A DNA stretch of 64,000 nucleotides from the NCBI GenBank assembly GCA_020633495.1, contig JACKDR010000001.1, positions 246,105 to 310,104 of the forward strand, given 5' to 3'. Of the stretch, positions 1-64,000 are shown piece by piece. The stretch comes from Kofleriaceae bacterium (lineage in GTDB: Bacteria; Myxococcota_A; Polyangia; Haliangiales; Haliangiaceae). The notes beneath the pieces are model-generated. The model was not told where the DNA came from. It saw nothing but the letters and a program-made list of their open reading frames with translations, and did not search any database. The translations under genes were made by a program, and so were the position numbers. Within the stretch, counting starts at the first letter, position 1. The number at the start of each line of letters is the position of its first letter.

Positions 1-633
1 CGGTGGATCTCGACGCTGTCGTAGTGGGCGACCAGCCGCAGCGGCGCGGCGATCGCGCCGGCGGCCTCGGTCGACGGGTGACCGGCCTCGTCGATCGCGA
101 TCGCGCACACCTCGAACGTCGCGCCGTCGATGACGAAGCGATCGCCCTCGCCGACGTCGCGGACCGCGGCGTCGCCGACCCGCAGCCGCCAGCCGTCGCC
201 GATCGACCACAGGTGGGCGATCGCCCCGGGCACGAAGCGCCCGGCCAGCCGCGGCGGCCGCGCCGCCACCACGCTCGACACCTGGGCCAGGGGCCGGACC
301 CCGAGGCCGGCGGCGCGCAGCGCCAGCACGCGCGCCGGGGTCACGACGTCCTCGACCGTCGCGGTGAAGCCCTCGGCGAGATCGATCGCGACGCCGCGGC
401 GCAGCCGGACCTCGCTGACGGGTCGGCCGTCGACCGCGACCAGCCGGCGCAGCGACAGCAGGAACAGCTCGCCCCGGCGCAGGCTGACCATCGCGTGGGC
501 CTCGGAGATCCGCGGATCGTCGAGCACCAGCGCCGCCGACGCGACCCGGCCCAGCAGGTCGCCGTGACCCAGCTCGGTCGTGGAGCCGTCGGGGAGCCGG
601 AGCCGGACGAACGCGCGCATCGCGGAGATCATG
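1..633 (-). CDS. FHA-domain protein, C-terminal part runs off the window
   Basis: Minus-strand frame with high GC3 (not in ORF track because it leaves the window). ATG at 633..631 gives MISAMRAFVRLRLPDGSTTELGHGDLLGRVASAALVLDDPRISEAHAMVSLRRGELFLLSL..., which resembles an FHA domain (G-R...D..VSR.HA). Lies 90 bp downstream of the EF-G paralog on the same strand. Confidence 0.45.
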
Positions 634-722
634 ACGCCCGGAACCGCGCCGCTATTGCCAGCGTCGTCGCCGAAAAAGGAACCGGGCCCGACGGACGAAC
701 CGTCGGGCCCGGGGACGACCGG

Positions 723-2753
723 TCAGGCGGCGAGGCCCGACCGTGGCGGCGCGGCGACCGCGGCGTACCGGCTCGCCTCCAGGACGAAGCGGCCGGCGCC
801 GTGGGTGAGCGCGCCGAGGGCGCCGGCGTAGCCGAACATCTCGGCCAGCGGGACCTCGGCGCGGACGACCCGGGCGCGATCGCGGACGTCGACGGCCTGG
901 ACCACGCCGCGCCGCCGGGCCAGATCGCCGAGCACCGCGCCGACCTCGACCTCGGGGCAGGTCACCTCGAGGCGCATGATCGGCTCGAGCCGGACGATCC
1001 CGACCGCCGCGGCAGCGTCGCGCAGGGCCCGGGCCCCGGCCAGCTGGAAGGCCAGCTCGCTGGAGTCCTTGACGTGGGTCGCGCCGTCGACCACGGCGAC
1101 GTGGACGTCGACCACCGGGTAGCCGTCGAGCACGCCGCCGCGCATGGCGTCGCGGACGCCGGCCTCGACCGCCGCGACGTACGGGCGCGGCACCGCGCCG
1201 CCGCGCACGCGGTCCTCGAAGACCAGCCCGGCGCCGCGCGGCGCCGGCCCGAGCTCGACGACGATCCGGGCGTACTGCCCCGGGCCGCCGGTCTGCCGGG
1301 CGTGCTCGACGTCGAGCCGGGTCGCGCCGGCGAGCGTGGTCCGGTACGCCACCGCGGGCCGGCCGATCGCGACCTGGACCCCGTGCTCGGTGGCCAGGCG
1401 CTCGGCCGCGATCTCGAGGTGCAGCTGGCCCATGCCGGCCAGCAAGGTCTGGCCGGTCTCGGGCTCGCTCTCGAGCCGCAGCGACGGGTCCGCCGCGATC
1501 ATCCGCGCCAGCGCGAGCGGCAGGCGCTCGCGATCGTCGCCGGTGACCGGCTCGACCGCGACCCGCACCACCGGCTCCGGCGTCGCGATCGCCTCGAGGA
1601 CGATCGGCTGCGCCGGCGCCGACAGCGTGTCGCCGCCGGTGATCGGCACCGCCAGGATCGCGCCCAGCTCGCCGGCCTCGAGCCGGTCGACGTCCTCGCG
1701 CTGGTCCGCGAACATGCGGACCAGGCGACCGACCCGCACGGTCCGGCCACCGCGGGCCAGGCGGACCTGGGCGCCGCGCGCCAGCACGCCGCTGTACACG
1801 CGCACGAACGTCAGCTGGCCGTGGCGATCGAAGACGACCTTGAACGCCAGCGCCGCCAGCGGCGCCGCCGCGTCGGGTGGACGGGCGCCGCCGTCGACGC
1901 CGTGGACGTCGCCGCGATCGCGCGGCGACGGCAGCAACGCCACGACCGCGTCGAGCAGCGGCTGGACGCCGACGTCCTTGTACGCGGCGCCGCACGCGAC
2001 GGGTACCACGCGACCGGCCAGGGTCGCGCGGCGCAGCGCCGCCCACAGCGTCGCCGAGGTGACCTCGCGGCCCTCGATCAGGGCCTCGAGGACCGCGGGA
2101 TCCTCGTCGGCGCAGGCGTCGAGGAGGCGCTCGCGCGCCGCCATCAGGTTGTCAGAGAGCTCGGTCGCCGGCCGGCGCTGATCGCCGCCGCCGGGATCCC
2201 AGCGCCGCTCCTCGAGCGCGACCAGATCGATCACGCCGACGAGGACGCCGTCGACCACGTGCGGCCACGTCACCGCCACCGCGCGCGCGCCGAGGCGCGC
2301 GTCGACCTCGCGCAGACAGCGCGCCAGGTCGGCCCCGGGGCGGTCCAGCTTGTTGACGAACACCAGGCGCGGCACGCCGTGGCGATCGGCCTGGCGCCAC
2401 ACCGTCTCGGTCTGGGCCTCGACCCCGGAGACCGCGTCGAGCACGACGACCGCGCCGTCGAGGACGCGGAGCGAGCGCTCGACCTCGATCGTGAAGTCGG
2501 CGTGGCCCGGGGTGTCGATCAGGTGGAGGCGGTGGTCGCGCCAGTCGCAGCTCACCGCCGCCGCCATGATCGTGATGCCCTTGGCCTGCTCGATCGGGTG
2601 GTGGTCGGTGTGGGCGGTGCCGTCGTGGACCTCGCCGGCGGCGTGGATGCGACCGGTGAACAGCAGGACCCGCTCGGTGAGCGTGGTCTTGCCGGCGTCG
2701 ACGTGGGCGATGATGCCGAGGTTGCGGATGCGTTCGATGGGTAAGCGGGTCAT
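723..2753 (-). CDS. Elongation factor G family GTPase (EF-G paralog, not in an rpsL-rpsG-fusA context)
   Basis: 676 aa. N-terminus MTRLPIERIRNLGIIAHVDAGKTTLTERVLLFTGRI...AKGITI (G1/G2 motifs of EF-G/EF-2 translational GTPases), with domains II-V following. The usual TMDWMEQE segment reads HTDHHPIEQ, suggesting an EF-G2-like paralog. Confidence 0.85.
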   Translation of the reverse strand: MTRLPIERIRNLGIIAHVDAGKTTLTERVLLFTGRIHAAGEVHDGTAHTDHHPIEQAKGITIMAAAVSCDWRDHRLHLIDTPGHADFTIEVERSLRVLDGAVVVLDAVSGVEAQTETVWRQADRHGVPRLVFVNKLDRPGADLARCLREVDARLGARAVAVTWPHVVDGVLVGVIDLVALEERRWDPGGGDQRRPATELSDNLMAARERLLDACADEDPAVLEALIEGREVTSATLWAALRRATLAGRVVPVACGAAYKDVGVQPLLDAVVALLPSPRDRGDVHGVDGGARPPDAAAPLAALAFKVVFDRHGQLTFVRVYSGVLARGAQVRLARGGRTVRVGRLVRMFADQREDVDRLEAGELGAILAVPITGGDTLSAPAQPIVLEAIATPEPVVRVAVEPVTGDDRERLPLALARMIAADPSLRLESEPETGQTLLAGMGQLHLEIAAERLATEHGVQVAIGRPAVAYRTTLAGATRLDVEHARQTGGPGQYARIVVELGPAPRGAGLVFEDRVRGGAVPRPYVAAVEAGVRDAMRGGVLDGYPVVDVHVAVVDGATHVKDSSELAFQLAGARALRDAAAAVGIVRLEPIMRLEVTCPEVEVGAVLGDLARRRGVVQAVDVRDRARVVRAEVPLAEMFGYAGALGALTHGAGRFVLEASRYAAVAAPPRSGLAA

Positions 2754-3145
2754 GACGATCTCCGGGCAGACGGATGCCGTCCCGCCGAGCCGGCAGGGCT
2801 CGCGCGGTCGCGGGGCGGCGTGGGGTGTGCGGCGCGCGCGGCGAGGCCGCGGCGCGTCACCCGCGTCGGCGCATCCCCGGCGTCACGGCACGCGACCGCG
2901 ACGCGAGGTCAGGACAGCGCCGGCGCGGGTGCGCCAGTCGCCGGCGTGAAGCACAGCTGCGCGTAGTCGCACGTGCGGACGCACGCGCGCTCGGCGGAGG
3001 CGAGCCGCCGATCGAACCGCGAGATGTGCCGTGACCACGTCATGGGCCTGGGGTGCAAATAGGGCATGCTCGACGCGGTTGTCAACGCCGACCTCGCAGC
3101 GCCGCGTGGTTGCTGGGAAACCGACGACGCACACTGGTGTCCAAC

Positions 3146-3730
3146 ATGGTGATGAAGCCGCACGCCTCCCTGCCCGCCCCCATCGCCGGCGCCGCCGCCG
3201 TCGTGATCGCCCTCGCCCTCGCGGCCTGCCCCGGCCCGGGGGCGCCCGGCGGCGCCGCGACCGCACCACCCGCGCCCGCCGCGCCGTCCAACCACGGCGG
3301 CGATCCCGACAGCCACACCCTGCTGGCCAGCCTGAGCCGCGGCGCCTGCTACGGCTGGTGCCCGGTCTACGAGGTGCGCGTCTACGCCGACGGCTCGGTC
3401 GAGTACCACGGCGACGACTTCGTCAAGGTCCAGGGCGACGCCACCGCGACCCTGGCCCCGGATCAGCGCAAGGCCATCGAGGAGCTGTTCATGGGCCACG
3501 GCTACTTCGACCTCGCCGACGCCTACACCGACGTCGACTGGACCGACGCGCCGTCGTCGACGACGTCGTTCCACCTCGACGGCCGCGACAAGACGATCCG
3601 TCACTACCACGGCGACCAGGACGCGCCCGCCGCGCTGTCCGAGATCGAGGACGGCCTCGACCAGATCGTCGGCATCGAGCGCTGGATCGGCACCGAGCAG
3701 GAGCGCCGCGACCACAAGGGCCGCTGGTAG
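3146..3730 (+). CDS. Hypothetical lipoprotein (GCYGWCPVYEVRVYADGSVEYHG motif)
   Basis: ORF 3053..3730. Best start at the ATG at 3146 (MVMKPHASLPAPIAGAAAVVIALALAAC, lipobox LAAC). Pro/Ala-rich linker, then a conserved-looking C-terminal domain. Confidence 0.5.
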   Translation: MVMKPHASLPAPIAGAAAVVIALALAACPGPGAPGGAATAPPAPAAPSNHGGDPDSHTLLASLSRGACYGWCPVYEVRVYADGSVEYHGDDFVKVQGDATATLAPDQRKAIEELFMGHGYFDLADAYTDVDWTDAPSSTTSFHLDGRDKTIRHYHGDQDAPAALSEIEDGLDQIVGIERWIGTEQERRDHKGRW

Positions 3731-3751
3731 CGCCCGGCCGGGGCGGCGCGG

Positions 3752-5812
3752 CTACTTCGCGACCGGCGCGAAGGTGTAGACGTGCTGCCCGGCGTCGAGG
3801 ATGAGCGGCGCGCGGCCGTCGTCGCCCGGCTCGCCGGGGCGCAAGGTCAGGCCGGCCAGCGGCGCGCGGGTCGTGATCAGCTGTGACACGCCGTCCTTGC
3901 CGACCAGCTGGGTGACCTCGCTCTGCCACTCGCCGGCGTCGAGGAGGAAGACCTTGCCCTTGCGCGTGATCTCGATGCGCCCGAGCCCGGGATCGACGTA
4001 GGCGCCCAGGCGCGCGGTCAGCCAGGCGTCATCGGGCGGCTCGGGCAGCTGCGTCTTCAGGTCGGCGAGGGACTCGCGCTGGCGATCCAGCGCCGCGTGC
4101 AGCTCGTCGCTGGCGCGGGCCTCACCGTCGAAGGCGATCTCGAGGAAGCGGCGCCGCACCGCGCCGCGGTAGGCGTTGGCGCCGCCGCCGTTGGTCAGGA
4201 GCACGACGCCGACGTCCTGCTCCGGCAGCATGAACATGTCGGCGGTGAAGCCGAGGGTGTTGCCGCCGTGGTGGACGATCTGCACGCCATGGTCGTTGGA
4301 CAGGAACAGGCCGAGCCCGTAGCTGTCGTCGTCGTTGATCTTGACCTGCGGCTCGCGCCGGTGCAGCAGGTTGGCCTCGGTGACCAGCTGCTTGCCGTCG
4401 GGCGTCTTGCCGCGCGCCAGCTCGAGCTCCATGAACCGGGCCATGTCGCGCACGCTCGACCACGCGGCGCCGGCCGGGCGGAGCGGCACCAGCGCGGTCT
4501 CGGCCGCGACCGGGATCGCGCCGTACTCGAGCGTCAGGCCGCGGCTGTGCGGCCCCGCGTGATCCGCCTTGGCGACCTTCTTGAAGTCGAACGTCGTCGA
4601 CTTCATCCCGAGCGGCTTGAACACCAGCGTCGCCATCGCGTCGTCGTAGGCGGGCCCGAGCTTCTTCTTGGGCGCCCACGCGTGGGCGCCGACGTAGCCG
4701 CCCGTCGCGACCAGCAGGTTGGAGTACTGGAAGGTCTCGCCGAAGCCGGTGGTCGGCACCATCGTCTTCATGCTGGCGAGGCGACGCTCGGCGTCCCAGC
4801 CCGCGTACTCGAAGATGAACTCGAGATCCTGGCGCGGCATGCCGGTGCACGCGCAGATCGTGTGGTGCAGCTGCAGCTGCTGGGTCATCGCGGCGTCGCC
4901 GAGCGCGAAGTCGGGCAGGACGTCGGTCACCGGCGTGTCCCAGGCCAGCTTGCCCTGGTCGACCAGCCTCGCCAGCATCAGCGTGGTCAGCGACTTGGTC
5001 GTCGAGCCGATCATGAACAGCGTCGAGGGATCGACCTTGTCCTTCTTGCCGAGAACCCGCACGCCGTGGCCGGCCTCGAGCACGATCTTGCCGCCGTGTA
5101 CCACCGCGATGGCCGCGCCGGGGACGCCGGCGAGCTGCCGCGCGTCCTCGACGAAGGCGTCGAACCGGGCGAGGTGGTCGGCGTCGAGGTTGGCGGGCTT
5201 GCCGGCGAACGACTCCTGGTCGACCCCCGGCACCTTCATGTCGAGGATGAGCGAGCCCAGCTGGGCGCCGCGGCGATCGATCGCGGCCTGCTCGCCCTGG
5301 ATCAGCACGATGTGCCAGACGGTGCCCTTGCGGCGCGCCACCGCCACCACGTCGCGGTGCTCGGCGGCGGGCGTGACGTAGATGATCTGGGCCACCTGGT
5401 CCCAGCCGTCGGTCGCCGGCAGGTCCACGGCCTGGTCGACCGCGAGCGAGAACGCGGGATCGACGACCAGCCAGGCGGCGGCGACCGCGGCGTCGCGATC
5501 CTTGGCCTCGAGCGCGAGCAGCGCCACGTGCAGGTCGCGCTCGGGATCGTCGACGCGCACCACGCCAGCGGCCTCGGCGACGAACCACGCGGCCGGGATC
5601 GTGACGATGGCCTGCCACGACGTCGTGATCGGGGTGTCGGCGTCGACCTGACGGTACGTCGGCCCCGCCGGCGTCACCGGCGGCGCGTCGACATCGGCGA
5701 CGGGCGCGACCGGCGTCGGGTCGACCGGGCGCGGCGAGGTGCCGCCGCCACACGAGATCAACAGGGCGGCCAGCCCGAGGGCGGTCGTGCGACGCGCTGG
5801 GTGCGTGTTCAT
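3752..5812 (-). CDS. Serine hydrolase of the beta-lactamase / penicillin-binding-protein (class C-like) family, lipoprotein
   Basis: 686 aa. Signal plus lipobox (LLISCGGG). Beta-lactamase-fold SxxK motif in ...STLFMIGSTTKSLTTLMLARLVDQGKL. Long N-terminal extension domain. Confidence 0.8.
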   Translation of the reverse strand: MNTHPARRTTALGLAALLISCGGGTSPRPVDPTPVAPVADVDAPPVTPAGPTYRQVDADTPITTSWQAIVTIPAAWFVAEAAGVVRVDDPERDLHVALLALEAKDRDAAVAAAWLVVDPAFSLAVDQAVDLPATDGWDQVAQIIYVTPAAEHRDVVAVARRKGTVWHIVLIQGEQAAIDRRGAQLGSLILDMKVPGVDQESFAGKPANLDADHLARFDAFVEDARQLAGVPGAAIAVVHGGKIVLEAGHGVRVLGKKDKVDPSTLFMIGSTTKSLTTLMLARLVDQGKLAWDTPVTDVLPDFALGDAAMTQQLQLHHTICACTGMPRQDLEFIFEYAGWDAERRLASMKTMVPTTGFGETFQYSNLLVATGGYVGAHAWAPKKKLGPAYDDAMATLVFKPLGMKSTTFDFKKVAKADHAGPHSRGLTLEYGAIPVAAETALVPLRPAGAAWSSVRDMARFMELELARGKTPDGKQLVTEANLLHRREPQVKINDDDSYGLGLFLSNDHGVQIVHHGGNTLGFTADMFMLPEQDVGVVLLTNGGGANAYRGAVRRRFLEIAFDGEARASDELHAALDRQRESLADLKTQLPEPPDDAWLTARLGAYVDPGLGRIEITRKGKVFLLDAGEWQSEVTQLVGKDGVSQLITTRAPLAGLTLRPGEPGDDGRAPLILDAGQHVYTFAPVAK

Positions 5813-5888
5813 GCGCAGTCATCCAACGGATCGGTCACGCCGTCAAGGCGACGGTCAGGGCGCGCCGGTCGTGTACGCTGCGCTCCAG

Positions 5889-6398
5889 ATGATGCCCTCC
5901 ATGAAGACGTCCGCGAGCGTGCTCGCGATCGCCCTGCTCGCCGCCACCGCGGCGTGCACCTCCTCGACGCCCGCCGCGGCCCCGGCGCACCCGGGCGACG
6001 GCACGACGCTCGCCGTCGGCGGCGCCGCGGATCCGACGCCGACCGGGCCGACCTGCGACGACGCCGGCCGCCACGCCGCCGAGCTCAGCGCCGAGGATGG
6101 CGAGCTCACGCCGGCCGAGCTCGACGCCCTGCACAGCGCGGTGACCTCCGCCTGCCAGGAGGACGCCTGGTCGGCCGAGCTGATCCGGTGCCTCGCCGAG
6201 GCCACCCCCCAGGGCAGCAACGACTGCGCGGCCAACCTGTCCGAGGCGCAGCAGAACGGGCTCATGCGCCGGATGATGCCGATCATCCAGAACCACGTCC
6301 CCGCCGCCGGCGCCACCGGCGCCTCGGACGACATGGAAGGTGGCACCGGCACCCGCAAGACCGAGGAGGCCGCCGATCCCTGCGAGGGCGGCGAGTAG
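5889..6398 (+). CDS. Small secreted 4-Cys lipoprotein, paralog family member A
   Basis: ORF 5739..6398; internal start MMPSMKTSASVLAIALLAATAAC (lipobox). Conserved with the 6513..7010 and 46272..46697 proteins: GPTCDDAGR, TSACQEDAWSAELIRCLAEAT, LSEAQQNGLMRRMMPI, C-terminal DPCEGGE. Confidence 0.55.
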   Translation: MMPSMKTSASVLAIALLAATAACTSSTPAAAPAHPGDGTTLAVGGAADPTPTGPTCDDAGRHAAELSAEDGELTPAELDALHSAVTSACQEDAWSAELIRCLAEATPQGSNDCAANLSEAQQNGLMRRMMPIIQNHVPAAGATGASDDMEGGTGTRKTEEAADPCEGGE

Positions 6399-6512
6399 CC
6401 CGCGACGGCGCCGTCGCCGCCTGTCGTCGGGCCCTGAAGGGCCGTACGCGCGCCATCGTGGGGATCACGGCGCACGGCACCGCCGCGTGCCCTCGTGTAC
6501 GATCCTCGGCAG

Positions 6513-7010
6513 ATGCCGCACGCTTCGCAGCCGTTCCCGTCCACGCTCACGCTCGCCCTGATCGCCGCGGCCGCCGCCGCGGCGGGCTGCGCCACCCGGT
6601 CCGCCGCCGCGCCGCGCGGGCCCGGTGACGCCGCCGGTGGAGGCGCGACGGCGAACGCCGGCCCGACCTGCGACGACGCCGGCCGCAACGCCGCGGCGCA
6701 GACCGGCAAGACCGACACGACCGGCATGTCGATGGACCAGCTCGACGCCGTCGGCGTCGCGGTCGCGACGGCGTGCGCCGAGGACGGCTGGTCCGCGGAC
6801 CAGATCCGGTGCATGGCCGAGGCCACCGCCGACGGCGGCACGGCGTGCTTCGACAAGCTGTCGGAGGCGCAGCGGAACGGGCTGGTCGAGCGGATGATGC
6901 CGATCTACGACGGCCACGGGGCCCCGGCCGGCGCCGACGGCGACGTCGACGCCGAGAGCGAGGACGCGGCCGACGACCTCGCGTCCGATCCCTGCGAGGG
7001 CGGCGAGTAG
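6513..7010 (+). CDS. Small secreted 4-Cys lipoprotein, paralog family member B (tandem to A)
   Basis: ORF 6495..7010. Start MPHASQPFPSTLTLALIAAAAAAAGC. Shares GPTCDDAGRNAA, ATACAEDGWSADQIRCMAEAT, LSEAQRNGLVERMMPI and DPCEGGE with member A. Confidence 0.55.
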   Translation: MPHASQPFPSTLTLALIAAAAAAAGCATRSAAAPRGPGDAAGGGATANAGPTCDDAGRNAAAQTGKTDTTGMSMDQLDAVGVAVATACAEDGWSADQIRCMAEATADGGTACFDKLSEAQRNGLVERMMPIYDGHGAPAGADGDVDAESEDAADDLASDPCEGGE

Positions 7011-7082
7011 TCGCCGCGGCGCACGCCACGGCGCGGAGGGCTCGCAGCGCCTGCACGGCGACCGCCTGGCGCAGACGCGCGC

Positions 7083-8420
7083 TCAGTCGACGACGTCGAG
7101 CGGGCGCGCCCGGAGCGCCCGCTGCGACAGCCCGTGCTGATGGACCTGGTACCGCCAGCCGAGATCGCCGATGAGCCGGTAGGCGACGTCGGGCAGCGGC
7201 GAGCGCGCCATCAGCCGCAGCGCTGCGCCCGGGACGACGTCGCCGCCGGCCAGCGGCGTCGCCGCGGCGACCAGCGCCTGGTGGACGTGCGCGGCCGGCC
7301 CGTGCTGCTCGTCGAGCGGGACGTCGGGCTTGACCACGCCGCCGCCGCCGAGCGGCAGGCCGCCGGCCCAGTGGTAGCGGGCCTGGGTCGCGAAGTGGTG
7401 CGCGATCCGCATCGCGGTGCGGGTCTGCTCGGGCTCCGGGAAGCCGCAGTTCACGACCGCCACGAAGCGCGCCGGCGGCGCGCTCGCGGCGCGCTCGCGG
7501 GCGACCAGCTCGAGCGCGTGGGTGGCCAGCGCCGGCAGCGCGTCGACGTACAGCGGCGTCACCATCACGAACAGATCGGCGTCGGCGATCGAGCGCGCGG
7601 CGGCGCGGGCGCGCCCGCGGTCGTGGATGAACTCGGTGGCGAAGTGCAGCTCGGCCTCGACGCCCTGGCACTGCAGCAGATCGCCGAGGTCGCGGGCGAT
7701 CCGCTCGGACGCGCTGGTGCCCTTGATCTTGGCGCTGCCGACGACGAGCGCGACCCGGCGGGTCGGCACCGGCGGATCGAGCAGTGGCGTCGGGCGGGCC
7801 GCGACGAACAGCGCGTCGCGCAGCGGATCGCGGCCGTGGATCGACGTCCCGGGGCGGGTCTCGGAGGCGAGCATGGCGCGGATCGCGGCGGGCCAGTCGT
7901 CGCGCGCGGTGTCGTCGACGACCGCGGAGCCGACCCGCGCCGCGAGCATGTTGAGCGCGTTGGCGTCGGCGAGGTCGTGCCAGGTCCGCGCCTGCGCCAG
8001 ATCCGGCGCCGGCAGCCAGCCGAGCGCGTAGAGGTCGGCGGCGTGGTCGTAGCGGTGGCCGTGGTGGGTCAGCCCGGCGCGCTTCTCGAAGAACGGCGTC
8101 AGCAGGCAGATCAGCCGGTCCTGGGCCCGCTTGAGCGTGTAGCCGTGACCGCCGAACGTCACCGCGTCGAGCAGCACGACGCGATCGGCGTCGTGGATCG
8201 CGCGCACGATGTCCTGCTCGGCGTCGTGCGCCCGGCACACCCCCGGGGTCTTGACCCAGCAGTCGAACTCCCCCTGGCAGTACGCCAGCTCCAGCGCGGC
8301 GAGCTCGAAGGTGCGGACCTCGCCGGGCCACACCCAGCGCAGCTCGTCCTCGAGCACGGCGCCCAGCGCCTGCAACGATGGCGTGGCCGCCGAGGCGGCC
8401 GACAGGATCACGGTGCCCAT
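7083..8420 (-). CDS. Tandem flavodoxin-like NAD(P)H-dependent FMN reductase family protein, N-terminal half carrying a Cys cluster
   Basis: ORF 7083..8606. The upstream part is R-rich junk, and the first plausible start is MGTVILSAASAATPSLQ (cat at 8418..8420). Two flavodoxin-like halves (MGTVILSAAS...; RRVALVVGSAKIKGTSASERIARDL...FVMVTPLY). First half contains CQGEFDCWVKTPGVC (Cx5Cx7C), reminiscent of iron-sulfur flavoproteins. Confidence 0.6.
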   Translation of the reverse strand: MGTVILSAASAATPSLQALGAVLEDELRWVWPGEVRTFELAALELAYCQGEFDCWVKTPGVCRAHDAEQDIVRAIHDADRVVLLDAVTFGGHGYTLKRAQDRLICLLTPFFEKRAGLTHHGHRYDHAADLYALGWLPAPDLAQARTWHDLADANALNMLAARVGSAVVDDTARDDWPAAIRAMLASETRPGTSIHGRDPLRDALFVAARPTPLLDPPVPTRRVALVVGSAKIKGTSASERIARDLGDLLQCQGVEAELHFATEFIHDRGRARAAARSIADADLFVMVTPLYVDALPALATHALELVARERAASAPPARFVAVVNCGFPEPEQTRTAMRIAHHFATQARYHWAGGLPLGGGGVVKPDVPLDEQHGPAAHVHQALVAAATPLAGGDVVPGAALRLMARSPLPDVAYRLIGDLGWRYQVHQHGLSQRALRARPLDVVD

Positions 8421-8631
8421 GGCCGGTCCAGAAGCACCATCCGTGCCGGCGGGCGCCCGGTGACGGCCGCGTCGCAGCCGGTCCGGCGACGCAAGTCCTG
8501 CGACGGCCAGCGATATCCGCGACCTCGCGGCGGGGCCGCGCGCCGGGGCGGCGGCGCGCCGAGCGGATCGCGTCAACTCTGCGGAACCGGCCGCGCGGCG
8601 CGACAAGGCTGCGCGGGGCCGCCGCCGCGGC

Positions 8632-10422
8632 TCACGCCGCCGGCGGCCGGCGGTGCATGCGGACCCGGATGCCGACAGGGGACACGGTGAAGGAGAACTT
8701 CTCGTGGACGGCGTCGGCGGCGCCGACCCGGGTGACGTCGAAGGCCTGGTAGACGGTGGCGAGGACGACCCGCATCTCGACCAGGGCCAGGGTCCGGCCC
8801 GGGCAGATCCGCGGCCCCGAGCCGAACGGCATGTGGACCGACGGGGCGTGGGCGCCGGGACCGCGCTCGGCGTCGAGCCAGCGCGCCGGGCGGAACGCGG
8901 CGGCGTCGGCGAAGTTGGCGTCGTCGACGGCGGCGGGGCGGATCAGGCCGGCGACGTTGGTGCCGGCCGGCAGCTCGAGGTCGCCGAGCACGACGTCGTG
9001 GTTGGCCTCGACGAACATCGACGGTGCCACCGGGTGCAGGCGCATCGCCTCCTGGGCGACGCCGGTGATCCGGTGCAGGCGGTTGGCGGTGTCGAGGTCG
9101 GCCGGGACCGCGGCGTCGCCGGCGACCGCGGCGATCTCGGCGCGGACCGCCGCGACCTCGTCGGGCAGGTCGATCAGGTGGTGGACCGCCCACGCCAGCG
9201 TGTTGGCGGTAGTGTCCTCACCGGCGAGCAGCATCGTGACCAGGTTGCCGAAGATGACGTCGTCGTCGAACGGCGCGCCGTCGTCGTCGCGCGCCGCCAG
9301 CATGGCCTCGAGGAAGTTGGCGGGCCGCGCCGCCCGCGCCGGCTCGGCGGCCAGCGCGGCGCGCGCCGCCACCACCAGCTCGCCGAGCCACGCCCGCAGC
9401 GCCGCGACCGCGCGATCGGTGCGACGGTCGGAGGGCATGCGCAGGACCCGCCACCACGGCACCACCGAGTTGAGGCGACGCGCGAAGGTCGGGAAGAACC
9501 GCTCGAGGTGACGCTGGATGACGTCGCGGCCGCCGCCGAGGGTGTCGACGTCGTGGCCGAACACCAGCAGGGTCGTGACGTCGACGGTGAACCGCATGAG
9601 ATCGTCGAGCAGGTCGATCTCGGCGCCGGCGTCGGCGGCGCGCTCCCAGCGGGCGCGCAGGTTGCCGGCGACCCGGTGCAGCGTCGGGTAGAACGTCCGC
9701 AGGTGCTTCTGCGACAGCGCGCCCATCGCCAGCTTGCGCTGCGGCCGCCACGCCTTGCCCTCGGCGGAGAACACGCCGGCGACCCCGAGCTCGGCGAAGA
9801 TCGGCTCGACCCGGCCGTCGCGGCGGAACGCCTCGGGCCGCTCGCGCAGGGTCTGCTCGATCAGCGCGGTGTCGGTGGTCACGACCATGTCGCGGCTGCC
9901 CAGCTTGAGCCGGTACAGCGGGCCGTACTCGCGGGCCCAGGCCTCGAGCTGCAGGTGCAACCGGTCCAGATCGATCTGCAGCGCGTTGCCCAAGAGCGGC
10001 AGGCCGCGCGGCCCGGGCAGATCCGCCAGCCGGCGCCGCGGCGGTGCCGCCTCGACCCGGGCCAGCGCCGACAGATCGGCCCACACCGCGCCGTCGCGCT
10101 CCTCGACCGGGCACGCGCGCAGGCACTGCGGGCCACCGTCGCGCTGCCCGGTGGCGGCGTCGAACCGCCAGCGGTGGTTGCGGCACACCAGCGCGCCGCC
10201 GTCGAGCTCGCCCTCGCCGAGCAGCGCGCCCTGGTGCGGGCACAGGCCCTCGAAGACCCGCAGCGCGCCGCCGGCGCGCACGATCACGACGTCGACGCCG
10301 TCGGCCGCGGCGGCGAACGGCCCGTCACCGGCGACCTCGTCGGTGCTGGCCAGCCGCGACCAGCGCGCGCGGTCGTCATCGGCGGTCGCGGCGGCGGCGG
10401 CGGGGCGCGCGGGCGTGCTCAT
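8632..10422 (-). CDS. Cytochrome P450 fused to an N-terminal Rieske [2Fe-2S] domain
   Basis: True start MSTPARPAAAA at 10422 (cat 10420..10422). The longer listed ORF (to 11541) is an off-frame shadow of the upstream MFS gene. Rieske motifs CPHQG...CRNHRW (CxH...CxxH). P450 part has the ExxR helix K and heme-binding loop FGSGPRICPG. Start overlaps the MFS stop (TGATG). Confidence 0.8.
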   Translation of the reverse strand: MSTPARPAAAAATADDDRARWSRLASTDEVAGDGPFAAAADGVDVVIVRAGGALRVFEGLCPHQGALLGEGELDGGALVCRNHRWRFDAATGQRDGGPQCLRACPVEERDGAVWADLSALARVEAAPPRRRLADLPGPRGLPLLGNALQIDLDRLHLQLEAWAREYGPLYRLKLGSRDMVVTTDTALIEQTLRERPEAFRRDGRVEPIFAELGVAGVFSAEGKAWRPQRKLAMGALSQKHLRTFYPTLHRVAGNLRARWERAADAGAEIDLLDDLMRFTVDVTTLLVFGHDVDTLGGGRDVIQRHLERFFPTFARRLNSVVPWWRVLRMPSDRRTDRAVAALRAWLGELVVAARAALAAEPARAARPANFLEAMLAARDDDGAPFDDDVIFGNLVTMLLAGEDTTANTLAWAVHHLIDLPDEVAAVRAEIAAVAGDAAVPADLDTANRLHRITGVAQEAMRLHPVAPSMFVEANHDVVLGDLELPAGTNVAGLIRPAAVDDANFADAAAFRPARWLDAERGPGAHAPSVHMPFGSGPRICPGRTLALVEMRVVLATVYQAFDVTRVGAADAVHEKFSFTVSPVGIRVRMHRRPPAA

Positions 10423-11663
10423 CACCGCGCATCGTAGCCCGGCGCGGGCAGCCAGGCGACGAGCGCCAGCGCCGGCACCGCGACCGCGGCGGTGGCCGCC
10501 CAGAACGCGGGCCAGCCGGCGGCGGCGACCAGCGCGGCGCCGGCGAAGCCGAGGACCCGGGCCAGCAGCGACGACAGGCTGGTCAGGAGCGCGTACTGGG
10601 TGGCGCTGAACGCGCGGTCGCACAGCGACATCAGGTAGGCGACGAACGCGCCGGTGCCCATCGCCGAGGCCAGGTTGTCGATCACGACCGCGGCGCCGAG
10701 CACCGGCAGCGACCGGCCGGTGACCGCCAGCGCCAGGTAGCACAGGTTGGTCGACGCCTGGGCGACGCCGAAGACGATCAGGCAGCGGCGCGCGCCCCAC
10801 CGCGCCACCAGCGCGCCGGCGGTCAGGCCGCCGACCACCGTGCCGGCGAAGCCGAGCACCTTGTACAGCGTCGCGATCTCGGTGAACGAGAAGCCGGCGC
10901 CGTCCTTGAGGAACGGGATCACCATCTGGTTGACCATCAGCTCGCCGAACCGGAACAGCGCGACGAAGCCGAGCACGATCGCGATGCGACGGCGCCGCAG
11001 CAGCGCCGCCAGCGGCCGCCACGCCGCCTCGACCAGCGACGCCGGGCGCGCGGCGGCCTCGGCGGGCTCGATCGCGAGCAGCGTGCCGACGACGCCGAGC
11101 CCCATCAGCGCCGCGACGATCAGGTAGATCGTCCGCCACGGCAGGTGATCGGCCAGGACCAGCGCCAGCGTGCCGCTGACCAGCATCGCGGTCCGGTAGC
11201 CGAGGACGTACATCGCGCTGCCGGCGGCGCGCTCCTCGGGGTGCAGCGTGTCGGCGTTGAACGCGTCGATGACGACGTCCTGGCTGGCCGACAGGGTGGC
11301 GACGAGCACCGCGAGCACCGCGAGCGCCGCCGGCTCGGTGCGGGGCTCGACCGTGCCCATCGCCGCGATCGCGGCGGCGAGCGCGAGCTGCAGGACCAGG
11401 ATCCAGCCGCGGCGCCGGCCCAGCAGCGGCAGCCGGTAGCGATCGAGCAGCGGCGCCCACGCCCACTTGAACGTGTACGGCAGCCCGACCAGGCTGAGCG
11501 TGCCGATCGTCGCGAGGTCGACGTGGGCGGCGGTGAGCCACGCGGTCAGGGTCTGGGCGGTGAGCAGCAGCGGCAGCCCCGAGGAGAAGCCGAGCAGCGC
11601 GAGCACCAGGACCCGCCGGGACCGGAAGACGTCGAGCAGACCGATCCGGACCGGCGGTGACAC
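10422..11663 (-). CDS. AmpG-family MFS permease (muropeptide/lysophospholipid transporter-like)
   Basis: ORF 10422..12137. The N-terminal 150 aa are low-complexity shadow. Chosen start is the GTG at 11663 (VSPPVRIGLLDVFRSRRVLVLALLGFSSGLPLLL). Contains the AmpG-like motif GLPYTFKWAWAPLLDRY and 12+ hydrophobic segments. Confidence 0.65.
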   Translation of the reverse strand: MSPPVRIGLLDVFRSRRVLVLALLGFSSGLPLLLTAQTLTAWLTAAHVDLATIGTLSLVGLPYTFKWAWAPLLDRYRLPLLGRRRGWILVLQLALAAAIAAMGTVEPRTEPAALAVLAVLVATLSASQDVVIDAFNADTLHPEERAAGSAMYVLGYRTAMLVSGTLALVLADHLPWRTIYLIVAALMGLGVVGTLLAIEPAEAAARPASLVEAAWRPLAALLRRRRIAIVLGFVALFRFGELMVNQMVIPFLKDGAGFSFTEIATLYKVLGFAGTVVGGLTAGALVARWGARRCLIVFGVAQASTNLCYLALAVTGRSLPVLGAAVVIDNLASAMGTGAFVAYLMSLCDRAFSATQYALLTSLSSLLARVLGFAGAALVAAAGWPAFWAATAAVAVPALALVAWLPAPGYDAR

Positions 11664-11699
11664 GTGCGGCGAGGCTACTGCACGGGGTAGCCTCGGGTC

Positions 11700-12236
11700 A
11701 TGGCCTCGAGCAACGCGTCCACCGTCGCGGCGTACCTGGCGTCGCTGCCGCCCGAGCGGCGCGCGCCGATCCAGGCGGTCCGCCAGCTGATCCGCTCGCA
11801 CCTGCCGCGCGGCTACGAGGAGCGCATGCAGTACGGGATGATCGGCTACGTCGTGCCGCCGGCGCGCAAGCCCGACACCTACAACGGACAGCCCCTGGCG
11901 ATCGTCTCGCTGGCGTCGCAGAAGCGGCACCTGGCCCTGTACCTGATGGGCCTGTACGGCGCGCCCGGTGTCGAGGCCCGGCTGCGCGCCGCGTACCAGG
12001 CCGCCGGCAAGCGCCTCGACCTCGGCAAGTGCTGCCTGCGCTTCCGCTCGCTCGACGACCTCGTGCTCGACGCCGTCGGCGACGTCCTCGGGGCGGTGTC
12101 GGTCGAAGCGTTCATCAAGCGCCACGACGCGGTCCACGGCGGCGCCGCGACCGCGACCCGGCGCACCGCGGCCAAGAAGGCGCCGCGGACCCCGGCCAAG
12201 AAGGCGCCGCGCGCGGTGGCGGCGGCCGCGCGCTGA
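11700..12236 (+). CDS. DUF1801 (YdhG-like) domain protein with Lys/Ala/Pro-rich tail
   Basis: 178 aa. STVAAYLASLPPERRAPIQAVRQLIR...YGMIGYVV is typical of the DUF1801/YdhG family. Tail AKKAPRTPAKKAPRAVAAAAR. Confidence 0.65.
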   Translation: MASSNASTVAAYLASLPPERRAPIQAVRQLIRSHLPRGYEERMQYGMIGYVVPPARKPDTYNGQPLAIVSLASQKRHLALYLMGLYGAPGVEARLRAAYQAAGKRLDLGKCCLRFRSLDDLVLDAVGDVLGAVSVEAFIKRHDAVHGGAATATRRTAAKKAPRTPAKKAPRAVAAAAR

Positions 12237-15200
12237 TCAGCGGCCGCCGGCGGCGCCGGCCGCGGCGAACGCGATCGCCTCGGCCGGGACGTAGGGCGCG
12301 GCCCCGAACCGCGCCGCGGCGGCGAGCACCTCGCGCAGCGTCGCGGCCAGCGCGTCGTCGCGGCGGCCGTCGCGCCACGCCGCCAGCGCGGGGCCACGCG
12401 CCGGTGCCCACGCGTAGCACGTCCCCGGCTCGACCACCGCGGCGAGGCGCTCGGCGTGGTGCGCCAGCAGCGCGTCGTCGCCGGCCTCGACCGCGCCCTC
12501 GACGACGTGACGGTGGAACGTGACGACGTTGAACAGCAGCGTGCCGGTGGCGATGATCCGCTCGGCCTCGGCGATGATCTCGCGCCGCTGCCCGGGATCC
12601 TCGGTCAGCCAGGCCAGCGCGCCCAGCGACATCGGGCCGCAGAACGCCTCGCCGTGGGCGCGCGCGATCGCGACCGCGCGCTCGGCGGCGGCCAGCGCGG
12701 CCGGGCGATCGCCGGCACGCGCCAGCGCCTCGGCCATGACCGCCTCGAGCTCGCCGGCGTAGCGGTGGGCGCCGAGCCGCTCGGCCTCGGCGCGGCCGCG
12801 CCGGGCCTGCTCGACGGCGTCGGCGGGGCGGCCGCGGTAGACCAGCACCAGCGCGCGCTGCATCTCGGTCAGCATCAGCGGGTAGCGCTCGCCCAGCCGC
12901 TCGGCGAGGCGGCTCAGCTCCTCGAAGGTGACGAGGACGTCGCGGTCGGCGTCGTGCCAGAAGTCGAGGAACGCCTGCATCAGGCGGTTAGGGATGGCGT
13001 AGCGCTCGAGGCCGACCTCGCCGCACAGCGCGACGCAGGCGGCGTAGCGGGCGCGGGCGGTCGGCAGCTCGCCGGCGGCGAAGTCGGCGTCGGCGAGGCC
13101 CGACAGGGCGCGGGCCTCGAGCTCGCGATCGCCGGCGCGCCGCGCCTCGGCCAGCGCCCGCTCGTGCTCGCGACGCGACGCCGCCTCCCGGCCGCACGCG
13201 AACAGCAGGCTGCCGCGGTGATAGGCGCACTGCGCCCGCTCGTGCGGCAGATCGAGCGCGGCGGCCAGCGGCTCGGCGACGTCGAGCGCGGCGAACGCGG
13301 GCTCGAAGACCGAGCGCAGGCGGTGGCCGGCGGCGACGCCGATCCACGCGCGGCAGCGGGCAGCGTCGTCGACCGCGGCCTCGACCGCGGCCTGGTAGGC
13401 CTCGACCGCGGCCGCGCCCTGGCCGGTCCGGCGCGCCAGCTCGCCGTGCAGCGACGCCAGCGCGTAGCGATCCGCGGCCGTGGTCGCCAGCTCGCGGCCG
13501 CGCGACGCCAGCGCGATCGCGCGGTCGAGCCGCAGCGCCTCGGCCTCGGCGTGCGCGGCGACGACGAAGGCGGCGGCCGCGGCCGGATCCTCGGCGCGCG
13601 CCAGGTGCTCGGCGCGCAGCACCGGGTCGCGGCCGTCGAACCAGGCGGCGGCGGCGCGGTGCAGCTCGGCGCGGCGGCCGCGGGTCAGCGACGCGTAGAC
13701 GCCGTCGCGGATCAGCGCGTGGTGGAACAGGTAGCCGTCGTCGACCGGCGCCACCAGGTGGCCGGCGACCAGCGCGTCGCAGCCGGCGGCGGGCGCGCCG
13801 AGGATCGCGCGCACCGCGGCCAGCTCGAAGCGCTGGCCGAGCACCGCGGCGGCCTGCAGCAGCCGCCGATCCGCGGCCGGCAGGCGATCGACGCGCGACA
13901 GCACCAGGCTCTGGATCGACGCCGGCACCCCGCCCTGGGTGGCGTCGCGGGCGTGCTCGAGCAGCTGCTCGAGGTACAGCGGGTTGCCGTTGGCGCGCTC
14001 GAGGCAGCCCCGGACCACGCCGTCGAGCTCGCCGAAGACCTCGCCGGCGAGCGCGCGCGCCTCCTCGGTGCGCAGCGGCGCCAGCGCCAGCGTCACCTGC
14101 GGCACGACGACGTCGTCGCCGCGGCCGCGCGCCTGCACCGGGTCGCCCTCGACCCGCGACGTCGACAGCACGACCGCGGCGCAGCCGGCGGCGGCGCGGG
14201 CCAGCGCGTCGAGCCGGCCCAGGGTCGCGGCGTCGGCCCAGTGGACGTCCTCGATCACCAGCAGCGTGGGCCGCCGCGCCGCCGCGGCGTGCAGCGCGGC
14301 GCCGAGCGCCCGCCGCTTGCCGGCCTCGCGGGCGTCGTCGGTCATCGCCTGGTACAGGGCGCGGTGGCGCTCGGCCGGCGCCAGGTCGAGCAGGTCGGCG
14401 AGGCACGGCTCGTCGTCGGGCGCGATCACCCCGGCGGCGACGACGCCGGCGACCGCGGCGGCCCGGGCCGCGACGTCGGCGCCGCCCTCGACGCCGAGCA
14501 GGTCCTCGACCGCGGCGCGCATCGCGCCGTGACCGCGGCCGGCGCCGAAGTCGAGGACCAGCGCGACGTGGCTGGCGAAGCCGAGGCCGTCGGCGCGATC
14601 GCGGACCTCGGCGACCAGCCGGGTCTTGCCGATGCCGGCGTCGCCGCGCAGGTGGACCCAGCCGCCGCGCCCGGCGTCGAGGCAGCCCTCGAGCACCGAG
14701 GTCAGCTGGCGCACCTCGGCGCGCCGGCCGACGAACGCGCGATCGCGCGGCGCCGCCCGCGCCGCGCGCAGGCCGAGCAGCTTGAACACCGGCACCGCGC
14801 CGGCGAGGCCCTTGATCGGGACCTCGCCCACCGCCTCGAACAGCGCGACCGCCTCGGTGGCGCGCCGGACCGCGTCCGACACCATGGTCTCGCCGGCGGT
14901 CGCCTTGTCCTGCAGGCGCGCCGCCAGGTTCACGGCGTCGCCGGTGACCGTGTACTCCTGGTGGTGGCGGCTGCCCAGCTCGCTGGCCACGACCTCGCCG
15001 GTGGCCAGCCCGATGTGGACCCGCAGCGGCACCGGCAGCTCGGCGGCGAGGGCCTCGACGCGGCGGTGGATCTCGACCGCGGCGCGCACCGCGCGCTCGG
15101 GATCGTTGTCGTGGGCGACGGGCGCGCCGAAGATGCCCATGACGTTATCGCCGATGTGCTTGTCGATCGCGCCGCCGTAGGCGAGGACGACGCCGTCGAC

Positions 15201-15509
15201 GGTCTCGAAGAAGCGGGTCAGCAGCGCCTGGACCTCCTCGGGATCCAGCGTCGAGCTCAGCCGGGTGTAGCCGGCGAGGTCGGCGAACAGCGCGGTGACC
15301 GGGCGCCGCTCGCTGGGTCGCGGCGGCGCGGCGACCGGGCGCGCCGTGGCGGCGCCGCCGCCGAGCGCGACGCCGCAGCCGCCGCAGAAGCGCTCGTCGG
15401 GCTGGTTGACGAAGCCGCACGCGACGCACGGCGCGGCCAGCGCGCCGCCGCACCCGGCGCAGAACCGGCGCCCCGCGCGGTTGTCGAGCTGACAGGCCGG
15501 ACACTCCAT
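12237..15509 (-). CDS. Multidomain signal transducer: double zinc ribbon + class III adenylate/guanylate cyclase + AAA/STAND ATPase + TPR-like repeats
   Basis: 1090 aa. N-terminal CPACQ..CAGCG..CVACG..CGGCG zinc ribbons. Cyclase core RPVTALFADLAGYTRLSS...IGDNVMGIFGAP...GLATGEVVA...TVTGDAVNLAARLQD. P-loop GDAGIGKTRL. Long helical repeat C-terminus. Confidence 0.8.
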   Translation of the reverse strand: MECPACQLDNRAGRRFCAGCGGALAAPCVACGFVNQPDERFCGGCGVALGGGAATARPVAAPPRPSERRPVTALFADLAGYTRLSSTLDPEEVQALLTRFFETVDGVVLAYGGAIDKHIGDNVMGIFGAPVAHDNDPERAVRAAVEIHRRVEALAAELPVPLRVHIGLATGEVVASELGSRHHQEYTVTGDAVNLAARLQDKATAGETMVSDAVRRATEAVALFEAVGEVPIKGLAGAVPVFKLLGLRAARAAPRDRAFVGRRAEVRQLTSVLEGCLDAGRGGWVHLRGDAGIGKTRLVAEVRDRADGLGFASHVALVLDFGAGRGHGAMRAAVEDLLGVEGGADVAARAAAVAGVVAAGVIAPDDEPCLADLLDLAPAERHRALYQAMTDDAREAGKRRALGAALHAAAARRPTLLVIEDVHWADAATLGRLDALARAAAGCAAVVLSTSRVEGDPVQARGRGDDVVVPQVTLALAPLRTEEARALAGEVFGELDGVVRGCLERANGNPLYLEQLLEHARDATQGGVPASIQSLVLSRVDRLPAADRRLLQAAAVLGQRFELAAVRAILGAPAAGCDALVAGHLVAPVDDGYLFHHALIRDGVYASLTRGRRAELHRAAAAWFDGRDPVLRAEHLARAEDPAAAAAFVVAAHAEAEALRLDRAIALASRGRELATTAADRYALASLHGELARRTGQGAAAVEAYQAAVEAAVDDAARCRAWIGVAAGHRLRSVFEPAFAALDVAEPLAAALDLPHERAQCAYHRGSLLFACGREAASRREHERALAEARRAGDRELEARALSGLADADFAAGELPTARARYAACVALCGEVGLERYAIPNRLMQAFLDFWHDADRDVLVTFEELSRLAERLGERYPLMLTEMQRALVLVYRGRPADAVEQARRGRAEAERLGAHRYAGELEAVMAEALARAGDRPAALAAAERAVAIARAHGEAFCGPMSLGALAWLTEDPGQRREIIAEAERIIATGTLLFNVVTFHRHVVEGAVEAGDDALLAHHAERLAAVVEPGTCYAWAPARGPALAAWRDGRRDDALAATLREVLAAAARFGAAPYVPAEAIAFAAAGAAGGR

Positions 15510-15533
15510 CCGGCCACCAGTGTATCGCGGCGG

Positions 15534-16568
15534 CTACGCCGACGGCGCGGCGACGGGATCGGCGGCGGCGGCGGCGGCGGCCGGCTGGGGCCGGGCGGCG
15601 GCGGCGGCGAACCGGGCGACGATCGCGCCGGCCGGCTCGACCGCGTGGATGCCGTCGACGCTCTTGCCGGCCTGGAAGTAGTCCTTGTACGACATGCCCT
15701 GCAGCGACGCCCGCTTGAGCTGCCACACCGACTTGAGCGAGTAGTACATGCGCGCGTAGTGCTTGGCCCGCGGGTGCTGCAGCAGCCGCCGCATGATCGG
15801 GTTGGCCTGGGTGCCGACCCGCTGCACGTAGGGCGTCCGGATCACCGACACCGGGACGCCGCTGATCTTGTCGGTGAGGACGATCTGATCGGCGGCGGCG
15901 TCGACGATCGCGCGCTTGTAGTCGTCGTGGGCGCGGCACTCGGTGGTGGCGATGAAGCGGGTGCCGAGCTGGACCCCGGCGTAGCCGAGATCCAGGGCGC
16001 GGACGAAGTCGGCCTCGTCGCCGACGCCGCCCGCGCAGATCAGCGGCACGCCGAGGTCGCCGAGCTCGGTCATCAGCGCCTCGGGCGAGCGCGCGCCGGC
16101 GTGGCCGCCGGCGCGATCGTTGACGCAGATCAGGCCGTCGACGCCGCCGGCCAGGGCCTTGTCGGCGAACCGGCGCTCGGTGACGTCGTGGTAGACGACG
16201 CCGCCGACCGCGTGGACCCGCTCGACCACCCAGCGCGGATCGCCGAGCGCGGTGATGAAGAAGCGGACGCCCTCCTCGAGCGCGACGTCGATCCACCGCC
16301 GCATGCGGTCCATGTAGACCCGCGACGACTGCTCGACGATCGCGTTGAAGCCGATCGGCCTGGCGGTCGCGGCGCGGATCTTGCGCAGGCCCTCGCGCAG
16401 GTCGTGGCCGTGGACGTAGGTCAGCGAGATGGGCTGGACGATGCCGATGCCGCCCGCCTCGGAGACCGCGGCGATCAGCTCGGGGTTCGAGCACGGGTAC
16501 ATCGCGCCGCAGATGAGCGGCACCTCGATCCCGACCTGGGTGGTGAACGGCGTGGCGATCGTCGACAT
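15534..16568 (-). CDS. Nitronate monooxygenase / NAD(P)H-dependent flavin oxidoreductase (NMO, 2-nitropropane dioxygenase family)
   Basis: ORF 15534..16604; start taken at MSTIATPF. TIM-barrel FMN motifs PLICGAMYPCSNPELIAAVSEAGGIG and GGVDGLICVNDRAGGHAG...LICAGGVGD. Confidence 0.8.
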   Translation of the reverse strand: MSTIATPFTTQVGIEVPLICGAMYPCSNPELIAAVSEAGGIGIVQPISLTYVHGHDLREGLRKIRAATARPIGFNAIVEQSSRVYMDRMRRWIDVALEEGVRFFITALGDPRWVVERVHAVGGVVYHDVTERRFADKALAGGVDGLICVNDRAGGHAGARSPEALMTELGDLGVPLICAGGVGDEADFVRALDLGYAGVQLGTRFIATTECRAHDDYKRAIVDAAADQIVLTDKISGVPVSVIRTPYVQRVGTQANPIMRRLLQHPRAKHYARMYYSLKSVWQLKRASLQGMSYKDYFQAGKSVDGIHAVEPAGAIVARFAAAAARPQPAAAAAAADPVAAPSA

Positions 16569-16659
16569 CGCGCCACGATAGACGGTGGCCGCCGCGCGGC
16601 CCAAGCGCGAAATCGCCGAGGACGCTTCACCCGCGACGCGCCGGCGCTATGCTGCGCGG

Positions 16660-17118
16660 ATGACGCCGCCCCGCCTGTCCGGCCACGCCCTGCGCAGCCT
16701 GGCGCGCGCGCTGTGCCACCGCGGCGCGGCGCGGGCGCTGCCGCCCCGGCTGCGCGAGCGCCTGATCCTGCACGTCTCGGCGACCAACCGGTGCCCGGTG
16801 TGCGCGGACGTCCACGTGCCGCGGGCGCGCGCCGCCGGCCTCGACGACGCCGCGATCGGCGCCGCGTGCGCCCGCGACCTCGGCGGCGACGACGACGCGA
16901 CCCGGGCGATGCTGCGCTACGCCGAGGTCCGCACCCTCGACGCCGAGGCCGCCCACCCCGAGGCCGCCGAGGCGCTGGCCCGTCACTTCGACGCCGCCAC
17001 CCGCGCCGGCATCCGCGCCACGATCGACATGTTCACGTTCACCAACCGGTTCAACAACACCTGGGAGGCGATCCTGCCGGGCGCGGCGCGCCGGCGCCGC
17101 CGCTTCGACCCCGCGTGA
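16660..17118 (+). CDS. Carboxymuconolactone decarboxylase (AhpD-like) family protein
   Basis: ORF 16585..17118; ATG at 16660 (MTPPRLSG). CMD/AhpD-like core ILHVSATNRCPVCADVH. Confidence 0.65.
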   Translation: MTPPRLSGHALRSLARALCHRGAARALPPRLRERLILHVSATNRCPVCADVHVPRARAAGLDDAAIGAACARDLGGDDDATRAMLRYAEVRTLDAEAAHPEAAEALARHFDAATRAGIRATIDMFTFTNRFNNTWEAILPGAARRRRRFDPA

Positions 17119-17192
17119 CCACCGCGCGGGCACGTTTTCTCGATCGCTGAGCCCGCTTCTGGGTGATCCTGGGCGGGCTCGCGCCGTACCCG

Positions 17193-18595
17193 ATGAAGCC
17201 GTCGTCTCGCATCCGCCCCGCTCGCCCCGCCCGCGCCCACGTCGCGCGCGGACTCGGCGCCGCCGGCGTCGCGGTGGCCGTGGCCTGGGCCGCGGCCGGC
17301 TGCGTCTTCGATCCGACCGGCGCCGCGCTCGGTGGCGGCGTCGGCGACGGCGGCGTCATCGGCGACGATCAGCCGATCCCCGACGGCGCCGTCGATCCGG
17401 TGTGCGGCTGCGCGCTCGGCTGCGGCGACGACGGCGTGACCTGCCTGGCGTTCGATCCGTCGAACCTCGACGATCTCACCGCGCTCGACGGCGTCACCAC
17501 CGACCTCGTGCTCGCCGGCGGCACCTACCTGCTCGACACCAGCGCGCAGCAGCTGGCCGATCCGGACGGCGTGGTCGTCGACGGCCTGCGGTTCGTGCCG
17601 CTCGACGACGGCGGCCCCGGCCTGCTGGTGCTGGCCGTGGCACGGCTCGAGATCGCCGCCGACGCGACCCTGCGCGCGGTCGGCGATCGGGCGCTGCTGC
17701 TGCTCAGCCGCGACCAGATCACCGTCGCCGGCACGATCGACGTCGCCGGCGGCTGCGAGGTCGACCCCGCGACGCCCGGCCGCGACCGGGTGTGGTGCGG
17801 CGGCCCCGGCGCCGGCGACGGCGGCCACCGCGACGGCGGCAACGGCCGCACCGGCGCCACCGGGTGCGCGCCGGCGGCAGCGGCGACGCTGGCTCGACCA
17901 CGCCCGAGCACGGCGGCGGCGGCGGCGGCTTCGGCACCCCCGGCGGCGACGGCGGCGGCGTCGACGGCATCGGCGGCGACAGCGAGGGCGGCGGCCGCTG
18001 CGGCGCCGACACCCTGGAGCCGCTGCAGGGCGGCTCGGGCGGCGGGGTCGCCGGCTACCGCGCCAACAGCGGCGACGACAACCGCACCGCCGGCGGCGGC
18101 GGCGGCGGCGGGCTGCAGCTGACCTCGACGATCGCGATCGTCGTCACCGGCGTGATCGACGCCTCGGGCGAGGGCGGCGCCGGCACCGCGCAGGCGTCGA
18201 CGTACACCCCGCCCGGCACCGACGGCGGCGGCGGCGGCGGCGCCGGCGGCGGCGTCCTACTCGAGGCGCCCGCGGTGACGCTGACCGACGAGGCCATCGT
18301 CGTCGCCAACGGCGGCGGCGGCGGCGCCGGCGTCACGATCGATCGCCACGGCTCGCGCGGCCTGCGCAGCCACATCCGCGCGCCGGGTGGCCTCAACGAC
18401 GACGGCACCGGCGGCGGCCTCGGCGCGGTCGGCGACGGCGTCGACGAGGGCGCGACCGCCGGCGCGGCGCCCGGCGACGGCGGCTCGGGCGGCGGCGGCG
18501 GCGCCGGCCGCGTCGTCGTGCGCGCGGCGGCGCCCACCCTCGGCGGCGTGGTGTCGCCGGCGGCGACCGCGCGCACGCTCGAGCCGCTGCCCTGA
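17193..18595 (+). CDS. Secreted Gly-rich repeat lipoprotein, reading frame interrupted near 17862-17870 (frameshift or sequencing error)
   Basis: Frame of ORF 17163..18122 is protein-like from MKPSSRIRP...AVAWAAAGC (lipobox) to ...DGGNGRTGATG. From ~17865 the coding signal continues in the frame of ORF 17402..18595 (AGGSGDAGSTTPEHGGGGGGFGTPGGDGGG...ANGGGGGAGVTIDRHG...GGSGGGGGAGRVVVRAAAPTLGGV). The upstream part of that second frame is R-rich junk. Confidence 0.4.
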
Positions 18596-18641
18596 CCGGC
18601 GCGGGATTCCCGATCCCGGCGCCGCCGACTACACTGGCGAG

Positions 18642-19466
18642 GTGCCCCCGTCGCTGGTCGACGTCCTGTCCGATCCGCTGCCGTGCGCGTGCGCGTGTCA
18701 CGACACGCTCACCGTCGCGCAGCGCGCGCGCGACGTCGCGGCGATGTACCGCTTCGACGACGCGATGCACGGCTGGGGCTACCAGCCGATCTACGAGGTC
18801 GGCGCCGACCGGCTGTGGCGCGCCGCCCAGGCCCGCAACGACGCCGGCTACCGCGGCGTCGCGGTCCGCGACCACGCGTGCCTGCACCGGCGCCTGGTCG
18901 GGTTCGCGGTCCACGAGCTGATCCACGCGCTGGTCGGCGACCCCACCCAGGCCAACTTCGGCGTCCCGTTCGGCCTGCCCTACGGCGTCCCGGTCGAGAT
19001 CGCGCCCGCCGACGAGAAGGCCTACCTGGCCGAGTTCAACGCCCAGGAGGCGCGCGCGTTCGTCGGTGTCGGCGCCATGGCGCGCGCGCTGTACGACATC
19101 GACTGGGCCGTCTACACCGCGCGCGACGTCGGCACCTACGGCTTCGCCGGCGGCTGGGCCACGGTCGAGGTGCCGCCCGGGTTCCGGCCGGTGCCCCACG
19201 TCGATCGCCAGCACCAGCCCGATCGCTACTACGCGCTGGCGCGCCGGCTCGAGGCCGACGCCGCGGCGTGGTTCACCGAGGCCCGGATCGCCGAGCTGGT
19301 GGCGCGGGTCGAGGCCGCCGAGGCCGCCGGCCGCGCCGCACGGCCGACCCGGCGGCCGCCGCCCGAGCAGCTCGCGGCGCTGCGGCCGCGGGCGCCGTCG
19401 CGCAACGATCCGTGCCCGTGCGGCTCGCGCCTCAAGTACAAGCGCTGCTGCGGCGCGAGCGCCTGA
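18642..19466 (+). CDS. HExxH putative zinc-dependent protein with C-terminal SEC-C metal-binding motif
   Basis: ORF 18387..19466. The upstream part is low-complexity, and a GTG at 18642 (VPPSLVDVL) is the first plausible start (uncertain). Motifs VGFAVHELIHALVGDP and C-terminal NDPCPCGSRLKYKRCCG. 3' end overlaps the convergent rhomboid gene by ~35 bp. Confidence 0.5.
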   Translation: MPPSLVDVLSDPLPCACACHDTLTVAQRARDVAAMYRFDDAMHGWGYQPIYEVGADRLWRAAQARNDAGYRGVAVRDHACLHRRLVGFAVHELIHALVGDPTQANFGVPFGLPYGVPVEIAPADEKAYLAEFNAQEARAFVGVGAMARALYDIDWAVYTARDVGTYGFAGGWATVEVPPGFRPVPHVDRQHQPDRYYALARRLEADAAAWFTEARIAELVARVEAAEAAGRAARPTRRPPPEQLAALRPRAPSRNDPCPCGSRLKYKRCCGASA

Positions 19467-19998
19467 GCGCGGCGGCGACGCCGAAGCCGACGCCGATCGC
19501 CGCGCCCACCGCGTGCGCCAGCGGCGCCTGGCGGATGCCGTGGCCCAGCGCCATCGGGAACGCCGGCGCGCCGGTGATCAGCTCGTAGCCGACCTTGATC
19601 GCGCCGAGCGCGGCCAGCGCCGCGACGTAGGCGCGGCCGCGGCCGCGCCGCGCGCCCAGCTCGTAGGCCAGCGCCGCGGCGAGCAGCGCGTGCGACACGC
19701 CCGACAGGCCGTAGTACGCGGGCGCGCCGTCGACGACGATCACCGCCAGCGTCGGCAGCACCAGCGCCGACGCCAGCAGCGCGACGAAGCCGCGGCGCAG
19801 CGGCTGCTCGTAGGCGACGCCGGCGATCAGCATCAGCGCCAGGTCGCGCACCAGGTGGCCCCAGGTGGCGTGGACCAGCGGCCCGGTGGCCGCGCGCCAC
19901 CACTGCCCGGCGTCGAGGCGCGCGGCGTCGGCGACCAGCCAGCCGGCGAGCGCGCGCGGGCCCGGCGCCGTCGCCTGCGCCGCGGCGGTCGCGACCAC
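19432..19998 (-). CDS. Rhomboid-family intramembrane serine protease, rhombosortase-like (~188 aa)
   Basis: MVATAAAQATAPGPRALAGWLVADAARLDAGQWWRAATGPLVHATWGHLVRDLALMLIAGVAYE...YYGLSGVSHALLAAALAYE...LAHAVGAAIGVGFGV. Small size; GLSG catalytic-Ser motif and AHxxGxxxG His motif match rhomboid TM4/TM6. Sits immediately 3' of, and co-oriented with, a GlyGly-CTERM-like substrate candidate. Confidence 0.55.
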   Translation of the reverse strand: MVATAAAQATAPGPRALAGWLVADAARLDAGQWWRAATGPLVHATWGHLVRDLALMLIAGVAYEQPLRRGFVALLASALVLPTLAVIVVDGAPAYYGLSGVSHALLAAALAYELGARRGRGRAYVAALAALGAIKVGYELITGAPAFPMALGHGIRQAPLAHAVGAAIGVGFGVAAALRRSRRSSACT

Positions 19999-20097
19999 CG
20001 CGGCGACCGCGACCGCCAGCGTCCACGGGTAGTCGACGCCGGCCCACGGCCGGCGCGCGCGCCGCCGCCACCGCCGCGCCCGGTGCGCCCGCCGCGT

Positions 20098-22398
20098 TCA
20101 CGCCGCGCGCCGCCGTCGCAGCTGCCAGACCAGCGGCGCCAGCGCGACCGCCAGCAGCAGCGTCAGCGGATCGGCGTCGCCGCCGCCGCCGCCGCCGCCG
20201 CCCCAGCCGCCGCCGCCGCCCCACGACGAGTGGTGCGACGACGACGAGCTCGACGAGCTCGACGAGCCGCCGTACGCCGGCGCGTCGTCGTCGGCCCCCA
20301 CCGCCGCGGCCAGGTTGACGCCCTCGGGCGCCAGCGCCGGCTGCTCGATGGTCTCGGTGGCGCCGCCCGGCTGCACGACCCGGGTCCGGTCGACCGCGAC
20401 GAACGAGGTGAACTCGGTGACCAGGTGGTAGCGCAGGCCGAGCCCGGTGACCTCCTGCTCGACGTCGGACGGCACCACGCCGTCACGCGCGGCCAGCATC
20501 AGCTCGTCGATGCGGCGCCGCGCCCACGTCGCCGGCACCGCCGGCAGCTCGACGTGGCTGGGCAGTGACACGTCGACCGGGATCGTGACCCGACGGCCGC
20601 CGGTGGTCGCGCTCACGGTCACGGTGGCGCGGCCGGCCTTGCCGTAGCGACCGCTGACGATCAGCGGCTGGCCGGCGTAGACGTCGGGGATCAGCGCCGG
20701 CGTCACGTCGCGGACGTCGAGCCCGTTCCAGTCGACGCTGATGTCGGTGAGGTAGGGGTACGCGGACCGCCGCACCAGCTCGAGCGCGACCGGCTCGGCG
20801 CGCTCGGTCACGCCGAGGTAGCTGGCGTAGCCGCGCCCGGCGAGGCCGAGCTGGTCGAGCAGGTAGCGGTTGGGCGCCGAGCCGATGCCGACCGGGAAGA
20901 TCCGGTTGTGCCCGAGCTTGCCGCGCACCGCCTCGATGATGACGTCGTCGTTGCCGACGTAGCCGTCGCTGATGACGTAGACGACGCGGACGCGATCGCC
21001 GCCCGGCGGGGTCGCCAGCGATCGCAGCATGCCGAGCTCGAGCTCGGTGCCGCCGGTGGCGTCGAGCGCGTGGACGAAGTCGTGGCCGAGGCGGCGGCCG
21101 TCGGCGTCGCCGGCGATCGGGGCCTCGGCGAGCTGCGCGACGCCGTCGGCGAACGCCAGGACGTCGAAGGTGTCGCGATCGGTGAGCGTGCCGAGGACCG
21201 CGTCGGCGACCGCCTTGGCCTGGCGCAGCGGCTCGCCATCCATCGACCCCGAGTGATCGATCAGCAGGATGACCTCGCGCGGCGTGACGTCGCCGGTGTG
21301 GTAGGTGGCCTTGGGCTGGATCGTCAGCACGAAGGTGCCGTCGTCGGCGCCGGCCGCGGCCTCGGCGTGGTCGGCGAGCAGGCCGACCATCGTCTGGCCC
21401 CCGGTCGCGCCGTAGCGGACGATCAGATCGCGGTTCGGGACCTCGTCGGCGTGGGCGAGCGTGACGTGGACGTGGATCGGCGACACCTCGTCGACCTGGA
21501 GGTCGTGCGACGGGCTCTCGACGCCGGTGATCGGCATCGGCGCGGTGATGTCGGCGCTGAAGCTGACCGTGCTGGCGGCGACGGTCGACGCCACGTACGG
21601 GATCGACGTCGTGCCGGCGCGGCCGGTGGCGCCGGCGGCCCGGCCCTCGACGGGGCGGCGCCCGACGCGATCGGCGGGCAGGTAGCGCGGGCCGACCACC
21701 AGCGGGAACACCAGCTGGTAGTGGTCGTCCTTCCAGGTCATCAGCTCGCTGTAGGCGAAGCGGACCTTGATCGTCTCGTGCGGCGCGATGTTGGCGATGC
21801 GCTGGGCGAAGACGTTGGGCTTGTCCTGCTCGACCAGCGCCGCGGTGTGGCCGGCGTCCTTGGCGGCCTGGTAGGTGGCGCGGGCCTGGTCGCGCTGCTG
21901 GATCTCGCCGGCGATGACGCGCTCGCCGATCGTGATCTGGTACGACGACACCGCCGCCTCGTCGCCGAGCGGGAAGACGTAGACCGCCTCGACCGGCCGG
22001 TCGAACGGGTTCTCGAACTCCTGCTCGACGGTGTAGACCGCCATCATGCCGGCGACGTCGGCGTGGACGTCGGTGTGGCGGAGCGGGAACGCGATCACGT
22101 GCCGGACGCGATCGTCGCCGGGCACGCCGACGAGGTCGGGCTCGGCCACGGCATCGGGATCGGCGTCGGCGTCGACGTCGACGTCGACGTCGAGATCCAG
22201 CGCGACCGCGAGCCGCAGCTCGCCGCCGACCGCGGGTAGCTCGTCCATCGCGGCGTAGCCGCCGCTGGACGTGATCTGAGGAGAGACGAGGGAAGAGTCG
22301 GCGCCGGCGCCGCTGGCAGCGTGTAGCTGACACGCGCCGAGCGCGAGCAAGACTCCCCCGATCGCCAGCGTCATCGACGCAGCTGACGTGCGGTGCAT
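20098..22398 (-). CDS. VIT + von Willebrand factor A domain secreted protein with C-terminal GlyGly-CTERM-like sorting tail
   Basis: ORF 20098..22581; start at 22398 (MHRTSAASMTLAIGGVLLALGAC; SD-like GAGGTGG upstream). VIT region (VYVFPLGDEAAVSSYQITIGERVIAGEI...). VWA with MIDAS DxSxS (VILLIDHSGSMDG...TELELGM...YVISDG). C-terminal SSSSSSSSSSHHSSWGGGGGWGGGGGGGGDADPLTLLLAVALAPLVWQLRRRRAA. Confidence 0.8.
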   Translation of the reverse strand: MHRTSAASMTLAIGGVLLALGACQLHAASGAGADSSLVSPQITSSGGYAAMDELPAVGGELRLAVALDLDVDVDVDADADPDAVAEPDLVGVPGDDRVRHVIAFPLRHTDVHADVAGMMAVYTVEQEFENPFDRPVEAVYVFPLGDEAAVSSYQITIGERVIAGEIQQRDQARATYQAAKDAGHTAALVEQDKPNVFAQRIANIAPHETIKVRFAYSELMTWKDDHYQLVFPLVVGPRYLPADRVGRRPVEGRAAGATGRAGTTSIPYVASTVAASTVSFSADITAPMPITGVESPSHDLQVDEVSPIHVHVTLAHADEVPNRDLIVRYGATGGQTMVGLLADHAEAAAGADDGTFVLTIQPKATYHTGDVTPREVILLIDHSGSMDGEPLRQAKAVADAVLGTLTDRDTFDVLAFADGVAQLAEAPIAGDADGRRLGHDFVHALDATGGTELELGMLRSLATPPGGDRVRVVYVISDGYVGNDDVIIEAVRGKLGHNRIFPVGIGSAPNRYLLDQLGLAGRGYASYLGVTERAEPVALELVRRSAYPYLTDISVDWNGLDVRDVTPALIPDVYAGQPLIVSGRYGKAGRATVTVSATTGGRRVTIPVDVSLPSHVELPAVPATWARRRIDELMLAARDGVVPSDVEQEVTGLGLRYHLVTEFTSFVAVDRTRVVQPGGATETIEQPALAPEGVNLAAAVGADDDAPAYGGSSSSSSSSSSHHSSWGGGGGWGGGGGGGGDADPLTLLLAVALAPLVWQLRRRRAA

Positions 22399-22608
22399 TT
22401 CCACCTCGCGTGTTGGTCGCCGGGTGCCTACGCAACGCGCGTGCCCGATCGCCAAGTCGCGACAAAGACGTCCGACCATTCGACCAGTGGGTCGGCACGT
22501 ACGCACCAGGTGTCGAAGTCCTGGCACCCGCCGCGCGCGATCTCGCGTGGTTGCCCCGCGCGGGGTGCGTCGACGGTTCACCGTGGCGCGCGCGCCACGC
22601 GTCGGGCG

Positions 22609-23353
22609 CTACGCGGTCTCGCGCTGGAACGTTCGGGTCGCGACCGCGAGCCCGACGATCGCCAGCAAGGTCGCCGAGATCAGGCCGGCGAGCAGCGACG
22701 TCGTGCCGTAGTCGCCGCGGAACGCGGCGCGCGCGCCGTCGACGACGTGGCTGAACGGGTTGGCGCGCGACAGCCGGTACAGCCACCGCGGCGCCAGCGA
22801 CATCGGCAGCAGGATCCCCGACAGCAGCATCGCCGGTACCGCGACCATGTTGAGCAGCGGCGCCAGCGCGTCCTCGCTCTTGAGCCACATGCCGGCGGCG
22901 TACGACAGCGACGACAGCGCGACCCCCAGCAGCCCGACGATCGCGACCGTGATCAGCGCGCCGACCAGCGGCACGCGCAGGCCGAACGCGACCGCCACCG
23001 CGGTCAGCAGCGCGGCCTGGACCAGCAGCACGAGGGTGTCGCGCAGGACCCGACCGAGCAGCAGCCCGAGCCGGCTCGCCGGCGTCACCCGCATGCGCTC
23101 GACGACGCCGTAGCGGACCTCGGCGATCAGCCCGAAGCCGACGAACATGCTGCCGAACATGCCGAGCTGGATCAGCAGCCCGGGCACGAACACCGACCAG
23201 GCGTCGCCCTCGGGGAAGCCCGGGGTGTCGGTGATGCGATCGAGCAGCGGCGCGAACAGCGCCAGGTACAGGAGCGGCTGGACCAGCGCGATCACGAACC
23301 ACACCGGCTCGCGGATCAGCAGCCGCAGCTGGTAGCGGAAGATCGTGCCGGCG

Positions 23354-23370
<17 letters not shown>
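22609..23370 (-). CDS. ABC-2 type transporter permease
   Basis: 253 aa, six hydrophobic segments. MSVLRDAGTIFRYQLRLLIREPVWFVIALVQPLLYLALFAPLL. Start overlaps the ATPase stop by 17 nt. Confidence 0.8.
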
Positions 23371-24349
<979 letters not shown>

Positions 24350-24435
24350 GGTCGCGAGCGACTATTCTACTTGGACTATTCCAAGTCAAGCGGGTTCCGC
24401 CGGCGGCCGCGGCTTGCCGGCCGCCGTGGCCGCGA

Positions 24436-25245
24436 TCACCGCGCGGGGCGGCGCTTCGCCTTCGGCTTGGTCGGCGCCTTCGGCTTGGTCGGCGCCTTCG
24501 GCTTGGTCGGCGCCTTCGGCTTGGTCGGCGCCTTCGGCTTCGCGAGCGCCTTCGGCTTCGCGGGCGCCTTCGCCTTCGCCCTGCCCTTGTCACGAGTCGG
24601 CGCGGCGGCGGCCCCGGCCGGCGCCGTCGCCGACCCGCCCGGGCGGTTGATCACCGCGCGCCGACCCGCCACCGGGTGCCACGGCGGATCGTCGGCGGTG
24701 ACGTAGCCGCCGCCCTCGAGCCGGCCGATCAGCGCCTGGCCCCACGCGATCTCGGCGGCGAGCCGCGCCTCCATCAGCCACAGCATCTCCTTGACGTGCT
24801 CCGGCGAGGTGTCGGGCTGGAAGTGCTCGATCGCGAACCGCATGTGCTCCTGCATGCCGCCGATCTGGGTGATGCGGTGGCGCAGCGCCGCGATCAGCTC
24901 GTCGCGCCGCATCGCCGACATCATGCTGAGCGCCGGCATCAGCGGATCGAGCGGCTGGCCCACGGTCCACCAGGTCTCGCGCAGCAGCTGGCCGAACTCC
25001 TGCTCGCCCTCGGCGGTGAGCTGGTAGCTGGTGCGCTCGGGCCGGCCGCCGACCTGCGCGGTGCCGACGATCTCGATCAGGCCGTCGCGGGTCAGGCTCT
25101 TGAGCGCGTTGTAGATCGAGCCCGGTGACACGTTGCCCCACTCGTCGGCACGCCAGGACAGGAGCTCGCGGCGCACGTCGTAGCCGTGCACCGGCTGGAA
25201 CATGCGCACGACCCCGAGGACCAGCAGGCGGGTGGACGACGACAC
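24436..25245 (-). CDS. PadR-family transcriptional regulator with histone-H1-like KPKAPT repeat tail
   Basis: N-terminal winged helix LLVLGVVRMFQPVHGYDVRRELLSW...SIYNALKSLTRDGLIE (PadR). C-terminal AKAKAPAKPKALAKPKAPTKPKAPTKPKAPTKPKAPTKPKAKRRPAR, encoded by 18-bp tandem DNA repeats. Confidence 0.8.
   Translation of the reverse strand: MSSSTRLLVLGVVRMFQPVHGYDVRRELLSWRADEWGNVSPGSIYNALKSLTRDGLIEIVGTAQVGGRPERTSYQLTAEGEQEFGQLLRETWWTVGQPLDPLMPALSMMSAMRRDELIAALRHRITQIGGMQEHMRFAIEHFQPDTSPEHVKEMLWLMEARLAAEIAWGQALIGRLEGGGYVTADDPPWHPVAGRRAVINRPGGSATAPAGAAAAPTRDKGRAKAKAPAKPKALAKPKAPTKPKAPTKPKAPTKPKAPTKPKAKRRPAR
24458..24565. repeat. 18-bp tandem repeat (gccttcggcttggtcggc x4 perfect, plus degenerate copies) encoding the KPKAPT tail of PadR
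   Basis: Perfect units at 24458..24475, 24476..24493, 24494..24511 and 24512..24529, then diverged copies. Confidence 0.8.
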
Positions 25246-25260
25246 CTGCCGGTTCTACCA

Positions 25261-26592
25261 TCACGCCGCCCGCAGGCCGCCGGCCGCGGCCCAGCCGCGC
25301 TCGAGCCCGGCCCAGTCGGCGACCGCGCCGAGCCGCGCCAGCACCGCGTAGAGCCCGAAGCGGAGCCGGAACAGGAACAGCACCCGGCCCGGCAGGCCGA
25401 GCTTCATGATCGCGCGCTTGTCGCGCAGGACGTCGGCGCCGGCGAGCCCGGCGCCGGGCTCGACCGCGCGGGCGCCGTCGACCAGCAGCGGCGCGAAGAA
25501 CGCGCGCAAGAGGCCCCGCAGGTGCGCGACCGCGGCGTCGCCGCGCGGCGGCGTCGCGCCCAGCCCGCGCATCGCGTCGGCGATCGCCGCGGCGTCGTCG
25601 GCGCGCACCGCCGCGACCAGCGCCGCCAGCGCCGCGACCATCTCCGGCTCGAAGCGCCGGACGCAGCCGAAGTCGTAGATCACGACCTTGCCGTCGTCAC
25701 GGAACGCGTAGTTGCCCGGGTGCGGGTCGGCGTGGAACACGCCGTGCCGGTACAGCGTCGCGACGTAGAGCTCGAACAGCGCGACGCCGGCGCGATCGCG
25801 CGCGGCCTGCGACGGCGCCGCGGCGAGGAAGGCGTCGAGGGTCCGGCCCGGCAGCCAGCGCGTGGTCAGCACCGCGGTCGCCGAGTACGCGCGCACGACC
25901 TCGGGGATGACGATCGTCGGGTGGCCGGCGAACAGGCGGCGCAGCTCGTCCTGGCGGTCGGCCTCGAGCCCGAGGTCGCACTCCTCGAGGAACGCCTGGC
26001 GGGCCTCGTCGATCATGCCGCGCACCGCGCCGCCGGCGCCGAACAGCGTCGCCATCACCGGCCCGATGCGGGCGGCGCGGAAGTCGGCGCGCATCGCGGC
26101 CTCGATGCCGCGGTGGCGGACCTTGACCGCGACCTCGGTGCCGTCGGGCAGGCGGCCGTGGTGGACCTGCCCGATGCTGGCCACCGCGATCGGCTCGCGG
26201 TCGAGCCCGGCCAGGAGCGCGTCGGCGCGGTCGCCGAGGGCCTCGCGCACGGTGGCCTCGACCACCGGCCACGGGCTGGCCGGCGCCTGGGTCTGCAGCA
26301 GCGCCAGCAGGCCCCGCACCTCGGGCGGCAGCGACGCGTCGACGTAGCCGAGGATCTGGCCGGCCTTCATCGCGATGCCCTTGAGCTCGCCGAGCTGGGT
26401 GGCGAGGCCGGCGATCTTCGCGAGGTCGGCGTCGTCGGGGCCGGCGCCATCGTCATCGCCGCGGCGACCGAGCAGCGCGCCGGCGGCGCCCATCGCGCCC
26501 CGGCCGGTCTTCCACAGCCGGCGCAGCGCGGAGGTCGGGACGTCGCGGGCGGGGGTGGCGCGGAAGCGAGCGCGAAGGTCGTCGGGGGTCAT
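25261..26592 (-). CDS. ABC1/UbiB-family atypical protein kinase
   Basis: 443 aa. ABC1 motifs IAVASIGQVHHGRLPDGTEVAVKVRHRGIE...HGVFHADPHPGNYAF...VIYDFG. Confidence 0.8.
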   Translation of the reverse strand: MTPDDLRARFRATPARDVPTSALRRLWKTGRGAMGAAGALLGRRGDDDGAGPDDADLAKIAGLATQLGELKGIAMKAGQILGYVDASLPPEVRGLLALLQTQAPASPWPVVEATVREALGDRADALLAGLDREPIAVASIGQVHHGRLPDGTEVAVKVRHRGIEAAMRADFRAARIGPVMATLFGAGGAVRGMIDEARQAFLEECDLGLEADRQDELRRLFAGHPTIVIPEVVRAYSATAVLTTRWLPGRTLDAFLAAAPSQAARDRAGVALFELYVATLYRHGVFHADPHPGNYAFRDDGKVVIYDFGCVRRFEPEMVAALAALVAAVRADDAAAIADAMRGLGATPPRGDAAVAHLRGLLRAFFAPLLVDGARAVEPGAGLAGADVLRDKRAIMKLGLPGRVLFLFRLRFGLYAVLARLGAVADWAGLERGWAAAGGLRAA

Positions 26593-26610
26593 GACGGGAT
26601 CTCCAGGAAG

Positions 26611-26642
26611 TGATAGTCTCTATCATATGAGAGGTTCTATCA
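26611..26642. promoter_or_regulatory. AT-rich palindromic operator-like site (TGATAG-TCT-CTATCA plus a third CTATCA half-site) in the 34-bp divergent intergenic region
   Basis: TGATAGTCTCTATCA at 26611..26625 is a perfect 6-3-6 inverted repeat. A further CTATCA lies at 26637..26642. Local GC drops sharply (aggaagtgatagtctctatcatatgagaggttctatcaaaagg) in a 74% GC background. It sits between a TetR gene and a divergent gene. Confidence 0.5.
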
Positions 26643-27274
26643 AAAGGCAAGCCCCGGCCGCCGCGGCCCCGGCGCCGGACGCGGGCGACGGCCGCTCCCG
26701 CCGCAAGATCGCGGCGATGCGCCGGGTCCAGGCCGCCGCCCTCGACCTGTTCGAGGCCCGCGGCTACGACGCCGTGACGATCGAGGACATCGCCCGCGCC
26801 GCCGAGGTGTCGGCGCCCACCGTCTACCGCAACTTCGGCAGCAAGGAGCGGATCGTCCTGTGGGACGAGTACGACCCGTCGCTGCTCGACGACGTCGCGG
26901 CGCGCCTGGCCACCGCGCCGCCGCTGGCCGCGGTGCGCGACGCCCTCGAGGCCGCGCTCGACCGCATCTACGCCGACGACCGCGACCGCATCCTGCGCCG
27001 GACCCGGCTGCTGATGCGGCACCCCGCCCTGCGCGCCGCCTCGGCCGGCGACCAGACCGGCTTCCGCGACGCCCTGGCCGCGGTCCTGCGCGGCCGCCGC
27101 GCCGTGCCCGACGAGCTCGACGCCGCCGTGCTGGCCGCGGCCGTCGTCGGCGCGCTCGCGGTCGCCGTCGAGCACTGGGAGCGCCAGGACGGCAAGGTCG
27201 CCCTCGGCACCATCCTGCGGCGCGCGTTCGCGCGCCTCGAGGCCCCGGCGGCGCCGCGCCGCCGCGGCCGGTGA
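26627..27274 (+). CDS. TetR-family transcriptional regulator
   Basis: ORF 26375..27274; ATG at 26627 (MRGSIKRQ). HTH TIEDIARAAEVSAPTVYRNFGSKE. Divergent from the ABC1 kinase gene, with an AT-rich palindromic operator between them. Confidence 0.8.
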   Translation: MRGSIKRQAPAAAAPAPDAGDGRSRRKIAAMRRVQAAALDLFEARGYDAVTIEDIARAAEVSAPTVYRNFGSKERIVLWDEYDPSLLDDVAARLATAPPLAAVRDALEAALDRIYADDRDRILRRTRLLMRHPALRAASAGDQTGFRDALAAVLRGRRAVPDELDAAVLAAAVVGALAVAVEHWERQDGKVALGTILRRAFARLEAPAAPRRRGR

Positions 27275-27345
27275 ACCGGCCTCCCGCCCAGAACAGGCGC
27301 TCCGGCGGCTTGCCCCGGCCGGCCGGCCCCGCGACAGTCGGGGCG

Positions 27346-29103
27346 ATGAGCCAGAGCCACGGTGGAAGCATCATCGCCGACGTGCTGTCGCGCCACGGCG
27401 TCCAGCACCTCTTCGCCCTGTGCGGCGGCCACATCTCGCCGATCCTGACCGGCTGTCAGGATCGCGGCATCCGCGTCGTCGACGTCCGCGACGAGGGCAA
27501 CGCGGTGTTCGCCGCCGACGCGGTCGCGCGCATGAGCGGCGTCGTCGGCGTCGCCGCGGTCACCGCCGGCCCCGGCGTGACCAACGCGATCACCGCGCTC
27601 AAGAACGCGCAGATGGCGCAGTCGCCGCTCTTGCTGCTGGGCGGCGCCACCGCGACCCTGCTCAAGGGCCGCGGCGCGCTCCAGGACATCGACCAGCTCG
27701 CGCTGGTCAAGGCCGCGACCAAGTGGTCGACCTCGGTCAAGAGCGTGCCGGCGCTGGCCGCGACGATCGAGCGCGCGATCGCGATCGCCACCGGCGGCGT
27801 GCCCGGCCCGGTCTTCGTCGAGGTCCCGGTCGACCTGCTCTACCCCGAGGAGATCGTCCGCGGCTGGTACGAGAAGGAGGTCGGCCTCGGCAAGGCCAAG
27901 GGCCTGAGCGCGCGCGCCCTCGAGCTGTACGTCCGCGGCCACCTGTACCGGCAGTTCAAGGCGCCGGTGCTGCCCGAGGTGACGCTGCCCGAGATCCACC
28001 TGCCGACCCTGCGCAGCGCCGCCGACGGCCTCGCCGACGCGGCGCGCGCGCTGCGCAACGCCGAGCGCCCGGTGATCGTCGTCGGCAGCCAGACCCTGGT
28101 CGGCGTCAAGGACCCCGAGCGGGTGGCCCAGGCGCTGCGCGACCTCGGCGTCCCGGTCTACCTCGGCGGCATGGCGCGCGGCCTGCTGGGCCGGCACAGC
28201 GACCTGCAGTTCCGCCACGCCCGCGGCGCCGCGCTCAAGGACGCCGACGTCGTGATCGTCTGCGGCTTCCCGTTCGACTTCCGCCTCGGCTACGGCCGCG
28301 GCATCCCCAAGCGCGCCACGCTGATCGCCGCCAACCTGTCGCTGCACGAGCTGCGCAAGAACCGCCGCCCCGAGATCGCGGTGCAGATGCACGCCGGCGA
28401 GTTCCTGATCGGCCTCGCCGCCCAGGCCGGCGGCGCCGGCGCCGGCGCGACCCGCTGGCAGCCCTGGTTCGACGCGCTCCGCGTCCGCGAGGCCGCGCGC
28501 GACGCCGAGATCGCCGGCAAGGCCAAGCCGGCCGGCGAGCTGATCGATCCGCTGCACTTCTTCCTGCGCCTCGAGGACAAGATGGCCGCGGACGCGGTGC
28601 TGGCGGTCGACGGCGGCGACTTCGTCGCGACCTGCAGCTACATCGTGCGGCCGCGGGCGCCGCTGTCGTGGCTCGACCCCGGCGTCTTCGGCACGCTGGG
28701 CGTCGGCGGCGGCTTCGCGCTCGGCGCCGCGCTGCTGCGCCCGGGCTCCGAGGTCTGGCTGATCTGGGGCGACGGCTCCAGCGCCTACAGCCTGGCCGAG
28801 ATGGACACCTTCGCGCGCCACGGCGTCGCGCCGATCGCGGTGATCGGCAACGACGGGTCGTGGGCGCAGATCGCCCGCGAGCAGGTCGAGATCCTCGGCA
28901 CCCCGCTGGGCACCGAGCTGCGGCGCAGCGACTACCACGTGGTCGCCCAGGGCTACGGCGCGGTCGGGCTGCTCCTGACCGACCCGGCCAAGGTCGACGA
29001 GACCATCGCCGAGGCCCAGGCGATCGCGAGGAGCGGCCGCCCGGTGTGCCTCAACGTGCACCTGCGGGCCACCGACTTCCGCAAGGGCTCGATCTCGATC
29101 TAG
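27346..29103 (+). CDS. Thiamine-pyrophosphate-dependent enzyme of the acetolactate synthase large-subunit family
   Basis: ORF 26860..29103; ATG at 27346 ([33 protein letters not shown]). TPP-binding [32 protein letters not shown]. Central FAD-like domain. Confidence 0.8.
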
Positions 29104-29157
29104 GACCGCCGCGACGGCGCGGTGGCGCGCCGCCGCGATCGCGCCAAGGTGGATGCC

Positions 29158-29583
29158 ATGCGCTACTTGCACACGATGATCCGGGTGCTCGACCTCGACG
29201 CCGCGCTGCGCTTCTTCGGCGACGGCCTCGGCCTGGTCGAGCTGCGCCGCCGCGACCACGAGGGCGGCCGGTTCACGCTGGTCTTCCTCGGCACCGAGGC
29301 CGACCCCGACGTGCCCCAGCTCGAGCTGACCCACAACTGGGACCAGCAGGAGCCGTACCCGGGCGGCCGCAACTTCGGCCACGTCGCCTACGAGGTCGAC
29401 GACATCTACGCCGCGTGCCAGCGCTTCATCGACCTGGGCTACCCGATCAGCCGGCCGCCGCGCGACGGCCGCATGGCGTTCGTCCGGTCGCCGGACCAGA
29501 TCTCGGTCGAGCTGCTGCAGCGCGGCGCCGCGCTGCCGCCGCGCGAGCCGTGGACCTCGATGCCCAACGTCGGCGAGTGGTAG
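29158..29583 (+). CDS. gloA: Lactoylglutathione lyase (glyoxalase I)
   Basis: [20 protein letters not shown]...ELTHNW...[17 protein letters not shown]...[10 protein letters not shown] aligns along its length with E. coli GloA (MRLLHTMLRVGDL...ELTYNW...GHIALSVDN...PDGYKIELIE). Confidence 0.85.
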
Positions 29584-29586
29584 CGG

Positions 29587-30063
29587 TCACGCCAGCGGCA
29601 GCGGCTGCGACGGCGCCGCCGGCGGCGTGACGCCGGCCTGATCGACGAGCTGGCCGGGGGCGCCGGCCTCGAGCGCGCGCCGGCTGGCGTCCGGGACCGG
29701 GCGCTTGCCGCCGGCGTCGGGATCGACCGCGACGTAGACGGTCTCGGCGGTGACCAGCGCCGCGCCGTCGGGCCAGCGCACGAACTCGGTGGCCAGCGTG
29801 AACGACGTCGTGCCGACCGCGACGGTGCGGACCCGGGCCTCGAGGACGTCGTCGAAGCGGGCCGGCGCGCGCCACTCGAGGACCTGGCGGACCAGGCGCC
29901 AGTCCATGCCCGCGGCCGCGGCGTCGACGCCGCCGAACACGGCGCGGGTGTACTCGGTGGCGGCGACGTCGACGTAGTCGCCCCAGCGGGCGTTGAACAC
30001 GATGTGCTGCGCGTCGCACTCGCCGTAGCGGACGCGGAGCAGGACCCGGAACGGTGCGCTCAC
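29587..30063 (-). CDS. Hotdog-fold acyl-CoA thioesterase (4HBT/YbgC-like)
   Basis: C-terminal end of ORF 29587..31143; a GTG at 30063 (VSAPFRVLLRVRYGECDAQHIVFNARWGDYVDVAATEY...) is the chosen start. The upstream part of the ORF is Gly/Asp/Arg junk. Confidence 0.55.
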   Translation of the reverse strand: MSAPFRVLLRVRYGECDAQHIVFNARWGDYVDVAATEYTRAVFGGVDAAAAGMDWRLVRQVLEWRAPARFDDVLEARVRTVAVGTTSFTLATEFVRWPDGAALVTAETVYVAVDPDAGGKRPVPDASRRALEAGAPGQLVDQAGVTPPAAPSQPLPLA

Positions 30064-30135
30064 CCCGTCATCGTACGCGGACTCGCGCACCGCCGAGCGG
30101 CGCGCTGCGGTACCATCGCCCGGCCTGGAGGGTCC

Positions 30136-31206
30136 ATGAAGCTCGCCGTCACGATCTGTCTCGCCGCCGCGCTGGTCGCCGCTCCCACCGCGGCCCGCGC
30201 CCAGGACGCCAAGAAGGGCGCCGCCGAGCTGCTGTTCAAGGATGGCCAGCAGCTGCTCGCCGACGGCAAGACCGCCGAGGCCTGCGGCAAGTTCGAGGAG
30301 AGCCAGCGCCTCGATCCCGCGATCGGCACGCTGCTCAACCTGGCCCGCTGCTACGAGCTCGACGGCCGGCTCGCCACCGCGTGGCAGACCTACCTGGCCG
30401 CCGAGAAGATGGCGCGGGTCGGCAAGGACAAGAAGCGGGCGAACGCGGCCAAGGACCTGGCCGGCAAGCTCGAGGGCCGGCTGCCCAAGCTGATCATCTC
30501 GGTCACCGACCGGCCGGCCGGGCTCGCGGTCCAGGACGGCGGCGTCGCGTTCGATCTCGGCCTGCTCGATCTGCCGGTGCCGGTCGATCCCGGGCCGCAT
30601 CGCATCGAGGCCACCGCGCCCGGCTACCAGCCGTTCACCACCGAGGTCGACCTGCCCGAGGGCCAGGCCGTCACCGTGACGGTGTCGCTGTCGAAGGCCG
30701 CCGAGGTCAAGGTCAAGGTCGAGCCGACGCTGACCACCGACACCACCAAGGGCGACGGCAAGGACGGCGGCAAGGACGCGCGCCCGCCGCCGCCCCCGCC
30801 CGACGACGACGACGACGAGATCATCGACGACGACGCCACCGCGGGATCGCCGGGCCGCGGCCGTCGCATCCTCGGCCTGTCGGTCGGCGCCGCCGGCGTC
30901 GTGGCGTTCGGCGCCGCGACCTACCTGGGGCTCGCCGCCAAGGGCGACTACGACGGCGCCTTCGACGACGGCCACTGCAACAACGACACCCTGGTCTGCG
31001 ACCCCACCGGCCAGCAGATCACCGACGACGCCCGCGGCAAGGCCAACGTCGCGACCATCATCGGCGGCGTCGGGCTGGCCGCGGCGGCCGCCGGCCTGGT
31101 CCTGTACCTGACCGCGCCGTCGGGCAGCGACGTCGCCGAGCACGCCTACGTCGTGCCGGTCGTCGGCGGCGACGCGATCGGCATCGCGTTCGGAGGTCGG
31201 CTGTGA
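30136..31206 (+). CDS. Secreted protein with TPR-like N-terminal region, PEGA-like domain and C-terminal membrane anchor
   Basis: ATG at 30136 with GGAGGG SD. Signal MKLAVTICLAAALVAAPTAARAQDA. PEGA-like block PGPHRIEATAPGYQPFTTEVDLPEGQAVTVTVSL. PPPPPPDDDDDEIIDDD linker. Hydrophobic C-terminal segment. Confidence 0.6.
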   Translation: MKLAVTICLAAALVAAPTAARAQDAKKGAAELLFKDGQQLLADGKTAEACGKFEESQRLDPAIGTLLNLARCYELDGRLATAWQTYLAAEKMARVGKDKKRANAAKDLAGKLEGRLPKLIISVTDRPAGLAVQDGGVAFDLGLLDLPVPVDPGPHRIEATAPGYQPFTTEVDLPEGQAVTVTVSLSKAAEVKVKVEPTLTTDTTKGDGKDGGKDARPPPPPPDDDDDEIIDDDATAGSPGRGRRILGLSVGAAGVVAFGAATYLGLAAKGDYDGAFDDGHCNNDTLVCDPTGQQITDDARGKANVATIIGGVGLAAAAAGLVLYLTAPSGSDVAEHAYVVPVVGGDAIGIAFGGRL

Positions 31207-31964
31207 ACCGCGCCCTGTGGATGACCACCCTGATCGTCGCGAGCGTGGCGATCGCCGCGGCCGCGGCAGGCTGCGCCCAGATCTTCGGGCTCGACGAGAC
31301 CCACTCCGGCACCGGCGATCCGATCGACGGCTCGGTCGACGGGCCGGCGGCGCCCGACGCCCGCACCGGCGTGTGCAGCCCGGTCCTGCAGGACGGCTGC
31401 GACTCGCCCAACGTCTGCGACATCGACTACGCCGCCGGTGGACCGGCGTACTGCCGCCTCGGCAACACCCGCCCGGCGCTGTCGCCGTGCGCCCAGAACG
31501 AGGACTGCGGCGGCGGCACGACCTGCGTCGGGGGCGCGTGCCGCAGCTTCTGCGACGCCTCGCACCCCTGCACGGGCTCCGAGAACGACTGCCACCTCGA
31601 CGACTACTCGGCCCAGATCTGCGACACGGTGTGCGATCTACGCGCGCCCGACACCGGCGGCTGTCCGTCCGGCATGCACTGCGCCCTGACCATTTCGCCG
31701 AGCAACCCGGACCAGTTCGGCGCGTTCTGCAACCCCGGCAGCGGCGGCACCCTCGGGATCGGGGCCGAGTGCTCGAGCAACCCCGAGGGCTGCCGCAACG
31801 GGGCGCTGTGCCTGTCGACCGACGGCACCAGCTTCACCTGCCTGCAGCTCTGCTACACCGACCTGGCCTCGAACTGCACCGCGCCGCAGCAGTGCCTGCC
31901 GCTCGGCTCGCAGACCGCCCAGGCCGAGTTCCACGGCCACTCGCTCGGCGCCTGCGCGCAGTAG
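31203..31964 (+). CDS. Cys-rich secreted lipoprotein (about 28 Cys in ~250 aa)
   Basis: GTG at 31203 overlaps the upstream stop (GTGA), with GGAGG six nt upstream. VNRALWMTTLIVASVAIAAAAAGC lipobox. Repeated C..C..C patterns (GVCSPVLQDGCDSPNVCD..., CRSFCDASHPCTGSENDCH...). Confidence 0.55.
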   Translation: MNRALWMTTLIVASVAIAAAAAGCAQIFGLDETHSGTGDPIDGSVDGPAAPDARTGVCSPVLQDGCDSPNVCDIDYAAGGPAYCRLGNTRPALSPCAQNEDCGGGTTCVGGACRSFCDASHPCTGSENDCHLDDYSAQICDTVCDLRAPDTGGCPSGMHCALTISPSNPDQFGAFCNPGSGGTLGIGAECSSNPEGCRNGALCLSTDGTSFTCLQLCYTDLASNCTAPQQCLPLGSQTAQAEFHGHSLGACAQ

Positions 31965-31993
31965 CCGCGCGACCGCGCGCTCCGGCGGCCGCG

Positions 31994-33512
31994 CTACTCG
32001 CGGCTGCCGAAGATGTCGTCGCCGCCGCCGGGCTTGGTCTTGGTCGTCTTGGTCGTCTTGGTCGTCTTGTGGGACGACTTGCTCGACGACTTGCTCGACG
32101 ACTTGCTCGACGAGCCGTCGTCGGTGGTCGCGGTCGCGGCCGCCGCGTCCGGCGCCACGCCGGCGTCGATCGCGACGGCGACCGCCGCCGCCGCGTCAGG
32201 CGGCGCCGCCGCGGTCTCGACCCCGGCGTCGACGGCCACCGCCGCCGCGGTTCCGGACGGCCCCTCGGGGCCCGGATCGGTGGCGCCGCTGCCCGGATCG
32301 CTCGCCGCCGGCGTCGACGCGCCCGCGCCGCCGCCGCCGCCCTTGCCGCCGCCGACCACGACCACCGTCGCCGCGATCGCGCCGCCGGCGACCACGACGG
32401 CGCCGATGATCAGCCCGAGCTTGCTCTTCTTCGGCGCGGCCATCGCGGTGCCGGTCATGACCTGCGCCGCGGTGCCGGTCACGCTGGACGGCCCGGGGTG
32501 GTACGACGGGTGCTGCGACGGCGGCGGCGTGTGGTAGCCGGGCACCGGCGTCGACGGCGACGACGGCATCGCCATCGTCGGCACGCTGGCGGCGCGCGCC
32601 ACGCCGGGGCGCACGCCCAGGGTCCGCGCGCAGCGCTCCGCGATCGCCGCCGCGGTCGCCGGATCGCTGGCGTACGGCACCAGCGCCGCCGCCAGCTCGG
32701 CGACGTTCTGGGTCCGCTGCTCGGGCTCCTTCTCGAGGCACCGCGCCACGACCACGTCGAGGCCGCCGGGCAGCGGCACCTGCAGCGGCGGCAGCGGATC
32801 CATCGCGACCTTGAGGCACATCTCGCTGAAGGCCTCGGACTCGAAGGGGCGGCGCCCGCCCAGGATCTCGTAGATCACGACCCCGAGCGACCACACGTCG
32901 GAGCGGGCGTCGACGGTGCGGGTCGAGCGCATCTGCTCCGGCGACATGTACGCCGGCGTGCCCATGACCGCCTGGGTCCGGGTCAGGCCGGCGTCGACGG
33001 TCATCGGCGCCTTGGAGATGCCGAAGTCGAGGACCTTGAGCAGCAGCGAGCCGTCGCGACGCCGGGTCACGAAGAAGTTCGACGGCTTGATGTCGCGATG
33101 GACGATGCCCAGCGAGTGCGCCTCGGCCAGGCCGTCGCACGCCTGCAGCATCAGGTCGGCGGCGACCGCGGGGTTGAACGGCCCGTAGTGGCGCAGCATC
33201 GCGCCCAGGTCGCCGCCGTCGAGGTACTCCATCACCATGTAGGGCGCGCCGTCGGGCAGCGTGCCGACGTCGATGACCCGGGCGACGTGCTCGCTCTTGA
33301 GCTTGACCGCCGCCTGGGCCTCGCGCAGGAAGCGCTGCACCACCTCGACGTTGCCGAGCACCTGCGGCAGCAGGAACTTGATGGCCACCGGCTGGTCGAG
33401 CTGGAGGTGGTGGGCCTTGGCGACCACGCCCATGCCGCCCTCGCCCAGCACGCTCTCGATCCGGTACTTGCCCAGCAGGATCGTGCCCGGGGCCGGCGCG
33501 CCGTGCGTCATC
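31994..33512 (-). CDS. Ser/Thr protein kinase with TM segment and low-complexity C-terminal tail
   Basis: Start MTHGAPAPGTILLGKYRI at 33512 with GGAGG SD. Hanks motifs GEGGMGVV, VAIK, HRDIKPSN, DFG, GTPAYMSPE. Tail SSSKSSSKSSSKSSHKTTKTTKTTKTKPGGG, from 12-bp tandem repeats near 32030..32110. Confidence 0.85.
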
Positions 33513-33601
33513 GAGAGACCTCCACCGGTTGACGCTAGCCGATGCGCCGCGGCGCGGCAACGGCCGCGGCGGCCGGGGTGGTACCGTCCCGCCAGCGTGT
33601 G

Positions 33602-34717
33602 ATGACCGACACCGCGCCCGCCACCGAGCTCGACCCCGGCGTCGAGCTGCTGCCCGACGTCCCCATCCCCGGCCCGGACGCCGACGCCCTCGGGCGCGGC
33701 CCGGTCGCGGCCCGCCTGGTCGAGCTGGCCTGCGCCCAGCCGGTCGAGCAGCCCCGGGTCGTGGCCCTCGTCGCCAGCGCCGGCGCCGGCAAGACCTCGG
33801 TGCTGCGCCTGGTCGCCGCGCGCCTCGACGGCCGGGGCGACTGCGGCGCGGTCCACCTCGACGCCGCCGACCACGCCACCGGCGAGGCCCTGCGCACCGC
33901 GCTGGTCGAGCAACTGCTGGCGTTCTTCACCGCCGCCGGCGTCGTCGAAGCCAAGGACGCGGTGCGCGACAAGCTGGCCAGGCACGGCACGGTGGTGTCG
34001 GGGGTGGCGCGGCTCGCCGGCGTCAAGGTCGACGTCGGCACCGCGCTGCGCCGGTCGTCGCAGGAGGCGGTCGACGAGATCGCCGGCCTGACCCACGCGG
34101 TCGGCCGCCGGCTCGCGATCGTGATCGACCACCTCGACCGGATGGCGATCGACGAGGTGGCCGCGGCGCTGGCAGCGCTGCGGCCCTACGCGACGCTGCC
34201 GTACGTCACGATCGTGCTCGCGATCGATCGCCGCGCCACGCGCCTCCGGCTCGCCGCCCGGGGCGGCGGCGAGGCGCTCGACCGGCTGGTCGGCGTCGAG
34301 CTCGCCGTGCCCCCGGCCGATCCGCGGCGGCTGGCGCGGCTGGTCGGCCGCGGCCTGGCCCGGGCCAGCAACCGCCTCGATCGCGACCTCGACGCCGCGC
34401 TCGCGCTGTTCGATCCCGACGGCGACGATCCCGTCGCGCTCGCGCTGCTCGACACCCCGCGGGACGCCCTGCGCGTGGTCAACGCGCTGACCGCCGCGCT
34501 GCCGCTGATCGCGCCTGACGTCGACCTGCGCGATGCCTGCCTCGAGCTCGTGCTACGGCTGCTGGTCCCCGAGCTCGACACGCCGCGCCTCGACGCTGAT
34601 CGCCGGCGCCACCCCGCCGGGCGCGCCGCGGCGCGCGCCGAGCTGATCCCGCTGGTCGCCGCCAGCCCGCGAGCCGCCGCCGCATGCCACGCGCTGCGCG
34701 CGCTGCTGGGAGGCTGA
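33602..34717 (+). CDS. KAP-family P-loop NTPase (soluble, no TM insertion)
   Basis: ATG at 33602 (MTDTAPATELD). KAP N-terminal signature DADALGRGPVAARLVELACAQPVEQPRVVALVASAGAGKTSVLRLV. Walker B-like LAIVIDHLDR. Stop lies 1 nt before the next gene's GTG. Confidence 0.65.
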   Translation: MTDTAPATELDPGVELLPDVPIPGPDADALGRGPVAARLVELACAQPVEQPRVVALVASAGAGKTSVLRLVAARLDGRGDCGAVHLDAADHATGEALRTALVEQLLAFFTAAGVVEAKDAVRDKLARHGTVVSGVARLAGVKVDVGTALRRSSQEAVDEIAGLTHAVGRRLAIVIDHLDRMAIDEVAAALAALRPYATLPYVTIVLAIDRRATRLRLAARGGGEALDRLVGVELAVPPADPRRLARLVGRGLARASNRLDRDLDAALALFDPDGDDPVALALLDTPRDALRVVNALTAALPLIAPDVDLRDACLELVLRLLVPELDTPRLDADRRRHPAGRAAARAELIPLVAASPRAAAACHALRALLGG

Positions 34718-34718
34718 G

Positions 34719-36370
34719 GTGGACGTCGCCGCCTTCAACCAGGCGAGCGCCCAGATCGCGCTCGGCATCCTGGCGCTGTGCGCCGCGATGTTCGCGCTGG
34801 CGTGGGCGCTCGACCGCCGCCCCGCCGACGGCCTGTTCGCGATCCAGGCGGTCGGCGCGGCGATCGCGTTCCCCGGCCTGCCGCTCGGCTTCGCCGCACC
34901 GTTCGGCCGGCTCGAGCTGCCGCTCAACCTCGCGGTCACCGCGCTGACCGCGGCCGGCGCGGTCGAGTTCACGCGCGTCCACCTCGGCCGCGCCGCGCCG
35001 CCGCGGCTGGTCCGGGCCGCGACCCTGGCCGCGCTCGTGCTGATCGCGGTGGTCACCGCGGCGGGACCGTCGACGCGGATCGCCGCCGCGACCTCGATGG
35101 TGGTGAGCTGGATGTGCATCGTCTACGCGATCGTCGCGCACCGTCCGTACCTGCGCGGGCCGCGCGCGGTCGACGCCTGGGTGCTCCTGGCGGCGTGGAA
35201 CCTGGTGGCGTTGGGCAGCGCGCCGCGCACGCTGCGCTTCCTCGACCTCGCCGACCTCGGCCACGGCATCGATCCGCTGCCGCTGGCGGCCGCGATGTTC
35301 GCCGCGCTGCACGCGTTCGTGCTGGTCGGCGAGCGGGTCCGCGCCCAGCGCACCGCCGAGGCGCTCGGCCACAGCCTCGGCCACAAGCTGGCCACGATCG
35401 AGGCCCAGGCCCGCGAGCTCGAGGCGCTCGACGCCGAGCTGCGACGCCAGATCCGCAAGCGCGCCGAGGACCTCGCCGCCGGCGCCGGTCGCCTGCTCGC
35501 CGCGCTGCGCGGCCCACCGCAGGGGCCGCCGGCGATCGGCGAGACGATCGACGGCCGCTACCGGCTCGAGGCGCTGCTCGGCAAGGGCGGCATGGGCGTG
35601 GTCTACGCCGCGCGCGCCGGCGACGTCGCGCCGGTCGCGCTCAAGCTCCTGCGCACGGTGCCGGACGCCGCCGACGCGGCACGGTTCGCCCGCGAGGCGC
35701 GCCTGGCCGCCCAGGTCCGCCACCCCAACGTCGTGCGGCTGCACGACCTCGGGCTCACCGACGACGGCCTGATGTTCCTGGTGCTCGAGCTGGTCGACGG
35801 CCCGTCGCTGGGCGAGCTGGCGCCGACGACCTCGCCAGCCCAGGCGCTGGCGATCGCGGGCGGCATCGCCGACGGCCTCGCCGCGATCCACGAGCTCGGC
35901 ATCGTCCATCGCGACCTGAAGCCGTCGAACGTGCTGGTCGCCCGCGGCGTCACGCCCAAGATCACCGACTTCGGGATCGCGGCGCTCGGCGACCGGCAGC
36001 GCCTGCTCGACACCCAGTCGACCGCGGCGTCGCAGCTGGCGGCGATCACGGACACCCGCGAGGCGCTGGGCACGCCGCTGTACATGGCGCCCGAGCAGGC
36101 GCGCCTCGGCGTCGAGCCGGCGACCTCGGCCGACGTCTTCGCGCTCGGGCTGGTGCTGTTCGAGCTGCTGGTCGGGCGCCGGGCGTTCACGGCGCCGCCG
36201 GTGTTCGCACCGGCCGAGCTCGACGCCAGCGCCCGCGACGAGCTCCGGGCGCGGGCCGGCGACGACGTCGCCGCGACGATCGTCGCGTGCCTGGCGCTGG
36301 CGCCGGCCGCGCGCCGACCGCGGCGCGGGTCGCCGAGCAGCTGGCCGCGGCCGCCGCGCGACGCGCCTGA
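34719..36370 (+). CDS. Membrane Ser/Thr protein kinase with N-terminal multi-TM sensor-like domain; apparent frameshift near 36310-36316
   Basis: GTG at 34719 (GGGAGG SD). Six or seven hydrophobic segments (FNQASAQIALGILALCAAMFALAWAL...). Coiled-coil linker. Kinase GKGGMGVVY...VALK...HRDLKPSN...DFG...GTPLYMAPE. The last ~20 aa (PTAARVAEQLAAAAARRA, stop 36368..36370) continue in the +2 frame of ORF 34778..36370. Confidence 0.7.
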
Positions 36371-36399
36371 CCGGGCGCGCCGCGCGATCCTCGTGGCGC

Positions 36400-38067
36400 T
36401 CAGGGCGCGGCGGCGAGGTCGCCGCGCACGACGACGAAGCCGTCGCGGCTCGACACGCCTGGGTTGGCGACCGTCGCGCCGGCGATCGTCGGCATCGGCA
36501 CGGCGCCGATGACGTCGTCGATCATCGGGCCCATCAGGCCGAACAGCGTGCCGACCAGATCCTCGAGCTGGGGCCCGGTGAACGGCGGCTGGTCGGCGGC
36601 CTGGGTCAGGACCTGGGCGAAGACCTCGGGCGCGCCCAGCGCCAGCCGGATGCGGTCGCCGGGCTCGGCGTCGAGCGTGGTCGCCAGCGACAGCGCGATC
36701 GTCGCGACCTCGACGCCGTCGGCGTCGCGGAGGTGGAGGATCGCGTCGCCGATCATGACCCGGAGCCCGCCCTCGGGCCCGACCGTGACCGTCGGCGGCA
36801 GCGCCATCGCGACGTCGACGCGGCGGGCGCGATCGCCGAGCACCAGCTGCAGCGGGTGGCCGCGCTCGAGATCGACGCCGAGGTCGAGCGCGCCGCTGGC
36901 CCACATGCCGGCGAACGCCTGGTTGAGGGTGTCGTCGGCGAGCGCGACGCCGAAGCCGCCGTCGGCGCCCATCATGCCGGCGCTGGCCCGCGCCGGGCTC
37001 GCCAGGTAGACCGCGCCGTCGCCGCCGGCGACGCCGAGCGTGCCGTCGAGCGCGACGAACGCGCCACCGGCGTCGATCGTCACGGTGGTGGGCCGGACCT
37101 GGACGCTGACGTCGCGGCCCAGCGCCGGGACCACGAACGCCCGCGAGGTGAGGTCGGCGAGCGTCGCCTCGACCAGGCCGGGGACCGCGTCGGCGATCGC
37201 GCCCTCGATGGCCTCCTCGACCTTGCGCTCGATCGTGCCCGAGAACAGGTCGAAGACGGCGTCGGGCACGCCGCTGGCGTCGACGTCGAGGTTGTCGATC
37301 TGGACCGACAGCCCGGCGATCGCGGCGTGGAGGTCACCGCCGGTGACGCCGAGCCCGAGGTCGCCGGTGACGCGGACCTGATCGGCGCGGACGGTGACGT
37401 GCGACGAGCCGCCCAGGCACGCCAGCTTGTAGTCGGCGCGCAGGTCGATGACGACGTCGTCGATGCGGACGCCGGTGGCCAGGGCGCCGGGCACCGGGGC
37501 CAGGCTGACCGCGACGTCGGACTTCTGCAGGTCGAGGAAGCTGACGTCGACGCCCAGGCAGCTGCCACCGGTCGAGTAGATCGGGTTGAGGGCGCGCGCG
37601 GTGGCGGCCAGGTCCATGCCGTCGACGGTGTCGCCGACGATCTCGCCGACGGTGTGCAGCGCGGCGGGGCCGACGCGGGCGGCCAGGGCGTCGCCGACCG
37701 GGGTCGCGACCGGCACCAGCTCGCCCGCCAGCACGGCGCGGACGTCGCGGGTCTGGTTGCCGGCGGCGTCGGTGGCCAGGGTCTCGATGACGTCGATGCC
37801 AGCGCCGACCTCGACCGTCGCCGCGAAGCTGCCGTCGGCGGCGACCGGTGCCTCGACGCCGGCGACGGTGACCCGCACCGTGCCGCCGTCGTCGCGGACC
37901 TGGCCGGTGACCGTGACCGTGGTGCCGTCGGCGATCGAGCCGCGCACCGGCGACGTCACCACCAGCTCCGGCGCGGTGTCGTCGCCGCCGGCGCAGGCGC
38001 CGAGCAGCGGGACCAGCGCGAGGGGCCACAGGAGGAGGCGGGCGGCGCGAGCGGCGGATCGGGGCAT
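36400..38067 (-). CDS. Hypothetical large secreted lipoprotein
   Basis: ORF 36400..38118; start MPRSAARAARLLLWPLALVPLLGAC (lipobox). 555 aa, no recognisable catalytic motif. Confidence 0.55.
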   Translation of the reverse strand: MPRSAARAARLLLWPLALVPLLGACAGGDDTAPELVVTSPVRGSIADGTTVTVTGQVRDDGGTVRVTVAGVEAPVAADGSFAATVEVGAGIDVIETLATDAAGNQTRDVRAVLAGELVPVATPVGDALAARVGPAALHTVGEIVGDTVDGMDLAATARALNPIYSTGGSCLGVDVSFLDLQKSDVAVSLAPVPGALATGVRIDDVVIDLRADYKLACLGGSSHVTVRADQVRVTGDLGLGVTGGDLHAAIAGLSVQIDNLDVDASGVPDAVFDLFSGTIERKVEEAIEGAIADAVPGLVEATLADLTSRAFVVPALGRDVSVQVRPTTVTIDAGGAFVALDGTLGVAGGDGAVYLASPARASAGMMGADGGFGVALADDTLNQAFAGMWASGALDLGVDLERGHPLQLVLGDRARRVDVAMALPPTVTVGPEGGLRVMIGDAILHLRDADGVEVATIALSLATTLDAEPGDRIRLALGAPEVFAQVLTQAADQPPFTGPQLEDLVGTLFGLMGPMIDDVIGAVPMPTIAGATVANPGVSSRDGFVVVRGDLAAAP

Positions 38068-38310
38068 GGGGCGACGAGTTGCAACCACGGTGCCCTGCCC
38101 GGCGTCCGCCCAGGCCACCGGAGTGGCTCGCTTTACGCGGTGCGCCGTGACGCAGCCGAGCTAGCCGCGGCCACCGCGGTGGTCAGGGACACGTGTCCCC
38201 AGCGTGCCCACCACGGTCCCCAGCGCCGGCGCGCGCGGCGGCGGAAGCGGACCCGAGGTTGGCGCGATCGGCCCTGGCCAGGCGGGCCCGGCCACGCGAT
38301 CGTGACCGCC

Positions 38311-38814
38311 ATGAGCGAGGCGTCCCCCCGTACCCGCACCGTGTCGTGGCAGGACCCGGCGATCGCGATCGCCGGCGTCGACGGCAGGACCGGCCTGGCG
38401 TTCCTGCGCGCGATCGTCGCCGGCGACCTGCCGCAGGCGCCGATCAGCGCCACCCTCGACTTCGCGCTGGTCGCCGCCGACGACGGCGCGGTGCGCTTCG
38501 CCGGCACGCCCGGCGAGAGCCAGTACAACCCGATGGGCACGGTGCACGGCGGCTGGGCCGCGACCCTGCTCGACTCGGCGATGGGCGCTGCGGTCATGAG
38601 CACCCTCGACGCCACCCAGGCCTACACGACCGCGCAGCTGTCGGTGCACCTGGTGCGGCCGATCACCGCCGCCACCGGCGAGGTGGTCGCCGAGGGCCGC
38701 GTCGTCAACCGCGGCAGCCGCCTGGCCACCGCGGAGGCGACGCTCGAGGACGGCGCCGGCCGCCTGCTGGCCCACGGCACCACGACCTGCGCGATCGTGC
38801 CGCGGCGCGCCTGA
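38311..38814 (+). CDS. PaaI/4HBT-family hotdog thioesterase
   Basis: C-terminal part of ORF 36733..38814; ATG at 38311 (MSEASPRTRTVSWQD...). Typical YNPMGTVHGGWAATLLDSAMGAAV...RGSRLATAEATL. Confidence 0.75.
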   Translation: MSEASPRTRTVSWQDPAIAIAGVDGRTGLAFLRAIVAGDLPQAPISATLDFALVAADDGAVRFAGTPGESQYNPMGTVHGGWAATLLDSAMGAAVMSTLDATQAYTTAQLSVHLVRPITAATGEVVAEGRVVNRGSRLATAEATLEDGAGRLLAHGTTTCAIVPRRA

Positions 38815-38839
38815 GCGCCCGCCACCGGCGCCGCGCGCC

Positions 38840-39685
38840 CTACTCGCCGGGCCGCGCGAACAGCGGCGCGATCGTCGGGTTGGTCGCGGACAGGATCTCG
38901 TCGCCGCGGTGCTTCACCGCGCCCATGAAGTGCGGGTGGGTCAGCACCCAGAACCGGTCGTGCGTGATCGCGTCGACGATCTGCGCCGCGACCTCGCTGG
39001 CCGGCAGGCCGTCGGCGATCAGCCTGGCCATGGCGTCGGCCATCTCGCTGGTCTGCTGGGTCTCGGCCAGGGCGGCGGGGCGGTTGCGGCCCGACCGGTT
39101 GATCTGGGTCGCGACCCAGCCCGGGCACACGACCGTGGCCTTGAGCGCCGGCACGAACAGCGCCAGGTCGTGGTGCAGGGTCTCGGTCAGGGTCACGACG
39201 CCGTGCTTGGTGACGTTGTACGCGCCCATCAGCGGGTTGCTGGTCAGCCCCGCCATCGACGCGATGTTGACGACGTGGCCGGGCTCGCCGCCGGCGATCA
39301 TCCGGGGCACGAACGTGCGGACGCCGTGGATCACGCCCCACAGGTTGACGCCCAGGATCCACTCCCAGTCCTGCAGCGTGTGCTCCCAGACCCGCCCCGA
39401 CAGCGCGACGCCGGCGTTGTTGACGATCACGTGGACCGCGCCGAACGCCTCGTACGCGCGCTCGGCCAGCGCCGCGACCTCGTCGGCCGACGCGACGTCG
39501 GTGCGCACCGCGATCGCCTCGCCGCCGGCGGCGGTCAGCGCGGCGACGGTGTCGTCGAGCGCCGCGACGTCGACGTCGGCGGCGACGACGCGCATGCCCT
39601 CGGCGACGAAGCGCTCGGCGAGGGCGCGGCCGATGCCGCTGGCGGCGCCGGTGACGACGGCGGTGCGGGTGCGGAGGTCTTGCAT
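38840..39685 (-). CDS. Short-chain dehydrogenase/reductase (SDR) family oxidoreductase
   Basis: TGAASGIGRA (NAD(P)-binding), NNAG, and catalytic YNVTK (YxxxK). Confidence 0.85.
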   Translation of the reverse strand: MQDLRTRTAVVTGAASGIGRALAERFVAEGMRVVAADVDVAALDDTVAALTAAGGEAIAVRTDVASADEVAALAERAYEAFGAVHVIVNNAGVALSGRVWEHTLQDWEWILGVNLWGVIHGVRTFVPRMIAGGEPGHVVNIASMAGLTSNPLMGAYNVTKHGVVTLTETLHHDLALFVPALKATVVCPGWVATQINRSGRNRPAALAETQQTSEMADAMARLIADGLPASEVAAQIVDAITHDRFWVLTHPHFMGAVKHRGDEILSATNPTIAPLFARPGE

Positions 39686-39716
39686 CCCGTGATCTAACCC
39701 GGTCGCGGGCCGGCGA

Positions 39717-41624
39717 TCACGGCGGCAGGACGACGATCGTGCCGTCGGCCTCGCCGGCCGCGATCCGGACCCACAGGACGTGGGTCGCGGGGTCGAACGC
39801 CCAGCCGTCGCCGGCGCCGCCCAGCGCGGCGTCGACGCTGGCGGCGGCCGTGACCGTGGCGCCGTCGTGGAGCACGGTGCCGGGCGCGGCGTCGGCGTGC
39901 AGCCGCAGCACGACCGCGTGATCGGCGAGGCTGGTCAGGCGCACGTACAGATCGGCGCCGATCGTCTCGACCTCGACGGTCCCGGTGACGCCGCGATCGC
40001 GGTGCACCGTGAACGACGACGTCGTCGGCGTCGGCCAGATCGCCAGGGTCAGCGCGTCGGACGACGCCGCGGTGCCGAGCGGGGTCGCGGCGTTGTGGAC
40101 CTCGGCCGGGATGATCGCGCCTTGCCGCACGTACAGCGGCACCTGCGCGCGATCCGGCATCGCCACCGCGGTCAGCGTGGTCGGCCCGACGATCGCGGGC
40201 GCCGCCGGATCCCACCAGTCGAACCAGGTGCCGGCCGGCAGCGCGACGTCGCGCACGCCGGTGTCGTCGAGGACCGGCGCCACCAGCAGGGCGTCGCCGA
40301 GCATCCACCGGTAGTCGCCGGCCCAGTCGGCCGGCCCGGCCCCGATCGGCCGCATGATCGGCGCCGCGCCCGCGTAGGCCTCCTCGGCCAGCGAGTAGAA
40401 GAACGGCACCAGCTGGTCGTGCAGCGTCGCCCAGTAGCGGTACAGCGCGACGGTCTCGTCGACGTGGTCGGGCACGGTCCACGGCGCGATGTTGGCGCGG
40501 CCGTGCAGCTGCATGAACGGCGACAGCGCGCCGACCGCGGTCCACCGCGCGAACACCAGGGTGTCGAACGGCACCAGGATGTCGAAGTCGAGGTCGTCGC
40601 GGTCGAGGTAGCCGCCGACGTCGGAGCCGATCGCGACGTAGCCGGCGGCCGCCGACCGGAACAGGTGATCGAGCGCGTCGGCGAGGCCGACCCAGTCGCG
40701 GCGGTTGTCGCCGACCCAGGCCACCGGCGCGTCCTCGGGGCGGGCGTAGAACCGGCCCGGGAAGCCGTAGGACTCGTCCCACGGCCGCACCATCGTCACG
40801 AACTGGTCGCCGCGGCGGGCGACGCCGTAGGCGTGGAAGTCGGCGTAGTACGCCTCGGAGTAGGCCTGCAGCGTGACCTCGCCGGCGGCGGTGTCGAACG
40901 GCGGGTTCTGCAGGTACTGCTCGCCGAAGTCGAGCTTCCAGCCGTCGACGCCGAGGTCGAGCAGCGGATCCTGCTGGCGGTGCCACCACGCCACCGCCTC
41001 GGGGTTGAAGAAGTCGACGCCGGAGCCGGTGCCCTTCCACCACAGGTAGTCGGCGCCGTCGTCGACGTAGAAGCCGCAGTCGTGGCCCTCGCGGTAGTTG
41101 GCGGCCTCGCCGTCGTAGCGATCGCCGCCCGGCTCGAGATCGAGGCCGGAGGTGTTGACCATCTGGGTCACCCACAGGACCAGCTTGATGTCGGCGGCGT
41201 GGAGGTCGGCGACCAGCTGATCGAAGCCGGGATAGCGATCCGGGTTGGGGACGAAGGTGTTGTAGTGGGTCTCCCACGGCGAGTCGATCACCAGCGCGCC
41301 CACCGGGATGTCGCGGCTGGCGAAGCCGTCGATGAACGCGCGCGAGTCGGCGTCGTCGGAGATGTCCTTCGAGATCCACGGCCGGAACGCCCACTTCGGG
41401 GTGTAGCCGCCGGGGGCGTCGATCTCGTCGGCGGCGCTGCGGAAGTCGCACGCGCGGGCGTCGACGCCGGCGTCGGGCGCCAGGGCGTCGTCGCCGCAGG
41501 CGATCGCGGTGAGGCTGAGGGCGGCGGCGGCGGCGGCGGCGACGAGCGGGGATCTCACGGCGCGAGGGTACCCGGCCGGGATGGCGGCCCGCCAGGATTG
41601 CCGGGATCGACCGCCGGCGCGCAC
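39717..41624 (-). CDS. Glycoside hydrolase family 31 (alpha-glucosidase/alpha-xylosidase-like) lipoprotein
   Basis: Lipobox LSLTAIAC. GH31 blocks KLVLWVTQMVN, GVDGWKLDFGEQY (catalytic-nucleophile region), GSDVGGY. Start is GTG-type (41624, or alternative 41558). Confidence 0.8.
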   Translation of the reverse strand: MRAGGRSRQSWRAAIPAGYPRAVRSPLVAAAAAAALSLTAIACGDDALAPDAGVDARACDFRSAADEIDAPGGYTPKWAFRPWISKDISDDADSRAFIDGFASRDIPVGALVIDSPWETHYNTFVPNPDRYPGFDQLVADLHAADIKLVLWVTQMVNTSGLDLEPGGDRYDGEAANYREGHDCGFYVDDGADYLWWKGTGSGVDFFNPEAVAWWHRQQDPLLDLGVDGWKLDFGEQYLQNPPFDTAAGEVTLQAYSEAYYADFHAYGVARRGDQFVTMVRPWDESYGFPGRFYARPEDAPVAWVGDNRRDWVGLADALDHLFRSAAAGYVAIGSDVGGYLDRDDLDFDILVPFDTLVFARWTAVGALSPFMQLHGRANIAPWTVPDHVDETVALYRYWATLHDQLVPFFYSLAEEAYAGAAPIMRPIGAGPADWAGDYRWMLGDALLVAPVLDDTGVRDVALPAGTWFDWWDPAAPAIVGPTTLTAVAMPDRAQVPLYVRQGAIIPAEVHNAATPLGTAASSDALTLAIWPTPTTSSFTVHRDRGVTGTVEVETIGADLYVRLTSLADHAVVLRLHADAAPGTVLHDGATVTAAASVDAALGGAGDGWAFDPATHVLWVRIAAGEADGTIVVLPP

Positions 41625-41690
41625 CCGTTGCGCGCCACGGGGCCTCCGTCAAGCCAAAAGGCCGGCACGGCGCTCGCACTACCCCGCGGC

Positions 41691-42101
41691 ATGACGTCCC
41701 ACTTCCTCTCCGTGAGCGACCTCATGACCACCGCGGTGGTCAGCGTCCGCGCCACCGAGCCCCTGCGGGAGGCCCACGCCGACATGCAGATGGGTGCGTT
41801 CCGCCACATGCCGGTGGTCGACGACCGGGGCCGGCTGGTCGGCATCATCTCGGACCGCGACGTCCTGCGCGCGATCAGCCGCCACAAGGCGACCCTGGTC
41901 GGCGAGGTCATGACCCGCCAGCCGGTGACCGTGAAGCCGGACACCGTGGCCCACGCCGCGGCGCTGGTCATGCTCGAGCGCAAGATCGGCGGCCTGCCGG
42001 TGGTCGACGAGGACGGTCACCTGGTCGGGCTGATCACCCAGACCGACTTCCTCGAGGTCGCGCGCCGGGCCCTGCTCGGCCTGCCGCTCGCGCGCGAGTA
42101 G
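41691..42101 (+). CDS. CBS-domain pair protein
   Basis: ATG at 41691. Two CBS repeats (VSDLMTTAVVSVRATEPLREAHADM...HMPVVDDRGRLVGIISDRDVL; VGEVMTRQPVTVKPDTV...LPVVDEDGHLVGLITQTDFL). Confidence 0.8.
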   Translation: MTSHFLSVSDLMTTAVVSVRATEPLREAHADMQMGAFRHMPVVDDRGRLVGIISDRDVLRAISRHKATLVGEVMTRQPVTVKPDTVAHAAALVMLERKIGGLPVVDEDGHLVGLITQTDFLEVARRALLGLPLARE

Positions 42102-42130
42102 CCACCCCGGGCGCGGCGCGACCATCGACG

Positions 42131-44140
42131 TCACCGCGCCGGCGTCACGAAGACGTCGACGCGGCGGTTGCGATCGCGCCCGGCGGCGGTCGTGTTGGTG
42201 CCGACCGGCGCGTCGGCGCCGGACGACTCGACCGTGACGTGATCGCGCGGCACGCCGGCGCCGATCAGCCAGGCCGCGGTGGCGCGGGCGCGCCGCGCCG
42301 CGACCTCGACGTTGTCACGCGGGTCGCCGTCGGCGTCGGCGTGGCCGACGACCAGGATCCGGGCGCCGTCGCCGCGGGCCCGCTGCGCGAGCGGCGCCAG
42401 CTCGACCCGCGCCGCCTCCGACAGGGTCGCCGAGGCCCGCCCGAACGGCAGGCGCGCCACCAGCTCGCCGCGCGCCGCGGCGTCGCCGGGATCGTCGGCG
42501 GCCAGCGCGGCCAGGACCTCGGCCGGGGTGTCGCCGGGGACGAAGCCGCTGGCGGCGACCAGCTCCTGACCGGCCGGCGACAGCGCGAACCGCAGGAAGT
42601 CGGCGACGGCGCCGCGCGGCGCGCCGGCGCTGTAGATCAGGAGCGCGCGGTAGATCGGGTAACGGCCGTCGCGGACGGTCGCCGCCGAGGGGGCGATCGC
42701 CGCCGCGCCGGCGCCCGGCGAGATCGCGACGGCGCGGACGCCGGCGTCGACCCAGCCCAGCCCGACGTAGCCGATCGCGTCGGGGTCGGCGGCGACCGCG
42801 GCGACCAGCGCGTCGCTGTGCTCGATCTCGCGGGCGCCGGCGTCGATCGTCGCCGGGTCGTGGCCATCGCCGCGCCGCACCACCTTGTCGACGAAGAAGT
42901 CGTGGGTGCCGGAGTAGCCGGGCCGGCTCAGCAGGTGGACCGGGCGGTCGGGGCCGCCGAGCTCGGACCAGCGCGTGATCTCGCCGCGGAACAGCCGCGA
43001 CGCCTCGTCGATCGTCAGCGCCGCGATCGGGTTGTCGGGGTGGACGACGAGCGCGAGGCCGTCGTAGCCGAGCACGAGCTCGTCGAAGCGGACGCCGAGC
43101 CGCGCGGCGTCGTCGAGCTCGGCCGGCTTGACCGGGCGCGACGCCGCGCCGAGGTCGGCGGTGCCGTCGAGCAGGCCGACGAACGCGGTCGCCGAGCCCA
43201 GCGCCTCGACGGTGACCTCGACGTCGGGCCGGCGCGCCATGAACGCCTGCGCCAGCGCCGGGCCGAGGGCGCCGCCGATCGTGTCGCTGCCCTTGATGCG
43301 GACCCGCGCGGTCGCCGTGGTGCCGGCGAAGCTGACCGGCAGGTTGACCCACGCCGCCACCGGCGCGCCGCCCTGGCGCGCCGGCGCGAACCGCCACCCC
43401 CGCACCGCGTCCACCGCCGCCGCCTCGAACGCGGCCAGCTCGAGCCGCGACCGGTAGACGCTGACCTCGCGGACCCGCCCGTCGCGATCGACGAGCGCAC
43501 GGCACACGATCGTCGGCGTCAGCGCCAGGTCGCTGACCGGCCGCGCCGGCGCCGCGCCGTCGAGCCGCGCCGGCGGCTGGTCGTCGGGGCCGGTGAGGTC
43601 GGCGGCCTCGACCGCCGGCCCGTCGACGACCGCCGCGCCGCCGCGATCGGCCGGCGCCGCGACCACCGCCGCCGGCGTCACCGCGCGGCCGCCGCCGCGC
43701 TGCAGCCACAGCACCAGCGTCGACGCCACCGCCGCCGCGGTCACCGCCGCCAGCAGCGCCACCGCGGCGACCCGGCGCCGCGACGGCAGGCCCAGCTGTG
43801 GCGCCGACGGCCGCGCCGCGACGTGCGGCAGCGAGCCCTCGTCGAGGCGCTGCGCCGCCTCGAGCAGCAGGTGCGGCACGCTCGCGTCGACGGTGCGGCG
43901 CGGCGGCGCGACGCCGGGATCGACGGTGTAGGCCAGCCCGCGCGCGCCGAGCGCGGCGTGGGCGGCGTCGCGCCCGATCAGCGGGCCGAGCTCGGCGTGG
44001 ACCAGCTCGCCGTCGACCAGGTACAGCGCGCCGGTCACGGTGCCGGCGCGCATGCGCACCCGCAGCGAGCGCCGGCCGGCCGCCGAGACCTGCAACAGGT
44101 CGGCGAGGGGAAGCACGTCAGCGTCACCGGAAAGGGACAT
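42131..44140 (-). CDS. Multidomain envelope protein: DUF4388-like N-domain + TM + TonB C-terminal-like + PstS-like phosphate-binding periplasmic domain + OmpA-like peptidoglycan-binding domain
   Basis: ATG at 44140 (MSLSGDADVLPLADLLQVSAAGRRSLRV...YLVDGELVHAELG). TM AVALLAAVTAAAVASTLVLWL. TonB_C-like RALVDRDGRVREVSVYRS...AAVDAVRGWRFAP. PBP block IKGSDTIGGAL...LSRPGYSGTHDFF. OmpA-like ILVVGHADADGDPRDNVEVAARRARATAAWLIGAGV...RNRRVDVFV. Confidence 0.65.
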   Translation of the reverse strand: MSLSGDADVLPLADLLQVSAAGRRSLRVRMRAGTVTGALYLVDGELVHAELGPLIGRDAAHAALGARGLAYTVDPGVAPPRRTVDASVPHLLLEAAQRLDEGSLPHVAARPSAPQLGLPSRRRVAAVALLAAVTAAAVASTLVLWLQRGGGRAVTPAAVVAAPADRGGAAVVDGPAVEAADLTGPDDQPPARLDGAAPARPVSDLALTPTIVCRALVDRDGRVREVSVYRSRLELAAFEAAAVDAVRGWRFAPARQGGAPVAAWVNLPVSFAGTTATARVRIKGSDTIGGALGPALAQAFMARRPDVEVTVEALGSATAFVGLLDGTADLGAASRPVKPAELDDAARLGVRFDELVLGYDGLALVVHPDNPIAALTIDEASRLFRGEITRWSELGGPDRPVHLLSRPGYSGTHDFFVDKVVRRGDGHDPATIDAGAREIEHSDALVAAVAADPDAIGYVGLGWVDAGVRAVAISPGAGAAAIAPSAATVRDGRYPIYRALLIYSAGAPRGAVADFLRFALSPAGQELVAASGFVPGDTPAEVLAALAADDPGDAAARGELVARLPFGRASATLSEAARVELAPLAQRARGDGARILVVGHADADGDPRDNVEVAARRARATAAWLIGAGVPRDHVTVESSGADAPVGTNTTAAGRDRNRRVDVFVTPAR

Positions 44141-44335
44141 GGGACCTCTCGGAGGCCGCGAGCACCGCGCTCGCCAGGGGCTCCGACCGCGCAGCCTGCC
44201 AGGCGCGCGTGACCGTCCCGCGCCAGGGCGGTGACGACCGACGGGTCGAGGCCGCGACCGCGGTTCGCCGCGGTTCGATCGACGTTCTGCACGTAGGGGT
44301 TCCCACGCGCGCCGACTCGCGTGTCTGCTCTGGTG

Positions 44336-45358
44336 ATGCCGCCCACCTGCTCCTGGCCCGGACTCCCCGCGGCGGTGGCCGCGACCGCCGCCGTGGCGTC
44401 CGCCGCGTGCGTGGTCGAGATGGACACCGAGCGCCCGGCGAGCCCGATCGGCGCGGTCACGACCGACTGTGTCGTGCCCCTGCCCGATCGCGGCGCCCCG
44501 GCCGCGCTCGAGTACCCCGACGGGACCCTGTGGATCTTCGACGATGGCGGCGCCGCGTTCGTGGCGTCGATCGACGACGCCTGCGCCGGCGTCGTCGCCG
44601 CGTGGCCCGACCCGGTGCTGGCGCTGACCGCGGAGGAGGAGGCGGACGACCAGACCCGCACCGACGGCCGCGCCTGGGCGCTGCGGCCGCGGGGCGGCGT
44701 GGTCGCCGCGGGCGTCGGCTACCTCTACTACGATCGGGTGCTGACCGGCCCCGGCGTCTTCGACGTCGAGGTCATCGACACCGGCGTGTGCACGATCGCG
44801 GATCGTCCCGGACCGTGCGCGCGCGCGCCGGCGCCGCTGTGGCCGGGCGGCGCCCGGTCGTGGGGCGACGCCGGCTTCGTCGAGGACGGCGTCGCGTACG
44901 TCTACGGCTGCGATCACCTGGCCGCGTTCACCGATCTGTGCGCGCTGGCGCGGGTGCCGGTCGCCGACGTCACCGACGCCGCCGCCTACGCGTACCTCGG
45001 CTGGGACGACGCCTGGCGGCCGCGCGGCGACGACACCGTGACCCTGTTCGAGGCGCCCGGCGCGATCAGCGCCAGCCGCCACGCGCCGTCGGGGCGGGTG
45101 ATGGTCACCGTCGCCGATCTGTGGGACTCGCGGCTCGAGCTGCGGACCGCGGCCGGCCCGGCCGGCGGCTTCGACGATCCGCTGGTGCTGTTCGACGTCG
45201 CGTCGCCGCCGGACTGGTTCTTCGCCGGCGGTCGCGAGCACGCCGGGCTGCGCGAGCCGGGCGCGCTGGCGTTCAGCTACGCGACGACCGCGGCGCCGGC
45301 GCCGGGGCTGCACGTGGTCCGGTTCCAGGTCGCCGACGAGGGGCTGCAGCCGTGGTGA
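44336..45358 (+). CDS. Hypothetical lipoprotein
   Basis: ORF 44321..45358; MPPTCSWPGLPAAVAATAAVASAAC lipobox. Stop overlaps the GTG of the next gene (GTGA). Confidence 0.5.
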   Translation: MPPTCSWPGLPAAVAATAAVASAACVVEMDTERPASPIGAVTTDCVVPLPDRGAPAALEYPDGTLWIFDDGGAAFVASIDDACAGVVAAWPDPVLALTAEEEADDQTRTDGRAWALRPRGGVVAAGVGYLYYDRVLTGPGVFDVEVIDTGVCTIADRPGPCARAPAPLWPGGARSWGDAGFVEDGVAYVYGCDHLAAFTDLCALARVPVADVTDAAAYAYLGWDDAWRPRGDDTVTLFEAPGAISASRHAPSGRVMVTVADLWDSRLELRTAAGPAGGFDDPLVLFDVASPPDWFFAGGREHAGLREPGALAFSYATTAAPAPGLHVVRFQVADEGLQPW

Positions 45359-46218
45359 CGCCGCGCGCCGCGGTCGTCGCCGTCGCGGTCGTCGCCGTCG
45401 TCGGCGCCGGCGCCACGCCGGCGCGGGCCGGCGAGCTGACCTTCCTGGGGCCGGCCCGCGAGATCAGCCACTCCAGCTCGGCGTCGCGCGACACCGCGCT
45501 GCCCGCGCTGCAGCTCGGCCCGCACCGCGTGCTCACCGGCGGCGCCGAGGCCGCGCTGGCCGCGCTGCCCGCCGGCGGCGTGACCTGGCGGCTCGGCTTC
45601 TTCGGCATGCTCGAGCTCGAGAGCGAGGGCGAGACCACGGCGTGGGCGCCGTTCCCGCAGGCCGACATCCGGTTCTGGCGCGGCCACTACGGCTACGCGG
45701 TCGCGGCGTCGCTCGATCGCCTGGCGGCGCGGTGGTGCGACGGCTGCGCGGTCGAGGCCACGCTGTCGGCGCGCCACGAGAGCGAGCACTACACCGGCGC
45801 CAACGACGGCGGCCCCGGCACCGACTACTCCGACCGGCCCCACGTCGGCAACTACCTCATGCTCGACGTCGCCGCGCGCCGCCCGCTGGGGGCCGTCGAG
45901 CTGACGGCGCGCGTGCAGTACCGGCAGTTCCTCCCCGGGCAGTCGGGCTGGGCCGAGGCGCCCGGCGCCGATCTGATCGCGCGGTGGCGACGGTGGCCGC
46001 GGCTGCACCCGTTCGGGTCCGCCTTCGGCGAGTACGCGTTCGGCACGCGCGGCTTCCCCGACGCCTACCGGGTCCGCGTCTTGATCGGCGTCATGCTGCC
46101 GTCGCCGCGCGGCGACCTGCAGCTGTACGTGTCGGGGGATGTGGGGCACCGCCAGGGCCTGGCGGTGTTCACCGAGGAGCGGGCCCTCGGCGGGGGCGTG
46201 CGACTCGCGTTCTGGTGA
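45355..46218 (+). CDS. Putative outer-membrane beta-barrel protein (C-terminal ...VRLAFW)
   Basis: GTG at 45355 overlaps the upstream stop. Signal VTPRAAVVAVAVVAVVGAGATPARAGE. Alternating amphipathic strands with aromatic girdle residues. Terminal aromatic residue (W) typical of BAM substrates. Confidence 0.5.
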   Translation: MTPRAAVVAVAVVAVVGAGATPARAGELTFLGPAREISHSSSASRDTALPALQLGPHRVLTGGAEAALAALPAGGVTWRLGFFGMLELESEGETTAWAPFPQADIRFWRGHYGYAVAASLDRLAARWCDGCAVEATLSARHESEHYTGANDGGPGTDYSDRPHVGNYLMLDVAARRPLGAVELTARVQYRQFLPGQSGWAEAPGADLIARWRRWPRLHPFGSAFGEYAFGTRGFPDAYRVRVLIGVMLPSPRGDLQLYVSGDVGHRQGLAVFTEERALGGGVRLAFW

Positions 46219-46271
46219 CCTGGCGGCCAGGGGGCGGGACCTGGTAGCGTCGCCAGCCGGAGGAACCCCAC

Positions 46272-46697
46272 GTGAAGCTCACCACTGCGTTTCTGTTCGC
46301 GTCGTCGATCACCCTGGCTGCCTGCGGCTCGAAGAGCTCCGGCGGCAGCACCATGGCCGCCGGCCCCACCTGTGACGGCGCCGCCGCCAACCTGTCGGCG
46401 GAGATGAACTCCCAGTCCGGCGGCGACATGGGCGCCGACGGGATCGCCAAGGTGTCGTCGCTGATCTCGCAGGCGTGCACCGAGGACGGCTGGTCGAGCG
46501 AGGCCGTCAAGTGCTTCGCCGAGTCCCAGGGCGAGGCCCTGCAGGGCTGCGAGAGCATGCTGACCCCGGAGGCCAAGGACTCGCTGGGCGAGCGCATGGC
46601 CAAGATGATGGGCAGCGAAGGCGGCATGGAGGGCGGCGACGACGGCATGGGCGAGGACGACGGCATGGGCGACGAGGGTGGCGGCGAGGACTACTAG
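46272..46697 (+). CDS. Small secreted 4-Cys lipoprotein, paralog family member C
   Basis: MKLTTAFLFASSITLAAC lipobox; shares GPTCDGAAANLSAE and QACTEDGWSSEAVKCFAE with members A and B. Acidic Gly/Met-rich tail. Its stop codon lies inside the left terminal inverted repeat of the adjacent repeat element. Confidence 0.55.
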   Translation: MKLTTAFLFASSITLAACGSKSSGGSTMAAGPTCDGAAANLSAEMNSQSGGDMGADGIAKVSSLISQACTEDGWSSEAVKCFAESQGEALQGCESMLTPEAKDSLGERMAKMMGSEGGMEGGDDGMGEDDGMGDEGGGEDY

Positions 46698-47330
46698 AGC
46701 GCATCTCACAACCGGGTCGCGCCGCACGCTTCGCTTGGAGCGCATCTCACAACCGGGTCGCGCCGCACGCTTCGCTCACGCCGAGCGGAGCCCGAGCGGC
46801 GAAGCCGCGAGGGCGCAGTCGAGGCGGCGGGCCGCGGCCGGAACCCCGTCGGCGACGGCGGAACGTCTCGGCGCCCGCCCCCTCGACTTCGGGGTCGCGG
46901 CTCCGCCGCTCCCCCTCCGCTCCTAACGAACCGCTGGGCCAAGCCGCTGATCTTGCGTGGCGCAGCGATCGGCTGACCGCCGGTTTGGGCCTGACCGCAC
47001 TCACCCCGAGCGGAGGGGGAGGTGCGCAGCACCGACCCCGGAGTCGAGGGGGCGGGCACCGGTGCGCCGCCGAGACCGCACCGATCCACGCCCTCTCGAC
47101 TACGCCCTCGCGGCTGCGCCGCTCGGGCTCCGCTCGAGGTGAGCGAACCATGTCGACCAGGCGACCTGACCCGGTTCGTCTTGCGGCAGATCTCCGACGG
47201 CCGTCGGTCGAGCGCTCGAGGTGAGCGAACCACGTCGACCCGGCGACCTGACCCGGTTCGTCTTGTGGCAAATCTCCGACGGCCGTCGGTCGAGCGCTCG
47301 GGGTGAGCGAGGTTGTGAGATGCGCTCTAG
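46694..47330. mobile_element. MITE-like non-coding palindromic repeat element with 20-bp perfect terminal inverted repeats (CTAGAGCGCATCTCACAACC ... GGTTGTGAGATGCGCTCTAG)
   Basis: Left TIR 46694..46713, right TIR 47311..47330. The interior is a long imperfect inverted repeat; for example, ccgagcggagcccgagcggcgaagccgcgagggcg on the left pairs with the reverse complement of ccctcgcggctgcgccgctcgggctccgctcga on the right. A 39-bp direct repeat occurs twice on the left (46697..46735, 46738..46776). An ~82-bp direct repeat occurs twice on the right (~47140..47305). GC is lower than in flanking DNA and there is no coherent coding frame. Confidence 0.5.
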
Positions 47331-47366
47331 CGTCGCGTGACGCCGCGGCGGCGCCCGCCGCCGCGG

Positions 47367-48884
47367 TCACCGGCTGCCGTACAGCACGGTCAGATCGGTG
47401 GGCACGAACGGCGACGCGACCTCGTCCTGGCCGGGCGCGAGGTCGCAGACGAAGCCGTCGAGCAGCGCGCCAGGCTCCCACGTGATGTCGCACGACAGCC
47501 GCAGGCGCTGCGCGGCCAGCCCGGTGTCGAGCTGGATCAGCTGGTACTCGAAGGTGACCAGCGTGAGGCTCGGGATCACCGGCGGGCCGCCGCCGTCACC
47601 GCCCGACGGCTCGGTGAGGTAGCCGGCGGCGACGACGATCGCCGCGTGCTCGCCGTCGGGCAGGATCGCCAGCCGCGACGCCGCCGCGAGGTCCGAGGTC
47701 ATGACGATCAGGACGGTCTGGCCCTGGCCGTCGAGCGTGGTGGCGCGGGCGCGGCCCTCGAGCGTCGGCAGCGCCACCACCGTCGGCGTCCCGCCGGTGG
47801 CCGGCACCGACGCCAGGGTCAGGTGGGCGTCGGCGCCGTCGACGTGACCGGTCGCCCAGACCCGGCCCCGCGCCGCCGCCACCGCCGACGCGCCGGGCAG
47901 CTCGAGCAGCGTCGTCGGTGCCGCCGCGCCGGGCGCGACGCGGACCACGCGATCGCCGCACGGCAGGACCACCAGCACGGCGCCGTCGTCACCGACCGCG
48001 ACGTCGCCGGCGGGGCCGCCGAGGTCGAGCGTCGTCGGCGCGGCGCCGGCGTCGGCCAGCGCGATGCCGCGCAGGCGGGACGCGCCGCCGCAGAACAGGT
48101 TGTCGAGCGGCGCCTCGACGACCCACGCGGTGGCGTCGTCGACCGCGACCGCGCCCGCCGGTCCGGTCGCGACGAAGCGCGCCGGCGTCGCGGCGTGGGC
48201 GCGCAGGGCCGCGACATCGACGATCGAGACCCCGGTCGGCGGCTCGCGGTGGCTCGCCACCGCCCAGCGCCCGTCGGTCGACAGCGCCAGGTCGTCGACC
48301 GGCCCGGCCAGCGTCACCGCGTCGGCGCCGTCGAGCGCGTGGGTCGCGGTCGACACCACGCGCAGCGCGTCGCCGGCGACGACGACCACGCCGGCGCCGT
48401 CCGGCAGCGCCGCGGCCGCGTCGACCGGGCCGGCCGCCGCGATCGTCGTGGCGTAGGCGTCGCCGGGCGCGCCGCCGGCGTCGGCGGCGAGCAACTCGGC
48501 GCCGCCGGCGACATAGGTGAACGGGCGCCGCAGGTGGATCGGCACCTCGACCTGCGCCCCGGCGACGACGTCGACCGGCGCCGCGGCGCGCCCGTAGGCG
48601 ACGACGCGGCCCGACGCCACCACGCCGGTGAGCGCGAAGCGGACGTCGTCGCCGACCGGCAGGTCGCCGAAGTCGAGGTCGGCGCCGCGGCCGGGGTCGC
48701 GCACGGTCGCGGCGTGCACCACCGCGCCGTCGCGCTCCGACGTCAGCGTCAGCGCCGCCACCGGCCGGGTCAGCGGATCGAGCGCCGGGTCGTCGGGCAC
48801 GTCGACCCGCACCGCGACGCCGCCGGGGTCGGCGCAGCCGGCGGCCAGCAGCAGGCAGCCCAGGACCTGGCGTCGCGCCGGCAT
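47367..48884 (-). CDS. Hypothetical secreted lipoprotein (possible beta-propeller/repeat fold)
   Basis: MPARRQVLGCLLLAAGC lipobox; 505 aa; repeated ...G.VVVAGDALRVVS.../...VAVGDDGAVLVVL... strand-like blocks. Confidence 0.55.
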   Translation of the reverse strand: MPARRQVLGCLLLAAGCADPGGVAVRVDVPDDPALDPLTRPVAALTLTSERDGAVVHAATVRDPGRGADLDFGDLPVGDDVRFALTGVVASGRVVAYGRAAAPVDVVAGAQVEVPIHLRRPFTYVAGGAELLAADAGGAPGDAYATTIAAAGPVDAAAALPDGAGVVVVAGDALRVVSTATHALDGADAVTLAGPVDDLALSTDGRWAVASHREPPTGVSIVDVAALRAHAATPARFVATGPAGAVAVDDATAWVVEAPLDNLFCGGASRLRGIALADAGAAPTTLDLGGPAGDVAVGDDGAVLVVLPCGDRVVRVAPGAAAPTTLLELPGASAVAAARGRVWATGHVDGADAHLTLASVPATGGTPTVVALPTLEGRARATTLDGQGQTVLIVMTSDLAAASRLAILPDGEHAAIVVAAGYLTEPSGGDGGGPPVIPSLTLVTFEYQLIQLDTGLAAQRLRLSCDITWEPGALLDGFVCDLAPGQDEVASPFVPTDLTVLYGSR

Positions 48885-48920
48885 GCGTCGCGATCGTACA
48901 CCCCGGCCCGCGATCGCCGG

Positions 48921-49499
48921 TCAGGTTCCGTCGACCGCGATCGTCGGGCCGCCGATCGCGGCGACCGCCGCGGCGGTCTCGGCCGCGAGGCTCGCGGCGC
49001 GGGCGCGGCCGTAGCAGACCGCGACCGGCCGGGTGGCGCCGTCGTCGAGCTCGGCGACCACCGCGACCCGCACCGACGGCCGCCCCGGGACCAGCTTGAC
49101 CCGCGCCCCGCCGCGCTCGACGCGCAGCCGGCGCAGCCGCGCGGTGTCGAACCGGACCGTGCGGGTCGGCGCCGGCGCGCTGGTCGCCGCGATCTCGCCG
49201 GCGGTGATCCGCAGCTCGACCCGGGCCATCGCGACCCGCACGAACGCCCACGCCACCAGGCCGTCCATGAGCAAGGTCGCCGCCGCGACCCCGGCCGCCA
49301 TGATCGGCGGCACGAGCGCGAACAGCGCCGCCGCCAGCAGCAGCGTGGGAATCGCCGACATCGCGGCGACCGCGCCGATGCGCGCGACCAGCGGCCCCTG
49401 GGCGATCACCACCGCGGTGGCGGCGCGCTGGATCGTCAGCTCGGGGTCGGCGGGCGCGGGCATCGGCGGCATCCTGCCCTGCGCCCGACATCGCGGCAA
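48921..49499 (-). CDS. Hypothetical small membrane protein (two TM helices, possible bacterial PH-like domain)
   Basis: 192 aa. TM pair AIPTLLLAAALFALVPPIMAAGVAAATLLMDGLVAWAFV, then a soluble domain. Confidence 0.4.
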   Translation of the reverse strand: MPRCRAQGRMPPMPAPADPELTIQRAATAVVIAQGPLVARIGAVAAMSAIPTLLLAAALFALVPPIMAAGVAAATLLMDGLVAWAFVRVAMARVELRITAGEIAATSAPAPTRTVRFDTARLRRLRVERGGARVKLVPGRPSVRVAVVAELDDGATRPVAVCYGRARAASLAAETAAAVAAIGGPTIAVDGT

Positions 49500-49640
49500 G
49501 GCGCCGTCGTCCTACGTGTCGGTGTCGGTGTCTCGACGGCCTGACGCGACGGATCTCGCACGATCCGGCACGGCGCGACGCGGCGAACCGTGACGATCCG
49601 CGGGCCTGGCCGTGGCACGCTGGTTGAACCACCGGGGCCC

Positions 49641-50192
49641 ATGACCACGAACCTCGCCTCGCGCCGCGCCGCCCTGACCCTGTCGCTGCTCGTCTCCACC
49701 GGCGTGGCCGGGTGCGGCGCCACCGGCGACTGGTTCCCCTCCGACGTCGACGAGGCCAAGTCGCTGGCCGCCGACACCCAGGCGGTCGGCCGGGTCTGCG
49801 ACGCCTTCGCCGACTGGGTCTACGACCAGTACCGCGACTCCCTCGCGGTCGAGATCGCGTGCACCGCGTCCGGCATCGAGCAGAGCGCCGACGCCGCCGC
49901 CTGCGGCGCCTTCGTCCGCGACTGCATCGACGACCCGCCCGCCGAGGTCGCGGCGGCCGCCGATGCGCTGATCGCCGCCGTCGGCTGCGGCGCGATCTCG
50001 TACCAGCCCAGCGGCTGCGGCCAGACCATCTCGGATCTGCGGATCTGCCTCGACGACGTCAGCGTCGAGCTCGACCAGCTGCGCTACACCGTCGAGTGCA
50101 CCGCCGCCGGCCAGCCGCTGTCGCCGGCGGCGCTGACGATCGATGTGCCGGCGTCGTGCCTGGCGATCGAGAACGCGTGCCCGACGCCGTGA
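49641..50192 (+). CDS. Hypothetical Cys-rich lipoprotein
   Basis: ORF 49590..50192; start MTTNLASRRAALTLSLLVSTGVAGC (lipobox). Ten Cys. Confidence 0.5.
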   Translation: MTTNLASRRAALTLSLLVSTGVAGCGATGDWFPSDVDEAKSLAADTQAVGRVCDAFADWVYDQYRDSLAVEIACTASGIEQSADAAACGAFVRDCIDDPPAEVAAAADALIAAVGCGAISYQPSGCGQTISDLRICLDDVSVELDQLRYTVECTAAGQPLSPAALTIDVPASCLAIENACPTP

Positions 50193-50290
50193 CCGGCGCC
50201 GCACCGGGCCGCGACCGCGCCACCGTAACTCGCGTGGTCGGGCTCACCTCCGCCGGCTTTCGGTCGTCGCCGTCGCCTTCGCCCTGCCCT

Positions 50291-52270
50291 ATGATCCAGG
50301 CTCCGGTGTCCGCCCAGCCCGAGCTCGCCACCCCCACCGACGACCCCGACCGCGACCCGGCCGGCGCCAAGCGGGCCGGCGACTACGTCCTGGTCCGGCG
50401 CATCGGCTCGGGCGGCATGGGCGAGGTCTGGCTGGGGCGGCACGTCCTCAGCGGCTCGCTCGGCGCGGTCAAGCGGATCGGGCGCGCCGGCCAGCGCACC
50501 GCGATCGTCGGCGCCTACTTCGCGCGCGAGGGCCGCGCGATCACCCGGCTCGATCACCCGCACATCGTGCCGCTGATCGACATCGGCGCCGACTACCTGG
50601 TGACCGCGTTCGTCGACGGCGGCGACCTCGCGCGGCGGCTGCAGACGCCGATCGCGCCGGCCGCGGCGCTCCACCTGGCCCGGCAGATCGCCGACGCGCT
50701 GGTCCACGCCCACGACCGCGGCGTCGTCCACCGCGACGTCAAGCCGTCGAACGTGCTGGTCGACCGCCGCGGCAACGCCTACCTGACCGACTTCGGCCTG
50801 GCCGCGCTCGTCGACGACCCCGACGACCCGCGCCCCGGCGCCGGCACGCCGCTGTTCATGGCGCCCGAGCAGCGCCGCGGCGAGCCCGCCGGGCCCGCCG
50901 CCGACCAGTACGCGCTCGGCCGCACGCTGCTGGAGATGCTGATCGGCGGCCGCGTCCCGCTCGATCGCGAGAGCGCCCTCGCCGAGCTGCCCGCGGGCCT
51001 GCCCGACCCGCTGCGGGCGCTGCTCGAGCGCGCCACCGCGGCGCGCGCCGAGGACCGGTTCCCGTCGATGCGCGCCCTCGCCGACGCGCTGGCCGCGATC
51101 GTCGCCGATCACGCGACGCCGCCGCGGCGCCTGGCGCCGATCCTGCGCGACCCCGACGCCTTCCGCTGGGCCGCGGGCGCCCACGCCGTCGTCGACGTCG
51201 GCCCCGACGTCAGCCGCGCCGACTACCGCCTGCGCGACCTGGTCGCCGCCGGCCTGCTGCCGCGCGACGACGTCGACGAGGTCCTCGATCGCGCCGGCCT
51301 CGCCGACATCGGGTTCGCGGCGTGGGGCGATCGCGGCCGGCTCGGCGCGCTGACCGCGGCCGACGCGCTGACCCGCGCCACCGACGTCGTGATCCTGCTG
51401 CACGGCTTCGGCCACACCCGGGAGGCGTGGGGCAGCCTGGCCCGCGCGGTGTGCCGCGACAACGCGCAGGCGCTGGTGCTGGCGCCCGACGTCCACGGCT
51501 TCGGCGAGACCCGGTTCCGGCGGACCCCGACGATCGCGCAGGCCAGCATGGTCGGGCTGGCCCGCGCCGTCGACGACTGGCGCCGCCTGCTCGGGGTCGC
51601 GACGATCCCGACCGCGCTGGTCGGCCACTCGATGTGCGGGCTGGCGCTGCTGACGATCGACGACGACGGCGCCGGCCTGCGGGTGGCGCGGATCGCGGTG
51701 ACCCCGACGCTGGCGAGCCACGATCCGGCGCTGTGCCGGCGGTTCCGCAACCAGGCGCGCCTCGCGGCGACGATCGGACGCATCGCGCCGCTGCGGCGCT
51801 GGTTCATCCGGCGCTCGGCGACGCGCGTCGAGCAGAACCGCCACCTCGTGCCCGAGGCGGCCAGGCTGATGGCCGAGGAGATCGCGCGCATGCCGGGCGG
51901 CGTGCTGCACCGCGTGGCCCGCGCGATCGGCGACGCGCCGCCGCGGCTGGGCCGCCAGAGCCGGGTCGCGGTCGTGGTCGCGGTCGACGATCCGCTGATG
52001 GACTTCGCGGCGCTCGATCGCGCGATCGCCGACGTCGGGATCGCGCCCGAGCACGTCCACCGCTTCCCCGACGGCGGCCACCACCCGCACGTCGAGAGCG
52101 CCGCGCACCCCGAGTGGAGCGCGCGCAACGGCCTCGATCTGGCGCGCGTGATCGACGCGATGCTGGTGTCGGCGGCCGAGGCGCCGGTGCTCGACGGTGA
52201 CTCGCCGGTCGGGCTCGACTCGACGGTGCAGCTGCACACCACGGTCGCCGGCTCGAGCGACAGCGTCTGA
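50291..52270 (+). CDS. Ser/Thr protein kinase fused to a C-terminal alpha/beta-hydrolase fold domain
   Basis: ATG at 50291 (MIQAPVSAQPELATP). Kinase GSGGMGEVW, HRDVKPSN, DFG, GTPLFMAPE. C-terminal VVILLHGFGHTREAW...LVGHSMCGLALL (GxSxG nucleophile elbow), with Asp/His candidates downstream. Confidence 0.8.
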   Translation: MIQAPVSAQPELATPTDDPDRDPAGAKRAGDYVLVRRIGSGGMGEVWLGRHVLSGSLGAVKRIGRAGQRTAIVGAYFAREGRAITRLDHPHIVPLIDIGADYLVTAFVDGGDLARRLQTPIAPAAALHLARQIADALVHAHDRGVVHRDVKPSNVLVDRRGNAYLTDFGLAALVDDPDDPRPGAGTPLFMAPEQRRGEPAGPAADQYALGRTLLEMLIGGRVPLDRESALAELPAGLPDPLRALLERATAARAEDRFPSMRALADALAAIVADHATPPRRLAPILRDPDAFRWAAGAHAVVDVGPDVSRADYRLRDLVAAGLLPRDDVDEVLDRAGLADIGFAAWGDRGRLGALTAADALTRATDVVILLHGFGHTREAWGSLARAVCRDNAQALVLAPDVHGFGETRFRRTPTIAQASMVGLARAVDDWRRLLGVATIPTALVGHSMCGLALLTIDDDGAGLRVARIAVTPTLASHDPALCRRFRNQARLAATIGRIAPLRRWFIRRSATRVEQNRHLVPEAARLMAEEIARMPGGVLHRVARAIGDAPPRLGRQSRVAVVVAVDDPLMDFAALDRAIADVGIAPEHVHRFPDGGHHPHVESAAHPEWSARNGLDLARVIDAMLVSAAEAPVLDGDSPVGLDSTVQLHTTVAGSSDSV

Positions 52271-52290
52271 GAGGTCGTGAAACGACCTCG
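52271..52290 (+). terminator. Hairpin immediately after the kinase-hydrolase stop codon (GAGGTCGT-GAAA-ACGACCTC)
   Basis: Perfect 8-bp stem with a GAAA tetraloop starting 1 nt after the TGA at 52268..52270. No U-tract follows, as is common in high-GC genomes. A 330-bp non-coding gap with further inverted repeats follows. Confidence 0.35.
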
Positions 52291-52602
52291 TCCCGTGCAG
52301 GCAGGTCGGACGTTCCTCGTCGGAGCCGCCGATCATGCGGCGCGCGAGACGCGAAGGCTTCTCACGCGCTGACCGGCGCGGCGCGCTGACCGCGCCTCGG
52401 TGACGCGCGATCGCCGAGGCGGCGTCACCGCGCCGGGTGGCAGCTCGGCTGGCCGGTGTCGCCACCGGCGACGCCGGTGACGTCCGCTCGTCGGACGACG
52501 CGCGCCACGACGGCGCCAGGGCCGCGGCGCCTGGTCCGGACGCCGGACGCCGCGGTTGGTCCGCGCCCTGCAACCGTGGGCGCGGCGAAAGGCAGGCTGA
52601 CC

Positions 52603-53307
52603 ATGAAGCGAAGCGCAATCGGATTCACGCGCACCTTGGTGCTGTCCGCGACCACCGTCGCGGTCGGCGCCGGCTGCGCGACGGTGGACGGCGGCGGCGA
52701 CGACGGCGACGCCGACGCGCTGATCACGACCCTCGCCGCCGGCGAACGGCTCGTGATCGATCCCGCGGGCAGCGCGATCGAGCTGCGCGCCGCGCTCGAC
52801 CGCGGCGATCACGTCGACGTCGCCGACGTCGAGCTGCGGGTCGAGCACGGCGCGATCACGGTGCGCGCGGTCGCGCCGGCCCCGGCGCCCGGCGCCGACC
52901 CCGGCGCCCCGACGCCCGCCACCGACCTCGTCCTCGACGCCGAGCTGGCGTTCGCGCCGGTGGCGCTGCCCGACGACCTCGGCCCGGGCGACCTCCGCCT
53001 GGTCGACGTCGCGGTCGCGACCGCCGCGCCGGCCCGCTGCACGCCGCGGTGGACCGCGGATCAGGTCGCGTGCGACCTCGACCTCGAGCTCGACCTGCGC
53101 TGGAGCCTGGCCCGGGACGGCTGGACCTACCCGCTGGGCGGCCAGGCGCTGCGACCGATCGCCGTCGCCACGACGGTGACGCGCACCGCGGACGGCCTGC
53201 GGGTCGACGCCGCCGGCGGCGCCGACGGCACGGTGTGGCGCTGGGCCGGCGTCGCCGAGCTCGACGAGGTCGCGGTCGTGCTCGCCGCCGGCGCGGACGT
53301 CGACTGA
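52603..53307 (+). CDS. Hypothetical lipoprotein
   Basis: ORF 52456..53307; ATG at 52603 (MKRSAIGFTRTLVLSATTVAVGAGC, lipobox). Confidence 0.5.
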   Translation: MKRSAIGFTRTLVLSATTVAVGAGCATVDGGGDDGDADALITTLAAGERLVIDPAGSAIELRAALDRGDHVDVADVELRVEHGAITVRAVAPAPAPGADPGAPTPATDLVLDAELAFAPVALPDDLGPGDLRLVDVAVATAAPARCTPRWTADQVACDLDLELDLRWSLARDGWTYPLGGQALRPIAVATTVTRTADGLRVDAAGGADGTVWRWAGVAELDEVAVVLAAGADVD

Positions 53308-53358
53308 CCGCGGGCGCCGTCGCCGCGGCGCCCGGCATCCGGGCTACCATCGCCGCGG

Positions 53359-54702
53359 ATGAGGCAGTGGCCCGGCAACGTCGTCCGCTTCCTGGCGATC
53401 GTGCTGGTCGTGGTGGTCGGCGCGATCGCCTACGGCGTGGCGCGCCTGGCGACGCTGCTGCTGTACTGGCGCCGCGCCCGCCGCCGCGCCGCGGTGGCCC
53501 GGCTGCGCGGCCGCCTGCTGCGCTGGGCCATGACGCTGCTGGGCGCCACCTTCATCAAGCTCGGCCAGGTCCTCAGCACCCGCCCCGACCTGCTCGAGCC
53601 CGAGACGATCGACGAGCTCCGGCACCTGCAGGACCGGCTGCACGCGTTCGGCTACCGCAAGGTGCGGCGCATCATCGAGGCCGACCTCGGCGGCCGCGTC
53701 GAGGACCACTTCGCCGAGCTCGACCGCCGTCCGGTCGCCGCCGCCAGCGTCGCGCAGGTCCACCGCGGCCTCCTCCACGACGGCACCGAGGTCGCGGTCA
53801 AGGTCGTGCGCCCCGAGGTCCGCGGCACGATCGAGCGTGACGGCCGCCTGCTCCACTTCTTCGCCCGCATCGCCGAGCTGTCGCGGACCGCGCGGCTGTC
53901 GCGACCGGTCGATCACTGTCGCGAGCTCATCGACGGCATCCTGATGCAGACCGACCTGCGCGGCGAGGCCGCCCACTACGAGCGCTTCCGCGCCAACTTC
54001 GCCGGCGTCCCGGGCCTACGCTTCCCGACGGTGTTCCCGGCGCAGTCGAGCGAGCGGGTCCTGACCATGAGCTTCGAGCGCGGCCGCAAGATCGACGCGC
54101 TCGGCGCGGGCGGCCACCCCGAGCTGGCGCTGGTCACCCGCCGGACCTTCTTCAAGATGTGCTTCGAGGACGGCTTCGTCCACGCCGACCTCCACCCCGG
54201 CAACATGCTGGTCGGCGACGACGGTGACCTCGTGATCTTCGACGTCGGCCTGGTCAAGCACCTCGACGCCGAGCTGCTCTTGCAGCTGGTCGACTTCTCG
54301 CGCTGCGTCGCGATGGGCACCAGCGCCGACTTCGTCGGTCACCTGCGCCGCTTCCACACCTACATGGGCGACGTCGACTGGGACGAGGTCCAGCGCGACG
54401 CCGAGGCCTTCGTGGCCCGGTTCCGCGATCGGACCTCGGCGGAGCTGGAGATGGGCGTCTTCATCCGCGACGTCTTCGCGATCGGGCGCAAGCACAAGAT
54501 CCAGCCCCTGCCGGAGATGACGCTGATCCTGGTCGGCGTCGTCACCTCCGAGGGCATCGCCAAGATGCTCGACCCCGGCGTCAACACGTTCCACGAGATG
54601 GCCGCGTTCCTGATGCCGCTCGCGCAGCGGCTCGGGCTCGGGCCGGCCGCGCCGGCGCCCGCGCCGGGCGCGGGCGCGGTCACGACGCCCGATCCAGCCT
54701 GA
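53359..54702 (+). CDS. ABC1/UbiB-family atypical protein kinase with N-terminal TM helix (second copy in window)
   Basis: N-terminal TM FLAIVLVVVVGAIAYGVARLA. ABC1 motifs LGQVLSTRPDLLEPETIDELRHLQD, AAASVAQVHRGLLHDGTEVAVKVVRP, FVHADLHPGNMLV, IFDVG. Confidence 0.8.
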   Translation: MRQWPGNVVRFLAIVLVVVVGAIAYGVARLATLLLYWRRARRRAAVARLRGRLLRWAMTLLGATFIKLGQVLSTRPDLLEPETIDELRHLQDRLHAFGYRKVRRIIEADLGGRVEDHFAELDRRPVAAASVAQVHRGLLHDGTEVAVKVVRPEVRGTIERDGRLLHFFARIAELSRTARLSRPVDHCRELIDGILMQTDLRGEAAHYERFRANFAGVPGLRFPTVFPAQSSERVLTMSFERGRKIDALGAGGHPELALVTRRTFFKMCFEDGFVHADLHPGNMLVGDDGDLVIFDVGLVKHLDAELLLQLVDFSRCVAMGTSADFVGHLRRFHTYMGDVDWDEVQRDAEAFVARFRDRTSAELEMGVFIRDVFAIGRKHKIQPLPEMTLILVGVVTSEGIAKMLDPGVNTFHEMAAFLMPLAQRLGLGPAAPAPAPGAGAVTTPDPA

Positions 54703-54725
54703 CCGGCCGCGCCGGGTGTGCGAGG

Positions 54726-55277
54726 ATGCGCCGGCCCATGACACCGCTCTTCATCGACGGGACCGAGGAACGCGCCGCCGAGCTGCGCCGCATCGTGCCG
54801 GCGCTGCGCTTCGAGCTCGCCGGCCTCCCGGTGGGGTACTCGACCAGCGCGCCGGATCCGGCGACCCGCGCCCACGACATGGTGGTCGCCGCCGAGCACG
54901 TCGAGCCGTGCTTCGCCGAGGCCGTCGATCTCACGACGATGGAGGGCAAGAGCCTGCGGCTCGAGCTCGACTCCGAGAACGACAACCGGTTCTGCCGCTG
55001 GTTCCGCGAGACCCCGGTGCGGCTGCACCTGTGCGTCGCGCTGCGCCGCGCGCCGGGCGCCGAGATCGAGCTGTTCGGCGCCGAGTGCGAGGGCCGGATC
55101 GCCGACCAGCCCGCGGGGCCGCGGCCGTTCGGATGGGATCGCCTGTTCGTCCCCGACGGCTACACCCGCACGCTCGCCGAGCTGGCCGAGGCGCCGGGCG
55201 GCGACGATCCCGACCCGGTCGGCCTGCGCGGCCTGGTCTACGGCGATCTGGCGCGCGCGCTCGGCTTCACCGCCTGA
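54726..55277 (+). CDS. Ham1/Maf-like non-canonical NTP pyrophosphatase family protein (divergent)
   Basis: C-terminal FGWDRLFVPDGYTRTLAEL resembles the Ham1/RdgB FGYDPIFxPxGxxxTxAEM motif. N-terminus is divergent (alternative ATG at 54738). Confidence 0.45.
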   Translation: MRRPMTPLFIDGTEERAAELRRIVPALRFELAGLPVGYSTSAPDPATRAHDMVVAAEHVEPCFAEAVDLTTMEGKSLRLELDSENDNRFCRWFRETPVRLHLCVALRRAPGAEIELFGAECEGRIADQPAGPRPFGWDRLFVPDGYTRTLAELAEAPGGDDPDPVGLRGLVYGDLARALGFTA

Positions 55278-55313
55278 GCCGGCGGCCCCGGCCTGCCCGC
55301 GCGGCGCGGCGCG

Positions 55314-56378
55314 CTACGGCGCCGCGGTGATGGCCTCGTGCAGCGCCACCAGGCGCCACTCGTCGCCGTCGCGCAGGTAGACGTAGAACACCCGCTCGGG
55401 CAGCGGCGTGTCGCGGTCGGCGGTGACGTCGACGTTGACGCACACCCAGCCGAGGCGACCGTCGCCGGTCAGCGCGGCCCGCGGCTCGCCGCGCACGAGG
55501 GCGGCCGGCGGCTCCGCCGGCGGCGGCGCGGCGGCGGCGCCAGCCTCGTCGTCGGCGTCGGCATCGTCGCCGCCCTTCTTCTTGGCCTTCTTCTTCTTGG
55601 CCTTCTTCTTCTCGGCCTGCTTCTGCTTCGCCTTGGCGTCGGCCCGGGCCTTCTTGAGCTCCTTCTTCCACGCCTTGTAGACGGCGTCGACCCCGACCGT
55701 CGGCCGGGTCGCGCCGCGCGCGATCACCATGACGTCGTCGCGCTCGGCGAGCTGATCGATGAGGTCGTCGCGATCGACGGTCGCCTCCTCGACGAGCGCC
55801 ACCACCGGCTGGCTCGCCGGGGTCGCGCCGCCCGGCACGGCGGGCAGGACCGCGAGCTTGCCGTCGCCCTGCAGCTTCGCGGCGCGCTTGGCGGTGACCG
55901 GGCGCCCGAGCTGGACCGCGCGGATCACCCACAGGCCGTCGCTGTCGACCAGCACGAAGGTCGCCAGGTAGCTCTGGCCGTCGAAGTCGACCTGATCGGT
56001 GGCCCACGCCGAGTGGCCTCCCGGCGCCGCCGCCACGGTCAGGGCCCGCGACTTCAGCCGGTGCTTCTTGCCGCCGCCGGCCTCGAGCGCGTCGGCCAGC
56101 GCGAGCAGCGCGGCGCTGCGCTCGGCCCACACCTGCGGTCCGGGACCGGCGACGAAGACGTCGGGCGCCAGCAGCGACAGCAGGCCGTCGTGGCTGCCCA
56201 GCTCCAGCGATCGGTAGGCCTCCTCGATGACGTCGCGGGCGTTGCCCGCGGCCTCCTCGACGTCGACCGGCGCCGGCCTGCGCACCTTGGCCCCGCCGCC
56301 GCCGCCGCACGCCGTCACCGCCACCAGGATCAGCACCGAGGCGGCGACGCCGCCCCACACGCGTCGCCGAGGCTTCAT
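55314..56378 (-). CDS. Hypothetical lipoprotein with Lys-rich (AKKKKAKKK) segment; co-translated with upstream MYXO-CTERM metalloprotein
   Basis: ATG at 56378 overlaps the upstream stop (ATGA). MKPRRRVWGGVAASVLILVAVTAC lipobox. KKARADAKAKQKQAEKKKAKKKKAKKKGGDDADADDE. The longer listed ORF (to 57668) is a shadow. Confidence 0.55.
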   Translation of the reverse strand: MKPRRRVWGGVAASVLILVAVTACGGGGGAKVRRPAPVDVEEAAGNARDVIEEAYRSLELGSHDGLLSLLAPDVFVAGPGPQVWAERSAALLALADALEAGGGKKHRLKSRALTVAAAPGGHSAWATDQVDFDGQSYLATFVLVDSDGLWVIRAVQLGRPVTAKRAAKLQGDGKLAVLPAVPGGATPASQPVVALVEEATVDRDDLIDQLAERDDVMVIARGATRPTVGVDAVYKAWKKELKKARADAKAKQKQAEKKKAKKKKAKKKGGDDADADDEAGAAAAPPPAEPPAALVRGEPRAALTGDGRLGWVCVNVDVTADRDTPLPERVFYVYLRDGDEWRLVALHEAITAAP

Positions 56379-57928
56379 CCGCCCATGGTCGCCCGGGCCG
56401 CCGGACACCGCAAGCGGCGCCGCCGCAGGCTCGCGAGCACGCCCAGCGCCAGCAGCGCCGACGTGCCGGCGCCGGCGGCGCCGCCGCCGGTCGAGCAGCA
56501 GCCGCCGTCGTCGATGACCGGCGGATCGGGGTCGGGATCGGGATCGGGATCCGGATCCGGATCCGGATCCGGCGCCGGGCCCTGCCGGTAGCGGACGCCG
56601 AAGGTCTCGTCGACGTCGCGGCTGGTCGAGGTCACGGCGATCGACAGCCACGCCGTCGGCTCGTCGGCGGGCAACGTCACCGCGATCGCGCCGGCGCCGT
56701 CGGTCAGCGCGACGCCGTCGGCGCCGTCGCGCACCAGCGTGGCGTGGCCGACGGCGGCGCCGCCGCGGCTGCCCACCGCGTCGACCTCGACGCCGAGATC
56801 GAGGACGCCGTCGGCCGGGCGCGCCAGCTCGATCGTGACGTAGCCGAAGGCGTGCGGCGCCCGGTCGGTCAGCGTCGCCCAGCCGGTGGTGCCGGCGGCG
56901 CCGACCCGCGCCGCCACCGGGTCGTGGCCGGGGTACGCCGCGACGTAGGCGTCGATCCACGGCGCGACGGCGTCGCCGTGCAGGCCGTCGAGCCGGACCG
57001 CGCGGGCGGCGAAGTCGCCGAACGCGTCGGCGAGGTCGACGTCTCCGGCGACCGCGTCGAGGACGTCGAGCGGATCGTCGCCGGGGCTCGCGGTCGACCA
57101 CGACCGCGGCACCAGCGTCGGATCGGCGGCGGTCTCGGTGACGAAGCGCGGGAACAGCGACGCGCCGTACTGGTGGACGCCGGCCACCGGGTCGGCGCCG
57201 AACGGATCGGCGTGGAGGAACACCGCCAGCTCCGCGGTCAGCGCGTAGGCGCCGACGAACGCGAACGCGACGTCGAGGTCGGGCAACAGCTCCTGCGACG
57301 CCCACTCGGCGGTGGCCTCGTAGTACCAGAACGCGGCGTCCTCGAAGTAGACCGGGAAGGTGAACTGGAAGTCGTGGTACAGCTCGTGCGAGGTGACGTG
57401 GCGGATCGTGGCGGCGTCGCCGCCGGCGCCGACCAGGTTCTTGCTCATGACGAAGAACGGATAGCCGTCGTCGTCGAGGTAGGCGTAGCCGCCGTCGTAG
57501 TCGATCGCCGGCTCGTCGGTGGGCCCGGCGACGTAGGCGTTGATCTTGTAGGTGTCGGCGCCGATCGGCGGGGCCTGGCCGAGGCCGTCGACGTAGAAGA
57601 CGTAGGCCTCCTCGAGCGCGTCGAGGACCTGCTGCGCGTCGGCGTCGCTGAGCGCCGCGCTCTGCCACTTGACCGCGAAGTTCGCCGACTCGCGGACCTG
57701 GAAGGTCCCGGGGAAGCCCTCGCGGACCAGCTTCGTCGCGGTGGGGCCGAGCGCGACCCGGGGCGCGCGCCGCGCCGTGCGCAGCGCCGGCAGCCGCGCC
57801 GGGGTGCCGCAGCGGATCGTCGGCGGCGCCGTCGGCGCGGCCGCGGCGGTGGCGGCGACGCCGGTGGTGGTGAGCAGCGCGACGCCGGCGGCGAGCGCGA
57901 TCGAGGCGGTGGTGGGGCGGTGGGACAT
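56375..57928 (-). CDS. Secreted HExxH zinc-metallopeptidase-like protein with C-terminal MYXO-CTERM sorting signal
   Basis: ATG at 57928 (MSHRPTTASIALAAGVALLTTTGVAATAAAA signal). HVTSHELYHDFQ. PD-repeat linker (PDPDPDPDPDPDPD, 6-bp DNA repeats). C-terminal VIDDGGCCSTGGGAAGAGTSALLALGVLASLRRRRL (Gly-Cys-Cys motif, TM, Arg cluster). Confidence 0.65.
   Translation of the reverse strand: MSHRPTTASIALAAGVALLTTTGVAATAAAAPTAPPTIRCGTPARLPALRTARRAPRVALGPTATKLVREGFPGTFQVRESANFAVKWQSAALSDADAQQVLDALEEAYVFYVDGLGQAPPIGADTYKINAYVAGPTDEPAIDYDGGYAYLDDDGYPFFVMSKNLVGAGGDAATIRHVTSHELYHDFQFTFPVYFEDAAFWYYEATAEWASQELLPDLDVAFAFVGAYALTAELAVFLHADPFGADPVAGVHQYGASLFPRFVTETAADPTLVPRSWSTASPGDDPLDVLDAVAGDVDLADAFGDFAARAVRLDGLHGDAVAPWIDAYVAAYPGHDPVAARVGAAGTTGWATLTDRAPHAFGYVTIELARPADGVLDLGVEVDAVGSRGGAAVGHATLVRDGADGVALTDGAGAIAVTLPADEPTAWLSIAVTSTSRDVDETFGVRYRQGPAPDPDPDPDPDPDPDPDPPVIDDGGCCSTGGGAAGAGTSALLALGVLASLRRRRLRCPAARATMGG
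56524..56571. repeat. 6-bp tandem repeat (gggatc/ggatcc) encoding the (PD)n linker of the MYXO-CTERM metalloprotein
   Basis: gggatcgggatcgggatccggatccggatccggatcc read directly from the sequence. Confidence 0.8.
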
Positions 57929-58045
57929 GGGGGCTCCAGGGTCGGCGCGGCCGGGCCGCCGGGGCAACGGTCGCACGCTGACAGCGACGGCGGGTCGCGG
58001 CGACCGTGGGTATCGGTCCGTGACCGGGTTGGGTACAACCGACGC

Positions 58046-58834
58046 ATGTCGTGCCGCCTGCTGCCCGCCGCCGTGATCGGGATCGCGCTGGTCCTGATCG
58101 CGGCTCCCCGCCCCGCCGCCGCCCAGATCGTCAACGTCCAGGGCGTGCTCGCCGGCGACCCCGAGCCCGGCTGGTCGGGACAGGTCACGGTCACCGCCGA
58201 CTGGCGGACCGGCAACACCGACCTGGCGCTGATCGGCGGCTCGGTGACGACGCTGTACCGCCACGATCGCTGGCTCGGCCTCGGCATCGTCCGCGGCGAG
58301 TACGCCGAGGCCACCGGCGCCCGGCTGTCGGAGAAGACGTTCGAGCACCTGCGCGGCCGGGTCGAGCTCGACCGACGCTGGATGTGGGAGGCCTTCGGCC
58401 AGCACGAGTACGACGCGTTCCGCCGCCTGTCGGTGCGCGCGCTGGCCGGGACCGGCCCGGCGGTGCGGCTGGTCCGGGGCGAGCGCGCCCGCCTGATCGC
58501 CGGCCTCGCCTACATGCTCGAGTACGAGGCGCTCGACGATCGGATGGGCGTCGCCGACGCCGGCGAGACCTCGATCGAGCACCGGCTGTCGAGCTACCTC
58601 ACCGGCAGCTACAAGGTCGACGCCAAGATCGCCGTGACCCAGACGGTCTACGTCCAGCCCCGGATCGACGACCCCGCCGACCTGCGCCTGCTGTCGGAGA
58701 CCGCGCTGACCAGCAAGCTGTCGTCGTGGCTGGCCGTGACCACCAGCCTGATCGTCGCGCGCGACGCGTCGCCGCCGGACGGCATCGAGCCGCTCGACAG
58801 CGCGCTCAAGGTCCAGCTCGGCGTCACGTTCTGA
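58046..58834 (+). CDS. DUF481 (YdiY-like) outer-membrane beta-barrel protein
   Basis: ATG at 58046. Signal MSCRLLPAAVIGIALVLIAAPRPAAAQ. Alternating beta-strand pattern. C-terminal ...LKVQLGVTF (aromatic terminus). Confidence 0.6.
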   Translation: MSCRLLPAAVIGIALVLIAAPRPAAAQIVNVQGVLAGDPEPGWSGQVTVTADWRTGNTDLALIGGSVTTLYRHDRWLGLGIVRGEYAEATGARLSEKTFEHLRGRVELDRRWMWEAFGQHEYDAFRRLSVRALAGTGPAVRLVRGERARLIAGLAYMLEYEALDDRMGVADAGETSIEHRLSSYLTGSYKVDAKIAVTQTVYVQPRIDDPADLRLLSETALTSKLSSWLAVTTSLIVARDASPPDGIEPLDSALKVQLGVTF

Positions 58835-58863
58835 GCCGCGGCGCGGCGCGCCGCGGCCGCGGG

Positions 58864-60702
58864 CTACAGCCCCTCGGCGACCAGCGCGGCGTCGCTGGCG
58901 ACGACGTCCTCGCGGTTGCGGCCGCCGTCGCGGACGATGAAGTAGATCCAGCCGTCCGAGCGGAAGTGCGGGTACAGCGCGTACTGGTTCGGCGCCATGT
59001 TGGTGATCCGGACCCGCTGCCCGGTGCGCAGGCTCATCAGGTAGATGTTGGACGCGCCCGAGGTCCGGTAGCCGGCGAAGCCGGGGTCGTTGCGATCGGC
59101 GAAGCCGAGCTCCTGCGCGTCGGCGTCGGTGTCCTCGAGGTAGTGGTGGAAGACCAGCCACTCCTCGTCGTAGCTGAACGCCGGCTTGCCGCCCGAGTAG
59201 CAGTAGCGGGCGGCGACCTGCGCGGTGATCTGGTAGCTGTTGCCCTGGGGCGCGTAGTTCAGCGCGCGCATCGTGAAGCCGTTCTGCTCGCCGGACGGCC
59301 CCGACACCCGGCTGATCAGGAGCCCGGCCGACGGCGACAGCACGGCGTCGCCCTCGTACGGCGTCGACACCGCGACCGGGATCCGGGCCTGGAAGGTGGT
59401 GCCGTCGAAGACCATCGGGGTCAGCGACGCGCCCGAGTTCTGCGCGAAGTTGGCCGACGGGTCGCCGTGGGTGACGAAGTGGCCGCCGTCGTCGCTGACG
59501 AACGGGCCGTCGACCGCGAAGTAGTCGCCGCCGCCGGGCAGCGCGCCGACGTGCTGGTACAGCCCGACCTCGCCGAGATCGGCGCAGCCGGCCTCGGTCA
59601 TGCTGATCGACGCCGGGCCCGCGGTCAGCACCGACATCGCGCAGACGTTGCGGGCGCCGCCCTGCATGACGAAGCCGGAGTTGTCGGGGAAGAAGCCGGG
59701 GTCGTACGAGGCGTCGACCGGGATCACCCGGTCGGCCTGGAGATCGATGATCGCGGCGTTGGGGCTGGTGTAGCGGCCGTGGCCGACGAAGCGGCCGTCG
59801 GCCGAGCTGCGGGTCCAGTACGCCGACGCGTAGGTGACCTCGTGCAGGACGCGCAGCACGCCGTGGCCGCTGACCGCCCAGCTCGCGCCGAACCCGGTCG
59901 ACGCGGCGTCGGTCTCGTCGGTCAGGCAGTCGCGCGGCCCGGCGGCGCCGGCGCAGCCGTACATCAGCAGGCCGCTGGCGACGTTGCTGGCGCGCCAGCC
60001 GGTGGTCGCGATGGCGTCGAGGTGGGCGCCGACCGACGGCGTGATCAGCGCGTCGCACTGGCCCGGCGGCGGGGTCTCGTCGAGCATCTCGTCGAGCAGC
60101 GGCTGGCCGCGCACGAACCACTCGGCGACGACGTCGTAGTCGTCGTCGGGCAGCGCCGGCAGGCCGCCGGGCGGCATCTTGACCTGGCTCTGGAACGTCG
60201 CCCACTGCGCGGCGCCGTCCTCGGGGTAGGCGCGGGCGAAGGTGTACGCCCACCAGTCGCGGCCGGCGCCGGCGGCCCAGAAGCCCAGCGCCGGGGTCGC
60301 GAACTTGGTGCCCGACACCGCCGAGCGGTTCTTGACGCAGTCGATCATCGCCAGCGCCGAGGCCTGGCTGGACACCGCGAGGTCGGTCAGGCAGCCGGCC
60401 AGCGCGTCGCTGGTGTACTCGCCCCACTCGCGGAGCTTGCTCTCCGACAGCGAGTGGCACGGCACGCACGCCGACTCGGCGCCGTCGACGTCGGCGCCGA
60501 GGATCTGCAGCGCGCGCAGCGCGAGCTGGTCGTCGGGCAGGTCGACGGGGGTGCGGAACGCCGGCGCGACGTCGGCGTCGGGCGCCGCGGCGTCGGGATC
60601 GGCGCCGCCGTTGTCGCCGCAGGCGGCGAGCGCGGCGAGCGCGGCGCAGGTGAGGGCGGCCAGGGCGACCGCGTGGCGGGAGGGGCGGGGGGGACGAGGC
60701 AT
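58864..60702 (-). CDS. Hypothetical lipoprotein with a CxxCH (c-type heme-binding-like) motif
   Basis: MPRPPRPSRHAVALAALTCAALAALAAC lipobox; ESACVPCHSLSESKL contains CxxCH; 612 aa. Confidence 0.5.
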   Translation of the reverse strand: MPRPPRPSRHAVALAALTCAALAALAACGDNGGADPDAAAPDADVAPAFRTPVDLPDDQLALRALQILGADVDGAESACVPCHSLSESKLREWGEYTSDALAGCLTDLAVSSQASALAMIDCVKNRSAVSGTKFATPALGFWAAGAGRDWWAYTFARAYPEDGAAQWATFQSQVKMPPGGLPALPDDDYDVVAEWFVRGQPLLDEMLDETPPPGQCDALITPSVGAHLDAIATTGWRASNVASGLLMYGCAGAAGPRDCLTDETDAASTGFGASWAVSGHGVLRVLHEVTYASAYWTRSSADGRFVGHGRYTSPNAAIIDLQADRVIPVDASYDPGFFPDNSGFVMQGGARNVCAMSVLTAGPASISMTEAGCADLGEVGLYQHVGALPGGGDYFAVDGPFVSDDGGHFVTHGDPSANFAQNSGASLTPMVFDGTTFQARIPVAVSTPYEGDAVLSPSAGLLISRVSGPSGEQNGFTMRALNYAPQGNSYQITAQVAARYCYSGGKPAFSYDEEWLVFHHYLEDTDADAQELGFADRNDPGFAGYRTSGASNIYLMSLRTGQRVRITNMAPNQYALYPHFRSDGWIYFIVRDGGRNREDVVASDAALVAEGL

Positions 60703-60851
60703 GCCGCATCCTCACCCGGCCGGGGGCCCCGGGGCCACGACAACCTTGGCTGTCAGCGCTATCCGCGGCTGACCCGACGCGGAGCGCGGGCGTCGCGGCG
60801 TGCGCCGCCGCACGCCCGGCGCTCGGCCGCCGCCTCGCGCGCCGGCGCGGC

Positions 60852-61871
60852 TCAGGTGGCAGGGGCGCGGCGCGCCAGCCAGCGATCGCCGAGCGCGGCG
60901 GCGCCGACGACGGCGCGCAGGGCCAGGCGGTGCGCGGCCGTCGGCGTGCCGCGCGGGAACAGGAACCCGTTGAGCGCGTGCTGGCCGCCCTTCGAGACCT
61001 CGAACAGGCCCTTGACCGCGGCGCCGTCGGCGCCCCGGTCGGCGCCGTGGTGGGCGCGCATCCGGCGCAGCACGTCGTCGTGGAGCCGGAAGGCGTGGCG
61101 CTCCATCTCCGCCTGATCGACGCCGAGGGTCGCGAACGACTCGCGCAGGGTCATGCCCCCGGCCAGCATGGTCAGCTGGATGCGGGTCTGGAACCACCAC
61201 AGCGCGCGGGCCTCGCGATTCGACAGCCCGGCCAGCACGCTCGGCAAGGTCAGCACGCCGAGGCCGACGTGGCGGGCCTCGTCGCGCTCGAAGTAGTACA
61301 GGAGGTCGCTGAGCACCGGCTCGAGCCGGGCCTCGCCGATCATCTTGAACAGCACGACCGCGGTGTTCTCGACCATCAGCTGCATGCCGACGACCTTGTA
61401 GAGGAGGTTGTCGGTCTCGAGCAGCTCGACCAGCAGCGTGCGGCTGAAGCCGCCGAGCTTCTGGATCGGCACGCCCGCGCGCCACAGGTAGTCGCGCAGG
61501 ACGTAGAAGTGGCGGGCCTCGTCGAAGACCTGGCTCGACGCCGCCATCTTGGCCGGGGTGTCGTCGAGCTTGAGCGCGAGGTCGGCGCTGATCGACCACG
61601 CCGCCAGCTCGCCCCACAAGAGCACCGCCGCGACCTGGGCGAACGCGGCCTTCTTGTCGTCGGGGAAGTGGATGCCGCCGTGCTTGGCGATCAGCTCGTC
61701 GAGGACGGCGCGGCCGTCCCACGCCTGCTCCTGGCTCTTGTGGTAGATGCGCGCCAGCGTGCTGGTCCGGGCCTCGGCCTGATCGACCAGCGACGGATCG
61801 CCGAACGCGTAGGGCGGGAACTGCGCGGCGGGGCGACGAGGGTGGAGCCACTGCGTGCTCGGAGCTGCCAT
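60852..61871 (-). CDS. Ferritin-like diiron-carboxylate protein (putative diiron oxygenase)
   Basis: ATG at 61871 with a perfect AGGAGG SD. Two ExxH motifs in helical context (QVFDEARHFYVL and YYFERDEARHVGL), plus additional Glu ligand candidates. Confidence 0.6.
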   Translation of the reverse strand: MAAPSTQWLHPRRPAAQFPPYAFGDPSLVDQAEARTSTLARIYHKSQEQAWDGRAVLDELIAKHGGIHFPDDKKAAFAQVAAVLLWGELAAWSISADLALKLDDTPAKMAASSQVFDEARHFYVLRDYLWRAGVPIQKLGGFSRTLLVELLETDNLLYKVVGMQLMVENTAVVLFKMIGEARLEPVLSDLLYYFERDEARHVGLGVLTLPSVLAGLSNREARALWWFQTRIQLTMLAGGMTLRESFATLGVDQAEMERHAFRLHDDVLRRMRAHHGADRGADGAAVKGLFEVSKGGQHALNGFLFPRGTPTAAHRLALRAVVGAAALGDRWLARRAPAT

Positions 61872-61891
61872 CGGGTCCTCCTGGGCTGAGA

Positions 61892-62527
61892 TCACTCGGG
61901 ACGTACGCGATCCGAGAGCACGCCGACGGCGTGCAGGTGGGCGGCCTCGCGGGCCAGGGCGTCGAGATCGACCGGGGCGTCGCTGCGCAGCGCGGCCAGC
62001 GCCAGCTTCTCGACGCCGCCGACGATGATCGTCGCGACCATGCGGGCGTCGAGGTCGCGGGTGATGCCGGCGTCGCGGACCGCGATCAGGCCGCGCTCGA
62101 CGATGCCGATGAAGACGTCGTCGATCTCGGCGAGCAGGGTCTCGATGTCGACGTCGAGCCCGACCGCCTCGCGCAGCACGATGCGCAGCGTGTCCTCGTC
62201 GTCGAACACCACCGCGAGGACCTCGCGCAGCTGGGCGGCCGAGAACTCGATCGCCTGGGTCCGCGTGAGCCGCTCGGGCGCCGGGAACCGCTGACCGGCG
62301 ACGGTCTGGCGCTCCATCAGCGCCCGCACCCGGTCCAGGGTCTCGCGCAGGATCGCGGTGAACACCGACTTCTTGTTGCGGAAGTACTGGTAGAGCGTGC
62401 CGCGGCCGATGCCGGCGGCCTCGCAGATGTCGGCGATGCTGGCCGCGTGGAAGCCGCGGGTCGCGAAGACCCGCTTGGCGCAGTCGAGGATCTGGCGCTG
62501 CCGCGCCGGGGAACGCATATAACTCAT
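61892..62527 (-). CDS. TetR-family transcriptional regulator (20 bp upstream of the diiron protein gene)
   Basis: HTH ASIADICEAAGIGRGTLYQYFRNKKSVF. An operator-like palindrome lies immediately upstream. Confidence 0.8.
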   Translation of the reverse strand: MSYMRSPARQRQILDCAKRVFATRGFHAASIADICEAAGIGRGTLYQYFRNKKSVFTAILRETLDRVRALMERQTVAGQRFPAPERLTRTQAIEFSAAQLREVLAVVFDDEDTLRIVLREAVGLDVDIETLLAEIDDVFIGIVERGLIAVRDAGITRDLDARMVATIIVGGVEKLALAALRSDAPVDLDALAREAAHLHAVGVLSDRVRPE

Positions 62528-62532
62528 TGAAA

Positions 62533-62564
62533 CACTACAGAACTGACGTGTCGGTTCTGTAGTG
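62533..62564. promoter_or_regulatory. Perfect 11-bp inverted repeat CACTACAGAAC-N10-GTTCTGTAGTG, 6 bp upstream of the TetR start codon
   Basis: Arms at 62533..62543 and 62554..62564; AT-richer than surrounding DNA. Typical TetR operator architecture overlapping its own promoter. Confidence 0.5.
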
Positions 62565-62621
62565 TGGCAGCGCCCCGCGGAGCGGTCAAGGCGCGGATGA
62601 CGCCGCCGTGGCGCGGGCGGC

Positions 62622-63965
62622 CTACGAGGCGACGAGCCCGCGGAGGCGCTCGATCACCGCCGGGCCGTGCGGCCCCTCGAGGATGCGGGGCACGGCGGCC
62701 TCGATCCAGTCCGACCACGGCCAGCGCTTCCCGAGATCGGAGAGCCCGTCGATCACCAGCTCCAGCGCCCAGACCTCGGACGGTTCGGTGAGCGCGGCGA
62801 CCACCTCGGGGAGGCGTGCCCGCAGCGCCTCCACCTGCGACCCGGTGAGGTCGGCCCGGGTCACCACGACGCCCACCGCGTCGAGCCACGGCGCCGGGGA
62901 CGTGCGGGCGGGCGCCGGCGCGAGCAGCGCGTCGACGAGCTCCGGCTGGGTCGCCCACACCTCGAACAGCGAGGCGGGCAGCGGCATGTTCGCCAGCGCG
63001 TAGTCGCGGCACTCCGGCGTGAACGGACAGCGCGCGAGGATCGGCGCGGTCTCGCCGTGGTCGCGCTCGCTCGCGGCTTCGACGCGCAGCTGCTCGATCG
63101 CCACCGTGGCCCAGCGCGGATCCAGGGTCGCGGCGGCGCCGATCGACGCCAGGAGCGCGCTGACCTCCTGTCCCGACGCGATCCACGGCGCCGCCAGGTC
63201 GAAGAGCTCGGTGGGGCTCACGAGGGTGGCCGCGGCCTTGATGATCGCGCGCTCGTCGGCGCCGCCGAAGGACGTCCGCGCGCGCAGGACGCGGCCGGCG
63301 ACCTCGACCGCGCCGGGCACGTCGGCGCCGAGCATCGTCAACACCAGGCGCGGATCGTCGGTCCGCCTCGCCTCGTCGAGCGCGGGCGGGTAGCCGCGCC
63401 GGACCAGCGTGGCCAGCAGGGCGCCGTCGACATCGGCGTCGGCGTGCTCGCGCGCCGCCTGCAACCACGCGTCGGGCAGCGGCGACCCGAACAGCAGCGA
63501 CGAGACCTTGCCGTGCGCGACGCACGCGACGAGCACCTCGCTCACCACGGGGTGCGCGTGGTGCGGGGCGAGCACGGCGAGCCAGGGCGCGTAGTCTCGC
63601 GCGCCCACGCTCGGGTCGTCGAGGTACTTGCTCGCGCTGGCCAGCGCGTCGCGGACCGCCGCGGCCAGGTCGGCGGATGCCGCCGTCGCGGCCGCGGTGG
63701 GTGCCGGCGGCGTGACGGCGGCCGGCAGCTCGACGGCGACGCCGCGCAGGCGCGGGCTGGCCGCGAGCGCCGCGATGCCGCGCTCGGACAGCTCGTTGCG
63801 TCGGAGATCGAGGCGTTCGAGGCGGGCGAGCGTCGGGATCGTCGCGAGCTCGGTGGCGCCGGCGTCGTCGACGGCACAGCCGGAGAGGCGGAGGTCGGTG
63901 AGCGCACCGAGCCCGGGGGCCCGCGCCAGCGCGAGCGCGCCCGCCGAGCCGATCGGGTCCGTCAC
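62622..63965 (-). CDS. Leucine-rich-repeat-like N-terminal domain protein (hypothetical)
   Basis: LALARAPGLGALTDLRLSGCAVDDAGATELATIPTLARLERLDLRRNELSERGIAALAASPRL resembles RNI-type LRRs. Remainder is helical. The N-terminus could extend beyond the window end. Confidence 0.45.
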   Translation of the reverse strand: MTDPIGSAGALALARAPGLGALTDLRLSGCAVDDAGATELATIPTLARLERLDLRRNELSERGIAALAASPRLRGVAVELPAAVTPPAPTAAATAASADLAAAVRDALASASKYLDDPSVGARDYAPWLAVLAPHHAHPVVSEVLVACVAHGKVSSLLFGSPLPDAWLQAAREHADADVDGALLATLVRRGYPPALDEARRTDDPRLVLTMLGADVPGAVEVAGRVLRARTSFGGADERAIIKAAATLVSPTELFDLAAPWIASGQEVSALLASIGAAATLDPRWATVAIEQLRVEAASERDHGETAPILARCPFTPECRDYALANMPLPASLFEVWATQPELVDALLAPAPARTSPAPWLDAVGVVVTRADLTGSQVEALRARLPEVVAALTEPSEVWALELVIDGLSDLGKRWPWSDWIEAAVPRILEGPHGPAVIERLRGLVAS

Positions 63966-64000
63966 GCTCAGGACCTGGAGCGACGGCAGCGCGGTGCCGG

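What the first reader, a model, noticed from the sequence alone, without database searches (positions are those of the whole stretch)
7083..11663. Rieske[2Fe-2S]-cytochrome P450 fusion, translationally coupled to an AmpG-like MFS permease and followed by a tandem flavodoxin-like reductase
The P450 (FGSGPRICPG heme loop) carries an N-terminal Rieske domain (CPHQG...CRNHRW). This is an unusual fusion topology: characterised self-sufficient P450s carry reductase domains C-terminally or use plant-type ferredoxins. Its ATG overlaps the stop of an AmpG-family permease (TGATG). Two hundred bp downstream lies a two-domain flavodoxin-like FMN reductase with a Cx5Cx7C cluster. Together these would be a complete NAD(P)H -> FMN -> Rieske -> P450 electron chain plus a dedicated permease, that is, a self-contained uptake-and-oxidation module for an unknown, possibly muropeptide-like or lipidic, substrate.
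Basis: seen in the sequence. Interest (0 to 1): 0.7.

Follow-up and report, generated by a model that had tools for sequence, protein, structure and literature searches.

The report
Natural Rieske ferredoxin–cytochrome P450 fusion enzyme
The gene encodes a real, widely conserved but apparently unstudied enzyme in which a small iron-sulfur electron-carrier domain is fused in front of a cytochrome P450 oxygenase, whereas the neighbouring permease and flavoprotein genes are next to it only in this genome.

Summary
The sequence observation is correct. On the minus strand lie an AmpG-family MFS permease (10422-11663), a 596-aa Rieske[2Fe-2S]-P450 fusion (8632-10422) whose ATG overlaps the permease stop (TGATG), and, 211 bp downstream, a 445-aa tandem flavodoxin-like protein with an invariant Cx5Cx7C motif (7083-8420).

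The fusion is not a frameshift artefact. More than 120 full-length homologues (57-72% identity) occur in MAGs of Myxococcota, Acidobacteriota, Gemmatimonadota and Methylocella. All four Rieske ligands and all P450 signatures are invariant in a 25-sequence alignment. The Rieske domain is closest to T4moC, an electron-carrier ferredoxin. The P450 domain is closest to CYP102/CYP505 heme domains.

The proposed three-gene uptake-and-oxidation module is not supported. None of 26 distinct loci with a fusion homologue had AmpG or the flavoprotein nearby. None of 83 flavoprotein loci had a P450 or AmpG, and none of 3 AmpG loci had a P450.

Best reading: a partly self-sufficient P450 with a built-in Rieske ferredoxin, reduced by a separately encoded and unidentified reductase, acting on an unknown lipophilic substrate. 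I found no paper describing a natural Rieske-P450 fusion. It is a new variant of known P450-redox-partner fusions and a good biochemical target.

The parts
8632..10422 (-). Rieske[2Fe-2S]-cytochrome P450 fusion gene (596 aa plus stop)
   Evidence: ORF and start. Pfam Rieske and p450. Identical NCBI protein P0001 and more than 120 full-length homologues.
10069..10362 (-). Rieske ferredoxin domain (residues 21-118)
   Evidence: PF00355 E=1.7e-14. Best solved relative is T4moC, E=1.4e-13. Beta-rich in the AF2 model.
10234..10242 (-). Rieske box 1, C61-P62-H63
   Evidence: Invariant in 25 sequences.
10174..10185 (-). Rieske box 2, C80-R81-N82-H83 (16 residues after H63)
   Evidence: C80, N82 and H83 are invariant and R81 is at least 90% conserved.
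10024..10068 (-). Interdomain linker (residues 119-133), variable in the family and ending in the conserved DLPGP hinge
   Evidence: Variable columns in A1. pLDDT below 50 at residues 123-125.
8647..10023 (-). P450 monooxygenase domain (residues 134-592)
   Evidence: PF00067 E=3.5e-77. AGEDTT, E458-x-x-R461 and F510/R514 are invariant. Foldseek TM 0.84-0.89 to P450 BM3/CYP505 heme domains.
8797..8826 (-). Heme-binding loop F533-G542 (FGSGPRICPG; C540 is the axial thiolate)
   Evidence: Eight of the ten residues, including C540, are invariant; S535 is at least 90% conserved and I539 varies (L or M in some sequences).
10420..10424 (-). TGATG stop/start overlap between the permease and the fusion gene
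   Evidence: Read directly from the sequence.
10422..11663 (-). AmpG-family (PAT family) MFS permease, 413 aa, GTG start; a neighbour in this genome only
   Evidence: TIGR00901 442.6 bits, above cutoff 350. The equivalog models score below their cutoffs. Not near fusion homologues elsewhere.
8421..8631 (-). 211-bp intergenic spacer between the fusion and the flavoprotein gene
   Evidence: No promoter-like or terminator-like consensus site. Predicted fold is no better than shuffles, z = -0.5.
7083..8420 (-). Tandem flavodoxin-like protein (445 aa); a neighbour in this genome only
   Evidence: FMN_red match at residues 222-323. Conserved family of about 440 aa. AF2 pTM 0.85. Weak NQO1/azoreductase/ArsH similarity. 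No P450 near 83 homologous loci.
8235..8279 (-). Cys motif C48-x5-C54-x7-C62 in the N-terminal flavodoxin-like domain (with C105 nearly invariant)
   Evidence: Invariant in 14 sequences. The loop has pLDDT below 50 in the metal-free model.

Best explanation
The gene at 8632-10422 (minus strand) encodes a member of a conserved bacterial family of natural fusion proteins. A T4moC-like Rieske-type [2Fe-2S] ferredoxin domain (residues ~21-118) is joined by a short variable linker to the N-terminus of a eukaryote-like (E-class, CYP102-like fold) P450 monooxygenase domain.

Inferred mechanism: NAD(P)H reduces a separately encoded flavoprotein reductase. That reductase reduces the Rieske cluster one electron at a time. 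The Rieske domain hands the two electrons needed for O2 activation to the heme, either within one chain or between subunits of an oligomer. The P450 then hydroxylates or otherwise oxidises a lipophilic substrate whose identity is unknown.

The enzyme is therefore 'half self-sufficient', like XplA or CYP51-ferredoxin, not fully self-sufficient like P450 BM3 or P450 RhF. The AmpG-family permease upstream and the tandem flavodoxin-like protein downstream are each members of independently conserved families. They sit beside the fusion gene only in this Kofleriaceae lineage. The permease is probably co-transcribed here, but there is no evidence that either protein is part of the enzyme system.

Shown: the domain identities, ligand and motif conservation, conservation of the fusion, and non-conservation of the neighbours. 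Inferred: cofactor loading, direction of electron flow, type of reductase and class of substrate.
For: Domains and motifs: (Rieske plus p450 in 25 of 25 aligned members; C61/H63/C80/H83, AGEDTT, ExxR and C540 invariant).

Fusion conserved: 120 listed hits, all with both Pfam domains, 56-72% identity, in Kofleriaceae, Nannocystaceae, Vicinamibacteria, Thermoanaerobaculia and Methylocella MAGs; Polyangiales, Gemmatimonadaceae; 35 clusters at 50% identity among the best 150 carry the standard Rieske motif, plus P0253 with a longer spacer, identities down to 32%.

Rieske domain of the electron-carrier type: best solved relatives are T4moC at 1.4e-13, then the naphthalene, carbazole and biphenyl dioxygenase ferredoxins; AndAb ferredoxin, 1.8e-9. 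It lacks the extra cysteines next to the ligands that form the disulfide of high-potential bc1-type Rieske proteins (sequence, plus my own knowledge).

P450 domain is an O2-activating monooxygenase type: acid-alcohol pair E402-D403-T404-T405; fold closest to the BM3/CYP505 fatty-acid hydroxylase heme domains.

Precedent for Rieske-to-P450 electron transfer in trans: the Rieske-type ferredoxin SpFdx4 was purified as a native redox partner of P450 DoxA (PMC12979805).

No reductase domain in the polypeptide and no Pyr_redox-type reductase among the window ORFs scanned.

Neighbours not conserved.
Against: There are no biochemical data for any member, so cluster and heme loading and electron flow are inferred.

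The P450 N-terminus normally lies far from the proximal, redox-partner face of the heme, and the linker is only about 15-20 residues. Intramolecular transfer is therefore not obviously possible. The AF2 output gave no coordinates or PAE to test this.

Low-potential Rieske ferredoxins (about -150 to -170 mV, my own knowledge) are weaker reductants than the usual P450 ferredoxins.

Unfused P450-only members of the same family exist at 38-54% identity, and one fused member has lost a Rieske cysteine (P0258). The Rieske domain is thus dispensable in some lineages.

The one-base stop/start overlap with the permease and the presence of a flavoprotein 211 bp downstream would suit a local functional link, and I cannot exclude one for this genome.
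Confidence: 0.7

Rival explanations
1. In this genome the AmpG-like permease imports a substrate. The tandem flavodoxin-like Fe-S flavoprotein takes electrons from NAD(P)H and reduces the Rieske domain, which reduces the P450. The three genes would then be a self-contained uptake-and-oxidation unit.
For: The three genes are co-directional with a one-base stop/start overlap between permease and P450. No terminator-like site lies in the 211-bp spacer. The flavoprotein has an FMN_red domain and an invariant Cys motif. The flavoprotein family and the fusion family both occur in Myxococcota and Acidobacteriota MAGs. Distant relatives of the flavoprotein sit beside another small monooxygenase (PF13826), which hints at an oxygenase-partner role.
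Against: The adjacency is absent from every other locus examined from all three sides: 0 of 26 distinct fusion loci, 0 of 83 flavoprotein loci and 0 of 3 AmpG loci. The 72%-identical Kofleriaceae fusion locus L005 also lacks both neighbours. The nearest structural relatives of the flavoprotein are two-electron quinone/azo reductases and ArsH, matched only weakly (E about 1e-4, TM about 0.5). The permease scores as ordinary AmpG family, and its closest homologues have unrelated neighbours.
Confidence: 0.12
2. The Rieske domain is not the electron donor to the heme. It might act as a redox or iron sensor, an oligomerisation or solubilising module replacing the membrane anchor of eukaryote-like P450s, or an electron carrier for another enzyme.
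For: It occupies the position of the N-terminal anchor, directly before the conserved LPGPxGLPxxGN hinge. Unfused family members exist. One fused member has lost a cluster ligand. The short linker sits at the 'wrong' end of the P450 fold for proximal-face docking (my own knowledge of P450 structures).
Against: All four ligands are invariant in 25 diverse members, and the surrounding ferredoxin surface is strongly conserved. That is expected for a functional redox centre. The closest relatives are dedicated electron-carrier ferredoxins. Fusion of a P450 to its ferredoxin or flavodoxin is an established pattern. A free Rieske ferredoxin serves as a native partner of a P450 (PMC12979805).
Confidence: 0.12
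3. The fusion is an assembly or frameshift artefact that joins two separate genes.
For: The source is a MAG. Stop-to-stop ORFs in 75% G+C DNA are long and misleading: the frame is open for 969 codons.
Against: More than 120 independent full-length homologues from many assemblies and phyla share the architecture and a similar length. No unfused relative examined has a separate Rieske gene beside it.
Confidence: 0.01

Closest known systems
XplA (CYP177A1) of Rhodococcus, a flavodoxin-P450 fusion
   Same: A single small electron-carrier domain is fused to the N-terminus of a P450. The NAD(P)H-dependent reductase is a separate protein, so the enzyme is only partly self-sufficient (my own knowledge).
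   Different: The carrier here is a Rieske [2Fe-2S] domain, not an FMN flavodoxin. XplA's reductase XplB is encoded next to it, whereas no conserved reductase neighbour exists here. The P450 families are unrelated.
CYP51-ferredoxin fusion of Methylococcus capsulatus (CYP51fx / MCCYP51FX)
   Same: A natural P450-ferredoxin fusion that needs an external reductase (the abstract of PMC7947880 was seen; the rest is my own knowledge).
   Different: That ferredoxin is C-terminal and is not of the Rieske type. This P450 domain is not a CYP51 (best matches are CYP102, CYP97 and CYP170).
P450 BM3 (CYP102A1) and CYP505, and P450 RhF (CYP116B)
   Same: The P450 domain has the BM3-like fold (TM 0.84-0.89, 22-25% identity). 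All are natural P450-redox-partner fusions.
   Different: Those enzymes carry a complete reductase at the C-terminus (FMN/FAD CPR, or FMN/[2Fe-2S] PFOR) and are fully self-sufficient. This protein has no flavin or NAD(P)H domain, and its partner domain is N-terminal.
T4moC, the Rieske ferredoxin of toluene 4-monooxygenase, and the dioxygenase ferredoxins (NDO, CarAc, BphF)
   Same: Closest solved relatives of the N-terminal domain (1.4e-13 to 5e-4). They share the ligand spacing and the CPHQ...LL.EG / CR.H.W.F motifs.
   Different: Those are free proteins of about 110 aa that deliver electrons to diiron or Rieske/mononuclear-iron oxygenases. Here the domain is covalently attached to a heme-thiolate oxygenase.
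SpFdx4 with DoxA of Streptomyces peucetius (PMC12979805)
   Same: A Rieske-type Cys2His2 ferredoxin studied as a native redox partner of a P450.
   Different: It is a separate protein acting in trans on a class I actinomycete P450, not a fusion.

Membership tests
Cytochrome P450 superfamily (PF00067) | Profile match above the curated threshold over the whole domain | tested here: met
   260.6 bits against cutoff 22.8, profile positions 2-438 of 462. All 25 family members match.
Cytochrome P450 superfamily (PF00067) | Heme-thiolate loop FxxGxRxCxG, ExxR in helix K, and the I-helix (A/G)Gx(D/E)T(T/S) oxygen-activation motif | tested here: met
   PFGSGPRICPG with C540, E458/R461, and A400-G401-E402-D403-T404-T405. 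These signature positions are invariant in 25 sequences.
Cytochrome P450 superfamily (PF00067) | Heme bound, with a 450-nm Fe(II)-CO spectrum | not testable with these tools
   Needs purified protein.
Rieske-type [2Fe-2S] ferredoxin (PF00355; electron-carrier class) | CxH-X15-17-CxxH ligand set | tested here: met
   C61-P-H63, 16 residues, C80-R-N-H83. All four ligands are invariant in 25 sequences. Pfam 53.9 bits against cutoff 20.3.
Rieske-type [2Fe-2S] ferredoxin (PF00355; electron-carrier class) | Small stand-alone-type ferredoxin fold rather than an oxygenase alpha-subunit with a catalytic mononuclear iron domain | tested here: met
   The best solved matches are the ferredoxins of about 110 aa: T4moC, and the NDO, CarAc and BphF ferredoxins. 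No ring-hydroxylating alpha-subunit C-terminal domain was found.
Rieske-type [2Fe-2S] ferredoxin (PF00355; electron-carrier class) | Cluster present, with the Rieske EPR signature and a low potential | not testable with these tools
   Needs EPR and potentiometry. The absence of the bc1-type disulfide cysteines next to the ligands suggests a low-potential type (inference from sequence).
Fully self-sufficient P450s (CYP102 CPR type, CYP116B PFOR type) | NAD(P)H-binding flavin reductase domain in the same polypeptide | tested here: not met
   Only the Rieske and p450 domains are found in 596 aa.
P450 fused to a single electron-carrier domain (XplA and CYP51fx kind) | One ferredoxin or flavodoxin domain fused to the P450, with the reductase separate | tested here: met
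   Architecture. The Rieske type of carrier is the difference from known members.
P450 fused to a single electron-carrier domain (XplA and CYP51fx kind) | Electron transfer from the fused carrier to the heme | not testable with these tools
   Needs kinetics. AF2 gave pLDDT 85 and pTM 0.78 but no interdomain geometry.
AmpG / PAT family muropeptide MFS transporters | Score above the family (subfamily) model cutoff | tested here: met
   TIGR00901 442.6 bits against 350.
AmpG / PAT family muropeptide MFS transporters | Score above the equivalog cutoffs for AmpG proper | tested here: not met
   NF008867 411.6 bits against 656; NF008238 389.8 bits against 756. Family membership is supported, but substrate equivalence is not established.
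NADPH-dependent FMN reductase / flavodoxin-like fold (PF03358) | Profile match and an FMN-binding loop | tested here: met
   C-terminal domain only: 43.7 bits against cutoff 24. The GSAKxKGTSxS loop is conserved. The N-terminal domain has no Pfam hit but is predicted as an alternating strand-helix (alpha/beta) domain.
Iron-sulfur flavoprotein | Fe-S cluster bound by the cysteine motif | not testable with these tools
   C48, C54 and C62 are invariant and C105 is at least 90% conserved. The spacing differs from the compact Isf motif (my own knowledge). Occupancy is unknown.
Conserved three-gene operon (permease, Rieske-P450, flavoprotein) | Recurrence of the gene neighbourhood in other lineages | tested here: not met
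   0 of 26 distinct fusion loci, 0 of 83 flavoprotein loci and 0 of 3 AmpG loci.

The most novel reading that the evidence does not exclude
Rieske-P450 fusions are an undescribed class of P450 redox system, widespread in soil and freshwater Myxococcota, Acidobacteriota and Gemmatimonadota. In this class a Rieske-type [2Fe-2S] cluster is the immediate electron donor to a eukaryote-like P450. Because the domain sits at the N-terminus, transfer may occur between subunits of a head-to-tail oligomer, as in Rieske oxygenases. The strong cross-phylum conservation (57-72% identity) would point to one specific, still unknown physiological substrate.
Probability: 0.45. Interest if true: 0.65.

Novelty: new variant of a known kind. 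Interest (0 to 1): 0.5.

Why it matters
P450 systems are classified by how electrons reach the heme, and natural fusions such as BM3, RhF, XplA and CYP51fx have been models for electron transfer and templates for biocatalyst design.

A Rieske-type cluster as the fused donor would add a new class. It would extend the very recent finding that free Rieske ferredoxins can serve P450s. It would also raise a clear structural question: how does an N-terminal donor reach the proximal face of the heme?

The family is large, found in several phyla and highly conserved, and it usually stands alone in the genome. It therefore probably performs one conserved reaction in abundant but poorly cultured soil bacteria.

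The negative result matters too. Adjacency in a single genome, even with a stop/start overlap, was not enough to infer a pathway here.

Tried and rejected
1. Frameshift or assembly artefact: rejected.

2. Conserved three-gene module: tested from the P450 side, the flavoprotein side and the AmpG side. No recurrence was found.

3. Any conserved neighbour of the fusion gene that could reveal the substrate: ORF clustering over 24 loci found none. It found only synteny among four closely related MAGs, plus Ser/Thr kinase paralogues.

4. A ferredoxin reductase elsewhere in the 64-kb window: Pfam scans of 30 further ORFs (33 with the three focal proteins) found no Pyr_redox or FNR-type gene. Several shorter GC3-supported ORFs were not scanned.

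5. Promoter or terminator signals, or RNA structure, in the 211-bp spacer: nothing found. The sigma-70 consensus scan is of little value for a 75% G+C myxobacterium.

6. A solved structure with the two-domain architecture: none. Foldseek matches cover only the P450 part.

7. A sequence relative of the flavoprotein in the PDB: none. Fold matches are weak.

8. Literature: eight full-text searches with different wordings found no natural Rieske-P450 fusion. Two leads were unrelated: GPP34-P450 fusions (PMC11706023) and a Rieske citation (PMC4021335).

9. One origin versus several origins of the fusion: a quick NJ tree interleaves fused and unfused members, but it is star-like and unreliable. No conclusion was drawn.

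10. The AFDB50 fold library was not available.

11. An exact look-up of P0001 in the contig index failed.

12. CYP family number and substrate: not determinable. All solved and curated relatives aligned residue by residue were only 22-25% identical.


Full report
**1. What is in the sequence**

The window is about 75% G+C, so mechanical ORF lists are full of spurious frames. Three co-directional minus-strand genes fit the finding exactly:
- an MFS permease at 10422-11663 (413 aa, GTG start);
- a 596-aa protein at 8632-10422;
- a 445-aa protein at 7083-8420.

The permease stop and the ATG of the next gene overlap by one base (…GCGCGG**TGATG**AGC…). A 211-bp spacer separates the second and third genes.

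Pfam finds Rieske (residues 21-100, E=1.7e-14) and p450 (residues 136-565, E=3.5e-77) in the middle protein. It finds MFS_1/Acatn in the first protein and FMN_red (residues 222-323, E=2.8e-11) in the third. NCBIfam places the permease in the AmpG family model TIGR00901 (442.6 bits, cutoff 350). It scores below the cutoffs of the two AmpG equivalog models.

**2. The fusion is real and conserved**

The protein is identical to NCBI's own gene call in a Kofleriaceae MAG (P0001). All 120 best database hits carry both Pfam domains and are 553-653 aa long. They are 56-72% identical, and they come from Kofleriaceae, Nannocystaceae, Vicinamibacteria, Thermoanaerobaculia and Methylocella MAGs. A genome scan adds Polyangiales and Gemmatimonadaceae.

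In a 25-sequence alignment:
- the Rieske ligands C61, H63, C80 and H83 (CxH-X16-CxxH) are invariant;
- the I-helix AGEDTT, the K-helix E458-x-x-R461 and F510/R514 of the FRPxRW motif are invariant;
- the key positions of the heme loop PFGSGPRICPG, including C540, are invariant;
- the first ~20 residues and the linker (residues ~119-133) vary;
- the P450 domain begins with a conserved DLPGPxGLPxxGN hinge, like the hinge that follows the membrane anchor of microsomal P450s.

All 25 sequences match both Pfam models.

An exhaustive search of representatives clustered at 50% identity gave 931 clusters at E≤1e-30. Among the best 150, 35 carry the standard Rieske motif, and P0253 is also fused but with a longer spacer between the two boxes. 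Identities among the fused clusters go down to 32%. About 113 clusters are P450-only proteins of ~460-495 aa at 38-54% identity. One unfused member was checked on its contig and is complete, with no Rieske gene nearby.

So the same P450 family exists with and without the Rieske domain. A quick NJ tree interleaves the two forms but is too star-like to count events.

**3. What kind of domains**

The Rieske domain alone is closest to T4moC, the soluble Rieske ferredoxin of toluene 4-monooxygenase (E=1.4e-13). Next come the ferredoxins of the naphthalene, carbazole and biphenyl dioxygenases. NCBIfam's best Rieske hit is the anthranilate dioxygenase ferredoxin AndAb. These are dedicated one-electron carriers, not catalytic oxygenase subunits.

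The P450 domain is only 22-25% identical to the solved P450s with which it was aligned residue by residue. The best sequence hits are CYP505A30 and CYP102, CYP97 carotenoid hydroxylases and CYP170A1. An AlphaFold2 model (pLDDT 85, pTM 0.78) superposes best on P450 BM3 and CYP505 heme domains (TM 0.84-0.89). No solved structure covers both domains.

There is no flavin or NAD(P)H domain in the polypeptide, so it is not a fully self-sufficient P450.

**4. The neighbours**

From the fusion side:
- tblastn with the window's AmpG and flavoprotein sequences was run against all 36 loci then held. Twenty-five of them (L001-L025) carry a fusion homologue at 50-72% identity, with up to 8 kb of flank where the contig allows (several contigs are only 5-7 kb). 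L002 and L004 duplicate L001 and L003, so 23 are distinct. There was not a single hit, and L005, the 72%-identical Kofleriaceae relative, was among them.
- Gene tables for three fusion loci show unrelated neighbours: GntR and a Cu-monooxygenase; a cytochrome-D1-like protein and a methyltransferase; GGDEF and AraC.
- Clustering all ORFs of 24 loci found no widely shared neighbour. It found only synteny among four related MAGs, plus Ser/Thr kinase paralogues.

From the flavoprotein side:
- The protein belongs to its own well-conserved family of ~440 aa (239 hits; the 120 listed are 56-67% identical; Kofleriaceae, Polyangiaceae, Bryobacteraceae, Vicinamibacterales).
- Eighty-three loci (37 of at least 6 kb) contain no Rieske-P450 or AmpG homologue.

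From the AmpG side:
- The three closest homologues with usable contigs (67-70% identity) are followed by SIMPL or SnoaL-type genes.

The rest of the window is an ordinary myxobacterial chromosome segment. It holds EF-G, a beta-lactamase-family hydrolase, lipoproteins, DUF1801, a cyclase-AAA-TPR protein, nitronate monooxygenase, an ABC transporter, ABC1 kinases, Ser/Thr kinases and glycosidases. The ORFs scanned include no ferredoxin reductase and no biosynthetic cluster. The 211-bp spacer shows no consensus promoter, terminator or unusual RNA structure.

**5. The flavoprotein**

The alignment shows an invariant YCQGEFDCWxKTPGxC (C48, C54, C62) plus a nearly invariant C105 in the N-terminal half. 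A GSAKxKGTSxS flavin-binding loop lies in the C-terminal half.

AlphaFold2 predicts a compact two-domain protein (pTM 0.85) whose Cys loop is poorly modelled, as expected for an unmodelled metal site. Foldseek finds only weak similarity (E~1e-4, TM~0.5) to NQO1, azoreductases, ArsH and MdaB, which are two-electron NAD(P)H:quinone/azo reductases. It has no sequence relative in the PDB.

Nothing marks it as a Rieske or ferredoxin reductase.

**6. Most likely mechanism**

The fusion is best read as a P450 with a built-in Rieske ferredoxin:

NAD(P)H → separate flavoprotein reductase (unidentified, encoded elsewhere) → Rieske [2Fe-2S] → heme → O2 activation through the conserved acid-alcohol pair → oxidation of a lipophilic substrate.

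A Rieske-type ferredoxin that serves as a native partner of a P450 in trans was reported in 2026 (SpFdx4 with DoxA, PMC12979805). That makes the electron-transfer step plausible.

The P450 N-terminus normally lies far from the proximal face and the linker is short. Transfer between subunits of an oligomer, as in Rieske oxygenases or dimeric BM3, is therefore a serious possibility. This is inference and could not be tested, because no coordinates were returned.

Substrate class (fatty acyl, isoprenoid or similar) is inferred only from the nearest P450 folds and is weakly supported.

**7. Comparison with what is known**

The protein works like XplA (N-terminal flavodoxin-P450) and CYP51-ferredoxin: one carrier domain is fused and the reductase is separate. 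It differs in the type of carrier (Rieske), in the P450 family, and in lacking a linked reductase gene. It is not a member of the self-sufficient CYP102 or CYP116B classes, because that defining feature was tested and not met.

Eight full-text searches found no description of a natural Rieske-P450 fusion. The searchable library omits most subscription journals, so prior mention cannot be excluded. The architecture is also already visible in database annotations: JGI labels it 'cytochrome P450/nitrite reductase/ring-hydroxylating ferredoxin subunit'.

**8. Verdict**

- Observation: confirmed.
- Interpretation: partly supported. The fusion is right; the three-gene module is not.
- Novelty: a new variant of a known kind.
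- Interest: moderate (0.5). It is a clean and abundant target for P450 enzymology, but the more exciting self-contained uptake-and-oxidation reading is unlikely.

Noticed in passing
window 5739-6398 (+) and 6495-7010 (+): Two tandem, paralogous lipoprotein-like ORFs (219 and 171 aa), each with a signal/lipobox-like N-terminus and the same C-terminal ...DPCEGGE ending. Neither has a Pfam match.
   Followed up: partly
window 3752-5812 (-): A 686-aa Beta-lactamase-family serine hydrolase (PF00144, E=1.7e-53) lies about 4.6 kb from the AmpG-family permease. Whether the two are linked, as in AmpG/AmpC-type signalling, was not examined.
   Followed up: no
L093 (about 9286-10766), L103 7299-7994 and about 10 similar metagenome loci: Distant relatives (31-36% identity) of the tandem flavodoxin-like protein sit in a recurrent cluster: TetR regulator, flavoprotein, af470-like monooxygenase (PF13826), NAD-dependent epimerase. 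This hints that the wider family may partner small oxygenases.
   Followed up: partly
proteins P0258, P0253, P0312 and P0036 (relatives of the window's fusion): Variants within the P450 family. P0258 has a Rieske domain that lost the second cysteine ligand. P0253 has a 27-residue spacer between the Rieske boxes. P0312 (N-terminally truncated) carries a GT1 glycosyltransferase signature in place of the Rieske domain. P0036 has a low-complexity insert of about 50 aa (NSATPCGTS-like repeats).
   Followed up: no
L007 6472-7989 and L008 2106-3632: A Ser/Thr protein kinase with a C-terminal FHA domain lies directly upstream of the fusion gene in two Nannocystaceae-like MAG loci. It is not seen in other lineages.
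   Followed up: partly
window 8632-10422 (-), residue C100 (GPQCLRACP): A fifth cysteine in the Rieske domain is invariant across the family and aligns with a cysteine of T4moC. It is not a cluster ligand, and its role is unknown.
   Followed up: no
window 25261-26619 (-) and 53308-54702 (+); 31994-34552 (-), 34647-36512 (+), 49628-52270 (+): Two ABC1 atypical kinase genes and three Ser/Thr kinase genes (one fused to an alpha/beta hydrolase) lie within 64 kb, a kinase density I regard as typical of myxobacterial genomes (my own knowledge).
   Followed up: no
window 12237-15509 (-): A 1090-aa protein with a double zinc ribbon, adenylate/guanylate cyclase, AAA_16 ATPase and TPR domains lies 574 bp upstream of the permease start, just beyond the divergent DUF1801 gene.
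   Followed up: no

Follow-up and report, generated by a model that had tools for sequence, protein, structure and literature searches.

In a 64,000-nt stretch of DNA (hereafter the window) from a Kofleriaceae bacterium, a myxobacterium of soil, we identified a gene pair that most probably constitutes a dedicated two-gene sorting cassette of rhombosortase type, in which a VIT-vWA lipoprotein with a C-terminal sorting tail is followed by a rhomboid intramembrane protease. Judged by sequence comparison the pattern is more than chance, since the tail signature is carried by 94 of 121 members of the cargo family and the pair is present in 16 other loci. The pair is termed dedicated by adjacency alone, because tails were counted in the 64-kb window rather than in the whole genome.

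Features of the locus

22609..25245 (-): PadR regulator and DrrA/DrrB-type ABC exporter, upstream of and outside the cassette (family assignments)
22398..20098 (-): cargo gene, a 766-aa lipoprotein with VIT domain, vWA domain and C-terminal sorting tail (ORF)
22330..22398 (-): signal peptide with lipobox, MHRTSAASMTLAIGGVLLALGA-C23 (read from sequence)
21751..22083 (-): VIT domain, residues 106-216 (PF08487, 117.2 bits)
20821..21276 (-): vWA domain, residues 375-526 (PF13768 / PF00092 / PF13519)
20221..20265 (-): low-complexity Ser-rich spacer, S10-HH-SS-W, residues 712-726, ahead of the sorting signal (sequence)
20161..20220 (-): tail signature, a Gly run followed by D741-A-D743-P-L-T746, predicted cleavage region (frequencies over 94 tails)
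20119..20166 (-): single hydrophobic helix, L745..L760, with conserved intramembrane Pro P756 (Pro at +14)
20107..20118 (-): Arg cluster RRRR, cytoplasmic side (Arg conservation over tails)
20097..19999 (-): 99 nt annotated as intergenic, encoding the conserved first helix of the rhomboid, TRRAHRARRWRRRARRPWAGVDYPWTLAVAVAAV (junction comparison)
19432..19998 (-): rhombosortase as annotated, 188 aa (TIGR03902; identical NCBI protein)
19702..19704 (-): catalytic S99 of the rhombosortase, GLSG (invariant in 23 aligned homologs)
19690..19692 (-): H103 of SGVSH in the rhombosortase (nearly invariant, at least 90 % of the clade)
19513..19515 (-): catalytic H162, A-H162-A-V-G-A-A-I-G (invariant in 23 aligned homologs)

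A VIT-vWA lipoprotein and a rhombosortase

The ORF, on the minus strand, and its Pfam matches confirm the 766-aa VIT-vWA protein that the initial annotation had described. The gene starts with ATG and stops at TGA 20100..20098 (-), while the longest ORF extends to 827 aa from GTG 22581. Pfam VWA_3/VWA/VWA_2 score 32-37 bits over the vWA region. More than 120 homologs were found with identities of 50-61 %. A Ser/Gly-rich spacer, varying in length, is common to all homologs. The N-terminus is a lipoprotein-type signal peptide, LLALGA-C23, absent from the initial annotation; the lipobox Cys occurs in 107 of 131 complete family members using a strict regular expression, and in approximately 124 of the 131 by eye.

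The downstream protein is 100 % identical to the NCBI protein ‘rhombosortase [Kofleriaceae bacterium]’ and matches Pfam Rhomboid with 41.5 bits. It scores 87.3 bits against the rhombosortase model TIGR03902 (87.1 bits with its N-terminal extension), a small margin over the cut-off of 84, compared to 20.8 and 14.3 bits against the GlpG models TIGR04239 and NF008155, whose cut-offs are 250 and 335. Both the GLSG and the AHxxGxxxG motifs described previously were found, matching the catalytic Ser in GxSG (TM4) and the catalytic His (TM6) that define rhombosortases, and the rhombosortase-specific SGxxH and WRxxT (here WRAAT) are also present. Tyr205 of GlpG is replaced in virtually all rhombosortases by a His at position +4 from the catalytic Ser, giving SGxxH (PMC3237569). 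Scores and SGxxH together identify the protein as a rhombosortase and not a GlpG-type rhomboid, in agreement with its earlier designation. Two properties set it apart from the RssP type: its clade straddles the TIGR03902 cut-off, with close relatives scoring 60.8-88.2 bits (60.8-79.6 for those below it), and the equivalent of the oxyanion-hole Asn of GlpG is Asp (HLVRD vs HILFN). By analogy with RssP of V. cholerae we infer that the enzyme cleaves the tail of the cargo.

A conserved sorting tail

The 55-aa tail, quoted exactly in the initial annotation, is laid out as G733-G740, helix L745-L760 and R761-R764, with the protein ending two residues further on, and contains no Cys. Under a strict pattern, no other ORF of the window carries a tripartite tail of this kind. 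The family signature, GGG-DxD-[PLW]-x-T-...-P-...-RRxR, was derived from 94 tails aligned on a G-G-D-x-D core, which is not an independent result because the anchoring pattern imposed it. At the unconstrained positions Gly makes up 82-96 % of residues at -7, -6, -4 and -3, +3 is P, L or W, +5 is Thr in 99 % of tails, +14 is Pro in 97 %, and +20, +21 and +23 are Arg in 91-96 %. Conserved residues within the helix would be expected if an intramembrane enzyme reads the tail.

The tail had been described as GlyGly-CTERM-like. Its architecture supports this (a Gly signature free of Cys, then one helix and a group of basic residues), but all curated CTERM models failed to recognise it, an outcome that the initial annotation had named as a refutation. 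Against TIGR03501 (GlyGly-CTERM, cut-off 15.5 bits) no match at E<=10 was obtained with the window tail, with the tails of 9 homologs, or with the window tail after replacement of DADP by S; synthetic canonical-style positive controls scored 15.9-34 bits. The signature motif of GlyGly-CTERM runs directly into the helix (Haft 2023 preprint), whereas here the final Gly is separated from the hydrophobic residues by a four-residue spacer, D-A-D-P (family form D-[VA]-D-[PLW]). The tail is therefore GlyGly-CTERM by architecture and adjacency only, which is the curation rule of Haft & Varghese (2011), and is a separate, tightly conserved flavour, GGG-DxD-P-x-T…P…RRxR.

It is extremely improbable that the tail serves as an ordinary C-terminal anchor in the membrane, or as a degenerate form of MYXO-CTERM recognised by a myxosortase, with the rhomboid an unrelated housekeeping protein. 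MYXO-CTERM (TIGR03901) is the only CTERM model that the tail touches (16.7 bits, E = 0.007, profile positions 11-33 of 34, cut-off 20), the GlyGly-CTERM HMM fails, and the genome does use MYXO-CTERM, as seen in the protein at 56375..57928 (28.2 bits against TIGR03901), for which the earlier assignment holds. However, the match to the tail is confined to the helix and Arg half and lies below cut-off, and the invariant Cys of MYXO-CTERM is missing, a Cys occurring near the motif in only 2 of the 94 tails. The rhomboid has rhombosortase-specific residues, and adjacency, codon overlap, fusions and a swap of tail together with enzyme, described below, all link it to the tail.

Conservation of the gene pair

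In 16 related Myxococcota loci the same rhomboid is immediately preceded by the same cargo, usually with overlapping stop and start codons, so that the synteny by which the pairing was to be judged is retained. Of the 14 loci from reference genomes, 12 have the cargo immediately upstream and in the same orientation; one of the other two is cut by a contig end and the other by a gap in the scaffold. Further metagenome loci show the same arrangement. The flanking genes vary from locus to locus.

Tail type and neighbouring enzyme are linked. A DxD tail is followed by the rhomboid in 16 loci outside the window and a different tail by a different gene in five (Fisher p = 4.9e-5, for loci that are not phylogenetically independent). 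In a sister cargo group outside the window both the tail and the partner gene differ, the latter being an uncharacterised His/Cys gene. We also identified five diverged natural cargo-tail-rhombosortase fusions in relatives (P0217-P0221), 922-958 aa in length with 65-72 % mutual identity. These retain the lipobox Cys (C23 invariant), G-D-x-D-P-x-T, GLSG and AH; a similar basic linker is present in all five, and their catalytic residues are intact.

The cargo-rhomboid junction

The rhomboid had been placed approximately 100 bp downstream on the same strand. Strand and distance (99 nt) are correct, but the gap is not really intergenic. Read in the frame of the rhomboid it gives ...RRPWAGVDYPWTLAVAVAAV, the first helix conserved in homologs; the alignment of rhomboid homologs starts at VDYPWT, and the GlpG model alignment also reaches into it. 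As annotated the 188-aa rhomboid is without most of helix 1 of the six-helix core, and because the gap encodes this helix upstream and in frame, the length of 188 aa, previously taken as typical of rhombosortases, is probably an under-call. There is no ATG, GTG or TTG in the rhomboid's frame between the cargo TGA and GTG 19998, therefore this genome may encode an inactive protease, or there may be an indel in the assembly. GTG 20101..20099 overlaps the cargo TGA but is in a different frame from the rhomboid. In relatives the overlap of cargo stop and rhomboid start is GTGA, TGATG or CTGA, and these overlapping codons couple translation of the two genes. With the first helix of the protease lacking a canonical start codon, the state of the cassette in this particular genome is uncertain.

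One reading, which we regard as unlikely, is that a rhombosortase-type cassette is defective here, a 5′ frame or nonsense change having left a 188-aa protease without helix 1 and a cargo that is anchored uncleaved or degraded, or that the gene is intact and the assembly contains an indel. This would explain a conserved helix with no canonical start codon before it. The GTG overlaps the cargo TGA exactly as in the relatives L005, L010 and L013, albeit in the other frame, which reads MNAAGAPGAAV... and resembles the leaders of homologs, e.g. MDAAPGPRV..., and a 1-nt change near 20040 would restore a standard gene. The cargo is also absent at 100 % identity from a collection of 5.8 billion proteins in which the rhomboid is present. 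Against a defect, both ORFs are otherwise intact with third-position GC of 0.965 and 0.984, typical of expressed genes, all catalytic and signature residues are retained, and other long genes of the window appear unbroken. Three relatives (L023, L024 and L026) have CTG in place of the rhomboid start codon, so that non-canonical initiation or coupling is tolerated in the family.

It is very unlikely that cargo and protease are, at least in part, one translational unit, produced by read-through of the TGA or representing a fusion until a recent nonsense change, with the substrate helix cut in cis, a mode that is also proposed for the natural fusions of relatives. Cargo, 33 linker codons and rhomboid do share one frame in which the TGA is the sole interruption, and the topology fits: the tail helix would cross the membrane out-to-in, the basic linker would lie in the cytoplasm, and rhomboid helix 1 would cross back in-to-out. 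The five fusions have just such a linker. Third-position GC is 21/21 in the linker and 0.90-1.00 per 60-nt window across the stop, but this composition does not discriminate between frames because that of the other frame is equally high over the first 21 codons. The prior for a shared frame is one in three, fusions are rare, with a single representative in the best 150, and the window pair is not especially close to the fusion clade (49.8 % and 54 % identity, the lowest of the loci compared). In bacteria a TGA stop with A as the next base is not known to be especially leaky, which counts against read-through. If true, a single unit would be a single-turnover, self-sorting surface protein.

Proposed mechanism

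[quoted passage not shown] For the two-gene cassette we infer cleavage, its exact site, lipid attachment, export route and surface location as follows. Sec would export the cargo, an adhesin-like VIT-vWA protein, in lipoprotein form (lipobox Cys23). The C-terminal helix would at first keep it anchored in the inner membrane, leaving the Arg cluster on the cytoplasmic side. The neighbouring intramembrane serine protease of the rhomboid family (Ser99/His162) would read the Gly-run/DxD-P-x-T signature and the Pro-containing helix, and would cut at or just past the Gly run, thus removing the helix. By analogy with RssP/VesB the new C-terminus would probably be joined to a glycerophosphoethanolamine-type lipid, and the cargo would then reach the cell surface, probably via the T2SS.

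Relation to known sorting systems

This kind of cassette is already known, adjacent one-to-one pairs of a rhombosortase and a VIT/vWA protein having been published in 2011. In genomes with one target, the target adjoins the rhombosortase in 16 of 21, and several targets are VIT/vWA proteins; GlyGly-CTERM alongside MYXO-CTERM in Myxococcales was also noted at that time (Haft & Varghese 2011). The distinct, dedicated cassette of the initial annotation thus stands as a conserved one-to-one pair but is not new in kind. What differs here is the distinct tail variant, the lipoprotein cargo and the odd gene junction. The 2011 pairs, which include those of Rhodopirellula baltica, Syntrophobacter fumaroxidans, Desulfuromonas acetoxidans and Neptuniibacter, share the cargo architecture and the one-target adjacent-gene logic, the features that the comparison covered; their tails were accepted as GlyGly-CTERM, and the 2011 genome set did not include the Kofleriaceae clade.

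With RssP-VesB (TIGR03902/TIGR03501) the locus shares a rhomboid subfamily with SGxxH and, at the very C-terminus, a Gly-rich motif lacking Cys, a single helix and a group of basic residues, and a single target adjoining its enzyme is likewise found in the rhombosortase/GlyGly-CTERM system. The window tail differs in failing TIGR03501, in the acidic DxD-P-x-T between Gly run and helix, and in a helix of a type with a near-invariant Pro. The pair is one-to-one and from Myxococcota, whereas the RssP/GlyGly-CTERM system is many-to-one and gamma-proteobacterial.

The cargo architecture had been likened to that of LPXTG sortase targets, and the body of the protein does match the marine proteobacterial target family TIGR03788, scoring 429.8 bits and covering positions 3-596 of the 629-position profile. 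The match lacks the last ~33 positions and the LPXTG, and lies below the cut-off of 551.65, so the cargo is not a member. That family and its Gram-negative sortase (TIGR03784) resemble the window pair in a homologous VIT-vWA body and a dedicated neighbour enzyme, but use an LPXTG signal and a cysteine transpeptidase. MYXO-CTERM and its myxosortase (MrtX) occur in the same phylum, and in this window, with a tripartite tail plan and probable T2SS-dependent surface delivery, but depend on an invariant Cys and on a glutamic protease of the CPBP family; the tail and its neighbour have neither. The rhombotarget lipoprotein (TIGR04179) is a curated precedent for an N-terminal lipoprotein that is also a rhombosortase target, although it is an unrelated small family of 259 positions to which the cargo gives no match. 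If the proposed relationships are true, the VIT-vWA proteins of Kofleriaceae would amount to modular sorting experiments made by nature, in which one and the same cargo occurs with a separate rhombosortase, with a fused one, or with another tail and an uncharacterised His/Cys partner.

Neighbouring genes

The PadR regulator and ABC exporter upstream, suggested earlier as a possible part of the cassette, were rejected as members: no PadR or permease gene was found near the pair in any related locus, and they never travel with it. A 210-nt gap containing a weak terminator-like hairpin (22487..22472) separates these genes from the cargo.

Identification of a rhombosortase downstream of a VIT/vWA lipoprotein

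We examined a gene pair in the window (G+C ~75 %) consisting of a VIT and vWA domain protein, hereafter the cargo, and a rhomboid protease, preceded on the same strand by genes for a PadR regulator and an ABC transporter.

Genes of the locus
25245..24436, minus strand: PadR regulator
24349..23354, minus strand: DrrA-like ABC ATPase, next after the PadR gene
23370..22609, minus strand: ABC-2 permease, followed by a 210-nt gap before the cargo
22398..20098, minus strand: cargo, 766 aa, with Pfam VIT (117 bits) and vWA domains
19998..19432, minus strand: rhomboid, 188 aa as annotated, with a Pfam Rhomboid domain

The initial annotation had suggested that this pair may be a dedicated sorting cassette with a GlyGly-CTERM-like tail on the cargo. 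The observation as a whole was confirmed and the 55-residue tail it gave is exact, while its interpretation was supported in part: the rhombosortase identity and the synteny held up, while the tail fell outside GlyGly-CTERM by HMM and the inclusion of the PadR-ABC genes was not supported.

The protease passed the rhombosortase equivalog TIGR03902 (NCBIfam; 87.3 bits, cut-off 84) and scored ~20 bits against GlpG models having cut-offs of 250-335, identifying it as a rhombosortase rather than a GlpG-type rhomboid. The margin is small and the clade straddles the TIGR03902 cut-off (relatives 60.8-88.2 bits), with the result that sources call some members “rhombosortase” and others only “rhomboid family”. 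The window protein is itself 100 % identical to the NCBI protein “rhombosortase [Kofleriaceae bacterium]”, encoded on a MAG contig of 662,764 bp. Features reported for rhombosortases are SGxxH, in which a His lies four residues past the catalytic Ser where GlpG has Tyr205, WRxxS/T and AHxxGxxxG (Haft & Varghese, PMC3237569). These are present as S99-G-V-S-H103, W-R-A-A-T and A-H162-A-V-G-A-A-I-G. Across 23 aligned members of the clade S99 and H162 never vary, and H103 hardly does. The position of the Asn in the GlpG HILFN motif (H. influenzae GlpG, HxxxN) is represented here by HLVRD (window 19846-19860, minus strand; rhomboid residues 48-52), of which Arg51 and Asp52 are kept in at least 90 % of the rhombosortase clade; more distant relatives retain Asn. 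The rhomboid is present in a collection of 5.8 billion proteins in which the adjacent cargo has no 100 % identical match (best 60-61 %); annotation of the cargo as a pseudogene, or its absence from the deposited protein set, may account for this.

Conservation of the gene pair

Reference genomes were scanned using the rhombosortase alignment and clade-specific peptide patterns, which yielded 14 loci, all from Myxococcota MAGs (Kofleriaceae, Haliangium-like). In 12 of these the gene immediately upstream, in the same orientation, is a cargo homolog, one of the 14 is on a contig that ends inside the rhomboid, and metagenome loci repeat the pairing, establishing the two-gene synteny in relatives. 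At the remaining locus (L018) the rhomboid seemingly lacks a cargo, but the sequence immediately before it is a run of N, preceded by VIT-like N-terminal sequence, and the locus was rejected as a counter-example on the grounds that it is an assembly artefact. At a further locus, L025, no cargo was found within the 387 nt of upstream sequence present, and this may be a real exception. The genes flanking the pair vary between loci. In tblastn searches of all related loci with four proteins of the window (PadR, permease, ATPase and SEC-C), the sole matches were generic ABC ATPases (32-41 % identity) located downstream in some loci, and no counterpart of PadR, of the permease or of the SEC-C protein was found; the idea, raised in the initial annotation, that the cassette includes the PadR-ABC genes is therefore not supported.

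At its C-terminus the PadR protein is extended by tandem KPKAPT repeats (…PTKPKAPTKPKAPTKPKAPTKPKAKRRPAR; window 24436-24650, minus strand), a feature unusual among PadR regulators. Two plus-strand ORFs converge on the rhomboid from its downstream side: one is Gly-rich with long GGGGG runs (17163-18595), and the other encodes a 359-aa protein with a SEC-C metal-binding motif at its end (18387-19466) and overlaps the 3′ end of the oppositely oriented rhomboid gene by ~35 nt. Neither ORF is kept beside the cassette in relatives.

A conserved C-terminal tail and a lipobox

The cargo matched TIGR03788, the marine proteobacterial sortase target model, with 429.8 bits, under the cut-off of 551.65. 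This match (profile positions 3-596 of 629) covers the entire cargo body without the LPXTG end. The tail is GlyGly-CTERM-like in its architecture, having a Gly run, a helix and an Arg cluster, no Cys, and a location at the extreme C-terminus. When searched alone it gave no match to the GlyGly-CTERM model TIGR03501 at E ≤ 10, nor did it score when its DADP was changed to Ser, while synthetic canonical-style tails used as a positive control scored 15.9-34 bits, indicating that the model was present and detectable. GlyGly-CTERM membership by HMM was thus rejected and the likeness retained at the level of architecture. Against the MYXO-CTERM model (TIGR03901) the tail reached 16.7 bits (cut-off 20) through its helix and Arg part only, and nine homolog tails gave the same outcome with the CTERM models. 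The 2011 authors described the GlyGly-CTERM HMM as not exhaustive and accepted the tails of rhombosortase-adjacent genes by architecture alone (PMC3237569). A protein encoded elsewhere in the window (56375-57928, minus strand), with the C-terminus …DDGGCCSTGGG…LLALGVLASLRRRR, does pass MYXO-CTERM (28.2 bits, cut-off 20), and the window thus contains two different C-terminal sorting signals. Scanning the window for tripartite tails with a strict pattern returned the cargo tail only, although this pattern misses the MYXO-CTERM protein and the scan is thus not a census.

We identified the signature GGG-D-[V/A]-D-[P/L/W]-x-T-LLLALAL-x-P-LA-x-x-L-R-R-x-R in 94 of 121 family members. In the tail alignment numbering, position +5 is Thr in 99 % of tails, position +14, within the membrane, is Pro in 97 %, and positions +20, +21 and +23 are Arg in 91-96 %; the G-G-D-x-D core was fixed by the anchoring pattern used for the alignment, and its conservation is therefore not an independent result. 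Conserved residues within the helix would be expected if an intramembrane enzyme reads the tail. The traits of rhomboid substrates, namely helix-destabilising residues, a small P1 and a hydrophobic P2′, would be compatible with cleavage after the last Gly and before the first Asp.

Overlooked in the initial annotation, the cargo N-terminus is a lipoprotein signal peptide (…LLALGA-C23). The lipobox Cys is found in ~124 of 131 complete family members (107 by a strict regular expression), and TIGR04179, the “rhombotarget lipoprotein”, provides a curated precedent for a lipoprotein and rhombosortase target in one protein.

Relation to known rhombosortase systems

VIT/vWA homologs bear GlyGly-CTERM, LPXTG or PEP-CTERM signals depending on lineage, and where a genome has a single target this lies at most one gene from the rhombosortase in 16 of 21 cases (Haft & Varghese 2011, PMC3237569). 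Single targets annotated as VIT/vWA occur in Rhodopirellula baltica (NP_869009), Syntrophobacter fumaroxidans (YP_847795), Desulfuromonas acetoxidans (ZP_01313598) and Neptuniibacter, and two Anaeromyxobacter genomes have one GlyGly-CTERM protein together with many MYXO-CTERM proteins (Haft & Varghese 2011, PMC3237569). In Vibrio cholerae, RssP cleaves after GG, a modification of the glycerophosphoethanolamine type follows, and delivery to the surface depends on the T2SS. The window cassette is of this known kind, reported in 2011 and confirmed in Vibrio, and extends it by one lineage (Kofleriaceae and related Myxococcota), which alone is not surprising. It differs from the known rhombosortase/GlyGly-CTERM systems in a tail signature missed by the curated model, the lipoprotein N-terminus of its cargo, the borderline score of its enzyme and its gene junction. 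Of practical value is the definition of a tightly conserved form of tail, GGG-DxD-P-x-T…P…RRxR, which the GlyGly-CTERM model overlooks, so that rhombosortase targets are under-annotated in Myxococcota. As a pair of one enzyme and one substrate, the cassette also offers a minimal system for testing if rhombosortase acts as a genuine transpeptidase and which features the enzyme reads within the membrane. The relatives are of more interest than the window itself.

The gene junction and the start of the protease

In relatives the cargo stop is always TGA, and the rhomboid start is an ATG or GTG in another frame that overlaps it (GTGA or TGATG). At three related loci a CTG occupies the usual start position, overlapping the cargo TGA as CTGA (L023:3950-4005, L024:270-325, L026:1355-1420), and gene callers consequently took an internal GTG, giving N-terminally truncated calls of 187-192 aa. 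These overlaps suggest that cargo and rhomboid are translationally coupled in relatives and that the coupling tolerates a non-canonical start.

Unlike its relatives, the window has 99 nt (20097..19999) past the cargo TGA that share a frame with both cargo and rhomboid. This junction encodes TRRAHRARRWRRRARRPWAGVDYPWTLAVAVAAV…, of which the DYPWTLAV… portion is the conserved first helix of homologs, and contains no ATG, GTG or TTG ahead of the annotated GTG at 19998. When the extended sequence was searched exhaustively, most matches started their alignment at VDYPWT, and the GlpG model alignment extends into the N-terminal extension, indicating that the 188-aa annotation omits most of helix 1. 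In one reading the ancestral start would be GTG 20101, and a 1-nt frame change near 20040 would reflect an error of assembly or else a genuine lesion; this GTG overlaps the cargo TGA, as at related loci L005, L010 and L013, and its frame reads MNAAGAPGAAV…, resembling homolog leaders (MDAAPGPRV…). In a second reading the shared frame would be used, through read-through of the TGA or initiation at ACG or CTG, and in a third the truncated protein would be produced and would probably be inactive. Codon-position GC was tried as a frame test and set aside: an early apparent favour to the shared frame (21/21 G or C at third positions of the junction) was undone by 20/21, by hand count, in the frame from GTG 20101, and composition therefore does not discriminate between the frames.

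Natural fusions of cargo and rhombosortase

At locus L017 (L017:5568-8465), in the Myxococcales MAG JAYVSF010000683.1, a single 965-aa ORF contains a lipobox, VIT, vWA, tail, basic linker and rhombosortase. A search with this ORF identified five fusion proteins of 922-958 aa, P0217-P0221, whose sources are assemblies in NCBI, ENA and Logan. They form five clusters and share only 65-72 % identity, arguing that the fusion is real and old. The fusions retain C23, G-D-x-D-P-x-T, G-L-S846-G and A-H909, with the Gly run shortened to 1-3 residues, and their protease parts score 60.8-78.5 bits against TIGR03902. They are rare, with a single representative among the top 150 after clustering at 50 %, and the cargo-rhomboid pair of the window is not especially near the fusion clade. 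A search of the accessible literature turned up no report of natural rhomboid-cargo fusions. To our knowledge the rhomboid field lacks a native enzyme-substrate complex for structural work, which such single-chain proteins could supply.

An alternative tail with a different partner gene

Some cargo homologs, ~50-55 % identical in the body, end in another type of tail, such as GGWGGGG-RSLGDWWILVFFGIGALWLIVRR, or GGWGGGG..GDWWILVFFGIGALWLIVRR at locus L019. In all five of those examined an overlapping gene of 244-263 aa follows in place of the rhomboid. The four partner sequences compared form one family.

Partner genes following the alternative tail
L019:2904-3641: partner gene, 245 aa
L020:6142-6888: partner gene
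L021:6115-6906: partner gene
L022:2238-2972: partner gene

Outside the window, 16 DxD-type tails occur with the rhomboid and five other tails with the partner gene, with no exceptions, tying each tail type to its adjacent gene (Fisher p = 4.9e-5, only indicative since the loci are related to one another). The partner family had no match in Pfam, NCBIfam or PDB sequences. Its members share a membrane anchor at the N-terminus and two invariant residues, His128 (H-x-VVYY) and Cys158 (LD[S/A]CWS), and the family is a candidate undescribed sorting enzyme. The partner gene is often followed by a DUF6748 gene.

Follow-up and report, generated by a model that had tools for sequence, protein, structure and literature searches.

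The 371-aa protein at the centre of the 64-kb stretch of DNA analysed here (the window) is a minimal, soluble KAP-type P-loop NTPase, and its position between two genes for membrane Ser/Thr kinases, one divergent (kinase A) and one directly downstream (kinase B), is probably a lineage-specific juxtaposition and not a conserved system. The original prediction had read the arrangement as an NTPase-gated signalling module, but a functional module of this kind is unsupported, as the gene pair is not conserved, with the NTPase and kinase B side by side in none of the other loci and their orthologues unlinked. In this 75% GC region the three real genes were separated from many shadow ORFs by their third-position GC.

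A Soluble Member of the KAP Family

33602-34717, plus strand: minimal soluble KAP-type P-loop NTPase, 371 aa (Pfam KAP_NTPase match)
33773-33799, plus strand: NTPase Walker A, ASAGAGKTS
34004-34039, plus strand: conserved NTPase segment VARLAGVKVDVG, overlapping the tip of a helical hairpin
34115-34141, plus strand: NTPase Walker B, AIVIDHLDR
34454-34483, plus strand: NTPase motif TPRDALRVVN

The NTPase is identical to the NCBI MAG protein H6709_21805 (Kofleriaceae bacterium). Its predicted assignment to the KAP NTPases holds, as the Pfam model KAP_NTPase (PF07693) reaches 40.6 bits (cut-off 20) and matches 32 of 32 family members (best E 1.2e-21), ahead of the runner-up AAA_16 (35.0 bits, best E 4.1e-11), while the nSTAND models stay under their cut-offs; a better fit to another STAND or AAA clade, which had been raised as an objection, was thus not found. 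Run against PDB sequences, the family profile hit nothing but ABC transporters and midasin, which match in Walker A and are uninformative.

The classical membrane-inserted KAP NTPases are Kidins220/ARMS and its prokaryotic relatives, and Aravind and colleagues reportedly described the KAP NTPases as membrane-inserted in 2004. Judged against the KAP consensus, the NTPase shares with them an N-terminal D..L.R, a Walker A of the form GxGK[ST]S, a Walker B of the hhhhDxLDR type and a C-terminal PR..KR..N. The KAP consensus for Walker B is hhhhDDLDR, whereas in the family alignment D176, H177, D179 and R180 are invariant, as are G61, G63, K64 and S66 of Walker A, and hence the Walker B reads DHLDR, with the second acidic residue replaced by His family-wide. 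In further contrast to the classical members, the 2 or 4 transmembrane (TM) helices expected within or attached to the NTPase domain of KAP NTPases are absent according to both hydropathy and AF2: the 19-residue Kyte-Doolittle value peaks at 1.48 and reaches 1.6 nowhere, whereas the two neighbouring kinases reach 2.45 and 2.63 in the same scan, and AF2 places a soluble helical hairpin (helices 118-137 and 145-167) between Walker A and Walker B. The lack of a TM insertion, which had also been predicted, does not bar KAP membership, since PifA of the F plasmid, which mediates T7 exclusion, is accepted in the family and is likewise without TM helices (PMC13001434).

The NTPase family, which is AAA+-like, comprises about 100 members (92-98 counted), single-domain proteins with lengths of roughly 355-470 aa that without exception come from MAGs of Kofleriaceae/Haliangiaceae-type Myxococcota, with kinase fusions in 0 of the 92-98. 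The result is a compact NTPase family, minimal and KAP-type, that is so far uncharacterised and occurs only in Kofleriaceae/Haliangiaceae-like myxobacteria; its Walker B is an invariant DHxDR, and the soluble hairpin that separates the two Walker motifs is conserved.

Metabolic Neighbourhoods and the Defence Reading

The scan found one NTPase locus per MAG, and among the 27 loci (the window and 26 others) there are three or more unrelated synteny groups, besides singletons. L005 and L018 share synteny with the window; in these two loci the gene after the NTPase, in the place of kinase B, encodes a secreted protein (cluster c20). In 10 of the 26 other loci the NTPase is adjoined by a membrane protein of cluster c1, which has no homologue anywhere in the 64-kb window; a replacement of c1 by a homologous 7TM domain in kinase B was considered and rejected (hhalign probability 0.2%). 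The NTPases would form a discrete, vertically inherited family whose neighbours change from lineage to lineage. Around the window NTPase lie genes for a TPP enzyme, a glyoxalase, thioesterases, an SDR and a GH31 protein, so that the surroundings are ordinary metabolism and not a defence island. Neither Rfam families nor tRNAs were detected in the window.

The conflict or defence flavour of the original prediction does not fit these metabolic flanks and their synteny with related MAGs. An anti-phage system, with infection sensing assigned to a PifA-like KAP NTPase and the effector role to a kinase, by analogy to single-gene kinase defences and to KAP-containing systems (Qat, RADAR, PifA), does draw on several observations: the PADLOC PifA model aligns to NTPase residues 18-325 (56 bits, E 6.7e-16), QatA matches weakly, RdrA of RADAR is among the top structural matches, PD-T4-6 kinase models score high on both kinases, and conservation among the syntenic orthologues is lowest for the NTPase (57% versus 59-84%). 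However, the NTPase is half the size of PifA and covers only positions 7-342 of the 720 in the PifA profile, without the C-terminal half and without a sensor or effector domain, QatA reaches 17-19 bits where the NCBIfam cut-off is 600, and the PD-T4-6 matches are generic to the kinase domain. No full-length PifA-, QatA- or RdrA-type match with partner genes was found, the flanks containing no QatBCD or RdrB-like genes, and the vicinity within the window is free of integrases, transposases, tRNAs and other defence genes. The single locus per MAG is chromosomal and, instead of riding on a mobile element, belongs to synteny blocks that are conserved together with metabolic genes. These features indicate no role in defence, and a defence system is therefore extremely unlikely.

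RdrA (PDB 8fnt and 8fnu; 8fnu bears the deposition title 'KAP NTPase domain-containing protein') shares 9-11% identity with the NTPase. Its length is ~790 aa and its partner is the deaminase RdrB, whereas the window NTPase, at 371 aa, has neither a deaminase nor a fixed partner. The Cdc6/Orc1 initiator AAA+ ATPases (PDB 1fnn, 2qby) reach only 11-16% identity, and the best Pfam family of the NTPase is KAP, not Cdc6/ORC. Like RdrA or Cdc6, the NTPase may act as an NTP-dependent oligomeric switch.

Kinase B Is a 7TM Receptor-Type Kinase Without an Ectodomain

34719-36370, plus strand: kinase B, 550 aa if a frameshift is repaired (Pfam Pkinase, 128 bits)
34725-35333, plus strand: 7TMR-DISM-type 7TM domain of kinase B, residues 3-205
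35277-35507, plus strand: long helix of kinase B continuous with TM7, residues 187-263
35559-36314, plus strand: Ser/Thr kinase domain of kinase B, residues 281-532

As predicted, the N-terminal half of kinase B is a multi-helix membrane domain, which AF2 models as a bundle of seven helices (pLDDT 94.8). The suggestion that this domain is of the 7TMR-DISM type or similar stands as regards the alignment, which covers nearly the whole 7TMR-DISM_7TM profile (PF07695, positions 11-203 of 205), but not as regards the score, which at 24.2 bits remains under the cut-off of 29; membership is therefore assigned through the homologues, as the model matches 23 of 46 at E<1e-3 (best E 4.2e-13). An exhaustive HMMER search recovered 181 kinase B homologues, with Pkinase present in 41 of 46 sampled, and a word-index search with the TM domain returned a single fragment. 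Kinase B thus resembles 7TMR-DISM receptors fused to a Ser/Thr kinase, but most such homologues have ~160 aa extra before TM1, whereas kinase B and its orthologue P0094 begin at TM1 and an N-terminal 7TMR-DISMED-type ectodomain is absent. Kinase B may sense a membrane-borne signal through the 7TM bundle, and this signal would pass along the helix continuous with TM7 to the kinase domain. Like kinase A, kinase B keeps the Gly-rich loop, the VAIK Lys and the HRD, DFG and APE-type motifs (PF00069).

A Tight Junction That Is Found in One Genome

34708-34713, plus strand: GGGAGG, the Shine-Dalgarno of kinase B, within the final NTPase codons and with 5 nt left to the GTG

The NTPase stop codon (TGA, 34715-34717) is followed by a single G and then by the GTG of kinase B at 34719, exactly as described before, and this start is backed by P0094, which begins at the same residue. 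The GGGAGG is built by a GGA codon, which is rare, accounting in 11 window genes for 5 of the 643 Gly codons, and L005 has GGC GGC at this position. As kinase B directly follows and a ribosome-binding site is formed for it, the two genes are probably co-transcribed, and their translational coupling in this genome is plausible. The tight junction and the rare-codon site suggest selection for kinase B expression from the NTPase transcript, which would agree with a genuine functional link of recent origin between the two proteins.

Conservation of the pair, which had been proposed as a check, was not observed. By tblastn, with the TM half and the kinase half searched separately, kinase B is beside the NTPase in 0 of the 26 other loci, and kinase A adjoins it in 1 of 26 (L005). 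The sole full-length kinase B orthologue, P0094, is encoded in locus L025 on contig CAZRSQ010000018, and the NTPase orthologue of the same MAG (L004) is on the separate contig CAZRSQ010000025; because most NTPase loci come from fragmentary MAGs, 'unlinked' here refers to contig boundaries in this one MAG and to flanks of 4-8 kb in the others. In L025 the P0094 gene is distal in an operon, behind two membrane-protein genes and with a 3-nt spacer, and the genes flanking it there have no homologues in the window.

Immediate kinase neighbours of the NTPase were found only in the window, in L005 and in L002, where a degenerate kinase-like gene lies 12 nt upstream of a divergent NTPase family member. 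This frequency is not above chance (binomial P(>=2 of 26) = 0.29 at a background of ~4%), but kinases on both sides, as in the window, are rare, being expected by chance at roughly 0.04-0.2% per gene, which counts against a mere juxtaposition. The 64-kb window contains three kinases, and myxobacteria have the highest counts of eukaryotic-like kinases (PMC2887360). Adjacency to a kinase in kinase-rich genomes is hence weak evidence of function, and since the pair is never kept in the 26 loci, it seems peculiar to this one genome of a kinase-rich myxobacterium. In the favoured explanation, a 'headless' 7TMR-DISM receptor kinase would have landed directly behind the NTPase stop in this genome only.

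A young but genuine module, in which the KAP-type NTPase was recruited as a scaffold, gate or substrate of kinase B, is unlikely, yet it would account for the 1-nt spacer and the GGGAGG made with a rare codon, and it is in keeping with the complete catalytic motifs of both kinases and with L025, where the kinase B orthologue is also distal and tightly coupled and seems to work with an upstream partner. These upstream partners are, however, membrane proteins unrelated to the NTPase, the pair is absent from the 26 other loci and unlinked in the only MAG that has both orthologues, and no kinase fusion occurs across the NTPase family. In such a module, either the nucleotide state of the NTPase would control the output of the receptor kinase, or the kinase would control NTPase oligomerisation.

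Decidedly unlikely is a more specific version, in which a TM-less KAP NTPase was recently captured into a coupled operon and its oligomerisation gates or scaffolds the headless 7TMR-DISM kinase as a new two-protein device. The rare-codon ribosome-binding site would then be a trace of selection for coupling, and the device would echo Kidins220 as a kinase-linked KAP scaffold. If functional, the pairing would offer a rare handle on the role of a soluble KAP NTPase and tie a P-loop switch to bacterial Ser/Thr signalling.

A Frameshift at the 3' End of Kinase B

36315-36512, plus strand: Arg-rich tail of the kinase B ORF if left uncorrected, out of frame (no homology)

The ORF in frame from 34719 runs to 36512, and the stop at 36370, given as the right end of kinase B in the original prediction, belongs to another frame, so that a frameshift had been silently bridged. 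The uncorrected ORF overlaps the convergent gene at 36400-38049 (minus strand) by 113 nt, its tblastn alignment to P0094 collapses past 36314, and third-position GC drops from 0.98 to 0.58 in the tail frame. One base inserted near 36314-36316 restores a canonical kinase C-terminus, ending in ARPTAARVAEQLAAAAARRA and a stop codon at 550 aa as in P0094, and also abolishes the 113-nt overlap. The frameshift is most likely a homopolymer assembly error (CC for CCC).

If the frameshift near 36314-36316 were real, kinase B would be a decaying pseudogene and the NTPase junction without present function. The lesion is present in the sequence as given, and from this MAG the word-index database contains the NTPase (P0001) but not kinase B, as would fit an annotation pipeline that flagged the frameshift. 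This reading is nevertheless very unlikely, as there is a single lesion, located at a CC/CCC run, whose effect is confined to the final 18 residues, no catalytic motif is damaged and third-position GC is 0.97-0.99 over the whole gene; moreover, the 662-kb contig suggests a long-read assembly, in which such indels are common. The finding thereby marks a public MAG as probably containing an assembly frameshift.

Kinase A and the Divergent Intergenic Region

31994-33511, minus strand: kinase A, 505-aa Hanks-type Ser/Thr kinase (Pfam Pkinase, 155 bits)
32033-32113, minus strand: Ser/Lys/Thr repeat tail of kinase A, SSSKSSSKSSSKSSHKTTKTTKTTKTK (TRF and translation)
32354-32410, minus strand: single TM helix of kinase A, residues 368-386 (19-residue Kyte-Doolittle 2.63)
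32708-33466, minus strand: kinase domain of kinase A, residues 16-268
33512-33601, no strand: divergent intergenic region, 90 nt
33582-33587, within the intergenic region: -10-like TACCGT, 14 nt before the NTPase ATG

The region between kinase A and the NTPase is 90 nt long, where 89 bp had been stated. A scan for sigma-70 and terminator consensus gave no match in this 75% GC region. TAnnnT elements (GGTACCGTC, GGTATCGTC and GCTACCAC) occur just 5' of the NTPase gene in other loci, and the intergenic regions of the window and L005 show no convincing alignment except for a shared GGTACCGTC. The NTPase gene would accordingly carry its own promoter-proximal element.

Kinase A (motifs GEGGMGVV, VAIK, HRDIKPSN, DFG and SPE) has a low-complexity ectodomain, and its L005 orthologue is 84% identical across the kinase domain; it would be an ordinary PknB-like membrane kinase that lies upstream in this sub-lineage by chance. 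The divergent TM kinase with a Ser/Lys/Thr tail was recognised correctly from the outset, as there is one TM helix and the SSSK/TTK tail derives from perfect tandem repeats (12 nt x3.4 and 9 nt x3.7, 100% matches in TRF).

Genes of the Flagged Interval and an Apparent Frameshift in Kinase B

The window has a GC content of 72–79%, hence long open reading frames occur in every frame. Real genes were distinguished from shadow ORFs by third-position GC and by the requirement that GC be higher at the first codon position than at the second, which leaves three genes in the flagged interval:

31994–33511, minus strand: kinase A, a Ser/Thr kinase (ATG at 33511, 505 aa)
33602–34717, plus strand: NTPase (ATG to TGA, 371 aa)
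34708–34713, plus strand: GGGAGG, ribosome-binding site of kinase B, 5 nt ahead of its GTG
34719, plus strand: GTG start of kinase B, a Ser/Thr kinase

An alternative NTPase start at the upstream ATG 33542 finds no support among homologs. The arrangement largely agrees with the original prediction, including the divergent second kinase and the 1-nt junction, as a single G separates the TGA ending at 34717 from the GTG at 34719. Two corrections are required: kinase A and the NTPase lie 90 nt apart rather than 89 nt, and the predicted right end at 36370 is reached only by bridging a frameshift. The frame opened at 34719 closes at 36512, and the uncorrected ORF continues beyond residue 532 as an Arg-rich tail without homology, overlapping the convergent gene at 36400–38049 by 113 nt. 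The frame closing at 36370 reads ...PTAARVAEQLAAAAARRA*, a normal ending of kinase subdomain XI. Alignment with the ortholog P0094 (...NPPDGRPSISQLAEAVAA...) is good as far as 36314 and collapses beyond, and one additional C in the CC run at 36314–36315 yields a kinase B of 550 aa. Third-position GC remains at 0.97–0.99 throughout the gene and all catalytic motifs are intact. Taken together, the P0094 alignment, the one-C repair, the steady third-position GC and the intact motifs argue that the apparent 1-nt deletion (CC for CCC, 36300–36320) is probably a homopolymer assembly error in the MAG. Less probably, the frameshift is genuine and very recent. The protein database has the adjoining NTPase of this MAG but lacks its kinase B, which fits annotation of the gene as frameshifted. 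Elsewhere in the window, same-strand gene pairs overlap in different frames, for example at 17151–18122 with 17843–18595 and at 53350–54702 with 54639–55277.

A KAP NTPase Without a Transmembrane Insertion

The NTPase is matched by the Pfam model KAP_NTPase at 40.6 bits (gathering score 20), ahead of AAA_16 at 35.0 bits, with the nSTAND models under their cut-offs, which favors KAP over the other NTPase clades. All 32 of 32 aligned relatives also match KAP_NTPase (best E-value 1.2e-21). As predicted, there is no transmembrane (TM) segment, the 19-residue hydropathy maximum being 1.48, with no segment reaching 1.6. KAPs devoid of TM helices have precedents such as PifA (PMC13001434). The PADLOC PifA profile scores 56 bits over residues 18–325 of the NTPase, but of the 720 profile positions just the first 342 are covered. 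In the AF2 model (pLDDT 88.5, pTM 0.84), an ATPase core is joined to a helical C-terminal half, and a long helical hairpin (H118–137, H145–167) separates Walker A from Walker B; the hairpin tip (residues 131–143) is the sole low-confidence stretch, yet highly conserved in sequence. The second Walker B acid is an invariant His in this family (DHxDR), which, speculatively, may make the NTPase a slow hydrolase. The protein is identical to NCBI protein H6709_21805 of a Kofleriaceae MAG and belongs to a tight family of 92–98 clusters, single-domain and 38–61% identical, whose named members all come from Kofleriaceae or Myxococcales MAGs.

Domain Architecture of the Kinases

For kinase B, the AF2 model built on 46 homologs (pLDDT 94.8) has seven helices, in agreement with the predicted multi-helix membrane domain in its N-terminal half, and helix 7 runs on as a helix for ~75 residues into the cytoplasm. 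The 7TMR-DISM_7TM model matches kinase B end to end but at 24.2 bits (cut-off 29); it is matched by 23 of the 46 homologs (best E-value 4.2e-13), and 41 of the 46 have a kinase domain. Most homologs carry ~160 additional N-terminal residues, which neither kinase B nor P0094 has. Kinase A is PknB-like; it has a single TM helix, and perfect tandem repeats encode its repeat tail. By type, the NTPase is a minimal KAP member lacking TM helices, kinase B a headless 7TMR-DISM kinase and kinase A a PknB-like one, all of them known kinds.

A Cys-rich secreted lipoprotein-like gene (~250 aa, no Pfam match) lies just past the kinase A 3′ end, on the other strand, in both the window, 31203–31964(+), and the syntenic locus L005, 5597–6331(+). 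The likewise syntenic L018 has neither this gene nor kinase A, and the two may travel together.

Expression of the NTPase and Kinase B

The sequence TACCGT (33582–33587) lies 14 nt ahead of the NTPase ATG, and TAnnnT elements (GGTACCGTC, GGTATCGTC, GCTACCAC) are found 10–60 nt ahead of the NTPase start codon in different synteny groups (window, L001, L003–L005, L009–L014, L018 and L028). They resemble −10 promoter boxes followed by a very short leader and were missed by a consensus sigma-70 scan; from these elements, the NTPase would have its own promoter. Kinase B would be translated off the NTPase mRNA by termination-reinitiation. The kinase B ribosome-binding site is made by a GGA codon, where L005 has GGC GGC; among the 643 Gly codons of 11 window genes, 5 are GGA. 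This rarity and the L005 sequence suggest selection for expression of kinase B from the NTPase junction. The junction would thus support co-expression of the two genes in this genome, not control of the kinase by the NTPase. Analogy with RdrA and Cdc6 makes it probable that the NTPase works as an oligomeric switch dependent on nucleotide.

Conservation of the NTPase-Kinase Pair

Kinases were sought at 26 further NTPase loci (L001–L019, L021–L024, L026–L028) by tblastn, using kinase A and each half of kinase B as queries, and by ORF clustering. Kinase B adjoins the NTPase at none of the 26, hence the pair is not conserved, an outcome that the original prediction had itself counted against an NTPase-gated signaling module, which is left unsupported. 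An adjacent, divergent kinase A recurs in L005 alone (1/26), where the kinase domain is 84% identical. In L002, a degenerate kinase-like gene of 336 aa, 4978–5988(+), lies 12 nt upstream of the divergent family member P0087; it reads HRALTPD, without the catalytic Asp, lacks DFG and is likely a pseudokinase. The loci hold six kinase genes in 308 kb, which puts the probability of a kinase as immediate neighbor at ~4% and that of at least two kinase-adjacent loci among 26 at P = 0.29. Myxobacteria are described as having the largest bacterial kinomes (PMC2887360).

An exhaustive search with the kinase B TM domain returned P0094 as the sole full-length ortholog (TM domain 59% identical). Its gene, L025:4424–5997(+) on contig CAZRSQ010000018, stands, after a 3-nt spacer, behind a pair of paralogous genes for multi-pass membrane proteins of 268 and 256 aa that have no Pfam family, and is followed by a gene for a Cys-rich secreted protein of 179 aa, a set that may be the ancestral operon of the 7TM kinase. 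The NTPase ortholog of the same MAG is on another contig, CAZRSQ010000025 (L004), in a different neighborhood. The three-gene arrangement is specific to one genome, and we consider it improbable that the NTPase and kinase B form a new functional module.

The window contains three kinases; the third illustrates the kinase density of this genome:

50303–52270, plus strand: third Ser/Thr kinase gene (kinase domain about 50336–51118)

Neighborhoods of the NTPase Family

At least three synteny groups, plus singletons, can be told apart among the NTPase neighborhoods:

Group (i): c4 (unannotated, secreted-looking), c1 membrane protein, NTPase, DUF4112, Zn-ribbon protein, malic enzyme
Group (ii): FecR, ECF sigma factor, isochorismatase, NTPase, c1, c11 (without family assignment)
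Group (iii), including the window: TPP enzyme, glyoxalase, thioesterase, a few more genes, NTPase, secreted c20
Singletons: downstream gene a pseudouridine synthase, PEGA, DUF1643, PDZ or HDOD

In L005 and L018, the secreted protein c20 follows the NTPase, and only in the window does kinase B take its place. The window genes around the NTPase belong to ordinary metabolism, which leaves the suggested conflict module unsupported; no RNA genes were found in the window.

The only recurring neighbor, c1, was found at 10 of the 26 other loci in divergent and convergent orientations, six of them besides these:

L003:7207–7875, minus strand: c1
L001:7220–7927, minus strand: c1
L011:9087–9764, minus strand: c1
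L028:3291–3974, minus strand: c1

The 64-kb window has no c1 homolog, and homology of c1 to the kinase B 7TM domain was ruled out (hhalign probability 0.2%). The c1 protein (~225 aa, no Pfam family on record) has an acidic N-terminus and three hydrophobic peaks, and is probably a multi-pass membrane protein; invariant ARWR...QxGLKFxLHxFR and a C-terminal PEPMxxPL[AST] are its motifs. The synteny contexts that place it beside the NTPase are two and unrelated. The true partner of these soluble KAPs may be c1, which would then provide TM helices in trans.
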